Assembly (NCBI GenBank): GCA_934693165.1
Contig: CAKUUX010000001.1
Location: forward strand, 41,206-105,205
Length of the DNA stretch: 64,000 nt
From: an uncultured Candidatus Melainabacteria bacterium
GTDB lineage: Bacteria > Cyanobacteriota > Vampirovibrionia > Gastranaerophilales > Gastranaerophilaceae
Direction: 5' to 3'
In this document: one piece after another, positions 1 to 64,000 of the stretch
How positions within the stretch are numbered: position 1 is the stretch's first letter
How the letters are laid out: the number at the start of each line of letters is the position of its first letter
Notes under the pieces: generated by a model
Databases searched by the model: none
Told to the model about the DNA's origin: nothing
Seen by the model: only the letters and a program-made list of their open reading frames with translations
Position numbers and translations under genes: made by a program

Positions 1-408
1 CTCATTGTAATGTGATATTGGTAGTTGGAAAATAATTGAAAAGTTGCTTTCATCTTCAACTTTTTTCAAAAATCTAGCTTTTTTTTCGTTTATAAAACTA
101 CCATTTGTGCAAATGCAAACATTAGTTCTTGTAAGACAAAGACGAAGAATATTATTAAAGTCAGGATGAGTCATAGGTTCTGCACCTGTTAAATAAATAC
201 AATTTAAATTTTCATCCATTGTTTGTTCAATTGTTTGTTTGACTTTTTCTATTGGAATAAAGTCCTTTTCTTTTCTACTTATTGGAAAATCAATGTAACA
301 TTGTTTACAGCGTTGATTGCAATTTTTCGCTGTAAGTTCTATAAAAAGATTATTTAATTCTTTAAGTGTGCACACTGGTGCGCATAGCAATTTATCTTCG
401 GCATTCAT
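1..408 (-). CDS. Radical SAM domain protein, 5' portion; the gene continues beyond the window start.
   Basis: Minus-strand translation from the ATG at 406-408 gives MNAEDKLLCAPVCTLKELNNLFIELTAKNCNQRCKQCYIDF...LTGAEPMTHPDF. It carries the CxxxCxxC radical-SAM cluster motif (CNQRCKQC) and a GGEP-like SAM-binding motif. This gene is not in the supplied ORF track because it runs off the edge. Confidence 0.5.
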   Translation of the reverse strand, partial: MNAEDKLLCAPVCTLKELNNLFIELTAKNCNQRCKQCYIDFPISRKEKDFIPIEKVKQTIEQTMDENLNCIYLTGAEPMTHPDFNNILRLCLTRTNVCICTNGSFINEKKARFLKKVEDESNFSIIFQLPISHYNE

Positions 409-493
409 AATATCTACTCCTTTTATCTGTATTTTAAATCAGTATAAAAGTTTTAATATTCGCCATGAGGTTATAACAAAAATAATAATTGTA

Positions 494-1795
494 CTATTTT
501 AGTAGTTCAATTGGTTTTTTAATTTGGAAATGTTTTATAAGTTGCTTATGCTTTTCTTTTTTATACAAATAAAAATCAACATCAAGAGTGTCTTTTTTTG
601 GATTTAAGTTTTTACCTTTTAACTCTGTTGCAAGATTAATTATAGAAGTTTGTTGTCCAATTGGGAAAATGTTTTCATAGGCAAACACTGCTTTATCAAA
701 TGTTTTAATGGTATGACCATCTTCTTTAAAGATAAATCTTGCTGTTAAATCCTTTATGTTAAATGGAGAATTATTTCTTAATTGAAGTTTTATATTAATA
801 TCTAAGTTTTTACTTTTTTTGTTATAAGCGACAATGATATCAGACATGTGAACCAATACATCGTTTTTGTACAGAATATTATCTGATACGTAATTTTGGA
901 AATTTTTAGCTTTCATTGCATACAAATCTCTTCCAGCTGTATCGCCTAATTCTTCAGAACTTTCAGAAATTTTCATCAACAAGTCATAATACATGTAGTA
1001 ATTAAGCATTTCAGGTGCTTTTTTTCTAACGTATTCTAGCAAGTCGTAAGCTTTATTTGGATCTGTTTCAATATATAAAAGAGCTAATTTATAATTGATT
1101 TGAGGTTTATCATTTAATTTATCAGCTTTTTCTAAATAAAAAGTTCCGTCTTCAATTAGACCTTTTTCAATAAATACGTCTGCCATTGATTCATAACAAT
1201 CAGAAAGTTTAATTTGTGCTTCGTGTAATTCTTTTTTATTACATCTTTTCAAATAGAAGATGGCTTTTTCATATTTTGTAGAAGCTAGTGGATAGTATTC
1301 TTGAGCATAAAGTTTATCACCAATTTCTTTATAGACAATACCTTTGTTTTTGATAAGTTTTTTATCAGGTTTGTCTGTAATTTCATCCATTAATTTTTGA
1401 GCTTCATCCAATCTATTTAATTTAATGTATAAAGTTGCAAGCTTATATCTTGCTTTGTAGGCAAGGTATGGAGATTTTTCAACAGCTGTTTTTAATTCTC
1501 TTTCTGCTTTTGGATAATCTCTTTTTATTGCATATAAAGTACCTAATCTTATGTTATATCCATAATTTTTTGGATATTTTGCAAGTAAATATTGGTTTTT
1601 TTCTATTAAAAAGTCGATTAAATAATAATCTAATTCATCAGTATTTTTAGAAATAACAGGATTTTTTATTGAATTAGGTATCATAATCCAAGACATAGTC
1701 ATAATGCCTGCAACGATAATTGCAACTACAAAAAAGGTTATGAAAAATGTCTTAGAATATTCTTTTACTTCCTTGTTAATTTCGTTATTATTCAT
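494..1795 (-). CDS. Membrane-anchored tetratricopeptide (TPR) repeat protein.
   Basis: N-terminal hydrophobic helix (FFITFFVVAIIVAGIMTMSWIM) followed by repeated TPR-like A/Y/L-spaced helices (YLLAKY, LGTLYAI, LATLYIKL). Confidence 0.55.
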   Translation of the reverse strand: MNNNEINKEVKEYSKTFFITFFVVAIIVAGIMTMSWIMIPNSIKNPVISKNTDELDYYLIDFLIEKNQYLLAKYPKNYGYNIRLGTLYAIKRDYPKAERELKTAVEKSPYLAYKARYKLATLYIKLNRLDEAQKLMDEITDKPDKKLIKNKGIVYKEIGDKLYAQEYYPLASTKYEKAIFYLKRCNKKELHEAQIKLSDCYESMADVFIEKGLIEDGTFYLEKADKLNDKPQINYKLALLYIETDPNKAYDLLEYVRKKAPEMLNYYMYYDLLMKISESSEELGDTAGRDLYAMKAKNFQNYVSDNILYKNDVLVHMSDIIVAYNKKSKNLDINIKLQLRNNSPFNIKDLTARFIFKEDGHTIKTFDKAVFAYENIFPIGQQTSIINLATELKGKNLNPKKDTLDVDFYLYKKEKHKQLIKHFQIKKPIELLK

Positions 1796-2495
1796 CAGCT
1801 TCCTGTATTGCTATTGAAGTTATACCATTAAGTAATTCGCATTTTTTGTAAACAGTTTGTAGAGGTTTGTTATCTTTAACATTTATAACTGCGACAATTT
1901 TTGCGTCATGATCTTTATCAGAATCAACTTTTTTAATTTCGTTTAAGTATGGGAATTCTTTCATTAAATCTTCTTGAACAGTTTCTACACAATCTTTTTG
2001 ACATTTTAAAGAAAGTTTTAATCTTTTGTTCATAATTTTTCTTTTAGCAAGAATGTTTTTTTCCATCCATTTAATGCTAATTAAAACAAGAACACTCAAA
2101 ATTGTTGCAACAATTGCAATGCCAAAATGACCTGTACCACAAGCCATACCAACTGCAGCTGCAATCCAAAGAGTTGATGCTGTAGTTAAACCATGAACAG
2201 AAGAACCATTTTTCATTACAGTACCAGCGCCAATAAAACCAATACCAGTTACAATTTGCGCAGCAACACGAGAAGTATCTCTGATACCTGTTGCTTGGGC
2301 TAGGATTACATTATCACCACCTGCAAATGTCGGAAATCCATAAATTGACAACAATGTGAACACGCAAGAACCTAAACATACAAAAATATGTGTTCTTAAA
2401 CCTGCTTGTTTGTTTGTTAATTCTCTTTCTAAACCTAGTGAAAAGCCTAGAATTACTGAACATATTAAACTTATTAAATATTGACTCATTTCCAC
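1788..2495 (-). CDS. mgtC: MgtC/SapB family membrane protein.
   Basis: N-terminal GFSLGLERE motif, four to five transmembrane segments, and a C-terminal soluble ACT-like domain. Confidence 0.7.
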   Translation of the reverse strand: MEMSQYLISLICSVILGFSLGLERELTNKQAGLRTHIFVCLGSCVFTLLSIYGFPTFAGGDNVILAQATGIRDTSRVAAQIVTGIGFIGAGTVMKNGSSVHGLTTASTLWIAAAVGMACGTGHFGIAIVATILSVLVLISIKWMEKNILAKRKIMNKRLKLSLKCQKDCVETVQEDLMKEFPYLNEIKKVDSDKDHDAKIVAVINVKDNKPLQTVYKKCELLNGITSIAIQEADE

Positions 2496-3560
2496 CTATC
2501 TCATTTTACTTTTTGGGTCTAAAATATCTCTTATTGTATCACCTATTAGATTAAATGACAGAACTGCAACAAAAATTAAGAAACCAGGAGTTAAAAGCCA
2601 AGGTCTATAAAGAATATTTGTATATTCTTGTGCTTCCTTAAGCATATTACCCCAACTAGCGTCAGGTTGTTGAATACCTAGTCCTAAGAAACTTAAACCT
2701 GATTCTGATAATATGTAAGATGGTACAGATAATGTCATTGCTACAATAACGTAACTTGTTGTTTGAGGAAGAATATGTTTTAAAATAATTCTCATATTAG
2801 ATGCGCCAATAGATTTTGCGCTTTCTACAAATTCTTGAGTTTTAATAGATAAAACCATACCTCTTACAACCCTTGCAAATCCTGCCCAACCAATAAGAGC
2901 AAGGATTATAACAATTAGCATAAATCTTTGGATACTTGTCATATTTGGTGGTAAAATTGCTGCCAAAATAATCAACAAATAAAAACTTGGAATTGACATT
3001 ACTGCTTCTGCAAATCTCATCATAAAGATATCTACTTTTCCACCAAAATATCCTGAAATTCCACCATAGATAAGTCCAATAGGGAATAAGACAAATAATG
3101 CCAAAAATCCTATTGTCATTGAAATTCTTCCACCAAAAAGTAGTCGTGAAAATACGTCACGTCCATTTATATCTCCTCCTAAAAGATATAATCTACCTTC
3201 GTTTTCAACTGTTACTAAGTGTCTTTTCATTGGAATTAAGCCAAAAGCTTTGTATTCAACGCCTTTGCCTAAAAATTTCAAATAATATTTATGACTTCTA
3301 TCAAGTTTGTAAGTTGTTTCTAAAAGTTCTGGATTAAACTCTCTTTTATAATTATAAGTGTAAGGTCTTGAAAATTTACCGTTTTCATCAATAGTAAATA
3401 CTGGTGAAGGTGGTACGTAAGAAAGTTCTCTATCAGAAAAATCTTTTGTATAAGGTGCAAGAAAATCTGCAAATAAAAGTGCCATATAAATTACTACAAG
3501 CACAATTAAGGCTAATAATGAAAACTTATCTTTAACTAATTGTCTTAAAATTTCCATCAT
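2496..3560 (-). CDS. Oligopeptide/dipeptide ABC transporter permease, OppC/DppC type.
   Basis: N-terminal OppC-like extension and six transmembrane segments. It has the binding-protein-dependent transport signature region (SIKTQEFVESAKSIGASNMRIILKHILP). Confidence 0.8.
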   Translation of the reverse strand: MMEILRQLVKDKFSLLALIVLVVIYMALLFADFLAPYTKDFSDRELSYVPPSPVFTIDENGKFSRPYTYNYKREFNPELLETTYKLDRSHKYYLKFLGKGVEYKAFGLIPMKRHLVTVENEGRLYLLGGDINGRDVFSRLLFGGRISMTIGFLALFVLFPIGLIYGGISGYFGGKVDIFMMRFAEAVMSIPSFYLLIILAAILPPNMTSIQRFMLIVIILALIGWAGFARVVRGMVLSIKTQEFVESAKSIGASNMRIILKHILPQTTSYVIVAMTLSVPSYILSESGLSFLGLGIQQPDASWGNMLKEAQEYTNILYRPWLLTPGFLIFVAVLSFNLIGDTIRDILDPKSKMR

Positions 3561-3563
3561 ATC

Positions 3564-4538
3564 TTACCCCCTAACTCTTATTCTAGGGTCAGTAATAATT
3601 AGCAATATATCAGAAATCAGGTTTCCTAATATAAGCATAAATGCACCCATCATTAAGGATGCCATAACAAGATTTATATCTGATTTAAGAACTGCTTCAA
3701 GAATTAATCTTCCTAACCCAGGGTATTGAAAAACATATTCTGTTAACGCTGCGCCAGAAAGTAGAGAAGAAAATTCAAATCCTAAAAGAGTTATCATCGG
3801 ATTTACGGCATTTCTCAAAGCGTGTTTGAATAAAACCTTGTTTTCACTTAAACCTTTTGCTCTTGCAAATTTAATATAATCAGAGTCAAGAACATCAAGG
3901 ATGTTTGCTCTCATTTGTCTTTGCAATCCTGCTAAAGAGATTGTAAATAGTACTGTTACAGGCAATACTAAGTGATAAGCTATATCAAGAACTTGGTGGA
4001 AAAATCCCATATCGTTAAAGTCATAGCTTGTTAAACCTCCAACAGGAAACCAGCCAGTTTTTACTGCAAAAATTAATAACAATATCGCAAAGAAGAAGGA
4101 TGGAATTGCCATACCAATACTCGTTATAAAGGTTAAGAATCTATCAAAAGGTGTTTTCCATTTTACAGCAGCGAGCATTCCGAGAGGAACTGCAACTGCC
4201 CATGTCATAAAGATTACGACTATTGTTAAAAGTAATGTATTTGGTATTCTTTCTTTTAATTTGCTTGCAACACTTTCACCAGTTGAAGTTACTCCCAAAT
4301 CACCTTTTATAAAAGATTTTCCCCACAACAAGTATTGTTGCCAAATAGGTTTATTTAAACCTAATCTTTCAGTTTCTTTTTGAAGTGTTTCTTTAGAAAT
4401 TGATGGGTTTAATTTTAGTTCTGCAAGTGGGTCAACTGGACTCAATCTAATTATAAAAAAGCTTATCAATGATACCAAAATTAGTAATGGTATCGTTTGA
4501 AGTATTCTTTTTAGTATATAAATTAGTATTTGTTGCAT
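3564..4538 (-). CDS. Oligopeptide/dipeptide ABC transporter permease, OppB/DppB type.
   Basis: Six transmembrane segments and the EAA-like loop DYIKFARAKGLSENKVLFKHALRNA. It is coupled to the OppC-like gene with only a 3-bp gap. Confidence 0.8.
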   Translation of the reverse strand: MQQILIYILKRILQTIPLLILVSLISFFIIRLSPVDPLAELKLNPSISKETLQKETERLGLNKPIWQQYLLWGKSFIKGDLGVTSTGESVASKLKERIPNTLLLTIVVIFMTWAVAVPLGMLAAVKWKTPFDRFLTFITSIGMAIPSFFFAILLLIFAVKTGWFPVGGLTSYDFNDMGFFHQVLDIAYHLVLPVTVLFTISLAGLQRQMRANILDVLDSDYIKFARAKGLSENKVLFKHALRNAVNPMITLLGFEFSSLLSGAALTEYVFQYPGLGRLILEAVLKSDINLVMASLMMGAFMLILGNLISDILLIITDPRIRVRG

Positions 4539-4540
4539 TT

Positions 4541-6376
4541 TTATTTATCCACGTAAATTTCTTCTATATTATAACCTATTCCATTTAATGGTGAAGGATA
4601 TACATTTTTAAATTTCTTTCTTATAGCAATAATTCTTACTGGCGAATATAAATAGATGACAAGTTTGTTATCATAAACAATTTGTTGATATTTATCGTAT
4701 AAAGCTTTTCTTTCGTTAAAGTTCGTTTTTAAAGAAGCTTCATCAAAAATATAATCTAATTGTTTTTCAAAATCATATCTGTCATCAAAAGAGTTTTTTT
4801 CAAGTCTTTGGTTAAATAAGTGAAGAGAACCGTAAGAATTCCAAACATTTTTACCATTATGAGGTTCAAGAGGTGAACCTGTTAAACCCATTAAAATCAT
4901 ATCCCAATCAAGAGTATTGACCATTTTGTTTACGAGGGTATTAAATTCAATAGGTTTAAAATTAATCTTCATTCCTAAATCTTCGAGGTCTTGTTTAACC
5001 ATAACGCCAAGAGCTTCTCTTTCTGTGTTTCCGGCATTTGTGTATAAATCAAATTCAACATTATTTCCATATTTGTCGACAAGTTTTCCGTTTCTGTTAT
5101 AAGAAAATCCACCTTTTTTCAAAAATTCTCTTGATGCGTCTATATCTCTTTTGTGACCTTTGATTTTTTCATTTAAAAAGATAGAATTTAAGCTTTCTGC
5201 AGTGAAAAGTGGTGTTGCAAGACCGTTTGCAACATTTTGTACCATATTATCTCTATCAATTGCGTAATCTATTGCGTTTCTAAAGTTTAAATCTCTAAAC
5301 CAAAATTGTTTTTCTGGTTGAACATAATATTTGCCCTCAGAATTTTTTCTATTATTCAAATTTAAGACAATAAACATTGTTCCTGTATCTGGACCAAGAT
5401 TATAAATTTTGTAATCTGAAGAACTTTCTTTTTCTTTGTATCTTGCGACATTTGAACCTTTTAATCCAATCATATCAATTTCTTTTGCTTCAAATTTCAA
5501 GATTTCATTATTAGCGTCGCCAACAATTAAATAAACAACTTTGTTTAAGTATGGAAGTTTTTCATTTTTAGTATTTATTTCGTAGTAATTAGGATTTCTT
5601 GTGAAAACAACTCTTTGTGCAGGAAGATATTCTTTTAATTTAAAAGCCCCAGAGGTTACAAACTTACTAGGTGGAGTTGTTGTAGAATAAAATCCGTCAA
5701 AATATTTAGCGCCTTTTTTTACAGCAGGTTCAAAAACATGCTTTGGCGCAATTTCTGATGAAAGCAATCTTAAAAAAGGTGCAAATGGTTTTGATAGAGT
5801 GAATTTAACTGTATAATCATCAATTTTTGTGATGATAGGAAGTTTACCGTCAATTATGCAAGAATCTCTAAGAGAAGTATTTCCCATTCCTGCAAAAATA
5901 ATGTCTTTCCATGTAAACATAACGTCATCTGCTGTGATAGGTTTGCCGTCAGACCAAGTTAAACCTTTTCTCAAATATACGTAATAATCATTACCCTTAA
6001 TTTCATAACCTTTAGCAAGTTTTGGAATGATTTCTCCTGTTTTAGCATCTGTTGAAAACAAACCGTCAAACATCATGCCTGCCATTTGAGAAGAAGTTGC
6101 ATCTTTTGACGTGAAAGGATTAAAAGTTTTTGGACCTTCTCCAAAAGTTGATAAAATCATTTCTCCACCAAATTTGCCAATGGGAGTCTGACTCTGAAGA
6201 TAGTCAATGCCATTTAACGTGATAGTTTTTGCTCTTGGTGGAAAGGTGAAAATTTGCTCTTGTTGTTGAGCTTGATTTGTTGAAACAGTTTGTTCAGGTA
6301 TATCTCTACGAATACAGGCTTTTAAAAAGAGCAATATAAATAATATTATTAGAATTATGTATAAACCACGTTTCAT
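4541..6376 (-). CDS. ABC transporter substrate-binding protein, family 5 (peptide/nickel, OppA-like).
   Basis: Signal/lipobox-like N-terminus (ILFLKAC) and roughly 600-aa SBP_bac_5 architecture. It is adjacent to and co-directional with the two permeases. Confidence 0.8.
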   Translation of the reverse strand: MKRGLYIILIILFILLFLKACIRRDIPEQTVSTNQAQQQEQIFTFPPRAKTITLNGIDYLQSQTPIGKFGGEMILSTFGEGPKTFNPFTSKDATSSQMAGMMFDGLFSTDAKTGEIIPKLAKGYEIKGNDYYVYLRKGLTWSDGKPITADDVMFTWKDIIFAGMGNTSLRDSCIIDGKLPIITKIDDYTVKFTLSKPFAPFLRLLSSEIAPKHVFEPAVKKGAKYFDGFYSTTTPPSKFVTSGAFKLKEYLPAQRVVFTRNPNYYEINTKNEKLPYLNKVVYLIVGDANNEILKFEAKEIDMIGLKGSNVARYKEKESSSDYKIYNLGPDTGTMFIVLNLNNRKNSEGKYYVQPEKQFWFRDLNFRNAIDYAIDRDNMVQNVANGLATPLFTAESLNSIFLNEKIKGHKRDIDASREFLKKGGFSYNRNGKLVDKYGNNVEFDLYTNAGNTEREALGVMVKQDLEDLGMKINFKPIEFNTLVNKMVNTLDWDMILMGLTGSPLEPHNGKNVWNSYGSLHLFNQRLEKNSFDDRYDFEKQLDYIFDEASLKTNFNERKALYDKYQQIVYDNKLVIYLYSPVRIIAIRKKFKNVYPSPLNGIGYNIEEIYVDK

Positions 6377-6506
6377 TCCTCTATTATGCCAGAAAAATGG
6401 GATTTTTAATACCCCATGTTGAGAATTTTTTGAAAATTTCTCAAAAACGTAAATACATGTAATTAAGAAAATTTTTAAATGTTTTACTTATAAAAGGAGG
6501 TATTTT

Positions 6507-6743
6507 ATGTATCCAATAGAGCTATCTTTGAGTAGACCAAAAAATATTTTGACAGTAAGAGAAGAAGAAGTTTTGATAGAATTAATAAATGGTAAAAATA
6601 ACTATGAAATTGCAAATGATTTGTACATAAGCGTACATACTGTAAAATTTCATGTTGCATCTATCCTCCAAAAATTTGGTGTTTCAAGAAGGACAATGGT
6701 TATCTTGAAAGCTTTAGCAGATGGATGGATAGATATTATCTAA
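6507..6743 (+). CDS. Small LuxR/GerE-type HTH DNA-binding protein (stand-alone).
   Basis: LTVREEEVLIELINGKNNYEIANDLYISVHTVKFHVASILQKFGV matches the LuxR-family HTH signature. A strong SD (AAAGGAGG) lies 7 nt upstream of the ATG. Confidence 0.65.
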   Translation: MYPIELSLSRPKNILTVREEEVLIELINGKNNYEIANDLYISVHTVKFHVASILQKFGVSRRTMVILKALADGWIDII

Positions 6744-9700
6744 ACTTCTTCGGAATGTCTTACAAGTAAAGGAGTAGATTTTAAGTTATTTTTTTCAATT
6801 AACAAATCAGCTTGTTGTTTATAAGAAAGTGATTGTTCTTCATCTCCTTTTACAGAAAGAAGTTTAGAGATTAATAAGTTAAACATTATTGATAAAATTA
6901 CATTTGAATCAGGATTTTTATCTAATAATGAAATTGTATTTTTTGCAATTCCAAGACCAATATCAACACGGTTTTGTACAATTTTTAAATCGGCAATAAA
7001 ATGCCATGCTAAGATAGAAGCGTTTATTAATCCGTTTTGTGTGCTGATTTCTTTAACGTTTTGATAAATCTTTTGCGCCTTATCGTATTCACCAAGAATT
7101 TTGTATGAATATCCAATTAACAAGTCAGAAAGTAAATCTAGTTGTGTTAAATTGTTTTCTTTTGCTGACAATTTAGCTTGATATACATTTTTTGCAAACA
7201 GTTTAATATCAAAGTTGATATTTTCAAAAGCTTTCAACATACTATAAATGTATTTTGCAAAAATGTTTGAATCATCTAACATACTTGGTTCAACGTCTAA
7301 GTAGAAGTCTTCACCGTGAATGTATTTTTGCAAATAGATAAATAGTGAATAAGATTCAGGAATAACTTCTAATTTTTCTTTTGCTTTTTTGATAACAGGT
7401 GTAACATCTTCTAGTTGGAAGATTTTTGCCATGCAAACGTATCCAATAGTATCATAAATTGATGAGAATACTTGTTCTTGAGGCATTTTGTCAGAAATTA
7501 GGACAGAAATATTTTCTGGTGTAAACATTTCTAACAAGTCTTCTCCTAAAGATATACATTCTTTTAAGTTACCTGTATTAAAGAAAATATTTACCTTAAT
7601 CATTGATATCCAGAATAAAACATTGTTGAATTCTTTATCTGTTGGATTGAAGGATGATTTTGGTAATCTTGATAAAATTTTGTTTGCTAAAGTTATTGCC
7701 TGAGTGTAATTACCTGTTCTTAAGCAACATTGCAAGATTTTATTACACAAATTGATAACTTTTTTATCGTCCATTGCGTGTTCAATATTTTCTAAAACAA
7801 GTTTAGAGAAGTTATACAATTTTGTAGGAATGAATTTGTACAACATATTTGAAATGTTGTCATAAATTATCATTTTGTAGTTATTGATAGATTGTTGAGT
7901 TTCTTCGTCAGAATCTTGTTCCATCATTTTTAATAGTAAAATACTGCAATTTAAATATGCACTGAAATCACCTAACATCAATGCGACATTAGATAATATT
8001 TTCCAGAAGTTTTGAATTTTCTTTTTGTCTTCTAAAATATGGAAAACAGTTAAGTTTATTGGTAAAGGAACATTTTCATCAACAATATTATTTAGTAAAT
8101 AATTTGCAATGTTCAACTTATGACTTTTTTCCAACAGAACTTCTGATACTGTTTTTAAAAGGTTGTAGTTATTAAAATATACCACATTGTTTTCTAAATA
8201 GATGTAACCTTTTTCATCAAGAATACCAAGAGCATTTCCTAAGTCAGGTATATTCAAAGATTGAAGAGTTGAGATATCAATTCTTGGCCCTAAAGTTAGT
8301 AATAACATTAAAATACTGTAAGCATTTTTGTCATGAGATAAAAATCTAAATCTTGTTTCAACAAGTTTTTCAATTGTCGGTGGAAATATTACAGAAGTTT
8401 GTTTTACTAAAGCATATTTTCCATTTTTTAATTCGATAATGTTATTTTCTAGTAAATAATTTGTTGCATGATTTAGGTATAATGAGCTACCTTTTGCGTA
8501 TTGAGCAATTTTTTCCATATAGAAAGAATCTAAAATGTTTGCATAAATATCAACAAAAGGTGAAATTATTTTTTCAAAACTAGAACCTTTTACCATAATC
8601 TCTGTATATTGAGGATTTGATAATAAGAAATGAGAATTTTTATGTAGTGAGAAGTTTTCATCTGCAAAGAAAACTAAATTGATATTATATTTGTTAAAAT
8701 CTTTTAATATAAGTTGTAGGATTTCAAAAGAAGTTAAATCAATTTTTTCAAAATTTTCTACGTAAATTAAACAGTGTTCAAGAGAACTAAACAAGATTGC
8801 AAAAATATTGTACAAAGTATCTCTAATATCTTCTGGATTAACATCAGGAAGAGGTTTTAAATTAATTAAAGCTCTTACAACTCCTGCTTTATCAAGTTTG
8901 TCAAAAGTAGAAAAATTATTTTTTACAAAGTTTTTGGCAGAAATTGAAAAATTGAAAATAGAAGACAATAATTCATAGAAAAATCCATAAGGTCTGTTTA
9001 TAGTGTCCTCTGTGCAAGTTACTTTTACAATTTCTTCGCACAATTTATTGTGTTTTACCATAAGAGGAATTTCGTTAGATACAAGATAATATTTTTTATT
9101 CGTTTTTACAGAAATAATATTTTTAGATTGTTTTCCTAACAAAGTTAAAATAGTATTTTCTAATTCACCAGATTCAACGGTTACGAAGTTACAAACTTGT
9201 TCATCAAAGTTTAACTTTTTAATGTTATGGATAATTGTGTCGTCTTCTTCTAGTTCAATTTCTTGATTCAAATCCTCAAGAGAAAGCTGTTTTAATCTTT
9301 CTTTGATATAATCGTCTTTTGGTTCATCTTCTTCTTTTGGAATAGAAATATATTTTTGCAAATCAAGTTCAAAATACATTTCAAGTTTATCTTTTACAAG
9401 AACTGTTCCAAGCTGAGAAACACTAACTTTATCTCTCAAAACATCTGCTGTACTACTGTCAAGAAGTACTTGAAGTGCATTATGGAATTTGCTTTGGGAT
9501 GTATCTTTATACATCATTTTAATATTAAAACCTGATTTAAAGTCATGAAGTTTGGTATTAATATCTTTTTTCATTAATGTGAAATTACATCTTATAAGAG
9601 TATTATGTGTTCTGTGAAGTTTCACATTAAGTTTCATGATTGGTTTTGCAATTTCCAAAATGAATGAAATTGCTTTAAATACAGAAGCATCAAAGTTGCT

Positions 9701-10135
9701 TTCTTTATTAAATTTGATAATAAAAGCGTTATCAATAATTTGCCATTTTAAATCAATTTGAGAACAGAAACCAATTATTAGGTTGTATAAATTTGTTTTA
9801 AATTTTTTGTAAGCCTCTTTTGAATTAAAAATATCTTTTAAGTTTGCAATGTTTGGAAACTCAATAACGACGCATGCAAAATTAATGATAACAGATTCGT
9901 TAAGAGCGATACTCAATTGGGTATCCATGCCACAATTAGGACATTGTCCAATTTCTGTTAAATTAACTTTTCCACAGTTATGGCATTTGCTCAAAATTGT
10001 ATATCCACATTTTGAACAAATGCTTGTTCTGTTTAGAGTTTTGCAGACAGGACAAGTTAATTGTAAGACCTTCTTACAATTAGGGCATATTTTTGTATCT
10101 GGTGTTATTTCATGATTACATTTAGGACAATGCAT
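6740..10135 (-). CDS. Large multidomain protein (1131 aa) with an N-terminal triple zinc-ribbon, a central degenerate nucleotide-cyclase/STAND-like region, and a C-terminal TPR-like helical repeat region.
   Basis: Six CxxC pairs in the first 70 aa (CPKCN..CPNCK..CPVCK..CSKCG..CHNCG..CPNCG). FACVVIEF resembles the cyclase FADIVGFT motif with the catalytic Asp replaced by Cys. No canonical P-loop was seen. The C-terminus is rich in TPR-like helices. Confidence 0.5.
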   Translation of the reverse strand: MHCPKCNHEITPDTKICPNCKKVLQLTCPVCKTLNRTSICSKCGYTILSKCHNCGKVNLTEIGQCPNCGMDTQLSIALNESVIINFACVVIEFPNIANLKDIFNSKEAYKKFKTNLYNLIIGFCSQIDLKWQIIDNAFIIKFNKESNFDASVFKAISFILEIAKPIMKLNVKLHRTHNTLIRCNFTLMKKDINTKLHDFKSGFNIKMMYKDTSQSKFHNALQVLLDSSTADVLRDKVSVSQLGTVLVKDKLEMYFELDLQKYISIPKEEDEPKDDYIKERLKQLSLEDLNQEIELEEDDTIIHNIKKLNFDEQVCNFVTVESGELENTILTLLGKQSKNIISVKTNKKYYLVSNEIPLMVKHNKLCEEIVKVTCTEDTINRPYGFFYELLSSIFNFSISAKNFVKNNFSTFDKLDKAGVVRALINLKPLPDVNPEDIRDTLYNIFAILFSSLEHCLIYVENFEKIDLTSFEILQLILKDFNKYNINLVFFADENFSLHKNSHFLLSNPQYTEIMVKGSSFEKIISPFVDIYANILDSFYMEKIAQYAKGSSLYLNHATNYLLENNIIELKNGKYALVKQTSVIFPPTIEKLVETRFRFLSHDKNAYSILMLLLTLGPRIDISTLQSLNIPDLGNALGILDEKGYIYLENNVVYFNNYNLLKTVSEVLLEKSHKLNIANYLLNNIVDENVPLPINLTVFHILEDKKKIQNFWKILSNVALMLGDFSAYLNCSILLLKMMEQDSDEETQQSINNYKMIIYDNISNMLYKFIPTKLYNFSKLVLENIEHAMDDKKVINLCNKILQCCLRTGNYTQAITLANKILSRLPKSSFNPTDKEFNNVLFWISMIKVNIFFNTGNLKECISLGEDLLEMFTPENISVLISDKMPQEQVFSSIYDTIGYVCMAKIFQLEDVTPVIKKAKEKLEVIPESYSLFIYLQKYIHGEDFYLDVEPSMLDDSNIFAKYIYSMLKAFENINFDIKLFAKNVYQAKLSAKENNLTQLDLLSDLLIGYSYKILGEYDKAQKIYQNVKEISTQNGLINASILAWHFIADLKIVQNRVDIGLGIAKNTISLLDKNPDSNVILSIMFNLLISKLLSVKGDEEQSLSYKQQADLLIEKNNLKSTPLLVRHSEEV

Positions 10136-10209
10136 AAATAAATTATATCAGTTTATTTTAATAAATCAATTTTTTATGTTATAATACCCTTTAAAAGAGG
10201 GAGTTTTCT

Positions 10210-11118
10210 ATGGAAATTTTTAAATATATTTTTAATCCTGCGTTGATGTTAATCTTTTTATTTTTCGCATTTTCTGTGGGGTATTGTGTTTATAAATACC
10301 AAATTATTAACAAAGAAATGCTTAATCTTTTAGCTTTCTTAAAACAGTTTAAAAAATCAGATTTAAGCTATAGATTTAAAGAATTTGATGAAGGTTTAAC
10401 AGAAAATCCTTACATTTCTGATGTTTGGGTAGAATTTAGAAATACTCTTGTTTTTAACGAAAATGTTACTTTAAAAAATGAAAAAGAAGAAGAAATTGGA
10501 TTTGAGAATGCATCACAAGCTCTTTCTGGTGTTCAAACAACAGTTGATTCTTCTTACTTTTTTAATGAAGAAGCTCTTGTTACTTCAAAATTAAATTATA
10601 AGTTTGTACAAGTAACACCGACATTATTAACAGGTATGGGGCCATTATTTACGTTTATGCATATTGCTTTTGCGTTTGCAAATGTTGATTTTACTTCAAA
10701 CGAATCAACAATGTTGACTATCGAAAACTTGATGGCAAATATGCAAATTGCTGCTTTGTGTTCAGTTTTTGCCGTTGGTGAATCTTTATTATTCTTGATG
10801 TTAGAAAGACTTCTTTATAACATTAAATGTAAGACACCTCTTAATGAAATTCAAAACCACTTATACAAAATTTTTGATAGTGTAACTTCTGAAAAATTCT
10901 TAATTGAATTATTAAAAACTACAAAAATTCAAAACCATGCGCTAGCAAATTCTATGAAAATTTTATCAAGAAGTTTTAAAGATTCTTTTGATAAGAGTTT
11001 AGCATCAATACTTGTTCCATATTTAGACAGCATTGTTTATAATCTTGATAAGATTAAAGAAAACAGTCCAAAAGCTCTTGAAAAACAAGCACTAGATGCA
11101 GTTGATGACTTGTTCTAG
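10210..11118 (+). CDS. ExbB/TolQ/MotA-family proton-channel-like membrane protein.
   Basis: Three-transmembrane topology (TM1 near aa 9-29, TM2 near aa 137-160, TM3 near aa 176-200) like ExbB/TolQ. TM2 reads LLTGMGPLFTFMHIAFAF, close to the ExbB segment GLFGTVWGIMNSF. TM3 ends in the conserved ..LLYN, as in the TolQ/ExbB YN. The SD is AGAGGGAG. Confidence 0.5.
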   Translation: MEIFKYIFNPALMLIFLFFAFSVGYCVYKYQIINKEMLNLLAFLKQFKKSDLSYRFKEFDEGLTENPYISDVWVEFRNTLVFNENVTLKNEKEEEIGFENASQALSGVQTTVDSSYFFNEEALVTSKLNYKFVQVTPTLLTGMGPLFTFMHIAFAFANVDFTSNESTMLTIENLMANMQIAALCSVFAVGESLLFLMLERLLYNIKCKTPLNEIQNHLYKIFDSVTSEKFLIELLKTTKIQNHALANSMKILSRSFKDSFDKSLASILVPYLDSIVYNLDKIKENSPKALEKQALDAVDDLF

Positions 11119-11126
11119 GAGAAGTG

Positions 11127-11825
11127 ATGTTTAGAAAATCTTTAAAAAAAGCAGATTATGTTGAAGAAAATATTTTTTGGATAACAATGTCAGACTTATT
11201 ATTAGGTTTGATGATTATTTTCTTGATTTTGTTTATCATGACAATGGTAGGATTTTCTCAAGCAAAATTTGCAGAAAAATCTGCGCAAGCTGAAATGGCA
11301 TCTGTTTTAGCTGATAAGTTTGAAGCTAACAAAATTAATGTGAATATTAATAAAATGTCAGGACAGATAGAAATTTCTGATTTAGAATTATTTGATTTGG
11401 GTAGTTACAAATTATCAAACAAAGGTAAAGCTTATTTAGATAAATTTTTCCCAATTTATATAGATACTATTTTTTCTAATCCAGAAGTTAGTAATAAAGT
11501 TGAAAATATTATTATAGAAGGTCATACTGATTCTCAAATGTTTAGAGGTTTGAAATCAGAAGATGAGCAATACGCCAAGAATTTAGAACTTTCTTCAATG
11601 CGTGCAACTGAAATTGCGAATTATGTTTTTAAAACAAATTATGATAAAAAGTACAGCAAAAAATTACGCAAAGTTTTAATTACAACTGGAAAAAGCAATA
11701 CTGAACCTGTTTTAACAAATAACAAAGAAGATTTTGATAAAAGCAGACGTGTAGAACTTGAAGTTCGCATGAAAGCTGGCGAAAATGTTCTTGAAAAAAT
11801 GTTAAATCAAAAAGGACTTTTATAA
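11127..11825 (+). CDS. MotB-like protein with an OmpA-type peptidoglycan-binding domain.
   Basis: A single transmembrane segment with the conserved channel Asp (WITMSDLLLGLMIIFL, like MotB WxxYADxMTxLxxFF). The C-terminus has an OmpA-like domain (IIIEGHTDS..NLELSSMRATEIANYV..SRRVELEV). An AGGAGAAG SD sits 5 nt before ATG 11127; the track's GTG at 11124 is probably not the start. Confidence 0.7.
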   Translation: MFRKSLKKADYVEENIFWITMSDLLLGLMIIFLILFIMTMVGFSQAKFAEKSAQAEMASVLADKFEANKINVNINKMSGQIEISDLELFDLGSYKLSNKGKAYLDKFFPIYIDTIFSNPEVSNKVENIIIEGHTDSQMFRGLKSEDEQYAKNLELSSMRATEIANYVFKTNYDKKYSKKLRKVLITTGKSNTEPVLTNNKEDFDKSRRVELEVRMKAGENVLEKMLNQKGLL

Positions 11826-12065
11826 TTATTTAATCCAAATCATTGTTGTGCAAGTTTTTCTTTGCATAAAAGGGTTTGTCATATTCTTTCCAGAATATGG
11901 TACTTTAAAATTTTGGTCATAATATTTGACGTTTTTTGACACACTTTTTAAAATTGATAAAAATTTCATAACACTTACATTATTTGGGTTGTTATTTTTC
12001 AAAAAATCCCCAATAAGTTTAATATTTTAGCCTTTTTAAATCCTCTTTTGTGTTAAACTAATCTT

Positions 12066-12995
12066 ATGAAAGAAAATAATCTGATTGAAATTATAAAAAA
12101 TACCCTAAATTCTAAATATATCAATGATGATTGTGCATATTTAGAAGATTTAGGTATTGTTGTGACGCAAGATAGTTTAGTTGAAGATGTACATTTTTCT
12201 CTAAAATATACGACAGCTTTTCAATTGGGTTATAAATCAGTTGCAGTAAATCTTTCTGATGTTTATGCGTCAGGTGCTAGAGCAAAATATTTAACTTGTT
12301 CTTTGTCATTACCTAATTATATTGATGAAAACTTTATCAAAGAATTTTATGAAGGTGCAAAATCTGTAAATTCAGAGGTTGAAATAGTTGGTGGTGATGT
12401 TACTGGTAGTGACAAATTATTTATTTCAATCTGTGCAATCGGAGAAACAAAAAATAGAAAAATATCTTCTCGTAGTAAAGCTAAAGAGGGTTATAAAATA
12501 ATAACAAATGGCGTTCATGGTTCTAGTGGATGTGGTTTTGAGCTTTTGCAAAGGGGGTCAACTTCTCCACAAGTTTTAGTAGATGCTCATTTGATGCCAA
12601 AAGTTAATGATATTTTATCAAATGAAATTGCACTAAATATAAAAGAAAATTACGCAATGATGGATTCATCTGATGGATTGATGGATGCTTTATATAAAAT
12701 TTCAAAATTAAGCAATTTAACAGCAGAAGTTGATTTTAATAAAATTCCAATTGATGAAGAAATAAAAGAATTTGAAGATTATAAAAATAAGATTTTCTTT
12801 GGTGCAGAGGATTATAAACTTATTGCTTGCGTTCCAGAAGAATTTTTAAAAACTTTAGACAAAAATTTATATACCGAAATTGGTTTTATGACGAAAAAGC
12901 AAGAAGATGTTTTTGTAAAAGTAAGATTTGATGACGAAGTAAGGTCTTTTACAGAAAAAGATGTTGAAGAAAAAACTTTTAAACATTTTGATTAA
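12066..12995 (+). CDS. thiL: Thiamine-monophosphate kinase.
   Basis: AIR-synthase-related fold. Motifs DDCAYL, LVEDVHF and GYKSVAVNLSDVYASGARAKYLTCSLSLP are typical of ThiL. Confidence 0.8.
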   Translation: MKENNLIEIIKNTLNSKYINDDCAYLEDLGIVVTQDSLVEDVHFSLKYTTAFQLGYKSVAVNLSDVYASGARAKYLTCSLSLPNYIDENFIKEFYEGAKSVNSEVEIVGGDVTGSDKLFISICAIGETKNRKISSRSKAKEGYKIITNGVHGSSGCGFELLQRGSTSPQVLVDAHLMPKVNDILSNEIALNIKENYAMMDSSDGLMDALYKISKLSNLTAEVDFNKIPIDEEIKEFEDYKNKIFFGAEDYKLIACVPEEFLKTLDKNLYTEIGFMTKKQEDVFVKVRFDDEVRSFTEKDVEEKTFKHFD

Positions 12996-13077
12996 AATTA
13001 CTTAATTTTCGTTTAATAAATTTTTAGTTTAGCTTATGATATAAGTAACAGAAGAATTAGAAAAAGAGGTTTAAAAA

Positions 13078-14031
13078 ATGAAAAATAGAGTTGGTGTAGA
13101 TATCGGTGGTACAAACATTAAAATAGCTTTAATTACAAACGAAGGAAAAATTTTATATTCAAAAACTTTTCCAACAGAAGCTGAAAAAGGTTATGAATAC
13201 ACAGTAGCCAACATTAAGGAAGAAATAAAAGTTTTGATGACAGAAACTGAATCAACTTCAAAAACAATTGAAACAATAGGATTTGGTTTTCCTGGGCAAA
13301 TTGATTATAAGACAGGCACAGTAAAGGTTTCTACAAATATTCCTGGTTGGAATGGTGTAGAATTAGCAAAAATTATTAAAGGAGAATTTAATATTCCAGC
13401 TTTTGTAGATAATGATGTAAGATGTGCAACTTTAGGTGAAATGAAATATGGTGCTGGTAAAGGCGCACAAAACTTAGTTTGCGTAACAGTTGGTACTGGT
13501 ATCGGTTCAGGTCTTGTCTTAAACGGTAAATTATATAGAGGTGCAAGCAACGCAGCTGGTGAAATTGGTCACATTAAATTATCTGATTCAAATTCTGCTC
13601 CATTATGTGGTTGTGGTGATTTTGGATGTTTTGAAGCTTATGCTTCAGGTCCAAGCATTGTTGCTATGGCAGAAGATTATATCAGAGGTGGTAAAGCTAC
13701 AATGTACAGAGAAATGGCTAAAGGAGAAGCTATTACTCCATATATCGTATTTAAAGCTGCTGAACAAGGTGATGCTGTTGCAATTCAAATTTTCAAAAAA
13801 ATCGGTGAATATTTAGGATTAGGTTTAACAAATGTTATTAACATCTTAAACCCAGATAAAATTATTATCGGTGGTGGTATTGCTGCTGCTGGCGATTTGT
13901 TATTTAATCCAATTAGAGAAACTGTTAATAAACGTGCAATGAAAATTGCAAGAGAAGCTGTTCAAATTGTACCTGCTGAACTTGGTAATACAGCAGGTGT
14001 TATGGGTGCTGCTTTATTAATGGACAACTAA
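13078..14031 (+). CDS. ROK-family glucokinase.
   Basis: N-terminal VGVDIGGTNIKIAL sugar-kinase motif. ROK zinc motif GHIKLSDSNSAPLCGCGDFGCFEAYAS. SD is AAAGAGG. Confidence 0.8.
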   Translation: MKNRVGVDIGGTNIKIALITNEGKILYSKTFPTEAEKGYEYTVANIKEEIKVLMTETESTSKTIETIGFGFPGQIDYKTGTVKVSTNIPGWNGVELAKIIKGEFNIPAFVDNDVRCATLGEMKYGAGKGAQNLVCVTVGTGIGSGLVLNGKLYRGASNAAGEIGHIKLSDSNSAPLCGCGDFGCFEAYASGPSIVAMAEDYIRGGKATMYREMAKGEAITPYIVFKAAEQGDAVAIQIFKKIGEYLGLGLTNVINILNPDKIIIGGGIAAAGDLLFNPIRETVNKRAMKIAREAVQIVPAELGNTAGVMGAALLMDN

Positions 14032-14034
14032 TTA

Positions 14035-14991
14035 ATGAGTGTATATTTTTATTACGGTGATGAAGATTACAGCATTGAACAAGCGATAAACGAAAAGAAA
14101 AAATTGCTTGATAAAAATTTTAGTGCAATGAATTTTAAAACCTATGACAATCCGTCTTTTACGGATTTGATTTCAATTCTTCGTACTACGCCAATGATGT
14201 TTGGCAAAATGTTAATCGTAATAAACTGTCTTGATTATTTTTCAAAATCTTTTGAGGATAGTCAAAATAAACAGATTGAAGAAGCTTTATCTCTTGTTTC
14301 AGAAGATGTTGATATCATTTTTACTGCAATTATTCCGAGAGATGAGGGTAAAAAACTTGATACAAGAAGAAAGTTATTTAAACTTTTATCAAAACAAAAT
14401 GCTCAAGAATTTAAAACAATTCCAACATACAAAACAGACGAGATAACTCTTTGGATAAATAAATACGCAAGAAAAATTGGTATAAAAGTTGAACAAGATG
14501 CGAGTTTAACTCTTATTGAACAAATTGGAAATAATTTAAGAGAATTTGTAAACGAATTGGATAAACTAAAACTTGCCGTATATCCAGAAAAAACAGTTAC
14601 TAAAGCAGATGTAAAAAATAACTGTATTACAAATGAAGATTTATTTAATTTTACAGATTATATAATGACAAACAAAACAGATTTAGCGCTTTTAGAATTT
14701 AGAAAATTATTATTTAAAAAACATGAACTAGAAATCATTTCTGCTTTACAAACAATGCTAAGAAAATGGATTTTGATTAAATTAAATGAGAAGAAGATGT
14801 CTACATTTGAGATTTCCAAACTTACCGGCATGCACGAATTTGTTGTAAAGAAAAATATGGAGAAAATGAAAAAACATTCTTTAAAAGCTTTGGTAGATTT
14901 AAAACAAAACCTAATTGATGCAGAATATAAAATTAAATCTGGTCAGGCACTTGATACAAAAGAGGTAATTGAATATGCAATTATCGGATAA
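14035..14991 (+). CDS. holA: DNA polymerase III delta subunit.
   Basis: About 318 aa, with no Walker A motif. Delta-like N-terminus (VYFYYGDEDYSIEQAI) and C-terminal helical domain. It overlaps the downstream delta-prime gene. Confidence 0.6.
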   Translation: MSVYFYYGDEDYSIEQAINEKKKLLDKNFSAMNFKTYDNPSFTDLISILRTTPMMFGKMLIVINCLDYFSKSFEDSQNKQIEEALSLVSEDVDIIFTAIIPRDEGKKLDTRRKLFKLLSKQNAQEFKTIPTYKTDEITLWINKYARKIGIKVEQDASLTLIEQIGNNLREFVNELDKLKLAVYPEKTVTKADVKNNCITNEDLFNFTDYIMTNKTDLALLEFRKLLFKKHELEIISALQTMLRKWILIKLNEKKMSTFEISKLTGMHEFVVKKNMEKMKKHSLKALVDLKQNLIDAEYKIKSGQALDTKEVIEYAIIG

Positions 14992-15832
14992 GTACCCATT
15001 TTTAATAAAATATTTTAACGAGGCAAAAAATACGGATAATTATTCAGTATTTCAATCTCTTTTGTTTTATGGAAGTGATTTTGACGCACAATACAAAATG
15101 GCTTTGTATCTTGCAAAAATGTTGAATTGTGAAAGTGATTTTAGTGAAACTTGTAGTTGTCAAAATTGTAGATGGATAGATTCACACGAACATCCTGCAG
15201 TTATTACAGTTTCAAAAGTGGATTATAAACCAGAAGATGATACCTCAAAAACAGTTATATCTTTAAAACAAGCTCAAATGGTAAAGAGTTCTCTTACAAA
15301 TTCAAGTGATTATCATAGAGTATTTATTTTCTGTGATAAGGGTAAAGATGATGAAATTCTTGGTTTAAATCAAATGAATTTTCAAGAAGAAACTGCAAAT
15401 GCTCTTCTTAAAACAATTGAAGAACCTCCTAAAAATACAACATTTATTTTCCTTACAAGAGATAAAAATGATGTTCTTCAAACAATTCAATCAAGATGTA
15501 TGGCATTTTTTGTACCGTCTTTTGAAATTGAGGGTTATGATTATTCTTTAGTGGAAGATGTTTTTGCTGATTATTTTGAATTTGAAAGAAGTGAAGTTTT
15601 TAATATTGCAAATGATTTATTCCAACTTACTAAGGAAAATGAACCAGTTGAAGTTTTGGAAAGTATGCAACACTATATGCTTTGTTTGATGAAAAGCAAT
15701 ACAAATGATAAAAATATAACAAATAGATTGATAAACGACTTAAAACAAGTTGAAACAGCAAAGAAGGAAGTTAAACTTGGTATGAATGTTCAAAATGTTT
15801 TAGAAGATTTGTGTTTGAAGATTATTAAGTAG
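14975..15832 (+). CDS. holB: DNA polymerase III delta-prime subunit.
   Basis: AAA+-like fold lacking a functional P-loop. It has the zinc-module Cys cluster CESDFSETCSCQNC and the sensor motif SRC. ATG 14975 has an AGAGGT SD; the track's start at 14969 is a TTG. Confidence 0.6.
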   Translation: MQLSDKYPFLIKYFNEAKNTDNYSVFQSLLFYGSDFDAQYKMALYLAKMLNCESDFSETCSCQNCRWIDSHEHPAVITVSKVDYKPEDDTSKTVISLKQAQMVKSSLTNSSDYHRVFIFCDKGKDDEILGLNQMNFQEETANALLKTIEEPPKNTTFIFLTRDKNDVLQTIQSRCMAFFVPSFEIEGYDYSLVEDVFADYFEFERSEVFNIANDLFQLTKENEPVEVLESMQHYMLCLMKSNTNDKNITNRLINDLKQVETAKKEVKLGMNVQNVLEDLCLKIIK

Positions 15833-15834
15833 AC

Positions 15835-15870
15835 AAAAAAGGCGAAACCTTTAGGCTTCGCCTCTTTTTT
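15835..15870. terminator. Bidirectional rho-independent terminator between holB (+) and clpB (-).
   Basis: AAAAAA GGCGAAACC-ttta-GGCTTCGCC TCTTTTTT. It is a GC-rich stem flanked by an A-run on one side and a T-run on the other. Confidence 0.8.
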
Positions 15871-15891
15871 ATCTATTTTGAAGGTGTTTCA

Positions 15892-18480
15892 TTATTTTCT
15901 GCTAAATTGAATTGTATCGTCTTTAGCATCAATTATTAAAGTATCACCTTTAATAAATTTTTGTGCCAAGATTAATTTAGCTAATGGATTTTCAACCATT
16001 TGTCTTATTGTACGTTTTAATGGTCTTGCACCATAGATTGGGTTATAACCTTGTGTTGCCAATAATTCTTTTGCATCAGGTGTAACTTCAAGCTTGATTT
16101 CTTGTTCTCCTAGTCGTTTGCCTAGTGATTCCATTTGAATATCAACAATTTGTTTCAAGTTATCCAATGTCAAACCTTTGAAGAAGATTGTTTCATCAAC
16201 ACGGTTTAAGAATTCTGGTTTAAATCTATCTTTCATGATATTCATAACTTTTTCTTTAGTATCACTAAAGTTTCCACTTATAGAATCTTCCAATATAACT
16301 TCGCTACCGATGTTACTTGTCATGATAATAAGTGTATTTTTGAAATCAACAGTTCTGCCTTTTGAATCAGTTAAACGTCCGTCATCAAAGATTTGCAACA
16401 TAATATTGAATACATCTGGATGAGCTTTTTCGATTTCATCAAAAAGTACAACAGAATAAGGTTTTCTTCTTACTGCTTCTGTAAGTTGACCACCTTCATC
16501 ATAACCAACGTATCCTGGAGGAGCTCCGACTAATCTTGCAACATTATGTTTTTCCATGTATTCAGACATATCAATTCTCACGATTGCGTCTTCATCATTG
16601 AACATAAATTCTGCCAAAGATTTTGCAAGTTCTGTTTTACCAACACCAGTTGGACCTAAGAAAATAAATGTACCAATTGGACGTTTTGGATCTTTCAAAC
16701 CAGAACGAGCACGACGGATTGCATCAGAAACCGTATTTACAGCTTCGTCTTGACCGATTAAACGTTTATGTAAAACATCTTCCATTGAGATTAATTTTTG
16801 CATTTCGCTTTCAACCAATTTAGAAACAGGAACTCCTGTCCATTTGCTTACAACTTCTGCAATATCGTCTCCGTCAATTTCTTCTTTTAATAATTTATTG
16901 TCTTTTTTATCTGCCCCTTGAACTTCTTCTAGTTTCTTTTGTAATTCCATCAATTTACCGTATTTTAACTCGGCAGCTTTTTGTAAGTCTGTATTTCTTT
17001 CAGCTTTTTCAATTTCGATTTTTACTTTTTCAATTTCTTCTTTTATAGAAGCTTCACCTTGGATTGTAGCTTTTTCTTTGTTCCATTGTTCTTTTAAAAC
17101 TGCAATTTTAGATTCTAAATCAGAAATTTCTTGAGAAATTTCAAGGATTTTTCTTTCGCAATCAGGGTTTGATTCTTCTTTTTTCAAAGCTTCTCTTTCA
17201 ATTTCTAATTGAACTTTTTGTCTTGCCATAATATCAATTTCTTCTGGCATAGAGTCAATTTCAATACGTAATGAAGATGCAGCTTCATCAATTAAGTCGA
17301 TAGCTTTATCAGGTAAAAATCTATCTGTAATATATCTATCAGAAAGTTTTGCTGCTTGGATTAAGGCACTATCAAGAATACGAACTCCGTGGTGAACTTC
17401 GTATTTTTCTTTCAAACCTCTTAAGATACTAATAGTGTCTTCAACAGAAGGTTCATCAACCATTACAGGTTGAAATCTTCTTTCTAATGCTGGATCTTTT
17501 TCAATGTATTTTCTGTATTCATTAATTGTTGTAGCACCGATTGTTCTTAAAACGCCTCTTGCTAACATTGGTTTTAACAAGTTACCAGCATCCATAGAGC
17601 CTTCTGTAGCGCCTGCGCCAACTACTGTGTGTAATTCATCAATGAACATTACAATTTCACCGTTTGATTCTTCAACTTCTTTCAATACGGCTTTTAATCT
17701 TTCTTCGAATTCACCTCTAAACTTAGCACCTGCAACTAATGCACCTAAATCAAGTGAAATTAATTTTACATTTTTAAGGCTTTCTGGAACATCGCCTCTA
17801 ACAATACGTTGAGCTAAACCCTCAATGATGGCAGTTTTACCAACACCAGGTTCACCAATTAAAACGGGGTTATTTTTAGTACGTCTATTTAAAACTTGGA
17901 TTATTCTTCTAACTTCTTCGTCACGCCCAATAACAGGATCTAATTTACCTTTACGAGCACGTTCTGTTAAGTCTGTTGAATATTTTTCAAGAGCTTTCAT
18001 GTTTTCTTCTGCGTTTTTGTTATCCACTTTTTTATTACCTCTTATTTTTTTCATTGCGTTTAAAACAGCTGATGTGTTTACTCTATGATTGCTTAAAAGT
18101 CTTTGTATGTTTGAACCTTCAAGCTTTGTCATTGCGAGTAAAATGTGTTCGATTGAGATAAAATCATCTTTCATCTCTGTGCAAGTTGCATCAGCAATAT
18201 CTAATAACTTTTCTGTATCAGATGATAGAAATAATTTCTGCACATTTGTCATATTTGATAAGGTTGGAAAGTTCGCAACCATTGTTGACAAAGCTCCAAC
18301 AAAATTTTCATTTATAAGTTTTAGTTCGTTTAAATAATCCCTTGAAATGCCATTATCTTTTACCATTGCAAGTAAAATGTGTTCTGGCTCTATTTGGGAA
18401 TTCTTGTGTGAATTCATTTCAGCACTAGCTGAAGAAATTATTTCTTGCGAATAATTAGTAAGTCTATCAAAATTAATCAT
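15892..18480 (-). CDS. clpB: ATP-dependent chaperone ClpB (Hsp104 family disaggregase).
   Basis: 862 aa. N-terminal duplicated Clp_N repeats (EHILLAM twice). Two AAA modules (GEPGVGKT and GPTGVGKT) separated by a long coiled-coil M-domain. No ClpP-binding IGF loop. Confidence 0.92.
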
Positions 18481-18606
18481 AAAGCATTTATCTCCTATAT
18501 ATAATATAAGGGCATTTTGAAAAAAAGAAACAAAACTTTATAATTAATTAACAATTTGAAAATTGTCATTGCGAGAAACGTAGTGATGAAGTAATCTAAT
18601 AAAATT

Positions 18607-19872
18607 TTAGAAATCTAACGCACTATCTAAATCTGCAATGATATCGTCAACATCTTCAAGTCCAACAGAAAGACGCATGAAATCTTCTCCAATACCACAT
18701 TCTTCCATTTGTTCTGCTGTCAATTGTCTATGAGTTGTAAGTGCAGGATATGTGATAATAGAACGGCTATCGCCGATATTTGTTGCGTGGATTAGCAATT
18801 TTACATTTTCGATAAATTTTGTTCCTGCTTCTCTTCCACCTTTTATGCCAAAGCTTATGATAGAAGATGCACCTTTTGGTAAATATTTTTCTGCTAATTC
18901 AAAATATTTATCGCCTTCAAGTTTTGGGTATTTAACCCAAGTAACATTTTTATGGGTTTTTAAGTATTTAGCAACTTTTAGGGCATTTGAAGAAACTCTT
19001 TCCATTCTTAGGGAAAGTGTTTCAAGTCCTTGCATAATCATAAATGAATTAAATGGGCTTAAGCAACAGCCCAAATCTCTTATCATTTGTGCTCTAGCTT
19101 TTACGATATAAGCTGATTTGCCAAAACTTTCAACATATTTAATACCGTGATAACTTTCATCAGGTTCAGTTAATTCAGGGAATTTTCTTGATTTTACCCA
19201 ATCAAAGTTTCCACTGTCAACAATAACTCCACCCATGCAAGTTCCATGACCACAAATGTATTTTGTCAAAGAATGTACAACAATATCTGCGCCATATTTT
19301 ATAGGTTGGCAAAGATATGGGCTTGGAATAGTGTTGTCAACAATCAATGGTAATCCGTGTTTGTGGGCAACATTTGCTAATGCTTCAATATCAAGAACGC
19401 TCAATGATGGGTTATTTAAAACTTCTGCAAAAATACATTTTGTTTTCTTGTTGATAAGTTTTTCAAAATCTTCTGCTTTATCAGACGAAACAAGATGAAC
19501 AATAATACCCATTTTTTGAAGAGTAACATTAATTAAGTTAATAGTTCCACCGTACATATTTGTAGATGCAACAACTTCGTCGCCTGCTTTTAAAATGTTT
19601 AAAAGAGCAATAGTAGATGCTGATTGACCAGAAGAAACGCAAAGTGCTCCAACGCCACCTTCAATGCCTGCAAGTCTTTCTTCAAGAACCTGAGTCGTAG
19701 GATTTGAAAGTCTTGTGTAAATATCTCCACTAGCTTTTAAATCAAACAAATCAGCTGCATATTGAACAGTATCAAAACTGAAGGCTGTAGTTTGATAAAT
19801 TGGTACAGGTGGAGTGTTTCTGTTTTCTGCAGGTGTGTGTGAACCTTGCACGCAAATAGTATCAAATTTCAT
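18607..19872 (-). CDS. metY: O-acetylhomoserine/O-acetylserine sulfhydrylase (Cys/Met-metabolism PLP enzyme).
   Basis: 421 aa. Carries the PLP lysine region SLTKYICGHGT and a conserved N-terminus (TICVQGSH..NRNTPPVPIYQTTAFSF), both typical of MetY. Confidence 0.8.
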   Translation of the reverse strand: MKFDTICVQGSHTPAENRNTPPVPIYQTTAFSFDTVQYAADLFDLKASGDIYTRLSNPTTQVLEERLAGIEGGVGALCVSSGQSASTIALLNILKAGDEVVASTNMYGGTINLINVTLQKMGIIVHLVSSDKAEDFEKLINKKTKCIFAEVLNNPSLSVLDIEALANVAHKHGLPLIVDNTIPSPYLCQPIKYGADIVVHSLTKYICGHGTCMGGVIVDSGNFDWVKSRKFPELTEPDESYHGIKYVESFGKSAYIVKARAQMIRDLGCCLSPFNSFMIMQGLETLSLRMERVSSNALKVAKYLKTHKNVTWVKYPKLEGDKYFELAEKYLPKGASSIISFGIKGGREAGTKFIENVKLLIHATNIGDSRSIITYPALTTHRQLTAEQMEECGIGEDFMRLSVGLEDVDDIIADLDSALDF

Positions 19873-19878
19873 AATTTA

Positions 19879-20304
19879 TTATCTCACATTCATTTTGATG
19901 ATGTCTGAAACCCAAGGAATATAAGAATATTTACCTTGGAAAGAAGTTATTACTAAATAGAACAATACTGCATATACAAACAATCCAATTATTGAGCATC
20001 CAAAGATTATATTGATTGTTGTATAGTACAAAATCATTGTAGTGATTTTGTTGATTAGTGGAATAAATAATAAAATATTACAAACTAATCCGATGAATAT
20101 TGTTAGTAAATAATAACCAATAGAAATAAAAATTGATTGAAAAATATGATATTTTAAAAATGGTTTTAAATTTTTCTTAGTAAGTATAACAATAACAAGA
20201 TAAATAAATCCTACAAAGCCCATTGTAAGATAACTTAAAGCAGAAACCAATTTTTCCATAAAATAAGGTTTATCAGGGTTTAATCTATAGCTATTGTTAT
20301 ACAT
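19879..20304 (-). CDS. Small polytopic membrane protein, hypothetical.
   Basis: Four predicted transmembrane helices. It overlaps the upstream TPR gene by 8 bp, suggesting co-translation. No recognizable family. Confidence 0.4.
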   Translation of the reverse strand: MYNNSYRLNPDKPYFMEKLVSALSYLTMGFVGFIYLVIVILTKKNLKPFLKYHIFQSIFISIGYYLLTIFIGLVCNILLFIPLINKITTMILYYTTINIIFGCSIIGLFVYAVLFYLVITSFQGKYSYIPWVSDIIKMNVR

Positions 20305-21370
20305 TTTCTAATAATTCTCCTGCTCTGTGTTCAATGATGTAATCTTCCAACAAGTTAATATAAACAAGTTTGTACTCATCATTTTCAGGTTCAAGGTTAG
20401 AGACATATCTATATGCACTCAAAGCGTCTTCAATCTTTTCGTCCATATAATAAGTGTTTGCAAGTAATACCCTTGTGCTTGTGTCGTATTCATTTAATTC
20501 AAGAGCTTTTTCGTAAGCTTCAATAGCGTCGTGGTATCTACCAAGGTTTGAATACAAGTTACCTAGAAGAATGTAAGCATTTTTCTCTTTTGGATTGTAT
20601 TCGATAGCTTCTTTATAAGTTTCGATTGCACCATCAAAATCTTTGAAGTCAGACTTTGCAATTGCATAACAGATATAAGTTTTATAATTATCTCCTGGCA
20701 ATTTTAGTGAAATATCAAAGAATTCATCTGTTTTTTCTTTGTTTTTCAATAGAGAATATGTGTTTGCAATACAGATAGTAACGGTTTTATTATCAGGAGC
20801 AAGCTCATATACTTTTAAATAGTGGAAAAGAGCTGTTTCATAATCGTACAATTTAAAGTTAACATTACCTAAGTCAACGTTAGCTGTTAAGTTGTTTGGA
20901 TCAATAGAAAGAGCTTTTTCGTAATAAGCTTTAGCTTCTACGTAATCTTCAAAATCATGGTAAAGCATTGCGATTGCATTATAGATATCAGGTGATTTTG
21001 TGTTGAAATCTAATGCACGGTTGTAAAATCTAAGCGCTTTAGAGAAGTTTTTAAGTTCTGCATAAGCATTACCTAAATTGTAGTAAACAAGGTAATTTGT
21101 AGGATTTTTGTCCATAGCTTTGTTGTAATAAGTTAAAGCTTTTCTAAAATCCTTACTGTAGAAATAAATACTGCCCAAATTTAAAAGGGCATTGACATCA
21201 TCAGGTTTAATACTCAACAAACTTTCATAAACAGAAGCAACTTTATCAAAGTTGTTATCTAATGCATAAAGATTTGCCAAAGCGTGATAATGGTCAGGGT
21301 TTGTTGGTTCCATGGCCATTTTCATGATTGTTTCGTCAATTTGTTTTTTTATTTCGCTTGTATCTACCAT
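20297..21370 (-). CDS. TPR repeat protein.
   Basis: About nine tandem 34-aa TPR units with the A-Y-A-P pattern (ALxxYxKALxxxPxN repeated). Confidence 0.65.
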   Translation of the reverse strand: MVDTSEIKKQIDETIMKMAMEPTNPDHYHALANLYALDNNFDKVASVYESLLSIKPDDVNALLNLGSIYFYSKDFRKALTYYNKAMDKNPTNYLVYYNLGNAYAELKNFSKALRFYNRALDFNTKSPDIYNAIAMLYHDFEDYVEAKAYYEKALSIDPNNLTANVDLGNVNFKLYDYETALFHYLKVYELAPDNKTVTICIANTYSLLKNKEKTDEFFDISLKLPGDNYKTYICYAIAKSDFKDFDGAIETYKEAIEYNPKEKNAYILLGNLYSNLGRYHDAIEAYEKALELNEYDTSTRVLLANTYYMDEKIEDALSAYRYVSNLEPENDEYKLVYINLLEDYIIEHRAGELLENV

Positions 21371-21417
21371 ATCTAAATTTTACCTTATAATTTTATTTTC
21401 GCAAATTGTTTACTTGT

Positions 21418-21822
21418 TTACACATTTTCTTTGTATTCTGAATATTCTTCAGACTCTTCTTTCCATTTTTCTTCAGGAATACTGTAAGCATGATTCCAGA
21501 ATTTTTCAATCATGTAATTTTCACGTTCTTCTCTATGAAGGATATGAACAATTACATCACCGTAATCAACTAAATTCCAGCGATTTTTCATATCTCTTTC
21601 AACGCCTTTTGGAAGACGCTTGAAAAGAGTTTTAATTCTGTCTTGTAAAGTTTCTGTCATTGCTTTTACTTGAGTTGGAGAATCCCCAGATGCGATTACA
21701 AAAAAATCTGCAAGTGATGAAACCTTACTAATATCAAGAATAACAATGTTTTTAGCTAATCTATCGTCTAAAACTCTTGCTACAACAGAGGCAAATTTTT
21801 CAGTTGAAATTTCTTCTACCAT
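21418..21822 (-). CDS. rsfS: Ribosome silencing factor RsfS (Iojap family).
   Basis: NIVILDISKVSSLADFFVIASGDSPTQVKAM and DYGDVIVHIL are conserved RsfS motifs. It is stop/start adjacent with rpiB. Confidence 0.8.
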   Translation of the reverse strand: MVEEISTEKFASVVARVLDDRLAKNIVILDISKVSSLADFFVIASGDSPTQVKAMTETLQDRIKTLFKRLPKGVERDMKNRWNLVDYGDVIVHILHREERENYMIEKFWNHAYSIPEEKWKEESEEYSEYKENV

Positions 21823-22259
21823 TAGTCCTCCATCATATCAATTCTTCTTTGGTGACGGCCACCTTCGTATTCAGTTGTTAGCCAAATATCAACGATATCA
21901 AGCGCTAAGCCTGCGCCGATAACTCTTTCGCCCATGCAAAGGATGTTTGAATTATTGTGTTGACGAGTAGCTTTTGCTGAGAAAGTATCTCCACAAAGAG
22001 ATGCTCTAATACCTTTAACTTTGTTAGCAACGATTGAAACGCCAATACCTGTACCACAAATAATGATACCTTTTTCGTATTTGCCGTCAGCTACTGCGTG
22101 TGCAACTTTTTTAGCATAAATTGGATAATCAACAGAGTCTGATGTGTATGTTCCAACATCTTCTACTTCGTATCCTATTTCTTTTAGATGTTCTACAACT
22201 TTATTTTTTAAATTTAAACCACCATGGTCGCAACCAATAATAATTCTTTTTTCGCTCAT
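21822..22259 (-). CDS. rpiB: Ribose-5-phosphate isomerase B.
   Basis: RpiB/LacAB family motifs: IIIGCDHGG, IICGTGIGVSIVANKVKGIRAS, NSNILCMGERV. Confidence 0.85.
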   Translation of the reverse strand: MSEKRIIIGCDHGGLNLKNKVVEHLKEIGYEVEDVGTYTSDSVDYPIYAKKVAHAVADGKYEKGIIICGTGIGVSIVANKVKGIRASLCGDTFSAKATRQHNNSNILCMGERVIGAGLALDIVDIWLTTEYEGGRHQRRIDMMED

Positions 22260-22272
22260 TTTATTTACCTTT

Positions 22273-24222
22273 CTATTTGCATTTGCATTGATTTTTTTCT
22301 AAATCTTTTATACCTTTTTCCAAAGCGTCAACACGTTTTTCCAAAGTGTCCACTCTCTTTGATAATTGCTTATTTATTTCTATTAAAGCATGAATTCTAT
22401 CTTCTGCACGGTTCAAACGGATGATATAATCTTGAACTTTTTCTTTTAGATTTTCATACAACTTATCCAAATCTTTTATGGCATTGAACATTGTGAATAA
22501 GATGTTGTCTTGTCTAAGAACTAAATATCCGTCTTCGTTTTTTGTTACTGCATAAGGTAGAACTTTTTCTACGTCTTGCGCAATAAGACCAACTCTTTCA
22601 ACCTTTGGTTCTGTCTTGTATGTAAATTTGTACACATCAAGTTTTTTGATTTCGTTCAAACCTGTATTTGCAAATCCTTCAATATTTTTAAGTCTTTTAT
22701 CAGAAATTGTGTTGTAAGTTCCAGTGAATGTACCCCAAATTTCTGTAGAATAATTTGCACCCGTTCTTTGTCTAATATAGTTTGTGTAAGTCCAGTTTGA
22801 ATAAGCTGATGTACCTGCTGTTACTGTTGTTGTTGCGTTAACATAACTTCCTGTATGAAGATATGTGCCCACATTTGCATAAGTACCAACAGTCAAGTTT
22901 GTTGTTGTTTCTGTGTTGCCGTTAACTGTAAGTTTTGAACCTGTGTTAATTGTATTACCACTTCTTACATAAACATTACCTGCATGTAAGAAGATGTTTC
23001 CTGCTCCAGAACCAACAATTGTTTCTGCAGTGGTATTATTGAAAGTAAAACCAGCAGGTAAATTTGAATATCCAGAAGAAGTACCCAAACATGTTTTATT
23101 ACTACCAGAAACCGAACTGCAAGCTTTGTAACCAACGCCAGTATTATTAGAACCTGATTGAACTCCGTCTACTGCACCTTGACCAATACCAGTATTTGCA
23201 GTACCAGATGTTACGTTGTATCCTGCTTGGAAACCAACAAAAGAGTTATAACTACCCGTAGTATCCAAATATAGTGGTCGATACCCAACGCCAACATTGT
23301 ATGAACCTGCTCCATTTGTAATTAATGGTTCTGTGCCAATGGCTACGTTGTTATTTGCTGCTTGTTTGTTTTTAAGTGCTTGATAACCAATAGCGATATT
23401 TGATGCACCTGTAGTATTTGCAGATCCTGCATAATAACCAATAGCAATATTGTTTGCACCTGTTGTTGTTTCTGTTAAAGAAGAATTTCCTACTGCAACA
23501 TTGTTATAAGCCGTTGTATTTTTTATTAAGGCGTGGTAGCCAATCCCTACATTGTTTTCGCCAGAAGTGTTTGCAATTAATGTAGAGTTACCAAATGCAG
23601 TATTGTTAGAACCTGTAGTGTTTGCGTACAATGTACTTGAACCAATACCTATATTATCTCTACCTGAAGAAGTTGTTCTCAACGCATTTGAACCAATTGC
23701 GGTATTTGAAAAACCTGAAGTTAAAGAAGTTAAAGCTTGATGTCCGATACCAGTATTGTTGTTTCCAGTTACGCTACCAGTCATTACATTATATCCAGCA
23801 CCAAAGTTATCTGTACCAGTACTGTTTTGTACAGCATTCATTCCAAGACCCATGTTGTTATTATTTTTAAATCTAATATATCCAACAGTTGTGTTGTTAT
23901 ACATCATTCCGATTTGAGAGCGAGTATTACTGTTTGGTATATTGATATACAATCTTGCCAAACCTTGTGCATCAGGAGTTATAGAAGTTCCAAGCATTGC
24001 ACTTTGCGTTGAAGCAGGGGATGCAAACCAAATATCTGTATTGTTTCGGGCTAATTTCCAAAGTCCTCCACCACCAGAACCTGAGCCACCACCACTAGTT
24101 TTTTTGTTTGTGGTTACAGGCAAAATGGCTGCCATTACTAATGACAAGATTAAAAGTACAACTGTCATTTCTGCAATGGTGAAGGCTTTTCTATTTTTAA
24201 ATATTGAAAATAACTTATTCAT
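22273..24222 (-). CDS. Modular prepilin-like protein fused to a beta-helical repeat fibre and a C-terminal intramolecular-chaperone (peptidase S74, tail-fibre type) domain, with a terminal coiled coil.
   Basis: Class-III signal peptide (leader MNKLFSIFKNRKA, then FTIAEMTVVLLILSLVMAAIL with Glu at +5). Gly/Ser linker GGGSGSGGGG. At least 13 tandem ~17-aa repeats (NNxAxGxxAL..NTTGxxN). C-terminal ISDKRLKNIEGF...VYKFTYK...VGLIAQDVEKVLP matches the SDxRxKxNI autoproteolytic chaperone domain of endosialidase-type tail spikes. It ends in a heptad coiled coil (LEKRVDALEKGIKDLEK). Confidence 0.7.
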   Translation of the reverse strand: MNKLFSIFKNRKAFTIAEMTVVLLILSLVMAAILPVTTNKKTSGGGSGSGGGGLWKLARNNTDIWFASPASTQSAMLGTSITPDAQGLARLYINIPNSNTRSQIGMMYNNTTVGYIRFKNNNNMGLGMNAVQNSTGTDNFGAGYNVMTGSVTGNNNTGIGHQALTSLTSGFSNTAIGSNALRTTSSGRDNIGIGSSTLYANTTGSNNTAFGNSTLIANTSGENNVGIGYHALIKNTTAYNNVAVGNSSLTETTTGANNIAIGYYAGSANTTGASNIAIGYQALKNKQAANNNVAIGTEPLITNGAGSYNVGVGYRPLYLDTTGSYNSFVGFQAGYNVTSGTANTGIGQGAVDGVQSGSNNTGVGYKACSSVSGSNKTCLGTSSGYSNLPAGFTFNNTTAETIVGSGAGNIFLHAGNVYVRSGNTINTGSKLTVNGNTETTTNLTVGTYANVGTYLHTGSYVNATTTVTAGTSAYSNWTYTNYIRQRTGANYSTEIWGTFTGTYNTISDKRLKNIEGFANTGLNEIKKLDVYKFTYKTEPKVERVGLIAQDVEKVLPYAVTKNEDGYLVLRQDNILFTMFNAIKDLDKLYENLKEKVQDYIIRLNRAEDRIHALIEINKQLSKRVDTLEKRVDALEKGIKDLEKNQCKCK

Positions 24223-24605
24223 AACCTCGTTTATTATAACATATTATATAAATTTGTAGAATATTATAAAATTCACCTCTCCTCTATTTGTTATTACAAA
24301 TGTGGAGAAAGGTATAAAATAAAAAATTAATTTGTATGTTTAGGTAAAAATCTCAATAAAAATAACTTTCTAAACACCACTTGACAGTCAAACGCTGATA
24401 TATGGCTAGTTTTGGCATGTTGATTTTTGATTGTAAAATTTTGTAACAATTTTTTAGTGTAATTTTTACATGATTTCTTGACTATTTATATTATCGTAGT
24501 AACATTAAAATACATGTTCTTATAGACTATAACAGAAATGTTAAGTTTTATAAATTTTTTAGTACGTACACAATATGAATAATACAAAGAAGCGAGGTTT
24601 ATAGA

Positions 24606-27600
24606 ATGTCGACAAAATTCGCAGAACGAGTAACTCCAATGGGTATCCCTAGTACCAGATTGGACGATTTACCTGACCTTATTGAGGTGCAAAAAAAATC
24701 ATTTGAATGGTTTTTAACAGAAGGTTTAAAAGAAGAATTACTTTCTTTTTCACCAATCAAAGATTATACTGGTCGTTTAGAATTACACTTTTTACCAAAT
24801 TATACATTTGATAATGCTAAGTATTCTATCGAAGAAGCTAGAATTCACGACACTACTTATGCAAAACAATTACGTGTAATGGTTAGATTAGTTAACCGTG
24901 ATTCTGGTGAAATTAAAGAACAAGAGGTATATATCGGTGATATTCCTACTATGACTGATAAAGGTACTTTTATTGTTAACGGTGCAGAACGTGTTATTGT
25001 TTCTCAAATCGTTCGTTCACCTGGTGTTTACTTCAAGCGTGATGTTTCACCAACTGGTAAACGTTTATACAATGCAACAATCATTCCAAACAGAGGTGCT
25101 TGGATTAAGATTGAAACAGATTCTAACGATTTAATTTACGTTAAAATCGACAAAAATAGAAAAATCTTAGCTACTACATTATTGAAAGCTATGGGCTTGT
25201 CAGTAGCTGAAATGGAAGCATCTTTCACTCACTTTGAATTCTTAAAGAAAACATTGGAAAAAGATACAACTGAAACAACAGAAGATGCTTTAATTGATGT
25301 ATATAAAAAATTAAGACCTGGTGATCCTGCATCTGCTCAAGGTGGTCGTCAAATTATCGAAGCCCGTTTCTTCGATGAAAAGAAATACGATATTGGTCGT
25401 GTAGGTCGTTACAAATTAAACAAAAAATTGAACCTAAATATTCATGCTTCTCAAAGAACATTGACTATTACAGATATCGTTCAATCTATCGAATACTTAA
25501 TTAACTTAACTTATGATGAAGGTACAGTGGATGATATCGATCACTTAGGTAATAGACGTATTCGTTCAGTTGGTGAATTGTTACAAAACCAATTCAGAGT
25601 TGGTTTAAGCCGTATTGAACGTATCGTTAAAGAAAGAATGACACTTCAAGATAGTGAAACTCTTACTCCATTGAACTTATTGAACACTAAACCATTAGTT
25701 GCTTCATTAAAAGAATTCTTTGGTAGTTCTCAGTTATCACAATTCATGGACCAAATTAATCCACTTGCTGAATTGACTCACAAAAGACGTATTTCAGCAT
25801 TAGGGCCTGGTGGTTTACAAAGAGAAAGAGCTGGTTTCGCAGTTCGTGACATCCACCCTTCTCACTACGGTCGTATTTGTCCGATTGAAACACCTGAAGG
25901 ACCTAACGCAGGTTTGATTGGTTCATTAGCTACACACGCACGTGTTAATGATTATGGTTTTATTGAATCTCCATTCTTCGTTGTTAAAGACGGCGTTGTA
26001 ACAGATGAAGTAGTTTATATGACAGCAGACGAAGACGAAAACTTCCGTTGCGCTCCAGCTGACGTTAAATTAACTGAAGACAGAAGATTTAAAGAAGCAA
26101 ATGTTCCTGCTCGTTATCGTTCAGAGTTCATTATGTGTGAATCTTCAAAAGTTGACTATGTTGGTGTTTGCCCAATCCAAATTATCTCAGTTGCGACATC
26201 AATGATTCCATTCATTGAACATGATGACGCCAACCGTGCATTGATGGGTTCTAACATGCAACGTCAATCAGTACCTCTTTTAATTACTCAAAGACCAGTT
26301 GTTGGTACAGGTATGGAAAAGAGAGTTGCTAAAGACTCTGGTATGGTAATCGTTTGCGATTGTGACGGTACTGTTGAAAGAGTTGTAGGTGAAGAAATTA
26401 TCGTTAGAGATATGGATAACAAACCTCACCTATATCAATTAATGAAATATGTAAGAAGTAACCAAGATACTTGTATCAACCAGAAACCTATTGTAAGAGA
26501 AGGTGACAAGGTTCACGTAGGTGATGTACTTGCTGATGGTGCTTCAACATGTGGTGGTGAACTTTCATTAGGTAAAAATGTTCTTGTAGCATATATGCCT
26601 TGGGAAGGATATAACTTCGAAGATGCTATCCTTCTTTCAGAAAGATGCGTACATGATGATATCTTTACTTCAGTTCACATTGAAAAATTAGAAATAGACG
26701 CAAGACAAACAAAACTTGGACCAGAAGAAATTACTCGTGAAATTCCAAATGTTTCTGAAGATGCTTTAAGACACTTGGATGAACGTGGTATTGTTCGTAT
26801 CGGTGCAAGAGTTTATGCAGATGATATTCTTGTAGGTAAAGTTACACCAAAAGGTGAATCTGAACACCCACCAGAAGAAAAATTGTTAAGAGCAATCTTC
26901 GCTGAAAAAGCAAGAGATGTAAAAGATAACTCATTAAGAGTTCCACACGGTGAAGGTGGTAGAGTTCTTGATGTTAAAGTATTTGACAGAGAAAAAGGTG
27001 ATGAATTACCACCAGGTGCAAATACAGTTATCAGAGTTTACATTGCTCAAAAACGTAAGGTATCTGTAGGTGATAAACTTTCAGGTCGTCACGGTAACAA
27101 AGGTATCGTATCAAGAATTCTTCCAAAAGAAGATATGCCATTCTTACCAGACGGTACACCAATTGATGTTGTATTGAACCCACTAGGTGTTCCTTCACGT
27201 ATGAACGTAGGTCAAACTTACGAACACTTATTAGGTTTAGCAGCATACTTAACAGGTAACTACTACGAAGCTCCATCTTTCGATGAAAGATATGGCGAAA
27301 ACCAATCAGAAATTGCAACTAAAGCTGAATTACTAAAAGGTATTAAAGAATCAGGTTGCGATTGGGTTGGCGAAGACGGTAAAGTTCGTTTAATTGACGG
27401 TAGAACTGGTGAACCATTTGATGAACCAGTTGCAGTTGGTTTAACTTACATCTTGAAACTTGTCCACTTAGTTGACGATAAAATTCACGCTCGTTCAACT
27501 GGTCCTTACTCATTAGTAACACAACAACCTTTAGGTGGTAAGGCTCAATTCGGTGGTCAAAGATTTGGTGAAATGGAAGTTTGGGCTCTTGAAGCATACG

Positions 27601-27917
27601 GCGCAGCTTATACTCTTCAAGAAATGCTTACAATCAAATCAGATGATGTTAACGGACGTAACAGAGCTTACGAATCAATCGTTAAAGGTGATAACATTCC
27701 AAGACCTGGTATTCCAGAATCATTCAAAGTACTTGTAAGAGAATTACAAAGTATCGGTTTGGATATCACAGTTGCTAAGAAAGACGGTGTTGAAGTTGAC
27801 TTAATGAGCGATATGGACGACTTAAGAAAAGCTGCTCCAAAACGTACATTATCAGATATTGACTCAGAGTTGTTAAATATCAACTTCTTTGAAACACCAA
27901 CAACATTTGGTGACTAG
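24606..27917 (+). CDS. rpoB: DNA-directed RNA polymerase beta subunit.
   Basis: 1103 aa with universally conserved RpoB blocks ([37 protein letters not shown]; NMQRQSVPL; [14 protein letters not shown]). SD is GAGGT. Confidence 0.97.
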
Positions 27918-27987
27918 TAAATAATTATAGCGAAATGTGGAAGATTTCTTTCACATTTCGCCAAAGTATATAAAGGAGAAATAATAA

Positions 27988-29697
27988 ATGTCAACAAGTA
28001 TTGATTACTTTGATTATATACAGATTAGTATCGCCTCACCTGAAAGAATTTTAAAATGGTCTTACGGTGAAGTTACTAAACCTGAAACAATCAACTACCG
28101 TACTTTAAAACCAGAAAGAGATGGTCTTTTCTGCGAAAGAATTTTTGGACCTACAAAAGACTGGGAATGTTATTGCGGAAAATATAAAAGAGTTCGTCAT
28201 AAAGGTATCATTTGCGAACGTTGTGGTGTAGAAGTTACTGACTCAAAAGTACGTCGTCACAGAATGGGACACATTAAATTAGCTGCCCCTGTTTCACATA
28301 TTTGGTTCCTAAAAGGTATTCCATCATATATGGGTCTTTTACTTGATATGTCTTTAAAAGATTTAGAACAAGTAATTTACTTCAACAATTACGTTGTAAT
28401 TGATGGTGGAGATAGCGAATTTAGAAAATATCAACTTTTATCTGAAGATGAATACGAAGATTACGTATTAGAACACGAAGAAACAACTCTTAAAGTTGGT
28501 ATCGGTGCAGAGGCTATTAAAGAATTAATCGGTGAAATCGATATTAAAGCTCTTGCAGAAGAAATTAGAACAGAATTAAACAATGGTGTAACTTCTGTTC
28601 AAAAGAAATCAAAATTAATTAAGAGATTGAGATTATTAGATTCATTAATCTCAAGCGAAACAGATCCAACTTGGATGATTATGGATGTAATTCCTGTAAC
28701 TCCACCAGACTTAAGACCAATGGTTCAATTAGATGGTGGTCGTTTCGCTACATCTGACTTAAATGATTTATACAGACGTGTAATCAACAGAAACAACCGT
28801 TTACAAAGATTATTAGAAATGGGCGCTCCTGAAATTATCGTAAGAAACGAAAAACGTATGTTACAAGAAGCAGTAGACGCTTTAATTGATAACGGTAGAC
28901 GTGGTAGAACAGTTGTTGGTCCAAACAACAGACCATTGAAATCATTATCAAACATTATCGAAGGTAAACAAGGTCGTTTCCGTCAAAACTTATTAGGTAA
29001 ACGTGTTGACTACTCAGGTCGTTCAGTTATCGTAGTAGGTCCATCATTGAAATTAAATCAATGTGGTTTACCAAAAGAAATGGCAATTGAATTATTTAAA
29101 CCATTTGTTGTAAACAAATTAATCGAACGTGGTTATGTTCAAAATATTAAATCAGCTAAGAAGAGAATTGAACGTTCAGAACCTATCGTATGGGATATCT
29201 TAGAAGAGGTAATCGATGGACACCCAGTATTACTAAACCGTGCCCCAACTCTTCACAGATTAGGTATTCAAGCATTCGAACCAAAATTGGTTGAAGGACG
29301 TGCAATCCAATTACACCCTCTTGTATGTACAGCATTCAACGCTGACTTCGATGGTGACCAAATGGCTGTCCATGTTCCTTTATCAATTGAAGCTCAAACT
29401 GAAGCAAGAATGTTGATGTTAGCATCTAATAACATCTTAGCTCCTGCTACAGGTAAACCAATCATTACACCATCTCAAGATATGGTTATGGGCATGTACT
29501 ACTTGACTCTTGTTAAAGATGAAAGTAAGGAAGCTCAACACTATTTCTATAACTTCCAAGATGCAATTTCTGCTCTTGAAGTAGGTGTAATCAAGCTTCA
29601 CGATAAAATCATTGTTCGTGATGAACATGGTAAACGTTTTGAAACTACAGCTGGAAGAATTATATTCAACGAAGCTGTTAGAAAGGCACTTGTATAG
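27988..29697 (+). CDS. rpoC1: DNA-directed RNA polymerase gamma subunit, the N-terminal half of beta-prime (cyanobacterial-type split).
   Basis: Contains the zinc finger ([20 protein letters not shown]) and the catalytic NADFDGDQM motif, then terminates after about 569 aa. SD is AAAGGAGA. Confidence 0.95.
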
Positions 29698-29721
29698 AAA
29701 GTTAGTTAAGGATAATAAAAA

Positions 29722-32700
29722 ATGGAAAATATGTACACACAAACAAAAAATGCTCCAGAATTTATTAATAAACAGATGGATAAAAAAGCTTTAAACAAGC
29801 TATTATCTCAAATTTATCTTGAATACGGCGGAGCTAAAGCAGCAGAACTTGCTAATACATTAAAAAATTTGGGTTACCATTACGCAACTAAATCAGGCGT
29901 AACAATTTCAATTTCTGACTTGTCAGTTCCAGAATCTAAAAAAGATTTATTGAACGAAGCAGAAGCAGAAATTGAAAAATCTACAACTCGTTATTTAAAA
30001 GGTGAAATTACAGAAGTAGAAAGATATACAAAGGTTATCGACACTTGGTCTGAAACAACAGCTAAATTAACAGCTCAAGTAGTTGAAAACTTTGATAGAT
30101 TGAACCCAGTTTATATGATGGCATTCTCAGGTGCCAGAGGTAACTTATCACAAGTATCACAATTAGTTGGTATGCGTGGATTGATGGCAGATGCGCAAGG
30201 TCAAATCATCGACTTACCTATTAAAGCAAACTTTAAAGAAGGTCTATCTTGTACAGAATACATCATTTCATCATACGGTGCTCGTAAAGGTCTTGTAGAT
30301 ACAGCGTTAAAAACAGCTGACTCTGGTTACTTAACAAGACGTCTAGTTGACGTTGCACAAGATGTTATCATTCGTGATGCTGATTGCCATGGCACAAAAC
30401 ATATCATGTTAAAGAGTATTACTGATGGTGGTTCTGTTATCGTTCCTTTAATCGATAGATTATTAGGTAGAACAATTGCACAAGACATTGTTGATGAAGA
30501 TGGTACAGTTCTTGTAACAGCAAACACAACAATGGGCCGTGAAGATATTGAAAAAATTCGTCACTTAAACTTAGAAGAACTTGCAGTTCGTTCAGGTTTA
30601 ACTTGTGAATTAGAATATGGTGTTTGCCAAAAATGTTATGGTTGGGCAATGACAACTCAAAAACTTGTTGATGTTGGTGAAGCAATCGGTATTATCGCAG
30701 CTCAATCAATTGGTGAACCTGGTACACAGTTAACAATGAGAACATTCCACACAGGTGGTGTATTCAAAGGTTCTGGTGCTATGAAAACTGTTGAAGCTAA
30801 AGATTCTGGTAAAATCTCTTGCAAATTAAAAACTAGAGAAGTAAGAACTCGTCACGGGGATGTTGTAAAACTTTCTATGTACGAAGTTGAAGCCGAAATC
30901 AAAGGTGCTAAGAGAACAACTAAATACCACATTCCTGCTGGTGCAACAATCTTCTTTACAGATGGTCAAGAAGTTGAAAAGGGATTCAAACTTGCTGAAT
31001 ACGAACCAGTATCACAAGGGGATGGTTCTCGTTTAACAGAAAAAGCTACAAAAGATATTACATCTGACTTATCAGGTGAAGTTATTTTCAAAGACTTTAT
31101 TGCTGATGAAAAGAAAGATAGACAAGGTAACATTTCAAGAACAGCTAACAAACAAGGTATTGTTTGGGTTCTTGGTGGTGATGTTTATAACTTACCAAGT
31201 GGTTCAAAACTTTTAGTTAAAGACGGTCAAAAAATGAAAGAGGGCGAAAAGCTTGCTGAAACATTGACTGTTTGTGAACACGGTGGTGAAGTTCGTATTG
31301 GTCAAGACCTTGTTATTGAAGAAACAAAATTTGAAGGTCATAAAATCAAGAAGATTGTTCAAGGTAAAGAATTAACAATCGTTATTGCATCATTAATGCC
31401 ATCAAATGCTACATTTGAACAAACTAAGAAAGAACAACTTTGGACAGTTGAAGCAACTGGTGAAAAATATATTGTTAAATCTCCAGTTGATACTCCAGTT
31501 GAAAATGGTATGATTATTGCCGAATTAATCAATGGTGACTGCTCAGTTGAATCTTCTGGTGAAATCAAATATATCGACGTTGAAGTTGATGAAAATCAAA
31601 TAATTACAAAATCAGGTGATGTTGTATTTATTCCTGAAGAAGTTCACCAATTAAGCAAAGATTCTGCTTTAAAAATGGTTGAATCAGGAAGTTATGTAAC
31701 AGCTGGTACAGAAATCGTTAAAGACGTATATTGTCACTTAGACGGTATCGTTGAAATTAAAGAATACAATGATGTAATTCACGAAGCTGTAATCAGACCT
31801 GGTCAAATTCATACATTATCAAGTGTTTCTGAATTAAAAGTTGAAGAAAACGAAGTTATCAAAAAAGGAACAGTTATTGCAGACGGTATTAAAGCAAAAG
31901 AAACTTCTATCGTTACAGTAATGGATTCTGAAGATGATTTCGCTGATATCGATGATTTAGATGAAGAACTTGATACATCATTGAGTTTGGATGAAGAAAA
32001 CATTACAGACAAACCAATTCAAATTTTGGTAAGACCTGTAAAAGTTATCAAAATTAAACCTCAAGAAGTTTCAATTAAATTTGACAAAACTGATGATTTA
32101 ATTGACATCGTTCCTGTAACACAATTACAATATAAAGACGGTGCTAGAGTTAGAAATCTTGACGGTGCTACATTAACAAGAACAAGTTTAGTTCTTCAAA
32201 TGCAAGGTTACTTATCACACTTAAAAGGTATGGTAGAACTTGATAAGAACAATAACTTGAAGATTGTTGTATTAGAAACATTAATTGTTCGTCGTGAAAT
32301 TGAAGGTAATTCTAAATTGAATTCTTCAATGCAAACTGAATTGTTAGTTAACCACGGTGACGTTATTGAACCAAAAACTCCAGTTGCAAAAACACAAGTA
32401 CTAGTAATCAATGATGGTGTTGCTTCAATTAAGAAAGCTGAAGAAGACGCAAGAAGATTATTATTAGTTTGTGAAAACTTTGAATCAAAAGTTGCAATTA
32501 AAACAAAACCTCTTGTAAAAGCTGGAGATATGGTTAAATTAGACGATTTACTATCAGAAGGTGGCGACAGATCACCAGTTTCTGGTCAAGTAGTTTCTGT
32601 ATCAAAATCAGAAGTAGTCGTAAGAGAAGGTAGACCATACTTAATCAGCCCAGGTACTCAGTTACTAGTTGAAGAAAATTCATTAGTACTACGTGGTGAT

Positions 32701-33567
32701 ATGTTGGCTACATTGTTATATGAAAGACAAAAAACAGGTGATATCGTTCAAGGTCTTCCAAGAGTTGAAGAATTACTTGAAGGTAGAAAACCTAAAGATA
32801 GTGCAATTCTTGCTGAGTTTGACGGTAAAGCTATTATTGAAACAGATGATGATATGCCAAGATTGTATTTAGAAACTGAAGACGGTTCAAGAACTGAAAT
32901 CAAATTCGCAATTGATGCAAATATTATCGTTTCAAACGGTGAAAAGATTAAAAAAGGTCAACCATTAACAAGTGGTTCACTAAATCCTCATGACGTTATG
33001 AGATTATGTGGTCCAGAAGTTGCACAACAATATCTAGTAGATGAAGTACAACGTGTATATCGTTCACAAGGTGTAGAAATTGCTGATAAACACATTGAAA
33101 TCATCGTTCGTCAAATGACTAAGAAAGTTAAAGTTATCGAACCAGGTGATACAAAACTTCTTCCAGGCGAACTTGTTGAAATGCAAACATTTGAAAAAGA
33201 AAACAAGGAAGCAGTTGCGAACGGTTTACAAGCAGCAACTTGTGAATACATGTTATTAGGTATTACAAAAGCTTCATTGAATACTGAATCATTTATTTCA
33301 GCAGCTTCATTCCAAGAAACAACAAGAATTCTTACTGAAGCAGCTGTAGATGGTAAGAAAGACTTATTGAGAGGTTTGAAAGAAAACGTTATCATTGGTC
33401 GTCTAATCCCTGCAGGTACAGGTTACCATCACTTGACTCATGCAAATGAGGAAAAGGATAAAGAAGCACAAAGAAGAGCAGCAGCACGTAACCAAGCTAG
33501 AAAACCTTCTGCAATCTTAGAAGAAATTGAAGGTATGTTTGGCGCTCCTGACTTCACTATTGAGTAA
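29722..33567 (+). CDS. rpoC2: DNA-directed RNA polymerase beta-prime C-terminal portion with a large lineage-specific insertion.
   Basis: 1281 aa. It begins at the conserved G region ([16 protein letters not shown]), and has a long insertion between the trigger-loop segments. Its own SD is AAGGAT. Confidence 0.95.
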
Positions 33568-33590
33568 TTCGATAGTTAATTGACAAAAAA

Positions 33591-33619
33591 GCAAGTTTGT
33601 TTCAAACTTGCTTTTTTTG
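33591..33619 (+). terminator. Rho-independent terminator after rpoC2.
   Basis: GCAAGTTTG-ttt-CAAACTTGC followed by TTTTTTTG. It lies inside the 5' end of the track ORF 33580..35403, so the true start of that ORF must be downstream. Confidence 0.8.
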
Positions 33620-33642
33620 TTTATAGTTGGTATTTTTATTTT

Positions 33643-35403
33643 ATGTTTAATCAAAATGTTTTATCTTTAAAAAAATGTAATCTTAACTTAGCTGACAAGT
33701 TGATTGGGCTTTCTTTTGACAAAGCAAGAGAAACTATTGATATTGCAAAGTCAGAGAGTGATGATGTTATTTTTATAAAAAATAATATTCCTCTTGAAAG
33801 TACAGTTAATCCTATAGAAGAGGCGTTTTATGAAGTACAATCTTCTATAAAATCTTCTATGGGGGCGTTTGATTTTATAATTATTTTTGGCTTAGGTGTT
33901 GGGTACATGCTAGATTATATTTTTGAAAAATATAATAGTAAAATTATTTTGGTTGAACCTGACATAAATGTTATGAGAACAGCTTTTGAGATGGTTGATT
34001 ATTCAAAATATCTTGAAAGTGGTCGTCTTTTTATGACTTGTAATTATGAAGATGTTTATAAATATCTTTCTAAAAAATATATTATTAATGATAAGGTCGA
34101 AATTGTATTTTTAAAACAATATATAAGTTTGTATGCAAATGATATAAAGTCTTTTACAGAAAAAATATATGAAACTTGTGCAGTGAAAATTTCTGATATA
34201 AACACAATTAAAAAAAATTCAGAAGCATGGGTGTCTTCAAGTATCAGATTTGTAAAAAATAGTGGTCAAACTTATCCAGTAAGTCTTTTAGACAAAAAAT
34301 TTGAGGGCAGAACGGCACTTGTGCTTGGTGCTGGCCCAAGTTTGAAGGATAACATTGACTATATTAAAAAATATTCAGATAGATTAGTTATTTTTGCAAT
34401 AAATAGAACTATAAATTTTTTACTAGAGTATGGTATTATTCCAAATTTTGCTATCTTTACTGATACTAAACATATTAAGAATACATTTAATTTTAATGCC
34501 CCTCAATTAAAAGATATAAACTTTGTTGTAGATATAAAAGCAGATGCTGAACTTTATAACGTTCTTAAAAAGCGTTGTTTTATATATTATCCTAATAATT
34601 TTGATTTAGCAAAAATTTTGGCTGAAAAGAACTCTTATATTCATCTGTACCAGACTGCTGGAACATCAACTTTTTGTGCTTTGATTTGCGCAAAAGAATT
34701 GGGTTGCAAAAATGTTATTTTATCAGGTGTTGATTTAGCTTTTAAGAACGATACTCCGTATTGCTCTGATTCTTATGCAGTTAATCTAAAAGTTGATAAG
34801 GACAAAGTTACAATTGGAAGTATGGAAAAAAAGATTGTTTTCGTTAAATCTGTTACAGGAGAACTTGTTAAAACAAGAGAAGATTATGAAATTTTTATTA
34901 AACAATTCCAAAATTTCTTTAAAGAAAATCCTCAGATAAAAGCTTATAATACATCAAGTTTTGGTGCTCAGATAGATGGTACTACAAATTTTAATTTTGA
35001 AGAAATTATGTCAAAAATTGAAATTCCTTTTGATAATAAATCTATAGAAGATATTATAAATGATACGTTATATAGAAGTGATTATAACCCTGTAGAACTT
35101 AAAAAAGAAGCTAGAAACATTGTGAGAAATGAAGAAGAATTAAACTTTGAAATAAGAGGCTCTATCAAAACTCTTTTAAATAGAGATGTTAACGATGAAG
35201 TTTTTTACGTTACTTCTTTTACTATTTTAGATAAAATTTCTAAAACTATATTTTTATCTCAACTTCTTCAATTTGAACTTTTAAATTGTACAAAATTAAT
35301 TTCACAAGAAAATACTGTTCAAAAAAGAGCAAGTTTTGAATTATTTTTAGAAGAAACTTTGAAAAAAGTAGACTTTTTAAATGTTAGACTTGCTGAGATT
35401 TAA
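33643..35403 (+). CDS. Motility-associated factor (Maf) family protein, DUF115-containing, a putative flagellin nonulosonic-acid glycosyltransferase.
   Basis: About 587 aa. It has the DUF115/MptE-like core (FDFIIIFGLGVGYML..IILVEPD; ALVLGAGPSLKDNIDYIKKYSDRLVIFAINRT; FAIFTDT). The start is reassigned to ATG 33643, downstream of the rpoC2 terminator. Confidence 0.65.
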   Translation: MFNQNVLSLKKCNLNLADKLIGLSFDKARETIDIAKSESDDVIFIKNNIPLESTVNPIEEAFYEVQSSIKSSMGAFDFIIIFGLGVGYMLDYIFEKYNSKIILVEPDINVMRTAFEMVDYSKYLESGRLFMTCNYEDVYKYLSKKYIINDKVEIVFLKQYISLYANDIKSFTEKIYETCAVKISDINTIKKNSEAWVSSSIRFVKNSGQTYPVSLLDKKFEGRTALVLGAGPSLKDNIDYIKKYSDRLVIFAINRTINFLLEYGIIPNFAIFTDTKHIKNTFNFNAPQLKDINFVVDIKADAELYNVLKKRCFIYYPNNFDLAKILAEKNSYIHLYQTAGTSTFCALICAKELGCKNVILSGVDLAFKNDTPYCSDSYAVNLKVDKDKVTIGSMEKKIVFVKSVTGELVKTREDYEIFIKQFQNFFKENPQIKAYNTSSFGAQIDGTTNFNFEEIMSKIEIPFDNKSIEDIINDTLYRSDYNPVELKKEARNIVRNEEELNFEIRGSIKTLLNRDVNDEVFYVTSFTILDKISKTIFLSQLLQFELLNCTKLISQENTVQKRASFELFLEETLKKVDFLNVRLAEI

Positions 35404-35470
35404 GGAATAATATAAATATATGATGAAAAAATAATCATAATTCTTTAAACTGTTAAAAAAGGATTTTCTT

Positions 35471-35734
35471 ATGAGTTTCAATTTTAACCCTGTTGGCAAT
35501 GAATTTAATCAACCAATAATCAAACAATCTTCAAGTGTTGGAGATGGTAGTGGTGGAAATACAGGGTATTTTCAACAAGAACAACAAGAAGAAGACGAAC
35601 AAGAACAAGAAAAAGATGAATTCGACAAAAGTATCTTCAATGAAGATGATGACGATTCATTTTTGCAAGAGAGCGATTCTGATTTGGCAAAAAAAATCTT
35701 TGACAAATTTAAAAAACTCTTTGGTAATAAATAA
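35471..35734 (+). CDS. Small, highly acidic, low-complexity protein, hypothetical.
   Basis: 87 aa with a Q/E/D-rich core (QQEQQEEDEQEQEKDEFD..EDDDDS) and an amphipathic basic C-terminus. The alternative frame 35535..35750 over the same purine-rich DNA is K-rich and judged less likely. Confidence 0.35.
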   Translation: MSFNFNPVGNEFNQPIIKQSSSVGDGSGGNTGYFQQEQQEEDEQEQEKDEFDKSIFNEDDDDSFLQESDSDLAKKIFDKFKKLFGNK

Positions 35735-35813
35735 AAATACTAAGGGGTAAATGGTTACACTAAATAATCTGTCTATTTAATTAAGAACATTTTGACCTCT
35801 AAAATAAACACTT

Positions 35814-36095
35814 TTAGGCTTTTCTTTTTTGGTATTTATATTTGATATGAAGACCAATATCTATTAGTAAGAAAAGCATGTTTAGTATGTACAAAATTAT
35901 TACCAAATCTGGGCTATATAAGACTTTGTGTATAATCCCGAAAACATAACCCAATAATATTAAAAATGAAAATCGTAAGCTTTTTCCGTCTACACTTTTT
36001 GCTTTAAATGTTTTGTAAGCTGCTATAGGCCAACTTGCCCCAAAACATACCATCATTCCTGCTTCAAAAATACTCATATCTTTTTCCTTTCGCAA
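35814..36095 (-). CDS. Small two- or three-transmembrane protein, hypothetical.
   Basis: 93 aa, hydrophobic with a basic C-terminus (KYKYQKRKA). No recognizable family. Confidence 0.3.
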   Translation of the reverse strand: MRKEKDMSIFEAGMMVCFGASWPIAAYKTFKAKSVDGKSLRFSFLILLGYVFGIIHKVLYSPDLVIILYILNMLFLLIDIGLHIKYKYQKRKA

Positions 36096-36177
36096 TTATA
36101 ATAAACCTAAATTGTCATAATTAAAAATACTAATTTTTAATTATAATTATAAGTTTTTCTTATGGTATAATTTTTTT

Positions 36178-37047
36178 ATGAATATAAATCAATTGAAATA
36201 CATAGTTACTATAGCTGAGGAATTGAATATAACAAAAGCATCTAAAAAGCTTTTTGTTTCGCAATCTTCTTTGAGTCAATGTATTAAAACTATTGAAAAA
36301 GAAATAGGTGCAAAAATATTCGAAACAAATATTACTCCTTTAAAACTAACTTATGCTGGTGAAATTTATATAAATTGGGCAAAAGAAGTTTTGACTTCTC
36401 AAGATGAGATGATGGAGAAAGTAAAAGAAATTTCTACTCAGAATAATGTTAGAATTATTGTGGGTGTTGCAACTCATAGAAGTATATATCTTTTACCACA
36501 GGTGATAAAAGAGTTTAGAAATTTGTATCCTCTTTCTTTTGTTGTTATAAAAGAATATCCGACGCCGATACTTCATAAGATGTTGGAAAATCAAGAACTA
36601 GATTTGCTTTTGGATGAAAGCAATATTGATTCTGTTTTGTATAATAGTGAATTGTTGATGAGGGAAGAAATTTACTTAGATATTCCAAAAAATTGTTCAT
36701 TAGAAAACGAAGAACTAGATTTAGCAGACTTAAAAGATTTTTCTTTTATAACACTTTCAAAAGAACAAATGTTGGGACGATTAGCAATTGATTTGTGTAA
36801 AAAATCTAAATTTGAACCAAATATTTTAGCTGAATGTAGAAATGTAGAAACGGCACATTCTCTTGTTGAACAGGGTTTAGGAGTAACTTTTATTCCTCAA
36901 CTGTTTGTTAAATATAATAACAATGTTAATTATAAAAAAATTAAAAATTATAGACCAACTAGAGATATTTGCGCAATTTATAGTAAAAAATGTGGAAAAT
37001 ATTTAGAAGATTTTGTTTCTATAATAAAAAATGTATTGAATAATTAA
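36178..37047 (+). CDS. LysR-family transcriptional regulator.
   Basis: N-terminal LysR HTH (LKYIVTIAEELNITKASKKLFVSQSSLSQCIKTIEKEIG) plus a periplasmic-binding-like effector domain. A perfect extended -10 (TGGTATAAT) sits 7 nt upstream of the ATG, so the transcript may be leaderless. Confidence 0.8.
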   Translation: MNINQLKYIVTIAEELNITKASKKLFVSQSSLSQCIKTIEKEIGAKIFETNITPLKLTYAGEIYINWAKEVLTSQDEMMEKVKEISTQNNVRIIVGVATHRSIYLLPQVIKEFRNLYPLSFVVIKEYPTPILHKMLENQELDLLLDESNIDSVLYNSELLMREEIYLDIPKNCSLENEELDLADLKDFSFITLSKEQMLGRLAIDLCKKSKFEPNILAECRNVETAHSLVEQGLGVTFIPQLFVKYNNNVNYKKIKNYRPTRDICAIYSKKCGKYLEDFVSIIKNVLNN

Positions 37048-37099
37048 ATATTAACTGATGTAAATAGCATGTATAATTTTTTGCATGTTTGATTTAGAA

Positions 37100-37286
37100 T
37101 ATAGGTAACAGATGAGGAAAGAAGGGGGAAGGTCCCACACTGGTCCGCAGCCGTATAGTCGGAATGCTTGTTTGTTTTACAACCTCGTGACAGGAAATAG
37201 AAATTAAAAGTTTAATTTTTAATTTCCCATTTCTGCTTTGACAAAGTAGGTTGCTGTGATATGCAAAAATTGTTAAGGAGAGAAAT
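37100..37286 (+). ncRNA. Candidate structured cis-regulatory leader (riboswitch-like) or small RNA upstream of a small ORF; class unassigned.
   Basis: About 190 nt of non-coding sequence downstream of a TGTATAAT box at 37070-37077. It is GC-rich for this genome (GAGGAAAGAAGGGGGAAGGUCCCACACUGGUCCGCAGCCGUAUAGUCGGAAUGC). It has direct GGUCC repeats, a local hairpin GCAGCCG-UAUAGU-CGGAAUGC, and a long-range GAGG...CCUC closure. An AT-rich hairpin (GGAAAT..AATTAAAA/TTTTAATT..ATTTCC) followed by a U-rich tract sits just before the SD of the 37287 ORF. Confidence 0.3.
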
Positions 37287-37511
37287 ATGATTAGCAAAAT
37301 TACACCAGTTTCTTTTAAAGGAACTACAGAACAACCAGCTGAGAATACTGAAACTCAAACTGTATCAACCATGCCGATTGCACAAGTTGAACCTCAAGTA
37401 GATACATTTACGAATAATAATAAAAAATCAGGTAATGGAAGTTTGTTCACTGGAATTATGGGTATTTTAGAAATGGTTAATACTCTTTTAAGCATGACAG
37501 CTAAAAAATAA
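37287..37511 (+). CDS. Small protein (74 aa) with a hydrophobic C-terminal tail, hypothetical.
   Basis: SD is AAGGAGAG. Polar N-terminal region and a C-terminal hydrophobic segment (SLFTGIMGILEMVNTLLSMTA). Confidence 0.4.
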   Translation: MISKITPVSFKGTTEQPAENTETQTVSTMPIAQVEPQVDTFTNNNKKSGNGSLFTGIMGILEMVNTLLSMTAKK

Positions 37512-37530
37512 CGCTTATAAAGTATAAAAC

Positions 37531-37562
37531 AAAAAACAGTTACATTTGTAACTGTTTTTTGT
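37531..37562. terminator. Bidirectional rho-independent terminator.
   Basis: AAAAAACAGTTACA-tt-TGTAACTGTTTTTTG. It is a perfect 10-bp stem flanked by an A-run and a T-run, located between the convergent 37287 ORF and csaB. Confidence 0.85.
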
Positions 37563-37579
37563 TATGTGTATTTGTTTTG

Positions 37580-38596
37580 TTATTTAAGAGTGTTTTCTAA
37601 ATAAGACCAATCAAATTCTTTTGAGTTAATAATTGTAAGTAACTGACTTCTATCAACATTTCTCATTAGATTAATGAAAAAGTCCATATTAACATCTGGT
37701 TTTATATTTGTATAAGGTAATTTCAAATCTTCTGCAAGTCTTTCAACTTTATAATCATAAGAAAGTGCCAAAGTTCTTATTCCGTATTTTGCGCATACAA
37801 GGCAGGCATGAAATCTCATTGCTATCATATATTTAAGACTTCTCATTAACTCAATTAATTGTTCAGGAGTCTTATTATAAACTACTTCTGTCTGCATATT
37901 TGGGTTTAAGCTTTTTAGTATGCCTTCAAAATGTGTACAAACTTCTTTATCCAATGCGTCTTGGAAAGAAAAGATTTGTATTTTTTTATTATAAAAATTT
38001 TGTTCAACTGATTTAGCAAGTTTTTGTAAAAAAGTTTCGCTCAAACCTTTAAAACTTCTAAGTTGAATACCGACAGTTTCTGTTGGAGTTGAACCTGCAA
38101 GTTTAAGGGCAAATAAAGGATCTACAACACGTTCTGTATTGATTCCCCATCCTCTCAATAGGAAAAGACTCTTATCATCTCTGACAGTCACGCAAGAGGC
38201 TTTTCTAAGAAGTTTTTTGCACCACATTTCACCAAGTTTGTTTTTGATAGGTCCAATGCCTTGAGCAAAAATCATTACCTTTTTATGGAAAAATTCTGCA
38301 ACAGAAATAACAAAAAGATAATAAAACAAACTCTTTACGCTAGTTGTATCTTGTAAAAGGCTTCCACCACCAGAGATTAAAATATCTGATTTCAAAATAG
38401 TTGTTATTACTTTTGGCAAGTCAAAACTTTTTACGGCATTAACTTTGTGCAATTCTTTTGTTTTTTCAGGATTTAGTGACAAAACTGTTATGTCAACTTT
38501 TTCTTCCTTAAGTTTATCGACAAGCACTTTTAAAATTGTTTCGTCGCCAAAATTATCGCTACCGTAATACCCTGATATAACAACCTTTTTTGCCAT
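37580..38596 (-). CDS. csaB: Polysaccharide pyruvyl transferase, CsaB-like.
   Basis: N-terminal VVISGYYGSDNFGDETIL matches the CsaB/PS_pyruv_trans signature. About 338 aa. Confidence 0.75.
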   Translation of the reverse strand: MAKKVVISGYYGSDNFGDETILKVLVDKLKEEKVDITVLSLNPEKTKELHKVNAVKSFDLPKVITTILKSDILISGGGSLLQDTTSVKSLFYYLFVISVAEFFHKKVMIFAQGIGPIKNKLGEMWCKKLLRKASCVTVRDDKSLFLLRGWGINTERVVDPLFALKLAGSTPTETVGIQLRSFKGLSETFLQKLAKSVEQNFYNKKIQIFSFQDALDKEVCTHFEGILKSLNPNMQTEVVYNKTPEQLIELMRSLKYMIAMRFHACLVCAKYGIRTLALSYDYKVERLAEDLKLPYTNIKPDVNMDFFINLMRNVDRSQLLTIINSKEFDWSYLENTLK

Positions 38597-38600
38597 TTGA

Positions 38601-39209
38601 TTAGCCTTTTAATTCTTTCATTATATTTTTTGTACGATTAGTAATTTCTGAGAAATTAAAACCTTGATACAAGTTTCTACCAACACCAACAGCTGTTGCT
38701 CCTGCTTTAATATAGTCAGGAACTTCTTCTAATTTGATGTTTCCCATTGGCATAATATTTAAGAATGGCATTGGTCTTAGTAAATCTTCTACGTATAAAG
38801 GTCCACCAAGAGCTGTGATTGGATAAATCTTAATTAAAGGAACTCTTGCTTTCCATGCTTGGTATGCTTCGTTTGCTGTTGAAGTACCTGCAATGAATGG
38901 AATTTGTGCATTCTTTGAAATCTTAACCATATTCATTTGGAAAATTGGTGAAGAAATAATTTTTGCGCCATGTTGAATAGCGTTTGTTGCTTGTTGTGCT
39001 GTTATAACACCACCTGCGCAAACTATCGCTTCTTGTGATATTTCTTGAATTGCATCATAAATTTCTGGGCTTTCAAGAGTTATTTCTAACATTTTTACGC
39101 CACCATCAATCAATGCTCTTGCAGTATCTTTTGTTTTTTGTGGGTCTGCACATCTAATGATTGGGTAAAGTTTTTCTTCTTTTAATAATTCGATTAAATT
39201 TGTTGCCAT
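38601..39209 (-). CDS. eda: 2-dehydro-3-deoxyphosphogluconate (KDPG)/4-hydroxy-2-oxoglutarate aldolase.
   Basis: Eda family motifs: LKEEKLYPIIR, GVKMLEITL, PLIKIYPITALGGPLYVEDL, MPMGNI. Confidence 0.8.
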   Translation of the reverse strand: MATNLIELLKEEKLYPIIRCADPQKTKDTARALIDGGVKMLEITLESPEIYDAIQEISQEAIVCAGGVITAQQATNAIQHGAKIISSPIFQMNMVKISKNAQIPFIAGTSTANEAYQAWKARVPLIKIYPITALGGPLYVEDLLRPMPFLNIMPMGNIKLEEVPDYIKAGATAVGVGRNLYQGFNFSEITNRTKNIMKELKG

Positions 39210-39263
39210 AGTAGTATCCTTTTTTTCAAATTTATTATATCATGAAATAAAATAAACGGAGTT

Positions 39264-41225
39264 ATGATGAAAAAGTTTAAACCACTAATAATTTTTATAG
39301 CTGTTATAGTTTTTATGTTCATTACGTATTTTATTTTCAACTTTTTTGTTGAACCAAAATTTTATAATGTAATGATGAATGGCATAGTAGCCGACAAGGC
39401 TGGTCATAGCGATACAGTTATTATAGTTATTGATGACAAATCAATTTCTAAACAACGTTGGCCATGGAAAAGAGATATGTATGCCAAAATGTTTAATTAT
39501 TTGGACAAATATACAAATGCTAAATTGATTGGTTTTGACTCAATTTTATCTTCTGTTGATAAAGATAATTTTAAGGCCGATTTAGAACTCTACAAATCTG
39601 TTGAAAAAAGTAATAAATTAGTTGTTGGTTTTGCTCCATTAATAAAAGCTTATTCTGATAAAACCATTGGTGATATGTATGACAAAGCTTTTGATGAAAA
39701 ATTTGGAATAAAGATAAATGATGAACGTTCTCAAAAAGCGAGAAGTCCATTTAAAAGTTTATCAATGTATCCAGAAGGATATTTCAAAGCTGCAAAAGAT
39801 GTTGGTTCTGTATATGTCGAACTTGATAGAGATGGCTATATAAGAACAATTCCTCAATTATTATCATACAAAGGTAAATTATATCCATCATTAGGTTTGA
39901 GAATGTATGCCAAATTGAATGGTATTACAGAATTTACTGTAACAGATAAATATATTACAAATAATAAAACCGATTTAAAAATCCCTGTTAATCAATCATA
40001 CACAGCAATGTTTAACTATATGCATTTTTATAAAACATTGCCTCAATCAGAATATTCAAGAAAAACATATTCTGCAATTGATATAGTTGACTCTTGGGAT
40101 AATATTCAAAAAGGTAAAAAACCTGTTATTGATCCAAAAGAATTCGATGGAAAAATTGTTTTTGTTGGTGCAAATGCAAAGGCTGCAGCGTTAGGATTGG
40201 AAGATGCTTTGCCAACTCCAATTCATCCGAAACACCCTGGGGTTGATATTCAGGCTACAAACTTAGATAATTTACTGTATGATGAATTTATTGTTCCAAC
40301 TCCTATTTTACAAGATTTTATCGTACAAGTTATTTTAATCTTAGCGACTTTCTTAATTGTAACTTATTACTCATTGTTTATGTCACTGGGTATTATCGCT
40401 CTTATGATGGTTGCATACATTGCTATTTGTATAACATTTTTTAAATTTAATGTTGCAATCAATGTAATAACTCCTCTTGCGCTTCAATTAATTACAATGA
40501 TTTTTGGTTATTCTTACAAATTTATTCTTGAAGCAAGAAACAAAGATAAAATTAAAGACGCAATGGGAAGATATATTTCTCAAGACGTTATGAGAAATGT
40601 CGTAAGCAATATTGATAACTTATCTCTTGGTGGAAAACGTTCTAATGTTACAGTTTTATTTGCTGATATTAGAGGGTTTACATCTATGAGTGAAAAGCTT
40701 ACTCCAGAAGAAATTTCACTAATTTTGAACGAATATTTTACAGAAATTGAACCTATAATTACAAAATACAATGGCGTAATCAACAAGTTTATTGGTGATG
40801 CTGTAATGGCAATCTTTGGTGAACCTATCCAAGACAAAAACCATGCTCTAAATGCTGTATTATGCGCAAATGCTATGCTTAAGAAGGTTAAACAATTACA
40901 AGAAAAATGGTTGTATGAAGGTAAACCAAAAATTGAAATTGGTGTTGGTATAAATACTGGTGATGCTTTCGTTGGTAATATTGGTTCTGAAAAACGTCTT
41001 GAATATACAGTAATTGGTGATACTGTTAACTTAGCCTCTCGTCTTGAAAGTTATAATAAAATCTACAAAACTAACTTCTTAATCAGTAGTTCAACATACG
41101 ACGAGGTTAAAGGTTATGTTGATGTTATTAAAATTTCAGAAGTTCAAATTCGTGGTAAAGCTAAAAAAATGAATATCTATGAAATTTTAAGGATTACAAA
41201 TAATGAAAAAAGTACTAATAGTTGA
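39264..41225 (+). CDS. CHASE2-domain class III adenylate/guanylate cyclase (membrane sensor cyclase).
   Basis: N-terminal transmembrane segment, a ~300-aa extracytoplasmic CHASE2-like domain, three transmembrane segments, then a cyclase catalytic domain (VTVLFADIRGFTSMSE...FIGDAVMAIFGEP...GINTGDAFVGNIGS..YTVIGDTVNLASRLES). Confidence 0.8.
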   Translation: MMKKFKPLIIFIAVIVFMFITYFIFNFFVEPKFYNVMMNGIVADKAGHSDTVIIVIDDKSISKQRWPWKRDMYAKMFNYLDKYTNAKLIGFDSILSSVDKDNFKADLELYKSVEKSNKLVVGFAPLIKAYSDKTIGDMYDKAFDEKFGIKINDERSQKARSPFKSLSMYPEGYFKAAKDVGSVYVELDRDGYIRTIPQLLSYKGKLYPSLGLRMYAKLNGITEFTVTDKYITNNKTDLKIPVNQSYTAMFNYMHFYKTLPQSEYSRKTYSAIDIVDSWDNIQKGKKPVIDPKEFDGKIVFVGANAKAAALGLEDALPTPIHPKHPGVDIQATNLDNLLYDEFIVPTPILQDFIVQVILILATFLIVTYYSLFMSLGIIALMMVAYIAICITFFKFNVAINVITPLALQLITMIFGYSYKFILEARNKDKIKDAMGRYISQDVMRNVVSNIDNLSLGGKRSNVTVLFADIRGFTSMSEKLTPEEISLILNEYFTEIEPIITKYNGVINKFIGDAVMAIFGEPIQDKNHALNAVLCANAMLKKVKQLQEKWLYEGKPKIEIGVGINTGDAFVGNIGSEKRLEYTVIGDTVNLASRLESYNKIYKTNFLISSSTYDEVKGYVDVIKISEVQIRGKAKKMNIYEILRITNNEKSTNS

Positions 41226-41580
41226 TGATTCAAGAAGTTGGGTTTCTTATCACAAAGAAAACTTGCTTTGTAATTACAAAGACATAGAAATTGATACAGC
41301 TCTATCAGCTAGAGATGCTTATGACTTGGTTTTTGGAATGACTTCTAATCCTTATGATTTAATCATAACAGATTTGCACATGGAGTATGATTTTGAACCT
41401 CTATATGCAGGTGAGTGGCTTATACAACAAATTCAACTTTTAAAACAATATTACAAAACAAAAATCTACATCTGTTCTGCAGCGTCTAATATAAAAATGA
41501 TTGCAGAAAGATATAACGTCGATTTTATTCCAAAACCTCTTGCTTCAAGAGATATAACTGTCTACGAAAATCTATTTTAA
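41203..41580 (+). CDS. Stand-alone response-regulator receiver (REC) domain protein.
   Basis: 125 aa. LIVDDS..DLIITDLHM carries the phospho-acceptor Asp. The gene overlaps the 3' end of the cyclase gene by 23 nt. Confidence 0.65.
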   Translation: MKKVLIVDDSRSWVSYHKENLLCNYKDIEIDTALSARDAYDLVFGMTSNPYDLIITDLHMEYDFEPLYAGEWLIQQIQLLKQYYKTKIYICSAASNIKMIAERYNVDFIPKPLASRDITVYENLF

Positions 41581-42417
41581 TTCATCAAGCAAGGTTGGTG
41601 TTTTAAAGCATTTTGCGTGGTATTTTTTAGTATAAAGTTTGCATTGTTCAGAAATTTTTTCACATCTATCTTCATCAATATCTTCTGCAGGGTAAGATGT
41701 GTCCGAACATATTGCCCAAACCCAATATCCTCCAGGATATGTTGGAAGTGGTGAAGAATATGCTTCAACAACATTGAATTCTTCTAAAAGGAGTTTGTAT
41801 AATGATAATGAATCTTCATCCTTTGTTACAGGTGATTCAGACTGAACAACTAAAATACCATTTTTTCTCATAGAAGCTTTGATGTTGTCATAGAATTGGT
41901 TAGTAAATTCTCCAACCCCAGGTCCAAGAGGTGTTGGTGTGCAAATAATGATTACATCGAACATGTCTTTTTTGTCCTTGATATATTCAAATGCATCCAT
42001 AATCAATACTTCAACTCTAGGATCATCCAATCCACTTGAGATTGATGGTAAATATTTTCTGCAAGTATTTACAACCATTTCGTCAATGTCAACGATAACA
42101 ACTTTTTCAATAGTATCATGTTTTAAAATTTCTTTTGCAGTAGTTCCTGTTCCACCACCAATTACTAAAACGTTTTTAGGACATTTGTGGTTTAAAAGAG
42201 GAACATGAGTTACCATTTCACTGTAATAATATTCATCACCTTCTGTTGCATACATTAGACCGTTTAGCGTAAGCATTTTACCTAATTGAGAATCAGTGTC
42301 AATGATTTCAATTTTTTGGTATTTAGATTGTTCTGAAAAAAGAACACTCTTAATTTTTATTGCAATACCAAAGCCTGAAGGCGTTAATTCTCTATAATAT
42401 TGACCTTTATTTGTCAT
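41572..42417 (-). CDS. speE: Spermidine synthase (polyamine aminopropyltransferase).
   Basis: VLVIGGGTGTTAKEILKH..VVIVDIDEMVVNTCRKYLP..DPRVEVLIMDAF are SpeE family signatures. Confidence 0.8.
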   Translation of the reverse strand: MTNKGQYYRELTPSGFGIAIKIKSVLFSEQSKYQKIEIIDTDSQLGKMLTLNGLMYATEGDEYYYSEMVTHVPLLNHKCPKNVLVIGGGTGTTAKEILKHDTIEKVVIVDIDEMVVNTCRKYLPSISSGLDDPRVEVLIMDAFEYIKDKKDMFDVIIICTPTPLGPGVGEFTNQFYDNIKASMRKNGILVVQSESPVTKDEDSLSLYKLLLEEFNVVEAYSSPLPTYPGGYWVWAICSDTSYPAEDIDEDRCEKISEQCKLYTKKYHAKCFKTPTLLDELK

Positions 42418-42441
42418 TTTTAATCCTTTATATTGTGACCA

Positions 42442-42750
42442 TTATTGAGCTAAAATATGAGCATGGAAGTGGAAAACTTCTTGCCCTGCAGATTTTCCTG
42501 TGTTAATAACAGTTTTATATTCAGCTATATTCATCTTTTTGCAAACTGCTTTTATCCCTTTGAAGATTTCACTCATAAGTTTTTCATCTTCAATTTCATT
42601 TAAATTTGCTACATGTTCTTTTGTGATAACAAGTAGATGAATAGGGGCTTTCGGATTAATATCTCTGATTACAAATAAGTAGTCATTTTCATATAAGAAC
42701 TCACTAGGAATTTCTTTATTTGCTATTTTACAAAATATACAATCTTTCAT
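42442..42750 (-). CDS. HIT-family (histidine triad) nucleotide hydrolase.
   Basis: 102 aa with the C-terminal HFHAHI histidine triad. Confidence 0.8.
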   Translation of the reverse strand: MKDCIFCKIANKEIPSEFLYENDYLFVIRDINPKAPIHLLVITKEHVANLNEIEDEKLMSEIFKGIKAVCKKMNIAEYKTVINTGKSAGQEVFHFHAHILAQ

Positions 42751-42796
42751 AGCAGATATTTTACCTTAAATTTTTATAAAATTCAACAATGTTACT

Positions 42797-43327
42797 TTAT
42801 TTTATCAATTGTTGAACTTCTTTGAAATGAGGATTTTTAGAAGATTCCAAAAGTTCAAATAGAGCGATTTCAACACAAGAAATCTTAATGCCATTTTGGC
42901 GCATTAAGTCTATTCCTGTGTTGTAATCATATTCTTTTCTACTTTTGCAAGCATCTTTTATTAAATATACTTCATAACCTTTTTTGATTAAATCCATTGC
43001 TGTTTGGTAAACACAAATATGAGTTTCAATACCAAATAAGACTATTTGTTTTTTGTGAAATAATCTTATCATATCAAGTGCGTCATCTTCTTTTAATAAA
43101 GAAAATGCCGTCTTTTCAATATATTTTTGTTTATCGTTTTTAAGTTCAGCTAAAGTTTGACCAAGACCTTTTGGGTATTGTTCACTTACAAGTACTGGGA
43201 TATTTAATATTTCTGCTGTTTTAATGATTTTTTCTGCTTGTTTAACTTCGTTTTGTGCATTTGTTGCATTTACAAGTTTTTCTTGCATGTCAATCATTAT
43301 TACTAAAGCGTCAGATGCTTTTAACAT
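42797..43327 (-). CDS. Isochorismatase-family cysteine hydrolase.
   Basis: ALVIMIDMQ, KQIVLFGIETHICV (catalytic Cys), and a YcaC/PncA-like fold. Confidence 0.7.
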   Translation of the reverse strand: MLKASDALVIMIDMQEKLVNATNAQNEVKQAEKIIKTAEILNIPVLVSEQYPKGLGQTLAELKNDKQKYIEKTAFSLLKEDDALDMIRLFHKKQIVLFGIETHICVYQTAMDLIKKGYEVYLIKDACKSRKEYDYNTGIDLMRQNGIKISCVEIALFELLESSKNPHFKEVQQLIK

Positions 43328-43350
43328 TTTTATTGTTCCTTTTCTTTATT

Positions 43351-44805
43351 TTATTCTGAAATGTCTTCGCTGTTTTCAAGAAGTTGGTTAAGTTGTTTTG
43401 CAGAGATTCTTGGTTGGTTAATTGTTGCATTACCACCACAACAACCACTTTCACAGCTCATAACTTCTACAATATTGCAATTTGGACATTCGTTTTTTGT
43501 AGCATATTGTTTAAGTTCCTTGATTGTAGCTTTGTTTAAACCATTAATAATACATGGTTTAGCATCAGGTGCTAAGAATTGTACTGCTTTTGCAACACCA
43601 CCTGATACACCAAAGTTTCTACCTTGTTTAGAACTTGTTGTTTCAAATTGTGTTTCTTCGCAATTTAATACGTCGATTTGTCGACCAATGAATAATGCGC
43701 CAAGTTCTTCGTAGCTCATTACAAAGTCAACGTTGTCATTTGCTTTACCTTCTGAACGTTTTGCAACACATGGGCTTACAAATACTGCAATTGTTTCAGG
43801 TTCTGCTTTTTTAACAAGTTCTGCTGTATAGTAAAGAGGTGTTTTTGTTGTTGAAACAAAAGGTTTAATTTCTGGTAAATGCTTTGCAACAAGGTTGTTG
43901 TAAGCTGCACAACAAGAAGTTGTCATAAAGCTTGCGCCTTCTTCCATTCTTTCTTTAAATTCTGCAGCTTCATTTTTTGTTGTTATGTCTGCCCCTTGTG
44001 CTACTTCAATAACATCATCAAATCCAGCTTTTACTATAGCTGTTTTTAATTGATAAAGTGTCCCTGGGAATTGTCCAACGATTGATGGTGCAATCATTGC
44101 TACAACTTTTTTATCAGATTTAATTGCTTTTAAGATATCAATTAATTGACTCTTTTCGTGTACTGCGCCAAATGGGCATGCTGCAATACATTTACCACAG
44201 CTAATACATTTTTCAAAATCGATACTTGCAAAACCAGTTTCGTCTTTTGAAATAGCACCAACAGGACATGCTGCTTCACATGGAACAGTTGTTTGTACTA
44301 TTGCACTATATGGGCATGCATTCATACACATTTTACATTTTTTGCATTTTGTTGTATCGATGTGAGATTTGCCGTCTACGATTGAAATAGCACCAAACTT
44401 ACATGTTTTTTCGCAAGGTCTTGCAACACAGCCTTGGCATAAATCTGTTACGTGAATTTGACTAGGTACACAACCTTTGCAAGCTGCTTGTAATACTGTC
44501 AAATTTCTATTATCTAATTCTGTTCTTTTTAAAGCTTCTTTTGCATAAGTGTGAAGTGATTTTCTTTCATCATCTTCTTCAATTTGGAAACCAAGTCCTG
44601 CAATTGCTCTATCTTTAAGAATTGCTCTTTCTTTATAGATACAACATCTATAAGGAACTTCAGCTCCTTTTGGTCTCATATCATAGGGGATTAGTCTTGT
44701 ATTTTCTGCAAAATCTTCTGAAAAGAATGCTTTTACAAGTCTAATTAAAATTTCTTTTTTTAAATGTATTGATTGTGCGTTATTATTCATTTTCCTGTCT
44801 TCCAT
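43351..44805 (-). CDS. [FeFe]-hydrogenase catalytic-subunit-like protein (HydA-like) with N-terminal ferredoxin-type FeS clusters and divergent H-cluster motifs.
   Basis: Several CxxCxxCxxxCP ferredoxin motifs (CKKCKMCMNACP, CISCGKCIAACP). The H-domain motifs are L1 TSCCAAY (canonical TSCCPxW), L2 SPCVAKRSE (canonical MPCxxKxxE), and L3 EVMSCESGCCGG (canonical ExMxCxxGCxxGG). Confidence 0.75.
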   Translation of the reverse strand: MEDRKMNNNAQSIHLKKEILIRLVKAFFSEDFAENTRLIPYDMRPKGAEVPYRCCIYKERAILKDRAIAGLGFQIEEDDERKSLHTYAKEALKRTELDNRNLTVLQAACKGCVPSQIHVTDLCQGCVARPCEKTCKFGAISIVDGKSHIDTTKCKKCKMCMNACPYSAIVQTTVPCEAACPVGAISKDETGFASIDFEKCISCGKCIAACPFGAVHEKSQLIDILKAIKSDKKVVAMIAPSIVGQFPGTLYQLKTAIVKAGFDDVIEVAQGADITTKNEAAEFKERMEEGASFMTTSCCAAYNNLVAKHLPEIKPFVSTTKTPLYYTAELVKKAEPETIAVFVSPCVAKRSEGKANDNVDFVMSYEELGALFIGRQIDVLNCEETQFETTSSKQGRNFGVSGGVAKAVQFLAPDAKPCIINGLNKATIKELKQYATKNECPNCNIVEVMSCESGCCGGNATINQPRISAKQLNQLLENSEDISE

Positions 44806-44835
44806 ACCTTAAAATTTACATACAAAATTATACTA

Positions 44836-45093
44836 TTATTTATTTAAAATTTCATTAATTTTTTCTAAAACTTTTTCAGTTGTAGCTTCAGAAATTATTT
44901 CGTCATTTACTCGTACATAAGGAGCTTTTGAATATTCTGTATTTTTTGAACACATTTCTAAGCATGTACTTCCGTTTATTTCAACTTTATCTCCATATTT
45001 TCTTGGTACGATGTCTATTAATTCTTGCAAATGAGAGCCACCCATTACAAAACACGTTGTTCCTAAGCATACGTCAACTTTAATCTTTTCCAT
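44836..45093 (-). CDS. Thioredoxin-like [2Fe-2S] ferredoxin (NuoE/HydC-like small protein).
   Basis: 85 aa. Cys pattern CLGTTC ... CLEMC (Cx4C...Cx3C) is typical of the thioredoxin-like 2Fe-2S family. Confidence 0.6.
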   Translation of the reverse strand: MEKIKVDVCLGTTCFVMGGSHLQELIDIVPRKYGDKVEINGSTCLEMCSKNTEYSKAPYVRVNDEIISEATTEKVLEKINEILNK

Positions 45094-45102
45094 ATTTTCT
45101 CC

Positions 45103-46260
45103 TTACATGTACTGTATTATTACTTTTTTAAAATATTTATTTTCCAGAATGTCTGAAATCTTTTTTATGACATTTTTACGAATTTCAATTTCAATAGGTA
45201 AATTGGGGTCGTAATGTGCCTGATTTAATTTTGCACCAACCATAAAGGTTATGCAATCTGTATCTAACATAAATTTTACAAGAGCACCTGCTGCATCATC
45301 CTGAAATTCGCCTGTATCAAGGTATTCACATGCTTTTGTTAAGGTTAAGATACCTTCTGTTACTAGGTCTATTCCTTCCATATAAGATATTGCAGGAAGT
45401 TTTCCAACGCTCAAGTTAATATTAGTTTTGATAGGAATATTTAATTCTCTTGAAACTAAATTTGCTGTTGTTCCCCCAGAAATAGCTTTTTTGCCATTGA
45501 AATCCATTAGGGCTTGAGCATAGAACTTATCTTTTGCCTGATGATATGGTGGACCTGTAAATACTACGGCGTTTCTTGGTTCTCTATAATAAACACAAAC
45601 TGCTGATATATCGTCTTTTGCTTTTCTATCAGGTTCTTTCAGAATAGCTTGTTTTACAATTCTTTTTGCTAAGTTTGAGCTAGAAATATTAGGTTCTTTC
45701 TCTAATTCTTTTTTTACAATTTCAATTAAACCTTCTCGTCGTAATCCAAGTCTTAGGTCTTTTGTTCCTAATGCTGCTTGAGTTACGCCGTCTGAGCAAA
45801 ATACTAATCTATCATTTGTTTGCATTTTTAAATGATAAATATGCATGTGTCTATTTGGAAATTCTTTTGATGTAAGAATTTCAAATTCTGGTTCTAAAAC
45901 TTCGCCGTTTCTTATCCATAAAAATTGTGGATTTCCTTCTTCTACAATTTTTGCGTTTCCATCTTCATTGCAATCAAGCGCTGAAAAAGTTGAGTAACTT
46001 ATTTTTCTAACCTGACATACTGGAAGAGAGTTCATAACTGTTTCACATGCTTTTTTAATGCTTGTTCCTTCTTCCATAAATTTAAGTAACATTGTTGATG
46101 TCATGCAAGCTAAAATATTGGCTTTTATTCCACTTCCTAATCCGTCAGAAAGTACTGCCAAAAGTCTTCCTGAATCAGTAAAACGTTTTGAAGTGAAATA
46201 ATCCCCAAAAGTGTTTTGGTTATATTTTTTTTCTTGCGCAACGTCGATGTCGATAAACAT
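45103..46260 (-). CDS. PP2C/SpoIIE-type serine phosphatase with a C-terminal domain of unknown function.
   Basis: LAVLSDGLGSGIKANI and RLVFCSDGVTQAALG are the PP2C metal-binding Asp motifs. The gene overlaps the HydS stop by 1 nt. Confidence 0.6.
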   Translation of the reverse strand: MFIDIDVAQEKKYNQNTFGDYFTSKRFTDSGRLLAVLSDGLGSGIKANILACMTSTMLLKFMEEGTSIKKACETVMNSLPVCQVRKISYSTFSALDCNEDGNAKIVEEGNPQFLWIRNGEVLEPEFEILTSKEFPNRHMHIYHLKMQTNDRLVFCSDGVTQAALGTKDLRLGLRREGLIEIVKKELEKEPNISSSNLAKRIVKQAILKEPDRKAKDDISAVCVYYREPRNAVVFTGPPYHQAKDKFYAQALMDFNGKKAISGGTTANLVSRELNIPIKTNINLSVGKLPAISYMEGIDLVTEGILTLTKACEYLDTGEFQDDAAGALVKFMLDTDCITFMVGAKLNQAHYDPNLPIEIEIRKNVIKKISDILENKYFKKVIIQYM

Positions 46261-47984
46261 TACAATTCTTCTCCGTCGTCATCAGAATTATCGTTAGAAT
46301 AGTCTTCTGCAATAGAATTTAGAAGAACTTCCGTTTCAACCATGTGTTCACCCAATAAACATGCTATTTCTTGAACTTTTGTGATGTTCTTTTTAATAAC
46401 TTCTCTTGCTTTTGTTGCAATTTTTTCTCTATCAATTTCGGCTTTTGTTACATCAGTTATTACTGCACCTACGATTTCGCCGTCTTCAATTGTAAAAGCG
46501 TTTATATCATATAATTTGTTTTTAACTTGGTAATGCGATTTATGAATATCCCCACCAGATTTTAGTAATTGGCTGAAAATATCGCTAAAAGAGATTATTC
46601 TATCAATTGATGCACCCGATAAACCTTCTTTTCTTGAGGCAAAAATTTCGTACATATCGCCACAGAACATTTTCATAAAAGCGTCGTTTGCTTCTACAAT
46701 GTTCAAATCTTTATCTACCATAACAATGGCTGATGGCATGCATCTAAGCATTGCTGCTGCTTTTCGCATTGCAATTTTTCGCATATAAGAAATACACATT
46801 GAAGGTTCGGCGTCACCCTTAACAAGCGCTTTTGCCATATCTCTACATGTTGAATATCCACATCCACCACAGTTTAATTCGTCATCTGGCGTATGTTTAC
46901 CAATTTTTTTCAATGCATTTGTTATGTCTGCGAATTTAACGTCATCTTCGATAACTGGTTTGCTTACATATTCTTTTTCAAAAACTGTTTCAGCTATCTT
47001 AGGAATTTCATCCCTATGTTTTATTTTAGATAAAATATCTGTCGTGATAGCAAGTCCAGCCTTTTTGCTAGAAATACAAGGTCCATTTATACAACCTGTT
47101 TCACAAGATAGGGCTTCTACAAAAATTTTATTGTTAATAGAGTTAATGTTTAAGCCTTCCATTGTTTTATCGAAGGTTTCTAATCCACTGATTTTAACAA
47201 GTGATATATCATCATTTATTCCAACTTCTTTAATCGTATCAATCATTCCACCTTCAATTGGGTATAATGCCCCTTCAAAAGCTTCTTCTGGAACGAATTT
47301 ATCGCTAGATTTTACTTCAATTTCGTTTATGTTGATAAATTCTTCACTTATCCAGTAGTTTAATTCTTCAAAAGTTAAAGCTACATCAATAAAATCAGGG
47401 TTTGAATCGGCTTCGTTTTTCTTTCCGATACAAGGTCCAATAAATACAATACTGATATTATCACCGTATTTTTCCTTCAACATTTTGGCGTGAGTTAAAG
47501 CTGGTGATGCAACGGGTGTAATATATTTTGCAAGTTCAGGTTTGTAATATCTTATATAGTCGACAATTACAGGGCATGCGCTTGAAATATATAATCCGTT
47601 TTCGCCTTCATTAAGCATTTCTGCTGTTTTAATTGAAACTTGTTGAGCACCTAAAGCTGTTTCACTCACTGCATAAAAACCCAGTTTTTTAAGCACTGCA
47701 ACCATTTGTTGTTGTGTTAGGTCATAAATACCTGACCAACTTGGAGCAAGTGATACATATACTTGTTTTTGAGCTGTTATCAGAGTTTTAACTTTATCAA
47801 TATCACTTCTAACTTTTTTAGCACCAGAAGGACAAACCTTTACACAGTGTCCACAAGCGATACATTTATCTTTGATTACAGAGGCACTGCCGTCTTGAAA
47901 TTTAATAGCTTTAATATGGCATTCTCTTACACATTTATAACAGTCATGGCATTCATTTTTTAATGTATAAACTGGATATGTCAT
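46260..47984 (-). CDS. hydS: Sensory (group C) [FeFe]-hydrogenase HydS: ferredoxin domain, H-cluster domain, and a C-terminal PAS domain with an accessory 4Fe-4S motif.
   Basis: N-terminal CHDCYKCVREC and CIACGHCVKVCP. H-domain motifs SSACPVIV (L1 variant), GPCIGKKNEA (L2), FVEALSCETGCINGPC (L3). Then NCGGCGYSTC-x16-C, an exact Cx2Cx4Cx16C, followed by a PAS fold (MLRCMPSAIVMVDKDLNIVEANDAFMKMF...). Confidence 0.8.
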   Translation of the reverse strand: MTYPVYTLKNECHDCYKCVRECHIKAIKFQDGSASVIKDKCIACGHCVKVCPSGAKKVRSDIDKVKTLITAQKQVYVSLAPSWSGIYDLTQQQMVAVLKKLGFYAVSETALGAQQVSIKTAEMLNEGENGLYISSACPVIVDYIRYYKPELAKYITPVASPALTHAKMLKEKYGDNISIVFIGPCIGKKNEADSNPDFIDVALTFEELNYWISEEFININEIEVKSSDKFVPEEAFEGALYPIEGGMIDTIKEVGINDDISLVKISGLETFDKTMEGLNINSINNKIFVEALSCETGCINGPCISSKKAGLAITTDILSKIKHRDEIPKIAETVFEKEYVSKPVIEDDVKFADITNALKKIGKHTPDDELNCGGCGYSTCRDMAKALVKGDAEPSMCISYMRKIAMRKAAAMLRCMPSAIVMVDKDLNIVEANDAFMKMFCGDMYEIFASRKEGLSGASIDRIISFSDIFSQLLKSGGDIHKSHYQVKNKLYDINAFTIEDGEIVGAVITDVTKAEIDREKIATKAREVIKKNITKVQEIACLLGEHMVETEVLLNSIAEDYSNDNSDDDGEEL

Positions 47985-48221
47985 TTATGATAAACCTTTC
48001 AATAATGAGTTTAATACTTCTGGAGTAACGTTAGAATAATGTTTTCCGTCAATGTACAAATTAGGGCCATCTGCACATTTTCCTTCGCAATGAGAGCCAA
48101 CAAGTTCAATTTTTGCATCTAAACCATTTTCTTTTATATAATTCTCAATAGTTTCTACGTTTTGAGAATTTCCTCTTGCGAAACAAGCGCTTCCCATGCA
48201 TATCTTAATTTCTGTAGTCAT
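47985..48221 (-). CDS. Thioredoxin-like [2Fe-2S] ferredoxin.
   Basis: 78 aa. CMGSAC ... CEGKC (Cx4C...Cx3C). Its stop codon abuts the HydS start codon. Confidence 0.6.
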   Translation of the reverse strand: MTTEIKICMGSACFARGNSQNVETIENYIKENGLDAKIELVGSHCEGKCADGPNLYIDGKHYSNVTPEVLNSLLKGLS

Positions 48222-48223
48222 TT

Positions 48224-48847
48224 TTAAACCTCATCATCATTGTTGGTGAATTGTAAAAAGTTTCCTATTAAGTTTTCGTTCCAAACTTTTATGCCTTCAG
48301 GAACATCTAAAACGCTTGGTGTAAAGTTCCAAATGTATTTTATTCCAGAATTTGCAAGGTATAATGCTGTGTCATTCGCAAATTCTCTAGGAACTGTTAA
48401 AATTGCAATGTTTACTTTTAATCTTTCTGCTAAATTTGGTAATTTTGAAACATGGAAAATTTCTTTTCCTTTTATTGAATTACCAACTTTTAATGGGTCA
48501 TTATCAAATAGGGCTAGTATATTTAAACCATAATTTTCAAAATTGTCGTATTTTGCAAGTGCCATACCCAAGTTACCTGCACCAACAATAAATACGTCTT
48601 TTACTTTTTTGAAACCTAATGTGTGTTCTATAGAATCTTTTAATTCTTTTACAGAGTATCCAACTTTGCATTTACCAACGTTATTTAAGAATTTTATATC
48701 TTTTCTAACTTGAGAATCATCAACATTAAGTCTTGAACCGATTTGAGGACTAGAAATGAATTCAATGCCTTTTTCATTGTACTCAACTAAAATACAATGA
48801 TAAAGAGTTAATCTATTTATTACTTTGTCTGTTAATTTTGTTTTCAT
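48224..48847 (-). CDS. rex: Redox-sensing transcriptional repressor Rex.
   Basis: N-terminal winged helix (VINRLTLYHCIL), Rossmann NADH-binding fold (VFIVGAGNLGMALA), and a C-terminal domain-swap helix. It is the first gene of the hydrogenase operon. Confidence 0.85.
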   Translation of the reverse strand: MKTKLTDKVINRLTLYHCILVEYNEKGIEFISSPQIGSRLNVDDSQVRKDIKFLNNVGKCKVGYSVKELKDSIEHTLGFKKVKDVFIVGAGNLGMALAKYDNFENYGLNILALFDNDPLKVGNSIKGKEIFHVSKLPNLAERLKVNIAILTVPREFANDTALYLANSGIKYIWNFTPSVLDVPEGIKVWNENLIGNFLQFTNNDDEV

Positions 48848-48889
48848 TTTGTCCTATTTTTGTTGTTATTTTCGATAAGGATTTTTCTA

Positions 48890-48930
48890 TAAAAACCCCA
48901 AACCGACAAAATGTCGGCTTGGAGTTTTTT
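48890..48930 (-). terminator. Rho-independent terminator of adhE.
   Basis: Minus-strand reading: AAAAAACT CCAAGCCGACA-ttt-TGTCGGTTTGG GGTTTTTAT. It lies between the adhE stop and the rex start. Confidence 0.8.
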
Positions 48931-48940
48931 AAGTTATTAA

Positions 48941-51640
48941 CTATACAACACCGTTAAATGCGTCGATATAGATTTGTTTAATATCTGACATCAATGGATA
49001 TGCTGGGTTAGCACCTGTACATTGATCGTCGAATGCTAATTCAACTAACTCGTCTAAGTGTTCATTCCAGTATTCTTTAGTGAAGCCAGCTTTTGTGATG
49101 AATTCTTCAATAGAATTTGGTAAGTTGATAGCTTTCATTAATCTATCAATTGCTTTAATTAATAATTTAACTTTTTCGTCATCATTTTTACCACCTAATT
49201 GTAATTCATCAGCAATTTGACCGTATTTAGCCTTCGCACAAGGATATTTATATTGTGGGAAGATTGCTTGTTTGTGTGGAGCATCAGAAGCATTGTATTT
49301 AATTACTTGTCTGATTAACAATGCGTTAGCTACACCGTGTGGAACGTGGTACATAGCACCAAGTTTGTGAGCCATTGAGTGACATAATCCTAAGAATGAG
49401 TTAGCGAATGCCATACCAGCAATTGTTGCTGCATAGTGCATTTTTTCTCTTGCGATAGGATCGTTAGCACCTTCATTGTAACTTCTTTCCAAGTATTTAA
49501 ATACTAATTTTGAAGCTTCTAAAGCATTTGAATTAGTAAAGTTTGTTGCCATACAAGAAACGTAAGCTTCAATTGCGTGAACTAATGCGTCAATACCAGA
49601 TGCAGAAGTTAAACCTTTTGGCATACCATCAACGAAGTTAGGGTCGATAATTGCCATGTTTGGTGTTAATGCGTAATCAGCGATTGCGTATTTAACGTGA
49701 GTTTCGTCATCTGTGATGATAGCGAATGGTGTTACTTCTGAACCAGTACCTGATGTTGTTGGAATTGCAACCATTGTTGCTTTTTTACCTAATTCTGGTA
49801 ATTGACAGATTCTCTTTCTAATATCCATGAATCTCATAGAAATATCTTCGAATACTGTGTCAGGTTGTTCATACATTAACCACATAATTTTAGCTGCGTC
49901 CATTGGAGAACCACCACCTAATGAAATAATTACATCTGGTTCAAATGGTTTTAAGATAGACATTGCTTGGTTAATTGTTGACAATGTTGGATCTGGTTTA
50001 ACGTCGAAGAATACTTGGTGTTCAATACCAATTTCATCTAAAACGTTAGTAATTTTGTTTACTGCACCTGAGTTGTATAAGAAACTATCTGTTACGATAA
50101 AGGCACGTTTTTTACCTTGAAGTTCTCTTAATGCTAAATCAGTAGCACCTCTCTTGAAGTAAATTTTTGATGGAGCCTTAAACCATAACATATTTTCTCT
50201 CCTTTCAGCTACAGTCTTATAGTTTAATAAGTGTTCAACACCTACGTTACCTGAAACAGCGTTGCCACCCCAAGAACCACAACCTAATGTTAATGATGGT
50301 TCTAATTTGAAGTTGAATAAATCACCAATACCACCTTGAGATGATGGAGAGTTGATTAATACACGGCAAGTAGGCATTTTTTCAGCGTATGCGTTGATTC
50401 TATCGCTCTTTCTTTCGTCTGTGTACAATACTGATGTGTGACCTGCGCCACCTTTGCTTACTAATTCGTAAGCCATTTCAGCAGCTTGTTCGTAATCTTT
50501 AGCTTTGTACATAGCTAAGATTGGAGATAATTTTTCTCTTGAGAATGGATCGTTCCAGTCAACTTCTGGTCTTTCAACTAAAAGAATTTTTGCATCTTCT
50601 GGAGTTTTGAAACCTGATAATTCAGCGATTTTGTGTGCTGATTGACCAACGATTGCAGGGTGAGCTGTTCCTCTAGCAGGATCGATAAATGGTAAGTCTA
50701 CCATTTTCTTTTGTTCTGCTTTGTTTACAAGGTAAGCACCTCTGTATAAGAATTCTTTTTTAACTTCTTCGTAAACATCTTCAACAACTACTACTGATTG
50801 TTCTGATGCACAAATCATACCGTTATCGAATGTTTTTGACATAAGGATTGAAGATACAGCCATTTTAATATCAGCTGTTTCGTCAATTACTGCAGATGTA
50901 TTACCAGGACCTACACCTAATGCTGGGTTACCTGATGAATAAGCTGCTTTAACCATTCCTGGACCACCTGTTGCTAAGATACAATCAATTTTAGGGTGTT
51001 TCATCAATGCACTTGATAATTCGATTGATGGAACGTCAATCCAACCGATGATATCTTTTGGAGCACCAGCTTTAACTGCTGCATCTAAAACTAATTTAGC
51101 TGCTGCAATTGTTGATTTTGTTGCTCTTGGGTGTGGTGAGAAGATGATTGCGTTTCTTGTTTTTAAAGCAATTAATGATTTGAAAATTGCAGTTGAAGTT
51201 GGGTTTGTTGTAGGAATGATACCTGCTAAAACACCTAAAGGTTCTGCTACGATTTTTGTACCATTTGCTTTATCTTCTTTGATAACACCACAAGTTTTAA
51301 CGTTTTTGTGTTTGTTATAAATGTATTCTGAAGCGAAGTGGTTTTTGATAATTTTATCTTCTAAAACGCCCATACCAGTTTCTTCTTTAGCCATTCTAGC
51401 TAGAGGAATACGAGCTTTGTCTGCTGCTGTAGCAGCTGCTTTGAAGATTTTATCAACTTGTTCTTGAGAATAGTGTGAATATTCTTCTTGAGCTTTGTGT
51501 ACTCTATCAATTAGAGCCTCAAATGCTTCAACACTATCTACTAAATTAGAAGCATTATATGCTTTTTCTAATTTTTCAACAGCATCTTGTTTTTTTGAAG
51601 ACTTTTTAGTTGCTGTCTTCTTTGTTGTTGTTTTTGGCAT
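48941..51640 (-). CDS. adhE: Bifunctional acetaldehyde-CoA/alcohol dehydrogenase AdhE, with a Lys/Thr-rich N-terminal extension.
   Basis: ALDH domain (catalytic ..GMICASEQS..) plus an Fe-ADH domain (GGGSPMDAAK; HSMAHKLG). ATG at 51638-51640 has an AAGGAG SD. The longer track ORF begins at a TTG at 51694 with no SD. The conserved AdhE core starts about 27 aa after MPKTTTKKTATKKSSKK. Confidence 0.9.
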   Translation of the reverse strand: MPKTTTKKTATKKSSKKQDAVEKLEKAYNASNLVDSVEAFEALIDRVHKAQEEYSHYSQEQVDKIFKAAATAADKARIPLARMAKEETGMGVLEDKIIKNHFASEYIYNKHKNVKTCGVIKEDKANGTKIVAEPLGVLAGIIPTTNPTSTAIFKSLIALKTRNAIIFSPHPRATKSTIAAAKLVLDAAVKAGAPKDIIGWIDVPSIELSSALMKHPKIDCILATGGPGMVKAAYSSGNPALGVGPGNTSAVIDETADIKMAVSSILMSKTFDNGMICASEQSVVVVEDVYEEVKKEFLYRGAYLVNKAEQKKMVDLPFIDPARGTAHPAIVGQSAHKIAELSGFKTPEDAKILLVERPEVDWNDPFSREKLSPILAMYKAKDYEQAAEMAYELVSKGGAGHTSVLYTDERKSDRINAYAEKMPTCRVLINSPSSQGGIGDLFNFKLEPSLTLGCGSWGGNAVSGNVGVEHLLNYKTVAERRENMLWFKAPSKIYFKRGATDLALRELQGKKRAFIVTDSFLYNSGAVNKITNVLDEIGIEHQVFFDVKPDPTLSTINQAMSILKPFEPDVIISLGGGSPMDAAKIMWLMYEQPDTVFEDISMRFMDIRKRICQLPELGKKATMVAIPTTSGTGSEVTPFAIITDDETHVKYAIADYALTPNMAIIDPNFVDGMPKGLTSASGIDALVHAIEAYVSCMATNFTNSNALEASKLVFKYLERSYNEGANDPIAREKMHYAATIAGMAFANSFLGLCHSMAHKLGAMYHVPHGVANALLIRQVIKYNASDAPHKQAIFPQYKYPCAKAKYGQIADELQLGGKNDDEKVKLLIKAIDRLMKAINLPNSIEEFITKAGFTKEYWNEHLDELVELAFDDQCTGANPAYPLMSDIKQIYIDAFNGVV

Positions 51641-51761
51641 TTTTTTATTTCTCCTTTTTTTAGTGGGTAATCGTGATTTATTTCCTGATAGCAACAGTAT
51701 AAAAAATATTAAGTGTTTTTGTCAACCCTTAATCGTTTTCCAGTATTTACAAGCCTTAACA

Positions 51762-51779
51762 AAGTGATTTTTGTCACGA
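51762..51779. promoter_or_regulatory. Putative Rex operator upstream of adhE.
   Basis: AAGTGA-TTTTTG-TCACGA is an inverted repeat GTGA-N6-TCAC matching the Rex box core (TTGTGAA-N6-TTCACAA). It sits about 40 bp upstream of a TTGACA-N18-TATACT sigma-70-like promoter (minus strand, 51725-51696) that drives adhE. Confidence 0.4.
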
Positions 51780-51789
51780 TTGAATTTTT

Positions 51790-52689
51790 TTATCGTGAAT
51801 AATTTCCCATAGAAATGTTTTTTGCATGCTCTGGTTCGGAGTGAATTATTATTGATATGTTGCCTATTTTACTTGTTATAGCGTGTTCAATCTCATCACA
51901 AATTTTATGGCAATCGTAAATTTTCATATCATTGTCAAATAAAACTGTTAGTTCCATTTTTATCATTGGACCTATGTTTCTTGCTTTTAGGTCTTTGTAA
52001 CCTTTTATATTCTGAAAAGTGTCTAATATTTTTGTTATTTCTTCCATTTCGTTTTTAGAAATTGAACCTTCAAGAAGGTTATTTAGAGTTTGTTTCATTA
52101 TTGTATAACCTGCCTTAAAGATAATACCTGCAACGATTATAGCAATAATTGGATCGAGAATTGTAAGACCTGTGATTTTTATCGCAATTAAGCCCAAAAG
52201 CACTCCAAGTGAAGAAAAAACATCTGTTCTTAAATGTTCTGCATCTGCATAAAGTGATACCGAATTTGATTTTTTTGCGACAAAGAATAAACATTTGCTA
52301 ACTATTATATTTGCCAAAACTGCAAAAGTCATGACAAAAATACAAAGTTCTGATTCAATTTCTGCGTGGTAACCAAAAATAAGTTTTTTAGAGGCTTCGT
52401 ACACGATATAAACAGAGGCAAGTACAATTAATAAGCCTTCTATAAATCCAGACATATCTTCATATTTTCCATGCCCAAAAGGATGTTCCTTGTCTGCAGG
52501 TTCGCTTGAGCGTGATACGGCAAAAAATGTTAGTATAGAAGCTAAAAAGTCACTAAAAGAGTGAACTGCTTCTGAAATAATACTTATACTTCCAGAAATA
52601 AATCCGGCAATAAACTTAAGTATAATTATTATTGCGTTTGAAATTATTGATGTTGTTGCTACTAATTTTTTCTCTGTATTAATATCCAT
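51790..52689 (-). CDS. Cation diffusion facilitator (CDF) family divalent-metal efflux transporter.
   Basis: Six transmembrane segments with HSFSDFLAS and HPFGHGKYE motifs. The C-terminal cytoplasmic domain is present. The start is reassigned to ATG 52689 (MDINTEKK...) because the longer track ORF overlaps the next gene's SD and start. Confidence 0.75.
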   Translation of the reverse strand: MDINTEKKLVATTSIISNAIIIILKFIAGFISGSISIISEAVHSFSDFLASILTFFAVSRSSEPADKEHPFGHGKYEDMSGFIEGLLIVLASVYIVYEASKKLIFGYHAEIESELCIFVMTFAVLANIIVSKCLFFVAKKSNSVSLYADAEHLRTDVFSSLGVLLGLIAIKITGLTILDPIIAIIVAGIIFKAGYTIMKQTLNNLLEGSISKNEMEEITKILDTFQNIKGYKDLKARNIGPMIKMELTVLFDNDMKIYDCHKICDEIEHAITSKIGNISIIIHSEPEHAKNISMGNYSR

Positions 52690-52823
52690 AGATTTAATTA
52701 TAACACTTAAATATAAAAGGTTAAATTTTATTAAAAACTGGTTGAAATAATATCTTTTGGTATAATAATAGAGACTAATAGAAAAGAAATATAGTCTCAT
52801 TAGAATAGCAAAAGGAGAGAAAA

Positions 52824-54221
52824 ATGAAATTATCAAAATCATTATTAACATTATCTGTGTTAGCAATGGCTTCTTCAGCTGCTATGGCTTGCGAAACAGC
52901 AAACGTAGAAGCTTATGCTCACCCAACAATGTTTAACTCATCAGCTGTTGAAACACAAGCAACTCGTGGTGTTTATATTGTTGGTGACAAAATGATGGCT
53001 GCTGCAAACGAAGCAATTCAAGGTAAAGAAAATGTTTTACTTGATGCAGAAGCTAACGCATTAGCAGAAGATTTAGCTGCTATTTATGGTAAAGCTTTCA
53101 ACTTTAAAGCTCCAGCTTTACGTTCAGAAATGGCTCATGCTTTATCACAAGCTTTAGGTTTAAAAACACCTGCTAAAAACAAATATACTTACAAAGATGT
53201 TGCTGGTCACAAATTACAATCACACATCTACAAAGCTTTAGCTGCAAACGTAATGATTGGTTACCCTGATAAAAAATTCAGACCAAACCAAAAAATTACT
53301 AAAGCTGAAGTATTTGCTACATTAGCTCAATTGTTAACAAATGAACCAAAAAATACAGTTGTTGGTAAATTAGCTAACAAATACGAAATGAAAGAAGTTC
53401 CAGCTTGGGCTACTGCTCCAACTGTAAAAGTTATGGAAGCTGGTATCTTAGATAATCTTCCAGATTTACAATCAGTTGCTAATAACAAATATTTAACAAC
53501 TGAACAATTACAAAAATTAGTTGTTACATTAAGCCATAGCAAATACTACAACAAAGATTTTGTTTCTGACTGTGCTAACACTTCAACAGTAAGAGTTAAA
53601 ATTAAAGAAAGAGTTGATGCTAGACACATCAATATCGGTGAAACAGTTTACGCTGAAACATTAGAAGCTGCTACAGTAAACAATACAGAATTTGCTGCAG
53701 GTTCTAAAGTAATTGGTGAAGTTGTTGAAGTTTCAAGACCTGGTATCAAAAATCCTGGTTATGTTAAAGTTAAATTCAACACAATCAAAAATGGTAAAGT
53801 ATCAGCTGACTTCCCAAAAGTTTCAAGAGCAGCTGTTAATGAAGCTAAAACAACAAACGTTGTAGCTAGAGTTCTTGCTACTCCAGTTTCTGCAATCGCA
53901 AGAGTTGGTGGTACAGCAGGTAGAACAATTGCTACAGAAGCTATGAATATTGCTAACGACGGTGAAAGATATGGTGAAAACTGGTCTAACGCTGTTGCTA
54001 ACACATTATCATTACAACCAATGGCTGGTTTAAGAAATGTTGGTAAATCATTCGTAACTTTAGGTTACTTCGTAGCTGATACAGCTAAATTAGCAGTATC
54101 TGGTACATTTGGTGTTCTTTATGAATTAGGTGATGAAGTTAGATATGTTATCTTACCTTCTTCAATCAACGATTCAGCATTAAACCCTGGTGATGAATTA
54201 TCAATCATCTATAAAAAATAG
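52824..54221 (+). CDS. Secreted SLH-domain protein (S-layer-homology anchor plus a C-terminal domain of unknown function).
   Basis: Signal peptide MKLSKSLLTLSVLAMASSAAMA. SLH motif YKDVAGHKLQSHIYKALAANVMIGYPDKKFRPNQKITKAEVFATLAQLL. Strong SD AAAGGAGAGA. Confidence 0.7.
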   Translation: MKLSKSLLTLSVLAMASSAAMACETANVEAYAHPTMFNSSAVETQATRGVYIVGDKMMAAANEAIQGKENVLLDAEANALAEDLAAIYGKAFNFKAPALRSEMAHALSQALGLKTPAKNKYTYKDVAGHKLQSHIYKALAANVMIGYPDKKFRPNQKITKAEVFATLAQLLTNEPKNTVVGKLANKYEMKEVPAWATAPTVKVMEAGILDNLPDLQSVANNKYLTTEQLQKLVVTLSHSKYYNKDFVSDCANTSTVRVKIKERVDARHINIGETVYAETLEAATVNNTEFAAGSKVIGEVVEVSRPGIKNPGYVKVKFNTIKNGKVSADFPKVSRAAVNEAKTTNVVARVLATPVSAIARVGGTAGRTIATEAMNIANDGERYGENWSNAVANTLSLQPMAGLRNVGKSFVTLGYFVADTAKLAVSGTFGVLYELGDEVRYVILPSSINDSALNPGDELSIIYKK

Positions 54222-54251
54222 AATGTTTTAGCTAAAAGCAATTAAATATTT

Positions 54252-54286
54252 GAAAAGGATATGGCGAAAGTCATATCCTTTTTTAT
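54252..54286 (+). terminator. Rho-independent terminator after the SLH-protein gene.
   Basis: AAGGATATG-gcgaaagt-CATATCCTT followed by TTTTTATT. Confidence 0.8.
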
Positions 54287-54333
54287 TCTGTTGTCTAATA
54301 GTAAAATTTATTCGATAAGTTTAAAAACTTATT

Positions 54334-55692
54334 ATGACAAAAGTAATTATAATTGGTGGTGTTGCAGGTGGTTCAAAAGCTGCAGCTAAACTTAAACATT
54401 TAAAGCCTGAATATGACATAACAATTTATACAAAAGAGCAATACGTTTCTTATTCGGCATGTGGTTTTCCTTTTTACATTGGTGGGTCTATTCGTGATTT
54501 AGATAAATTAATTATAAGAACTATTGATGAATTTGAGCAAAAGGGAATACATGTCAAAAATTTCCACGAAGTTCTTCAGATTTTACCTAATAAAAAAAAA
54601 GTTTTGATTAAAAATTTAAAAGATGATGTGGAATTTTATGAAACCTATGATAAATTAGTTATTGCGACAGGTGCTGAACCTTTTATTCCAAAGATTTCTG
54701 GTGCTGATATTGAGCATGTTTATACGTTAAGAAACATGGTAGATGCTCGAAATATTAAAAAGAGATTATTAGAAAGTGAAAATGCGTTGATTGTGGGTGG
54801 AAACTATATTGGTGTTGAATTGATGGAAAGTTTTATAAAACAATCTGTAACAACAACAATTGTTGAAGCAAATACGCATTTGATGAAATTTTATGATAAA
54901 GATATTTCGAATATTATTCAAGACAATATAAAAATTATACAGCCTTTGTACACAAAAATAATAACGTCTGATACGGTAACATCTTTAAAAAAATCTGATG
55001 AAAAGATAGAAGTTTTTACTAAAAAAGGAAAACATTTTTATACTGATATAGTAGTTATTGCAGCTGGTGTAAAGCCTTGTGTAAAACTTGCAAAAGATGC
55101 AGGGATAGAAATTGGAAAGACTGGTGCGATAAGTGTTGATAATAAAATGCGTACAAATATTGAAGATATTTGGGCAGTAGGGGATTGTGTTGAAAAATTC
55201 AATATTGTATCAAAACAATGGGAATATATTCCACTAGGTTCAACTGCAAATAAAGAGGGAAGAGTTTGTGCTCTAAACATTGCAGGTTTTGAAGATGAAG
55301 TTTTTGAAGGTGTTTTGGGCTCTTCGGTTGTAAAATATTTTGATTATTCTATGTCGAAAACTGGTTTGTCAGAAGTTAGGGCAAGAGATGTCGGATTTGA
55401 TGTTGTTTCTGTTTTATTAACAACCTTAGACAAGTCAAAATATGTGCCAGATGTGAAATCTATAACTATAAAACTTCTTGCTGATAAAAAAACAAGAAAA
55501 GTTTTAGGTGTTCAAAGTGTTGGATTTGGTGATGCAGATAAGAGGGTTAATGCCTTAACCATGGCACTACTAAAAGGTTCAACGATAGATGAATTCGTTA
55601 ATACAGACATAACATACGCACCTGCTGTTTCGACAAGCATTGATCCAATCTTGACAGCAGCTCATATATTAATAGACAAACTTTCAAGCTAA
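54334..55692 (+). CDS. FAD-dependent pyridine nucleotide-disulfide oxidoreductase (NADH oxidase / CoA-disulfide reductase family).
   Basis: IIGGVAGG FAD-binding motif, redox-active Cys in SYSACGFPFYIGG, and a second Rossmann fold GGNYIGVE. Confidence 0.75.
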   Translation: MTKVIIIGGVAGGSKAAAKLKHLKPEYDITIYTKEQYVSYSACGFPFYIGGSIRDLDKLIIRTIDEFEQKGIHVKNFHEVLQILPNKKKVLIKNLKDDVEFYETYDKLVIATGAEPFIPKISGADIEHVYTLRNMVDARNIKKRLLESENALIVGGNYIGVELMESFIKQSVTTTIVEANTHLMKFYDKDISNIIQDNIKIIQPLYTKIITSDTVTSLKKSDEKIEVFTKKGKHFYTDIVVIAAGVKPCVKLAKDAGIEIGKTGAISVDNKMRTNIEDIWAVGDCVEKFNIVSKQWEYIPLGSTANKEGRVCALNIAGFEDEVFEGVLGSSVVKYFDYSMSKTGLSEVRARDVGFDVVSVLLTTLDKSKYVPDVKSITIKLLADKKTRKVLGVQSVGFGDADKRVNALTMALLKGSTIDEFVNTDITYAPAVSTSIDPILTAAHILIDKLSS

Positions 55693-55695
55693 AAA

Positions 55696-55935
55696 TTATT
55701 TTTCGATAGGTTGTCCAACTAATTTTACCAATAATTTAATAACCTTTGGCATTTGACAAACAAATGAATAATTTCCTGATGATAATGAACATTGTGAGCA
55801 ATCACATTTTAGTTTGTAACATTCAATTGCTTGTTCTGTCCAATTTTGTGTTAATGAATCAGAAATTTCGCCATTGTTTTGTGGATAAAAATCCTCATTA
55901 GGTCTGATTATTGGATTACTGATACTTAAAGCCAT
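55696..55935 (-). CDS. Hypothetical small Cys-containing protein (possible spurious ORF).
   Basis: 79 aa with no SD inspected and no recognizable family. It sits in the 300-bp gap between nox and engB. Confidence 0.2.
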   Translation of the reverse strand: MALSISNPIIRPNEDFYPQNNGEISDSLTQNWTEQAIECYKLKCDCSQCSLSSGNYSFVCQMPKVIKLLVKLVGQPIEK

Positions 55936-55998
55936 TTTACACTTTCCCCCGTAAAGTTATCCTAATCTCTAATAATCTCATTTTAACAGATGGGTATA

Positions 55999-56592
55999 TT
56001 AATTTTCATCATCTAAACAGAGGATATTATCAAATATATATTTTATAACTTCTTCGTTGTATCTATTGTTTTTGGCTGTAAATAGTAAAACTTCTGGCCC
56101 AAAGTCCTTTTTAACTTCTTGTATTCTTCTATTTAAATCGTTTTGTTTAACTAAATCAACTTTTGATAAAACAGTTATTGTATCAAGTCCATGGTGGTTA
56201 ATCCATTCACGCATTTGGTAATCATTTTTTTGAATTTCATGACGAGCATCAACAAATTGTACAAGTTTAACGATTTGTTCTCTTTTTAATAAATATTGTT
56301 CAAGGTTCTTTTGCCAATCATCCTTCATTCCTTGTGAAACTCTTGCATAACCATATCCAGGAAGGTCTGTTATAATAAATTTATTCGAAAAGTTGAAAAA
56401 ATTTATTAATCTTGTTTTGCCTGGAGTGTTGGAAGTTTTAGCAAGCTTTTTGTTGTTAGCAAGTCCATTTATAAAAGAGGATTTACCAACATTTGAACGA
56501 CCAATTAATGCTATCTCAGGTAAGCTGTAATCAGGACATTGAGATAGTTTTGCTGCACTTATTAAAAATTTGCCGTCTAAAGATTTTTTCAT
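55999..56592 (-). CDS. engB: Ribosome biogenesis GTP-binding protein EngB/YsxC.
   Basis: G1 GRSNVGKSSFIN, G3 DLPGYGYA, G4 SKVD, and typical EngB length. Confidence 0.85.
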   Translation of the reverse strand: MKKSLDGKFLISAAKLSQCPDYSLPEIALIGRSNVGKSSFINGLANNKKLAKTSNTPGKTRLINFFNFSNKFIITDLPGYGYARVSQGMKDDWQKNLEQYLLKREQIVKLVQFVDARHEIQKNDYQMREWINHHGLDTITVLSKVDLVKQNDLNRRIQEVKKDFGPEVLLFTAKNNRYNEEVIKYIFDNILCLDDEN

Positions 56593-56596
56593 TTTA

Positions 56597-58429
56597 TTAT
56601 CTTAATTTTTTTTCTAATCTTTTAATTTTTCTATTTATTTTTCTTACTTCACGTTTTGTAGTTTGGTAAGAATTATATTTTTTGTAGTTATAAATTGCGT
56701 CGTAGTAATTTTTATCTTTTTCACAAGTTTTAGCTAAAAGCAATATGGCATCTGTGTTTGCAGGGTTGAAATTCAATGCTCTGATTGCATATTCTCTTGC
56801 TAAAATATAGTTTTTCTTTTCAAAAAATACATTTGCATCTTTTAACATAGCTTTTGAACGATTCTCTGTTTTTAAAATATATTCAAAGTTACTTAATGCA
56901 ATTTTATTATCAACATCTTTTGATAGTGCTTTTGTTAAAGCTTTTTTAGCTGGAACATAGTGTTTGTGGTATGTTAAGATTTCACCTAAATACAAATCGT
57001 CTTTAAGAGTTTTTGTACTATTTATAGCAAGTTCAAACATTTCGTTTGAGTGGTAAATATCGTCTAAAACGAAGTAAGCTTCACCTTTTGTAACCATATC
57101 GTTTGTATTTCTTACAGGGAAATTAACAAGTTGTGATAACAAATCTTGTTGATTGTATTTTTGATTAGCTACATTCATTAATTTGATTTTTGCTAAATAT
57201 AATTCTAAATCTTGAGGATTTGCTTTTATTGCTTTGTTAACGTTATCTAGGGCTTTTACAAAGTTTTGAGTTGAGCCGATAATGTTTTTTGAAGCTGCAA
57301 CTTTTGCTAATTCAAAATATGTATTAGAAACACCTTTTAGTGCTTCATTGTTGTATTTTTTTACACCAACAAGTGAAGAATAATATTTTAAAGCTTGATC
57401 ATATTTACCAGCAGAATAACTAATATCTGCAATTTTTAATTTTGCATCATAAAGATTTGGATTAGTAACAGAAACTGTTTTTAATTGTTCAATAGCAAAT
57501 TCACTATCAGAACGTTTTTCATAGATTTCTGCTAAATTCAAATATGGTTGGATATTTTCAGGAGCGATAGCACTTGCTTTTCTGAAAGCTTGAATTGCTG
57601 CTGCTTCGTTACCTTGATTTCTATAAATTTCTCCAAAAAGATTATAAATCGCAGAAGAATTTGAATTGATACAAAGAGCATTGTTTAAATAAGTTAGTGC
57701 TTGTGAATAATCTTGTCTTTTGTTAGCTAATTGTGCTAAATGGAAATATGCTGATGTGTTGTGAGGATTTAATTTAATAGATTTTTTGAATTTTAATTCT
57801 GCTTCGTTCAAATCATTATTTAAATAATCAATTGTTCCTAAGTTATCAATTGCTGTTGCATATTGAGAATCAATAGAAACAGATTTCAAAAACAATTCTT
57901 TTGCTTTATCAATATTATTTAATTTAAGTTCGCAAACACCCATTGCGTTGAATGCTGCAAAGTGTCCTTGATTTAAAAGAGTTGCAACAGTGAATTGTTC
58001 CTTTGCAGAAGTAATTAAATCTTTTTTGTTTGCTTGATAATCCATGTTGGAAGAATTTAATCTGGCTAAATACAATAAGCCTTGAGCATAATGCAAATCA
58101 GCATTTTGAGGATATACTTTTAGCATTTTATTAAGTTCTTGTTGTGTTGCATTTAAATTTTTCTTTTTAACGTTCAAAACTAATTTTAAGCTTTTAGCGT
58201 TAATATTATTAGGGTTTGCTTTAAGTAAAGAATTAATCTTAGCCTCAGCATTAGCATAATTACCATATTCAATCATTTTAATTACGGCATTATTTACATT
58301 GTAATTGTTTGTTTCAACCTTTGCTGTTATTTTTGGAGCAGGTGTTTGTTTTTTTTGAGCAGGTGCTGAATTAGCTGAATTGCTCAATATTACTGTTGTT
58401 GCTAATGCTAGTATAAGATTTCTTTTCAT
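56597..58429 (-). CDS. Secreted TPR repeat protein.
   Basis: Signal peptide (LILALATTVILSNSANSA). More than 12 TPR-like units. Lys/Arg-rich C-terminal tail (KREVRKINRKIKRLEKKLR). Confidence 0.6.
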   Translation of the reverse strand: MKRNLILALATTVILSNSANSAPAQKKQTPAPKITAKVETNNYNVNNAVIKMIEYGNYANAEAKINSLLKANPNNINAKSLKLVLNVKKKNLNATQQELNKMLKVYPQNADLHYAQGLLYLARLNSSNMDYQANKKDLITSAKEQFTVATLLNQGHFAAFNAMGVCELKLNNIDKAKELFLKSVSIDSQYATAIDNLGTIDYLNNDLNEAELKFKKSIKLNPHNTSAYFHLAQLANKRQDYSQALTYLNNALCINSNSSAIYNLFGEIYRNQGNEAAAIQAFRKASAIAPENIQPYLNLAEIYEKRSDSEFAIEQLKTVSVTNPNLYDAKLKIADISYSAGKYDQALKYYSSLVGVKKYNNEALKGVSNTYFELAKVAASKNIIGSTQNFVKALDNVNKAIKANPQDLELYLAKIKLMNVANQKYNQQDLLSQLVNFPVRNTNDMVTKGEAYFVLDDIYHSNEMFELAINSTKTLKDDLYLGEILTYHKHYVPAKKALTKALSKDVDNKIALSNFEYILKTENRSKAMLKDANVFFEKKNYILAREYAIRALNFNPANTDAILLLAKTCEKDKNYYDAIYNYKKYNSYQTTKREVRKINRKIKRLEKKLR

Positions 58430-58520
58430 ATTAATTCTTCCGTTATTTTTTGTAAAATTTTTTATAAAATATTGTAAATATTGTATAATAATAACGTGAA
58501 AAAATCAACATAGAGGGGCT

Positions 58521-59444
58521 ATGGCACTTTTAGAATCTTCTAAGCAATATCTTGAAATGTTTAAGACATATTTGATTGTTGAGAAAAACTTTTCTGAACA
58601 CACTCTAAAAGCGTACACTTCTGACTTATTGACATTTTTGATTTGGTTAAAAGATATTCCATGCACTTCTGTTAATTATACAAAACTTAGAGAATATCTT
58701 TATTTTATTCAAAAATTTGATTATAAAAAAACTACCGTCGCTAGAAAATTAGCGTCTGTTAGAACATTTTATAAGTTTTTATATAGAGAAAAAATTATGG
58801 AGATTAATCCTGCAAGTAATTTGAATTCTCCAAAAAGACCGAAATCGTTGCCAAAATTTTTAACTCCACAAGAAATGGAAAAGATTTTGAATAACGTAAA
58901 AATGGATACGCCAGCAGGTTATAGAAATAAGGCAATTTTAGAACTTCTTTGGGCTACAGGCATGCGTATTAGTGAATTGAGTGGGCTTAATTTTGGGGAC
59001 TTAAATCTCGATAATAACGAAATTAGAGTTTTTGGTAAAGGCGCAAAAGAAAGAATTGTTCTTGTGACTGATAGGGCAAAAACTTATTTGAAAAGATATA
59101 TTGAAAATGCTAGACCTTTAATTGTTGCAAAAGGTTTTAAGCTAGAAGAAATAACAGAGAGTACACCAGTTTTTATTAATAATACTGGATATAGACTTCA
59201 AAATAAAACCGTAAGAAATGCTATAAAAACAGTTGTTGATAATATTCAATTGCCCAAAAAAGTTACTCCACACATGTTTAGACATAGCTTTGCAACAAAA
59301 CTAATTGAAAATGGAGCAGATTTGAGGGTTGTACAAGAACTTTTGGGGCACGCTAGTATTTCAAATACCCAAATTTATACTCATATCAGCACAAAACACT
59401 TGCAAGATGTTTATGAAGCTTCTCATCCGAGGGATAATTTATAA
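58521..59444 (+). CDS. xerC: Tyrosine recombinase, XerC/XerD family.
   Basis: Catalytic residues in ATGMRISEL (R), KGAKER (K), HMFRHSFAT (H-R), and LLGHASISNTQIYTHI (H..Y). SD is AGAGGGG. Confidence 0.8.
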   Translation: MALLESSKQYLEMFKTYLIVEKNFSEHTLKAYTSDLLTFLIWLKDIPCTSVNYTKLREYLYFIQKFDYKKTTVARKLASVRTFYKFLYREKIMEINPASNLNSPKRPKSLPKFLTPQEMEKILNNVKMDTPAGYRNKAILELLWATGMRISELSGLNFGDLNLDNNEIRVFGKGAKERIVLVTDRAKTYLKRYIENARPLIVAKGFKLEEITESTPVFINNTGYRLQNKTVRNAIKTVVDNIQLPKKVTPHMFRHSFATKLIENGADLRVVQELLGHASISNTQIYTHISTKHLQDVYEASHPRDNL

Positions 59445-59497
59445 AATTCGGCTATTTATATTATTAATTTAATTTGAAAAAATATTATAATTTAGGT

Positions 59498-60370
59498 ATG
59501 AGTATTCAAGATTTATCAGAATATTTAGACTTTCTTGATGTAGAAAGAGGTCTTTCTCAAAATACAATAGATGCTTATAGAAGGGATTTAGAGGCATTTA
59601 TTGAATTTTGTTTTGCAAAATTTTCTGTGGATGAAAAAAATATTACTAGATTAATGGTGAATACTTATTTGAGAGATTTGCATGAAAATCATTATAACCC
59701 AACGAGTATTTCTCGAAAGATAGCATCTTTAAGGGGATATTATAAATGGTTAAGTGCAAATGAAAAAATAACTTCAAATCCAATAGATACGATAGAAATG
59801 CCAAAACTTCCCCAAAGATTGCCAAAAATCTTATCTGTTGAAGAAATAAAAAAAATGCTTGCAGAAGATTTAAATCCATTAGAAAGAGTTGAATTAGAAC
59901 TTTTGTATGGTTCAGGTCTTCGTGTGAGTGAGCTTGTTGATTTAAAAACAAACAGTTTTGATTTGAGTCAAAAATATCTTGTTGCAAGAGGTAAAGGTTC
60001 AAAAGAAAGAATTGTTCCTTTTAATAATGTTTCGGCAAGTGCGATTGAGGATTATTTAAAGATTAGAGATTTTATTCTCAAAAAATTTAGACTTGATACA
60101 AAGAATTTCTTGGTAAACAATGAAGGGCGTTTTGTTACAAGACAAGATATTTATAATTTTATCCACAAATTGGGAGAAAAATTTCATAAGAATATTTCAC
60201 CACATACAATGCGACATAGCTTCGCAACACATTTGTTAGAAAATGGTGCAGATTTGAGAGTTGTACAAGAACTTTTAGGTCACAGCGATGTTTCTACCAC
60301 TCAACTTTATACACATATTAGTAAAAAGCGTTTGAAAGATGTTTATTTTGCAATAAACGGAGCAGGATAA
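59498..60370 (+). CDS. xerD: Tyrosine recombinase, XerC/XerD family (second copy, in tandem).
   Basis: GSGLRVSEL, RGKGSKER, HTMRHSFATHLLENGADLRVVQELLGHSDVSTTQLYTHI. ATG at 59498 is preferred over the track's TTG at 59474. Confidence 0.8.
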   Translation: MSIQDLSEYLDFLDVERGLSQNTIDAYRRDLEAFIEFCFAKFSVDEKNITRLMVNTYLRDLHENHYNPTSISRKIASLRGYYKWLSANEKITSNPIDTIEMPKLPQRLPKILSVEEIKKMLAEDLNPLERVELELLYGSGLRVSELVDLKTNSFDLSQKYLVARGKGSKERIVPFNNVSASAIEDYLKIRDFILKKFRLDTKNFLVNNEGRFVTRQDIYNFIHKLGEKFHKNISPHTMRHSFATHLLENGADLRVVQELLGHSDVSTTQLYTHISKKRLKDVYFAINGAG

Positions 60371-60876
60371 TGAATATAACAGCAGGAAAATTTAAAGGAA
60401 AAAAAATTATAGCTCCAGAAACAGATTTAGTAAGACCAACTCTTTCTAAAGTCAGAATGGCAGTGTTTAATGTGCTTCAATCCTACGTTGATTTTGAAAA
60501 CTCATCTTTTCTTGATATGTATGGTGGTTCTGGTGTTATGGGGCTAGAAGCTATTTCAAGAGGGTTTAAATCTGCTACTGTTATTGAAAAAGATAGACGT
60601 ATTGCAAATATTATAAAGAAAAACTATTTGACATTGGGTGTAAAACCTGATTTGTACAACATGGATACTCTAAAATTTAAAACAGATAAATTTTATGATG
60701 TTGTCTATATTGACCCTCCGTATTATGCAGGTGTTTATGAAAAAACTTTAGAAATAATTCCTGATTTTTATATTTGTATTGTTGAACATCCAGAAGATGT
60801 TGAAATACAAGGTTTTAACATGCTAAAGCAAAAAAAATATGGTGATAAATTTTTGACATTTTTAACTAAAGAATAA
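60370..60876 (+). CDS. rsmD: 16S rRNA (guanine966-N2)-methyltransferase RsmD.
   Basis: LDMYGGSGVMGLEAISRG SAM motif I and DVVYIDPPY motif IV. The start overlaps the xerD stop (ATAATG). Confidence 0.8.
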   Translation: MNITAGKFKGKKIIAPETDLVRPTLSKVRMAVFNVLQSYVDFENSSFLDMYGGSGVMGLEAISRGFKSATVIEKDRRIANIIKKNYLTLGVKPDLYNMDTLKFKTDKFYDVVYIDPPYYAGVYEKTLEIIPDFYICIVEHPEDVEIQGFNMLKQKKYGDKFLTFLTKE

Positions 60877-60877
60877 A

Positions 60878-60905
60878 AAAGACCTCTGAATTTTCAGAGG
60901 TCTAA
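60878..60905. terminator. Bidirectional terminator between rsmD (+) and hup (-).
   Basis: AAAAAA-GACCTCTGAA-tt-TTCAGAGGTC-TAAGATTGTTTT. On the minus strand it reads as a hairpin plus TTTTTT. Confidence 0.75.
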
Positions 60906-60981
60906 GATTGTTTTAAAGACCTAATTATAAAGCTCTATGAGCATAAGACATTAAGCCTTTATCTTAAATTTTTTAAAAGAA

Positions 60982-61254
60982 CTATTTTACTAATTCTTTG
61001 AATTTTTTACCTGCTGAGAAAGCTGGTACAGTTTTAGCAGCGATTTTTAATTCTTTACCAGTTTGAGGGTTTCTACCCATTCTAGCTGCTCTTTTACGTG
61101 GTTCGAAAGTACCGAAACCAACTAAAGTAACTTTTTTACCTTTAGCAACTGTTTTTTCAACAGTTTCTAATGTAGCTGCTAATACGTCAGCAACTGCTTT
61201 TTGTGATAATTTAGATTTTTTTGCAACTTCTTTTACTAATTCTTCTTTGTTCAT
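60982..61254 (-). CDS. hup: DNA-binding protein HU.
   Basis: MNKEELVKEVAKKSKLSQKAVADVLAATLETV...GFGTFEPRKRAARMGRNPQTGKELKIAAKTVPAFSAGKKFKE, including the arm motif RNPQTG. SD is AAGGAGGAAAAA before ATG 61254. The upstream 26 codons of the track ORF are read-through. Confidence 0.85.
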   Translation of the reverse strand: MNKEELVKEVAKKSKLSQKAVADVLAATLETVEKTVAKGKKVTLVGFGTFEPRKRAARMGRNPQTGKELKIAAKTVPAFSAGKKFKELVK

Positions 61255-61450
61255 TTTTTCCTCCTTATGTATTGAACAGATGACACCCCAAAATTTAATG
61301 AACTTGTCATTTTTTAGAATTGATACAGCCATGAGCTATATAAAATCTAGGTTTTGTGTCATGTATAAATCTATTATAGCCATTCCTATTTGATTTGCAA
61401 GTATTTTTTTTAAAAAACATGCAAATGTTAAAAAAAATTAAGGAAACCGT

Positions 61451-62323
61451 CTATTTATAATAGTCTTGCTTGATACGAGCAAATTTAATATTTTTATAAA
61501 AATATCTAAGAATTTGGTAAGAGTTATATCCGTTATTTGCAAGATTATTGGCACCATGTTGTGACATTCCTATGCCATGACCGTTTTTCTTTATGCCACT
61601 ATCGTAAGAGGGTACTGATTTTATATAAGGTAAATCTCTTGTCCAAACTTCACTGGCATTTTTTGTGTGTCCTCCTGCTGAGGCTGAATAGTAGGCAGGA
61701 ATTATTTTTAAGTCATAAATAATTACTATCCCTTCAGAATCTTTAACTGCACGATTTGTATTAAGTTTTTCGCTAGTAGCGCCACCATAGGCTTGGTCTT
61801 CAGGTGTATCTTTTAAGTCATAACCTTGTGAACCTCTTTTGCCAAGGTTTGCAAGTGCATAACTTCTAGCTGCAATGGCTTGAGCCTTGTGGGCTTCGTA
61901 ATTCCAACTAGAAGGCATTTCGCAAGGAACAACACCTCTTATATAATCTTCTATATTTAATTTATTTATTACATTCAATTTTCCCTTGAGGTTGATAATT
62001 CTTAATTCACCCCTGTACCAACGATTTTTGGCATTTACAAAACCTGTTGGAGAAGTTGGTCTTATCGCTATTTGATTGGTTTTTAAATTATAGTAATCGT
62101 TGTTATATTTAAGTGCTATGAGGTTTTTGTATGCTTTAAATTCATAACTTCTCATTTTATTCATGGTGTACAAAACCTTGTTATTTCTTGCATCAAGGAT
62201 TTGTGCTTCTGTTGAAGCTCCGACTTTTGCAGAAATCACACCAGTTTGAAGCCCGATTTTTATTGCAAAAACAGGGTTTTGGATTAAGAATATGAAAAAT
62301 ATAGTTAGTAATAATTTTTTCAT
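61451..62323 (-). CDS. SpoIID/LytB-domain protein (peptidoglycan hydrolase / amidase enhancer).
   Basis: Signal peptide. Conserved SpoIID core (IEDYIRGVVPCEMPSSWNYEAHKAQAIAARSYA..YYSASAGGHT). Confidence 0.75.
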   Translation of the reverse strand: MKKLLLTIFFIFLIQNPVFAIKIGLQTGVISAKVGASTEAQILDARNNKVLYTMNKMRSYEFKAYKNLIALKYNNDYYNLKTNQIAIRPTSPTGFVNAKNRWYRGELRIINLKGKLNVINKLNIEDYIRGVVPCEMPSSWNYEAHKAQAIAARSYALANLGKRGSQGYDLKDTPEDQAYGGATSEKLNTNRAVKDSEGIVIIYDLKIIPAYYSASAGGHTKNASEVWTRDLPYIKSVPSYDSGIKKNGHGIGMSQHGANNLANNGYNSYQILRYFYKNIKFARIKQDYYK

Positions 62324-62399
62324 CAATATATATTATAGTTCAATTATTTTTTTATGAATAAACATGAAATCATGCTACAATAGACAAAAAGGATTTAAG

Positions 62400-63497
62400 A
62401 TGTCTAAATTTTATACAGAAACAAAAATTTTGAAAGTTGAAGAACCTTTAGAACTTGATTGTGGAAAGTCTTTAAAGGAATACGAAATTGCGTATGAAAC
62501 TTATGGCGAATTAAATGAAGAAAAGAATAACTGCATACTGTTATTACATGCTTTAACTGGTGATGCGCATGCTGCAGGCTATCATAAAGGAGATACGAAA
62601 GCTGGTTGGTGGGATAATATGGTAGGCAGTGGAAAAGCTTTTGATAGTGATAAATATTTTATTGTATGTTCAAATATGCTTGGTGGTTGTAGTGGAACAA
62701 CTGGGCCAAATTCTATAAATCCTGATACTGGAAAACCTTATGGTTTGGATTTTCCTGTGATAACCTTTGAAGATGCAGTAAGAGTTCAGAAAAAATTAAT
62801 AGATTATTTAGGTGTTAAAAAATTAATTGTAGCAGGAGGCTCAATGGGTGGAATGCAGGCTATTGAATGGTCTGTTTCATATCCTGAAATGGTTAAGAAA
62901 ACGATTGTTATTGCTTCTACTTCAAGACTTTCGGCACAGGCAATTGCTTTTAATGCTGTTGGTCGAAATGCGATTTTGTCTGATAGTAATTTTAATCATG
63001 GTAGTTATTACGAAGGTAAAATGCCTGAAAAGGGCTTAGCTATTGCAAGAATGATAGGACACATTACGTATCTGTCTGAAGGTTCTATGCACAATAAATT
63101 TGCAAGAAACTTGCAGGATAAGGATAAACTTGATTTTGATTTTAACGTAGAGTTTCAGGTGGAAAGCTATTTACAACATCAAGGGCAAGTTTTTGTAGAC
63201 AGATTTGATGCGAATAGTTATTTATATATTACAAAAGCATGCGATTATTATGATGTTGCGTTGAAATACGGTTCTTTAGAAAAAGCTTTTGAACACATAA
63301 ATTCTAAATTTTTGATAATTTCTTTTTCATCAGATTGGTTGTTCCCATCTTGTCAGGCAAAAGAAATTGTAAAAGCTTTGGTAAAAAATGGAAAAGAAGT
63401 TTCATATTTAGAAATCCAATCGAATGCAGGACATGACGCATTTTTATTAGAATTTGAAAAACAAACGAAAGTTGTCAAAAGTTTCTTAAATGCCTAA
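62400..63497 (+). CDS. metX: Homoserine O-acetyltransferase.
   Basis: Alpha/beta hydrolase with the nucleophile elbow GGSMGG, a conserved N-terminus (LLLHALTGDAHAAGYH..GWWDNMVG), and the catalytic AGHDAFL. ATG at 62400 has an AAGGA SD. Confidence 0.8.
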   Translation: MSKFYTETKILKVEEPLELDCGKSLKEYEIAYETYGELNEEKNNCILLLHALTGDAHAAGYHKGDTKAGWWDNMVGSGKAFDSDKYFIVCSNMLGGCSGTTGPNSINPDTGKPYGLDFPVITFEDAVRVQKKLIDYLGVKKLIVAGGSMGGMQAIEWSVSYPEMVKKTIVIASTSRLSAQAIAFNAVGRNAILSDSNFNHGSYYEGKMPEKGLAIARMIGHITYLSEGSMHNKFARNLQDKDKLDFDFNVEFQVESYLQHQGQVFVDRFDANSYLYITKACDYYDVALKYGSLEKAFEHINSKFLIISFSSDWLFPSCQAKEIVKALVKNGKEVSYLEIQSNAGHDAFLLEFEKQTKVVKSFLNA

Positions 63498-63828
63498 TTT
63501 TATTGATTTTTAGATTTGTGTAACAAAACGTTAACGAAAATTTTTATGAATGTTAGAAAGAAAAATTCATGTGGCATATAATGTATATAACTTTATAATT
63601 GTCCAATGACGTTATATTAAACTGCAATATAACAATACCGTATGGATTCGGTATAAGCGCATTAAGAAAGGAGTTAAATTTATGGCAATTGATTCAAAGA
63701 TGGGTATTCCCTGAATAATTCCTTAGGACAGTAGTAGAAGTTACTATATCTCGTTCATACAGAGAATAAACGTATGAGAAAATAATTACAAGGACGTAAA
63801 CAGAAGAAACGAAAAGGAGATCAAACTT

Positions 63829-64000
63829 ATGGCTATTACAATCAACACAAACGTTGCATCGTTAGTTGCCCAAAAATCATTGAACAATGCGACATCAAAA
63901 ATGAACACAGCGATGGAAAGATTATCAACAGGTTTGAGAATCAATTCATCAAAAGATGATGCAGCAGGTAGTGCAGTAGCAACAAAATTAAATTATAAAA
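63829..64000 (+). CDS. Flagellin, N-terminal D0/D1 portion; the gene continues beyond the window end.
   Basis: [54 protein letters not shown] is the canonical flagellin N-terminal helical domain. SD is AAAAGGAGA. Confidence 0.85.

Follow-up and report, generated by a model that had tools for sequence, protein, structure and literature searches.

The 64-kb window analysed here, the whole stretch of DNA from a human-gut Gastranaerophilales bacterium (Melainabacteria), carries a tightly packed operon on its minus strand, in the order rex, 2Fe-2S ferredoxin, hydS, PP2C phosphatase, 2Fe-2S ferredoxin and group B hydrogenase, with adhE directly upstream (Table 1). The junctions between its genes read TAATG, TAAATG and TAA-AA-ATG: rex ends 2 nt before the 78-aa ferredoxin gene, the stop codon of that gene abuts the hydS ATG, and the PP2C start codon and the hydS stop share 1 nt (TAATG). 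The 85-aa ferredoxin gene in turn precedes the gene for the group B hydrogenase.

Table 1. Features of the hydS region (positions in the 64-kb window)
Feature	Position	Strand	Basis
Group B 'monomeric' [FeFe] hydrogenase	43351..44805	-	NCBIfam TIGR04105, 502 bits vs cut-off 450
Second thioredoxin-like [2Fe-2S] ferredoxin, 85 aa	44836..45093	-	Pfam, 26.2 bits vs 24.8; synteny
PP2C/SpoIIE-family Ser/Thr phosphatase, 385 aa	45103..46260	-	Pfam, PDB SpoIIE matches
hydS, 574-aa group C (M2f-type) putative sensory [FeFe] hydrogenase	46260..47984	-	ORF, Pfam, AF2
HydS long C-terminal output helix, residues 513-561 (~50)	46302..46448	-	AF2
HydS PAS domain, residues ~417-512, beta-beta-helices-beta-beta-beta	46449..46736	-	AF2 secondary structure, Foldseek
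HydS accessory-cluster motif Cx2Cx4Cx16C (C372, C375, C380, C397)	46794..46871	-	Direct reading, PF04060
HydS H-domain	47070..47768	-	Alignment with verified CpI
HydS N-terminal F-domain, two [4Fe-4S] motifs	47811..47960	-	Direct reading; Pfam Fer4 families
Thioredoxin-like [2Fe-2S] ferredoxin, 78 aa, Cx4Cx31Cx3C	47985..48221	-	Pfam 2Fe-2S_thioredx, 44.9 bits
rex, redox-sensing (NADH/NAD+) transcriptional repressor	48224..48847	-	Pfam Put_DNA-bind_N and CoA_binding
Intrinsic-terminator-like hairpin and U-run, between adhE and rex	48895..48930	-	Sequence reading, RNA folding
adhE, bifunctional aldehyde/alcohol dehydrogenase	48941..51639	-	Pfam
Rex-type operator core GTGA-N6-TCAC	51764..51777	.	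Upstream of adhE promoter

The neighbours of hydS are informative in their own right. The phosphatase matches the Pfam family SpoIIE over residues 30-224 (57.2 bits), and its C-terminal ~160 residues form a domain that is conserved as strongly as the N-terminal one, with no Pfam match at E <= 5 and no PDB match to a 12-sequence profile. The group B hydrogenase retains TSCC and all of C299, E279, E282, R286 and S319 (numbered as in the Clostridium pasteurianum enzyme CpI), and is probably the regulated, ferredoxin-dependent H2 producer of the locus. The true start of adhE is probably the ATG at 51639, as against the TTG at 51694 in the ORF list, judging from the promoter and ribosome-binding site; public gene calls give a protein of 899 aa.

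The adhE promoter reads TTGACA-18-TATACT at 51725-51696, and the Rex-type core lies upstream of it. Across the related loci (1.18 Mb), 18 of 24 exact GTGA-N6-TCAC cores fall in the 300 nt that precede adhE or the ferredoxin-hydS operon, some of them as the canonical TTGTGA-N6-TCACAA. The strict Rex consensus TTGTGAANNNNTTCACAA, allowed up to three mismatches, shows no enrichment in the window (16 matches vs 14.5 expected), and the informative Rex signal is only the GTGA-N6-TCAC core together with its placement across the related loci. Between adhE and rex lies a hairpin with an RNA folding energy of -26 kcal/mol (z-score -8.35), which a consensus terminator scan missed and which was found by reading the sequence and confirmed by folding; no promoter is recognisable before rex.

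Domains and cofactor ligands of HydS

The hydS ORF is real, and its product has Pfam matches to Fe_hyd_lg_C (PF02906, 163.7 bits) and FeS (44.5 bits) as well as several Fer4 families, the last covering residues 9-58. An AF2 model of the full-length protein (pLDDT 81.3) has [FeFe] hydrogenases, such as CbA5H, TmHydA and CpI, as its closest folds in the PDB, where no solved HydS structure was found by sequence or by fold. The N-terminal F-domain holds the [4Fe-4S] motifs CHDCYKCVREC (47919-47951) and CIACGHCVKVCP (47829-47864), whose eight cysteines are invariant in a set of 72 homologues at 65-96% identity. Together with the C-terminal four-cysteine motif discussed below, these motifs indicate that HydS should carry two N-terminal [4Fe-4S] clusters and one further cluster towards its C-terminus.

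For the H-domain we aligned HydS with CpI, the sequence of which was checked to be that of PDB 1feh. The four H-cluster ligands of CpI (C300, C355, C499 and C503) correspond to C137, C185, C294 and C298 of HydS, which are kept in 72/72 homologues, as are K188, E191, P81, S82 and P161, the residues that contact the cyanides or the bridge. Since ligands and contacts are all in place, HydS is predicted to be able to bind an H-cluster. Motif L1 reads SSACPVIV (residues 134-141, 47562-47585), L2 GPCIGKKNEA (residues 183-192, 47409-47438) and L3 SCETGCINGPC (residues 293-303, 47076-47108). In L1, SSAC pairs with the TSCC of CpI, such that ligand C300 falls on C137 and the proton-relay cysteine C299 on A136, an alanine shared by 71 of the 72 homologues; the same pairing results when HydS is aligned by HMMER with the HydA chains of 8a6t and 7p5h. 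A misassigned L1 is thereby ruled out.

The substitution at C299 is part of a wider loss. All five proton-pathway residues of group A enzymes are gone from HydS (C299 -> A136, E279 -> T120, E282 -> gap, R286 -> M123, S319 -> T156), and neither of the methionines framing the 2Fe subsite is kept (M353 -> G183, M497 -> L292), the glycine at the M353 position in every one of the 72 homologues. By these alignments, the fast proton relay of catalytic enzymes is lost entirely. A prototypical catalytic enzyme of group A is ruled out, as HydS lacks TSCCPxW, Cys299, the proton pathway, M353 and M497, and its scores against the NCBIfam group A models fall far under their cut-offs. Its best NCBIfam match is the group B model (194.6 vs a cut-off of 450), in a collection that has no group C model.

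Towards the C-terminus, CGGCGYSTC-x16-C has the exact Cx2Cx4Cx16C spacing; PF04060 'FeS' covers it at residues 370-398, well above its cut-off of 23, and all four cysteines are kept in 72/72 homologues. Such conservation of A136, the H-cluster ligands and this motif goes beyond chance. The domain that follows scores below threshold against Pfam PAS families (PAS_9, 23.6 bits vs 27; PAS_8, 21.6 vs 21.8), and its assignment was therefore settled by comparison of folds. An AF2 model of residues 359-574 (pLDDT 77.5) has 116 PDB matches at E <= 0.001, and the best 50 of these consist entirely of PAS or LOV domains, among them Aer2, YF1, CitA (TM 0.73), FixL, EcDOS and PYP; the model thus predicts that this part of HydS folds as a PAS domain. 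Matches to YF1 and to LOV-kinase chimeras run on through the linker helix, and within that helix the motif VQEIACLLGEHMVETE (46329-46376) is shared with HydS of Ruminococcus albus in a pairwise alignment.

Much of this had been proposed in the original prediction, made from the DNA sequence. Its reading of L1, with the relay cysteine replaced by alanine and no canonical TSCCP anywhere in the protein, is borne out by the alignments, and both the exact accessory-cluster spacing and the PAS fold hold. Its statement that L2 and L3 are retained is right for the cysteine ligands, K188 and E191, but does not extend to the framing methionines. The alanine had also been taken as the substitution to be expected in a sensory enzyme, and it does recur in that group: HydS of Thermotoga maritima (TmHydS) has it as A131, and so do ~43% of sensory-group sequences (PMC10055695). 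The sensory architecture that was proposed agrees in each of its elements with the published definition of group C, sensing itself being putative.

Class assignment and related systems

Group C (M2f) enzymes are defined by an N-terminal two-cluster domain, the H-domain, Cx2Cx4Cx16C, a PAS domain and the loss of Cys299 and the proton pathway (PMC8163306, PMC13104023, PMC10055695). HydS has two N-terminal clusters, the four ligands, the Cx2Cx4Cx16C motif and the PAS domain, and has lost Cys299, the proton pathway, M353 and M497; on sequence and model it is best assigned as a group C (M2f-type) putative sensory [FeFe] hydrogenase, a kind that has already been described. HydDB further distinguishes a 'phosphatase-linked' subtype, C3 (PMC5037454), the trait of which is co-transcription with a gene for a Ser/Thr PP2C; the 1-nt overlap of the PP2C gene with hydS, as read from the sequence, points to such co-transcription here.

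Five described systems help to place the protein, two of which, TmHydS and TamHydS of Thermoanaerobacter mathranii, were compared by the residues given in the papers. TmHydS has the same parts in the same order, two [4Fe-4S] clusters, H-domain, Cx2Cx4Cx16C and PAS (PMC10055695, PMC8163306), and likewise has alanine at C299, glycine at M353 and no group A proton pathway. It differs in having serine, where HydS has leucine, at the M497 position, and in its host, a thermophilic member of the Thermotogae as opposed to a gut Melainabacterium. TamHydS, of group D (M2e), shares the N-terminal clusters, H-domain, Cx2Cx4Cx16C, the loss of the proton pathway and leucine at M497 (PMC8163306), but group D enzymes lack a PAS domain and typically have Ser/Thr at M353. 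Assignment of HydS to group D is ruled out by its PAS domain and Gly183.

The closest parallel in gene content is the H2-responsive cluster on plasmid pRUMAL01 of R. albus 7, which comprises rex, adhE, a kinase, two ferredoxins, hydS, a SpoIIE phosphatase and hydA2; we compared it from the annotated plasmid and from secondary descriptions. For seven of its eight genes the window block holds a full-length homologue (HydS 32% identity, PP2C 26%, HydA2 34%, AdhE 59% and Rex 38%, with both ferredoxins matching too), the window PP2C aligning over its full length with the SpoIIE-family protein. R. albus HydS scores 265 bits against HydS of the window and 125 bits against the group B enzyme, and it agrees with the former in architecture, in its sub-threshold PAS matches and in the helix motif VQEIAxLLGExxxET. 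However, it keeps a cysteine at the C299 position (SSCC), so alanine there is not required for the class. The eighth gene, for an APH/RIO-like kinase, has no homologue in the window (tblastn, E <= 1e-2) or in the 80 related loci (E <= 1e-3). The two clusters differ also in arrangement, as here adhE precedes rex and one ferredoxin gene sits between the phosphatase and the second hydrogenase, and in location, plasmid-borne there and chromosomal here. When a partner removes H2, the R. albus cluster is down-regulated 111-fold (PMC6776011).

A similar set of functions is described for the hfsABCD operon of Thermoanaerobacterium, which combines a PAS hydrogenase (HfsB), a PP2C Ser/Thr phosphatase (HfsC) and a second, catalytic and ferredoxin-linked hydrogenase (HfsD), and which is functionally linked to adhE expression and ethanol yield (PMC5707799, PMC11837493), both of which rise when hfsB is deleted (PMC5707799). 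There, in contrast to the window, adhE and rex lie outside the operon. A more distant analogy is offered by HoxBC/HoxJ of Ralstonia eutropha, in which a slow H2-binding hydrogenase and a PAS signalling module control hydrogenase genes (PMC5707799, PMC8163306), although the metal centre ([NiFe]) and protein family are unrelated and the signal is passed on by a histidine kinase and response regulator instead of PP2C.

Proposed function and its alternatives

We consider it probable that HydS is a phosphatase-linked, putatively H2-sensing [FeFe] hydrogenase of the HydS/HfsB type. By analogy with characterised relatives, H2 would be split slowly at the H-cluster, and the PAS domain and output helix would relay a redox or conformational change to the phosphatase, which is translationally coupled to HydS and might then dephosphorylate a target protein. 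The output of this relay may govern the ferredoxin-dependent group B hydrogenase of the same operon as well as AdhE, on the analogy of R. albus and Thermoanaerobacterium: high H2 would send reducing power to ethanol, and low H2, with a syntrophic partner present, would favour acetate. Rex would add a second input, the NADH/NAD+ ratio, through the operators upstream of adhE or the hydS operon. The genomic context, of which the original prediction made no use, adds support, with the PP2C overlap, the group B hydrogenase, rex and adhE in one block. Against this reading, H2 sensing is called 'putative' in the literature for the whole class, a strong terminator splits adhE from rex, and both the window and the 80 related loci lack a homologue of the kinase.

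A different role, which we think unlikely, is that of a low-activity catalytic or electron-transfer subunit in an Hfs-type complex of HydS, the group B hydrogenase and the two 2Fe-2S proteins, with PP2C regulating the complex. The tight packing and co-conservation of the genes speak for it, as do the 2Fe-2S ferredoxin gene that each hydrogenase gene has before it, the low rates at which TmHydS and TamHydS turn over H2 (PMC10055695, PMC8163306) and the observation that H2 production in Thermoanaerobacterium needs the hfs operon as a whole (PMC8924675, PMC11837493). Yet HydS homologues strictly share the loss of all five proton-pathway residues and of both methionines, while the partner enzyme keeps the pathway, and a PAS domain joined to an output helix serves in signalling; moreover, hfsD alone suffices for the hydrogenase phenotype, and deletion of hfsB alters regulation, not H2 capacity (PMC11837493, PMC5707799).

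It is conceivable, if rather doubtful, that the HydS-PP2C circuit works with no kinase at all, the C-terminal domain of the phosphatase docking on the HydS output helix and the enzyme acting directly on Rex, AdhE or the group B hydrogenase, so that H2 and NADH/NAD+ would converge post-translationally on the choice between ethanol and H2.

The invariance of the four H-cluster ligands and of K188, E191, P81, S82 and P161 in all 72 homologues argues for selection on H-cluster binding, and it weighs against a further proposal, in which the H-cluster site is vestigial or unoccupied and HydS uses its four Fe-S clusters and PAS domain to sense redox state (the pool of reduced ferredoxin or NADH) in place of H2. 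Such a sensor would find a dedicated 2Fe-2S protein encoded directly upstream of hydS, and the PAS domain of HfsB has been described as possibly responsive to redox potential (PMC11837493). [quoted passage not shown] Likewise, none of the maturases HydE, HydF and HydG is encoded among the ORFs of the 64-kb window, a point against H2 sensing as well, but one single-cell genome of the Gastranaerophilales is reported to encode HydE and HydG (PMC5877343). The NADH/NAD+ input is, in addition, already supplied by Rex from the same operon, and we regard redox sensing in place of H2 sensing as quite improbable.

Conservation across the Gastranaerophilales

HydS homologues with 63-96% identity occur in conserved synteny across 80 species-level genomes. 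In 79/80 related loci hydS is directly preceded by the first ferredoxin gene, and the PP2C gene is present in 78/80; the order PP2C, ferredoxin, hydrogenase (hydB) after hydS is found in 62 of 66 informative loci, and adhE borders rex in 25 of 64 informative loci. Twenty-two public contigs encode this very HydS protein, which the index of the collection places in 64 blocks. Although residues deemed essential in catalytic group A are absent from HydS, the idea that hydS is a decaying, non-functional hydrogenase paralogue is effectively refuted by this conservation, the ORF being intact and the C-terminal module alone retrieving 565 cluster representatives at E <= 1e-10.

Because the cassette is order-wide in the Gastranaerophilales, and because similar clusters are described in Ruminococcus and Thermoanaerobacterium, it represents expected biology, ordinary to specialists and not an oddity. 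The suggestion that such a combination is notable in this lineage is to that extent weakened, but stands in so far as the hydS cassette has no mention in the Melainabacteria papers that could be searched. HydS opens no new category; it is a fresh example of a described type, in the non-photosynthetic sister lineage of cyanobacteria.

If the proposed function is right, gut Melainabacteria would gauge H2 partial pressure and NADH/NAD+ together and let both inputs choose between H2, through a ferredoxin-only hydrogenase, and ethanol, through AdhE, the same regulated switch with which R. albus responds to H2-consuming partners. This would refine the 2013-2019 picture of Melainabacteria as simple syntrophic H2 producers, and the locus would also correct an early statement that motifs L2 and L3 are missing from the Melainabacteria [FeFe] hydrogenase. 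To enzymologists it offers a mesophilic, strongly conserved group C family with Ala at C299, Gly at M353, Leu at M497 and an extra Cys303. The native phosphatase partner is encoded alongside, and this pairing could assist the search for the signalling output of sensory [FeFe] hydrogenases.

The active site and C-terminal module of HydS

The product of hydS matches the [FeFe]-hydrogenase H-domain at residues 73-302 (PF02906, 163.7 bits), several 4Fe-4S ferredoxin families at residues 9-58 and the ‘FeS’ domain PF04060 at residues 370-398 (44.5 bits; all Pfam). The motifs named in the original prediction are present as written: L1 (SSACPVIV, residues 134-141), L2 (GPCIGKKNEA, 183-192), L3 (SCETGCINGPC, 293-303) and an exact Cx2Cx4Cx16C signature (C372-x2-C375-x4-C380-x16-C397). 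The catalytic enzyme of C. pasteurianum (CpI), whose reference sequence we found identical at 574/574 residues to PDB 1feh/3c8y, was aligned with HydS, the neighbouring hydrogenase and seven homologues, and key residues were then mapped. The H-cluster ligands are retained (CpI C300, C355, C499 and C503 = HydS C137, C185, C294 and C298), as are CpI K358, E361, P231, S232 and P324, and the group A proton pathway is wholly lost (C299->A136, E279->T120, E282->gap, R286->M123, S319->T156). In HMMER alignments with HydA chains (8a6t, 7p5h) the register is unchanged; both the L1 assignment and the cysteine-to-alanine replacement stand. The predicted retention of L2 and L3 holds for their cysteine ligands but not for the methionines framing the 2Fe subsite, which are substituted (M353->G183, M497->L292).

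Among 72 HydS homologues (65-96% identity), A136 occurs in 71, and all 72 keep G183 and L292 as well as both sets of four cysteines, those of the H-cluster and those of the C-terminal motif. An extra cysteine of L3 (GCINGPC; Cys303, 47076-47078), kept in 67 of the 72, has no counterpart in CpI or in the HydS of R. albus. By its residue pattern, the protein can accommodate an H-cluster and three additional clusters and has lost the fast proton relay. The group B hydrogenase, whose gene lies 1.5 kb further down the same operon, has all five proton-pathway residues intact, and one operon thus pairs a ‘fast’ with a ‘slow’ enzyme. Di Rienzi et al. described a gut Melainabacteria enzyme as lacking L2 and L3 (PMC3787301); the L2 and L3 cysteine ligands are found in both window hydrogenases (43351-44805 and 46260-47984), in non-canonical motif contexts, and judged by sequence the claimed absence fails for either.

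The PAS fold predicted for the C-terminus falls just short of the Pfam thresholds (PAS_9, 23.6 bits vs a gathering score of 27; PAS_8, 21.6 vs 21.8), but is borne out by structural comparison. AlphaFold2 models built with a 72-sequence alignment (pLDDT 81.3 for full-length HydS, 77.5 for residues 359-574) place two strands, several helices and three strands before a helix of ~50 residues. Foldseek matched this C-terminal model to 116 PDB chains at E <= 0.001, and every one of the top 50 is a PAS or LOV domain, including Aer2, YF1 and LOV-kinase chimeras, FixL, EcDOS, PYP, NtrB and BvgS; CitA matches with a TM of 0.73 on the target. As the LOV-kinase matches span the linker helix, the long HydS helix resembles an output helix of PAS proteins. 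In the PDB, the matches of the full-length model are all catalytic [FeFe] hydrogenases, and searches by sequence and fold found no structure of a PAS-bearing sensory hydrogenase. Within the helix, the nearly invariant motif VQEIACLLGEHMVETE (46329-46376, residues 537-552), whose R. albus counterpart is VQEIASLLGETTAETK (shared pattern VQEIAxLLGExxxET), is a candidate docking surface for a partner. At E <= 1e-30, 1e-10 and 1e-3 the module of cluster domain, PAS and helix by itself retrieves 154, 565 and 935 cluster representatives (50% identity), and most of these proteins have 555-630 residues with the module at the C-terminus, which indicates that the architecture is common.

The operon and its candidate Rex control

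Features of the hydS block, in descending coordinate order
Feature	Position	Strand	Remarks
Rex-type operator core GTGA-N6-TCAC	51764-51777		immediately upstream of adhE promoter
adhE	48941-51639	-	first gene of block
Strong terminator-like hairpin with U-run	48895-48930	-	adhE-rex gap; -26 kcal/mol, z -8.35
rex	48224-48847	-	after adhE and hairpin
Thioredoxin-like 2Fe-2S ferredoxin	47985-48221	-	between rex and hydS
hydS	46260-47984	-	574-residue ORF
SpoIIE/PP2C phosphatase (pp2c)	45103-46260	-	directly after hydS
Second 2Fe-2S ferredoxin	44836-45093	-	between phosphatase and hydB
Group B ‘monomeric’ [FeFe] hydrogenase (hydB)	43351-44805	-	TIGR04105, 502 bits vs cut-off 450

Block junctions read TAA-AA-ATG, TAAATG and TAATG, and those from rex to pp2c are of a kind typical of translational coupling. 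The first ferredoxin gene lies directly upstream of hydS in 79 of 80 related loci, the order hydS, pp2c, ferredoxin, hydB is found in 62 of the 66 that extend far enough, and adhE then rex lie upstream in 25 of 64. Together, junctions and gene order show a hydS apparently translationally coupled to the PP2C gene and co-conserved with a ferredoxin-type hydrogenase, often also with rex and adhE. The adhE-rex hairpin was not picked up by a consensus terminator scan, and the ~45 nt between it and rex hold no recognisable promoter. The best promoter-like site of the region (TTGACA-18-TATACT; 51725-51696) is immediately upstream of adhE. The listed adhE start, TTG 51694, lies inside or beside its -10 hexamer; both an RBS with ATG at 51639 (MPKTTT...) and the 899 aa of public gene calls point to the shorter protein.

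The window has three copies of the Rex core, for which shuffles give an expectation of 0.5; a strict 14-base consensus is not enriched there. Related loci totalling 1.18 Mb, together with the window block, contain 24 exact cores, of which 18 lie <=300 nt upstream of adhE or of the ferredoxin-hydS operon (for example L005:4235, L006:4232, L021:6423 and L022:7726), several of the cores being the canonical TTGTGA-N6-TCACAA. Cores upstream of the ferredoxin-hydS operon, at 33-43 nt and up to ~80 nt in locus L033, belong to genomes that do not have adhE next to rex. The positional bias across related loci is clear; because the loci are related, the cores are not independent events.

The C-terminal ~160 residues of the phosphatase (~225-385; 45106-45588, - strand) have no Pfam match at E <= 5 and no PDB match using a 12-sequence profile. 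Over 78 orthologues this domain has a mean conservation of 0.71, vs 0.69 for the catalytic domain, with conserved motifs FTGPP, KKAIxGGTTA, DLVTEGILTLT and VGAxxNxAHYDPxLP.

Comparison with known HydS systems

Group C (M2f) is defined by the HydS architecture, group D (M2e) being a variant without PAS (PMC8163306, PMC13104023), and the window protein has exactly the published group C architecture. In T. maritima HydS the C299 position is likewise alanine (A131), as in ~43% of sensory-group sequences (PMC10055695), and HydDB names its subtype C3 ‘phosphatase-linked’ (PMC5037454). The original identification of a putative sensory type is correct, but the class was already well described and only the lineage is additional. 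Searchable Melainabacteria papers describe trimeric and monomeric [FeFe] hydrogenases with maturases HydE and HydG, and hold no mention of a sensory hydrogenase (PMC3787301, PMC4040986, PMC5877343, PMC6349859).

The R. albus 7 cluster on plasmid pRUMAL01 starts with rex and adhE, continues with genes for an APH/RIO-like phosphotransferase and two 2Fe-2S ferredoxins, and ends with hydS, a SpoIIE-family phosphatase gene and hydA2. For seven of the eight products the window block encodes a homologue over the full length: both ferredoxins, HydS (32% identity), the phosphatase (26%, its C-terminal half included), HydA2 (34%), AdhE (59%) and Rex (38%). The R. albus HydS has cysteine at the C299 position (SSCC), unlike the alanine of the window protein. 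The phosphotransferase (L081 6703-7452) has no homologue in the window, the 43351-51694 block included, or in the 80 related loci, so that the Gastranaerophilales cassette has a phosphatase but no kinase in cis; this absence is the sole real variation on known HydS systems.

Slow H2 activation at HydS would shift the PAS domain and helix into another state, which may in turn modulate the phosphatase; its putative substrate would control the group B hydrogenase and AdhE, with Rex contributing additional NADH/NAD+ control. Removal of H2 by a partner lowers expression of the R. albus cluster 111-fold (PMC6776011). In Thermoanaerobacterium, adhE expression and ethanol yield both rise when the HydS homologue hfsB is deleted (PMC5707799, PMC11837493). 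In a group D model enzyme, on the other side, the C-terminal cluster is not reduced by H2 (PMC13104023), which speaks against the simplest relay. That HydS is instead a structural or catalytic part of a multi-subunit hydrogenase of the Hfs type we consider unlikely, and a redox sensor for ferredoxin/NADH, its H-site vestigial, seems somewhat less probable still. A decaying paralogue is contradicted by the conservation of HydS and is most improbable. We retain H2 sensing by HydS as the preferred, putative role.

Distribution and flanking genes

Scanning one genome per species turned up 426 relatives. The best 80 of these (63-96% identity) are titled almost throughout as Melainabacteria, Gastranaerophilales or ‘Cyanobacteria bacterium’ MAGs from guts and rumen; the identical protein is on 22 public contigs, one of them 218 kb long and from a Hadza gut, and 64 blocks of the collection have it in their index. 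Eight loci (L002, L005, L008, L011, L019, L040, L052, L064) keep the gene order with HydS 65-92% identical under titles that include Methanobacteriaceae archaeon, Anaerovoracaceae, Alistipes senegalensis, Muribaculaceae, Desulfovibrio sp., Brachyspira sp. CAG:484 and Clostridium sp.; probably these are Gastranaerophilales sequences that were mis-binned or mislabelled. In the window, two separate genes, rpoC1 (569 aa) and rpoC2 (1281 aa), come after rpoB (24606-33567). A split of this kind in the beta' subunit is a cyanobacterial hallmark, and fits the Melainabacteria assignment.

Next to the hydS block, as also in the closest relatives, there is a gene for a CHASE2-domain adenylate/guanylate cyclase (653 aa), and overlapping it comes one for a stand-alone receiver-domain protein (125 aa; both in 39264-41580). 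Elsewhere in the window are a 649-aa protein with a Peptidase_S74 (endosialidase chaperone) domain (22273-24222), an 1131-aa protein whose sole recognised domain is an N-terminal double zinc ribbon (6740-10135), and two tandem tyrosine recombinase genes (58521-60370).
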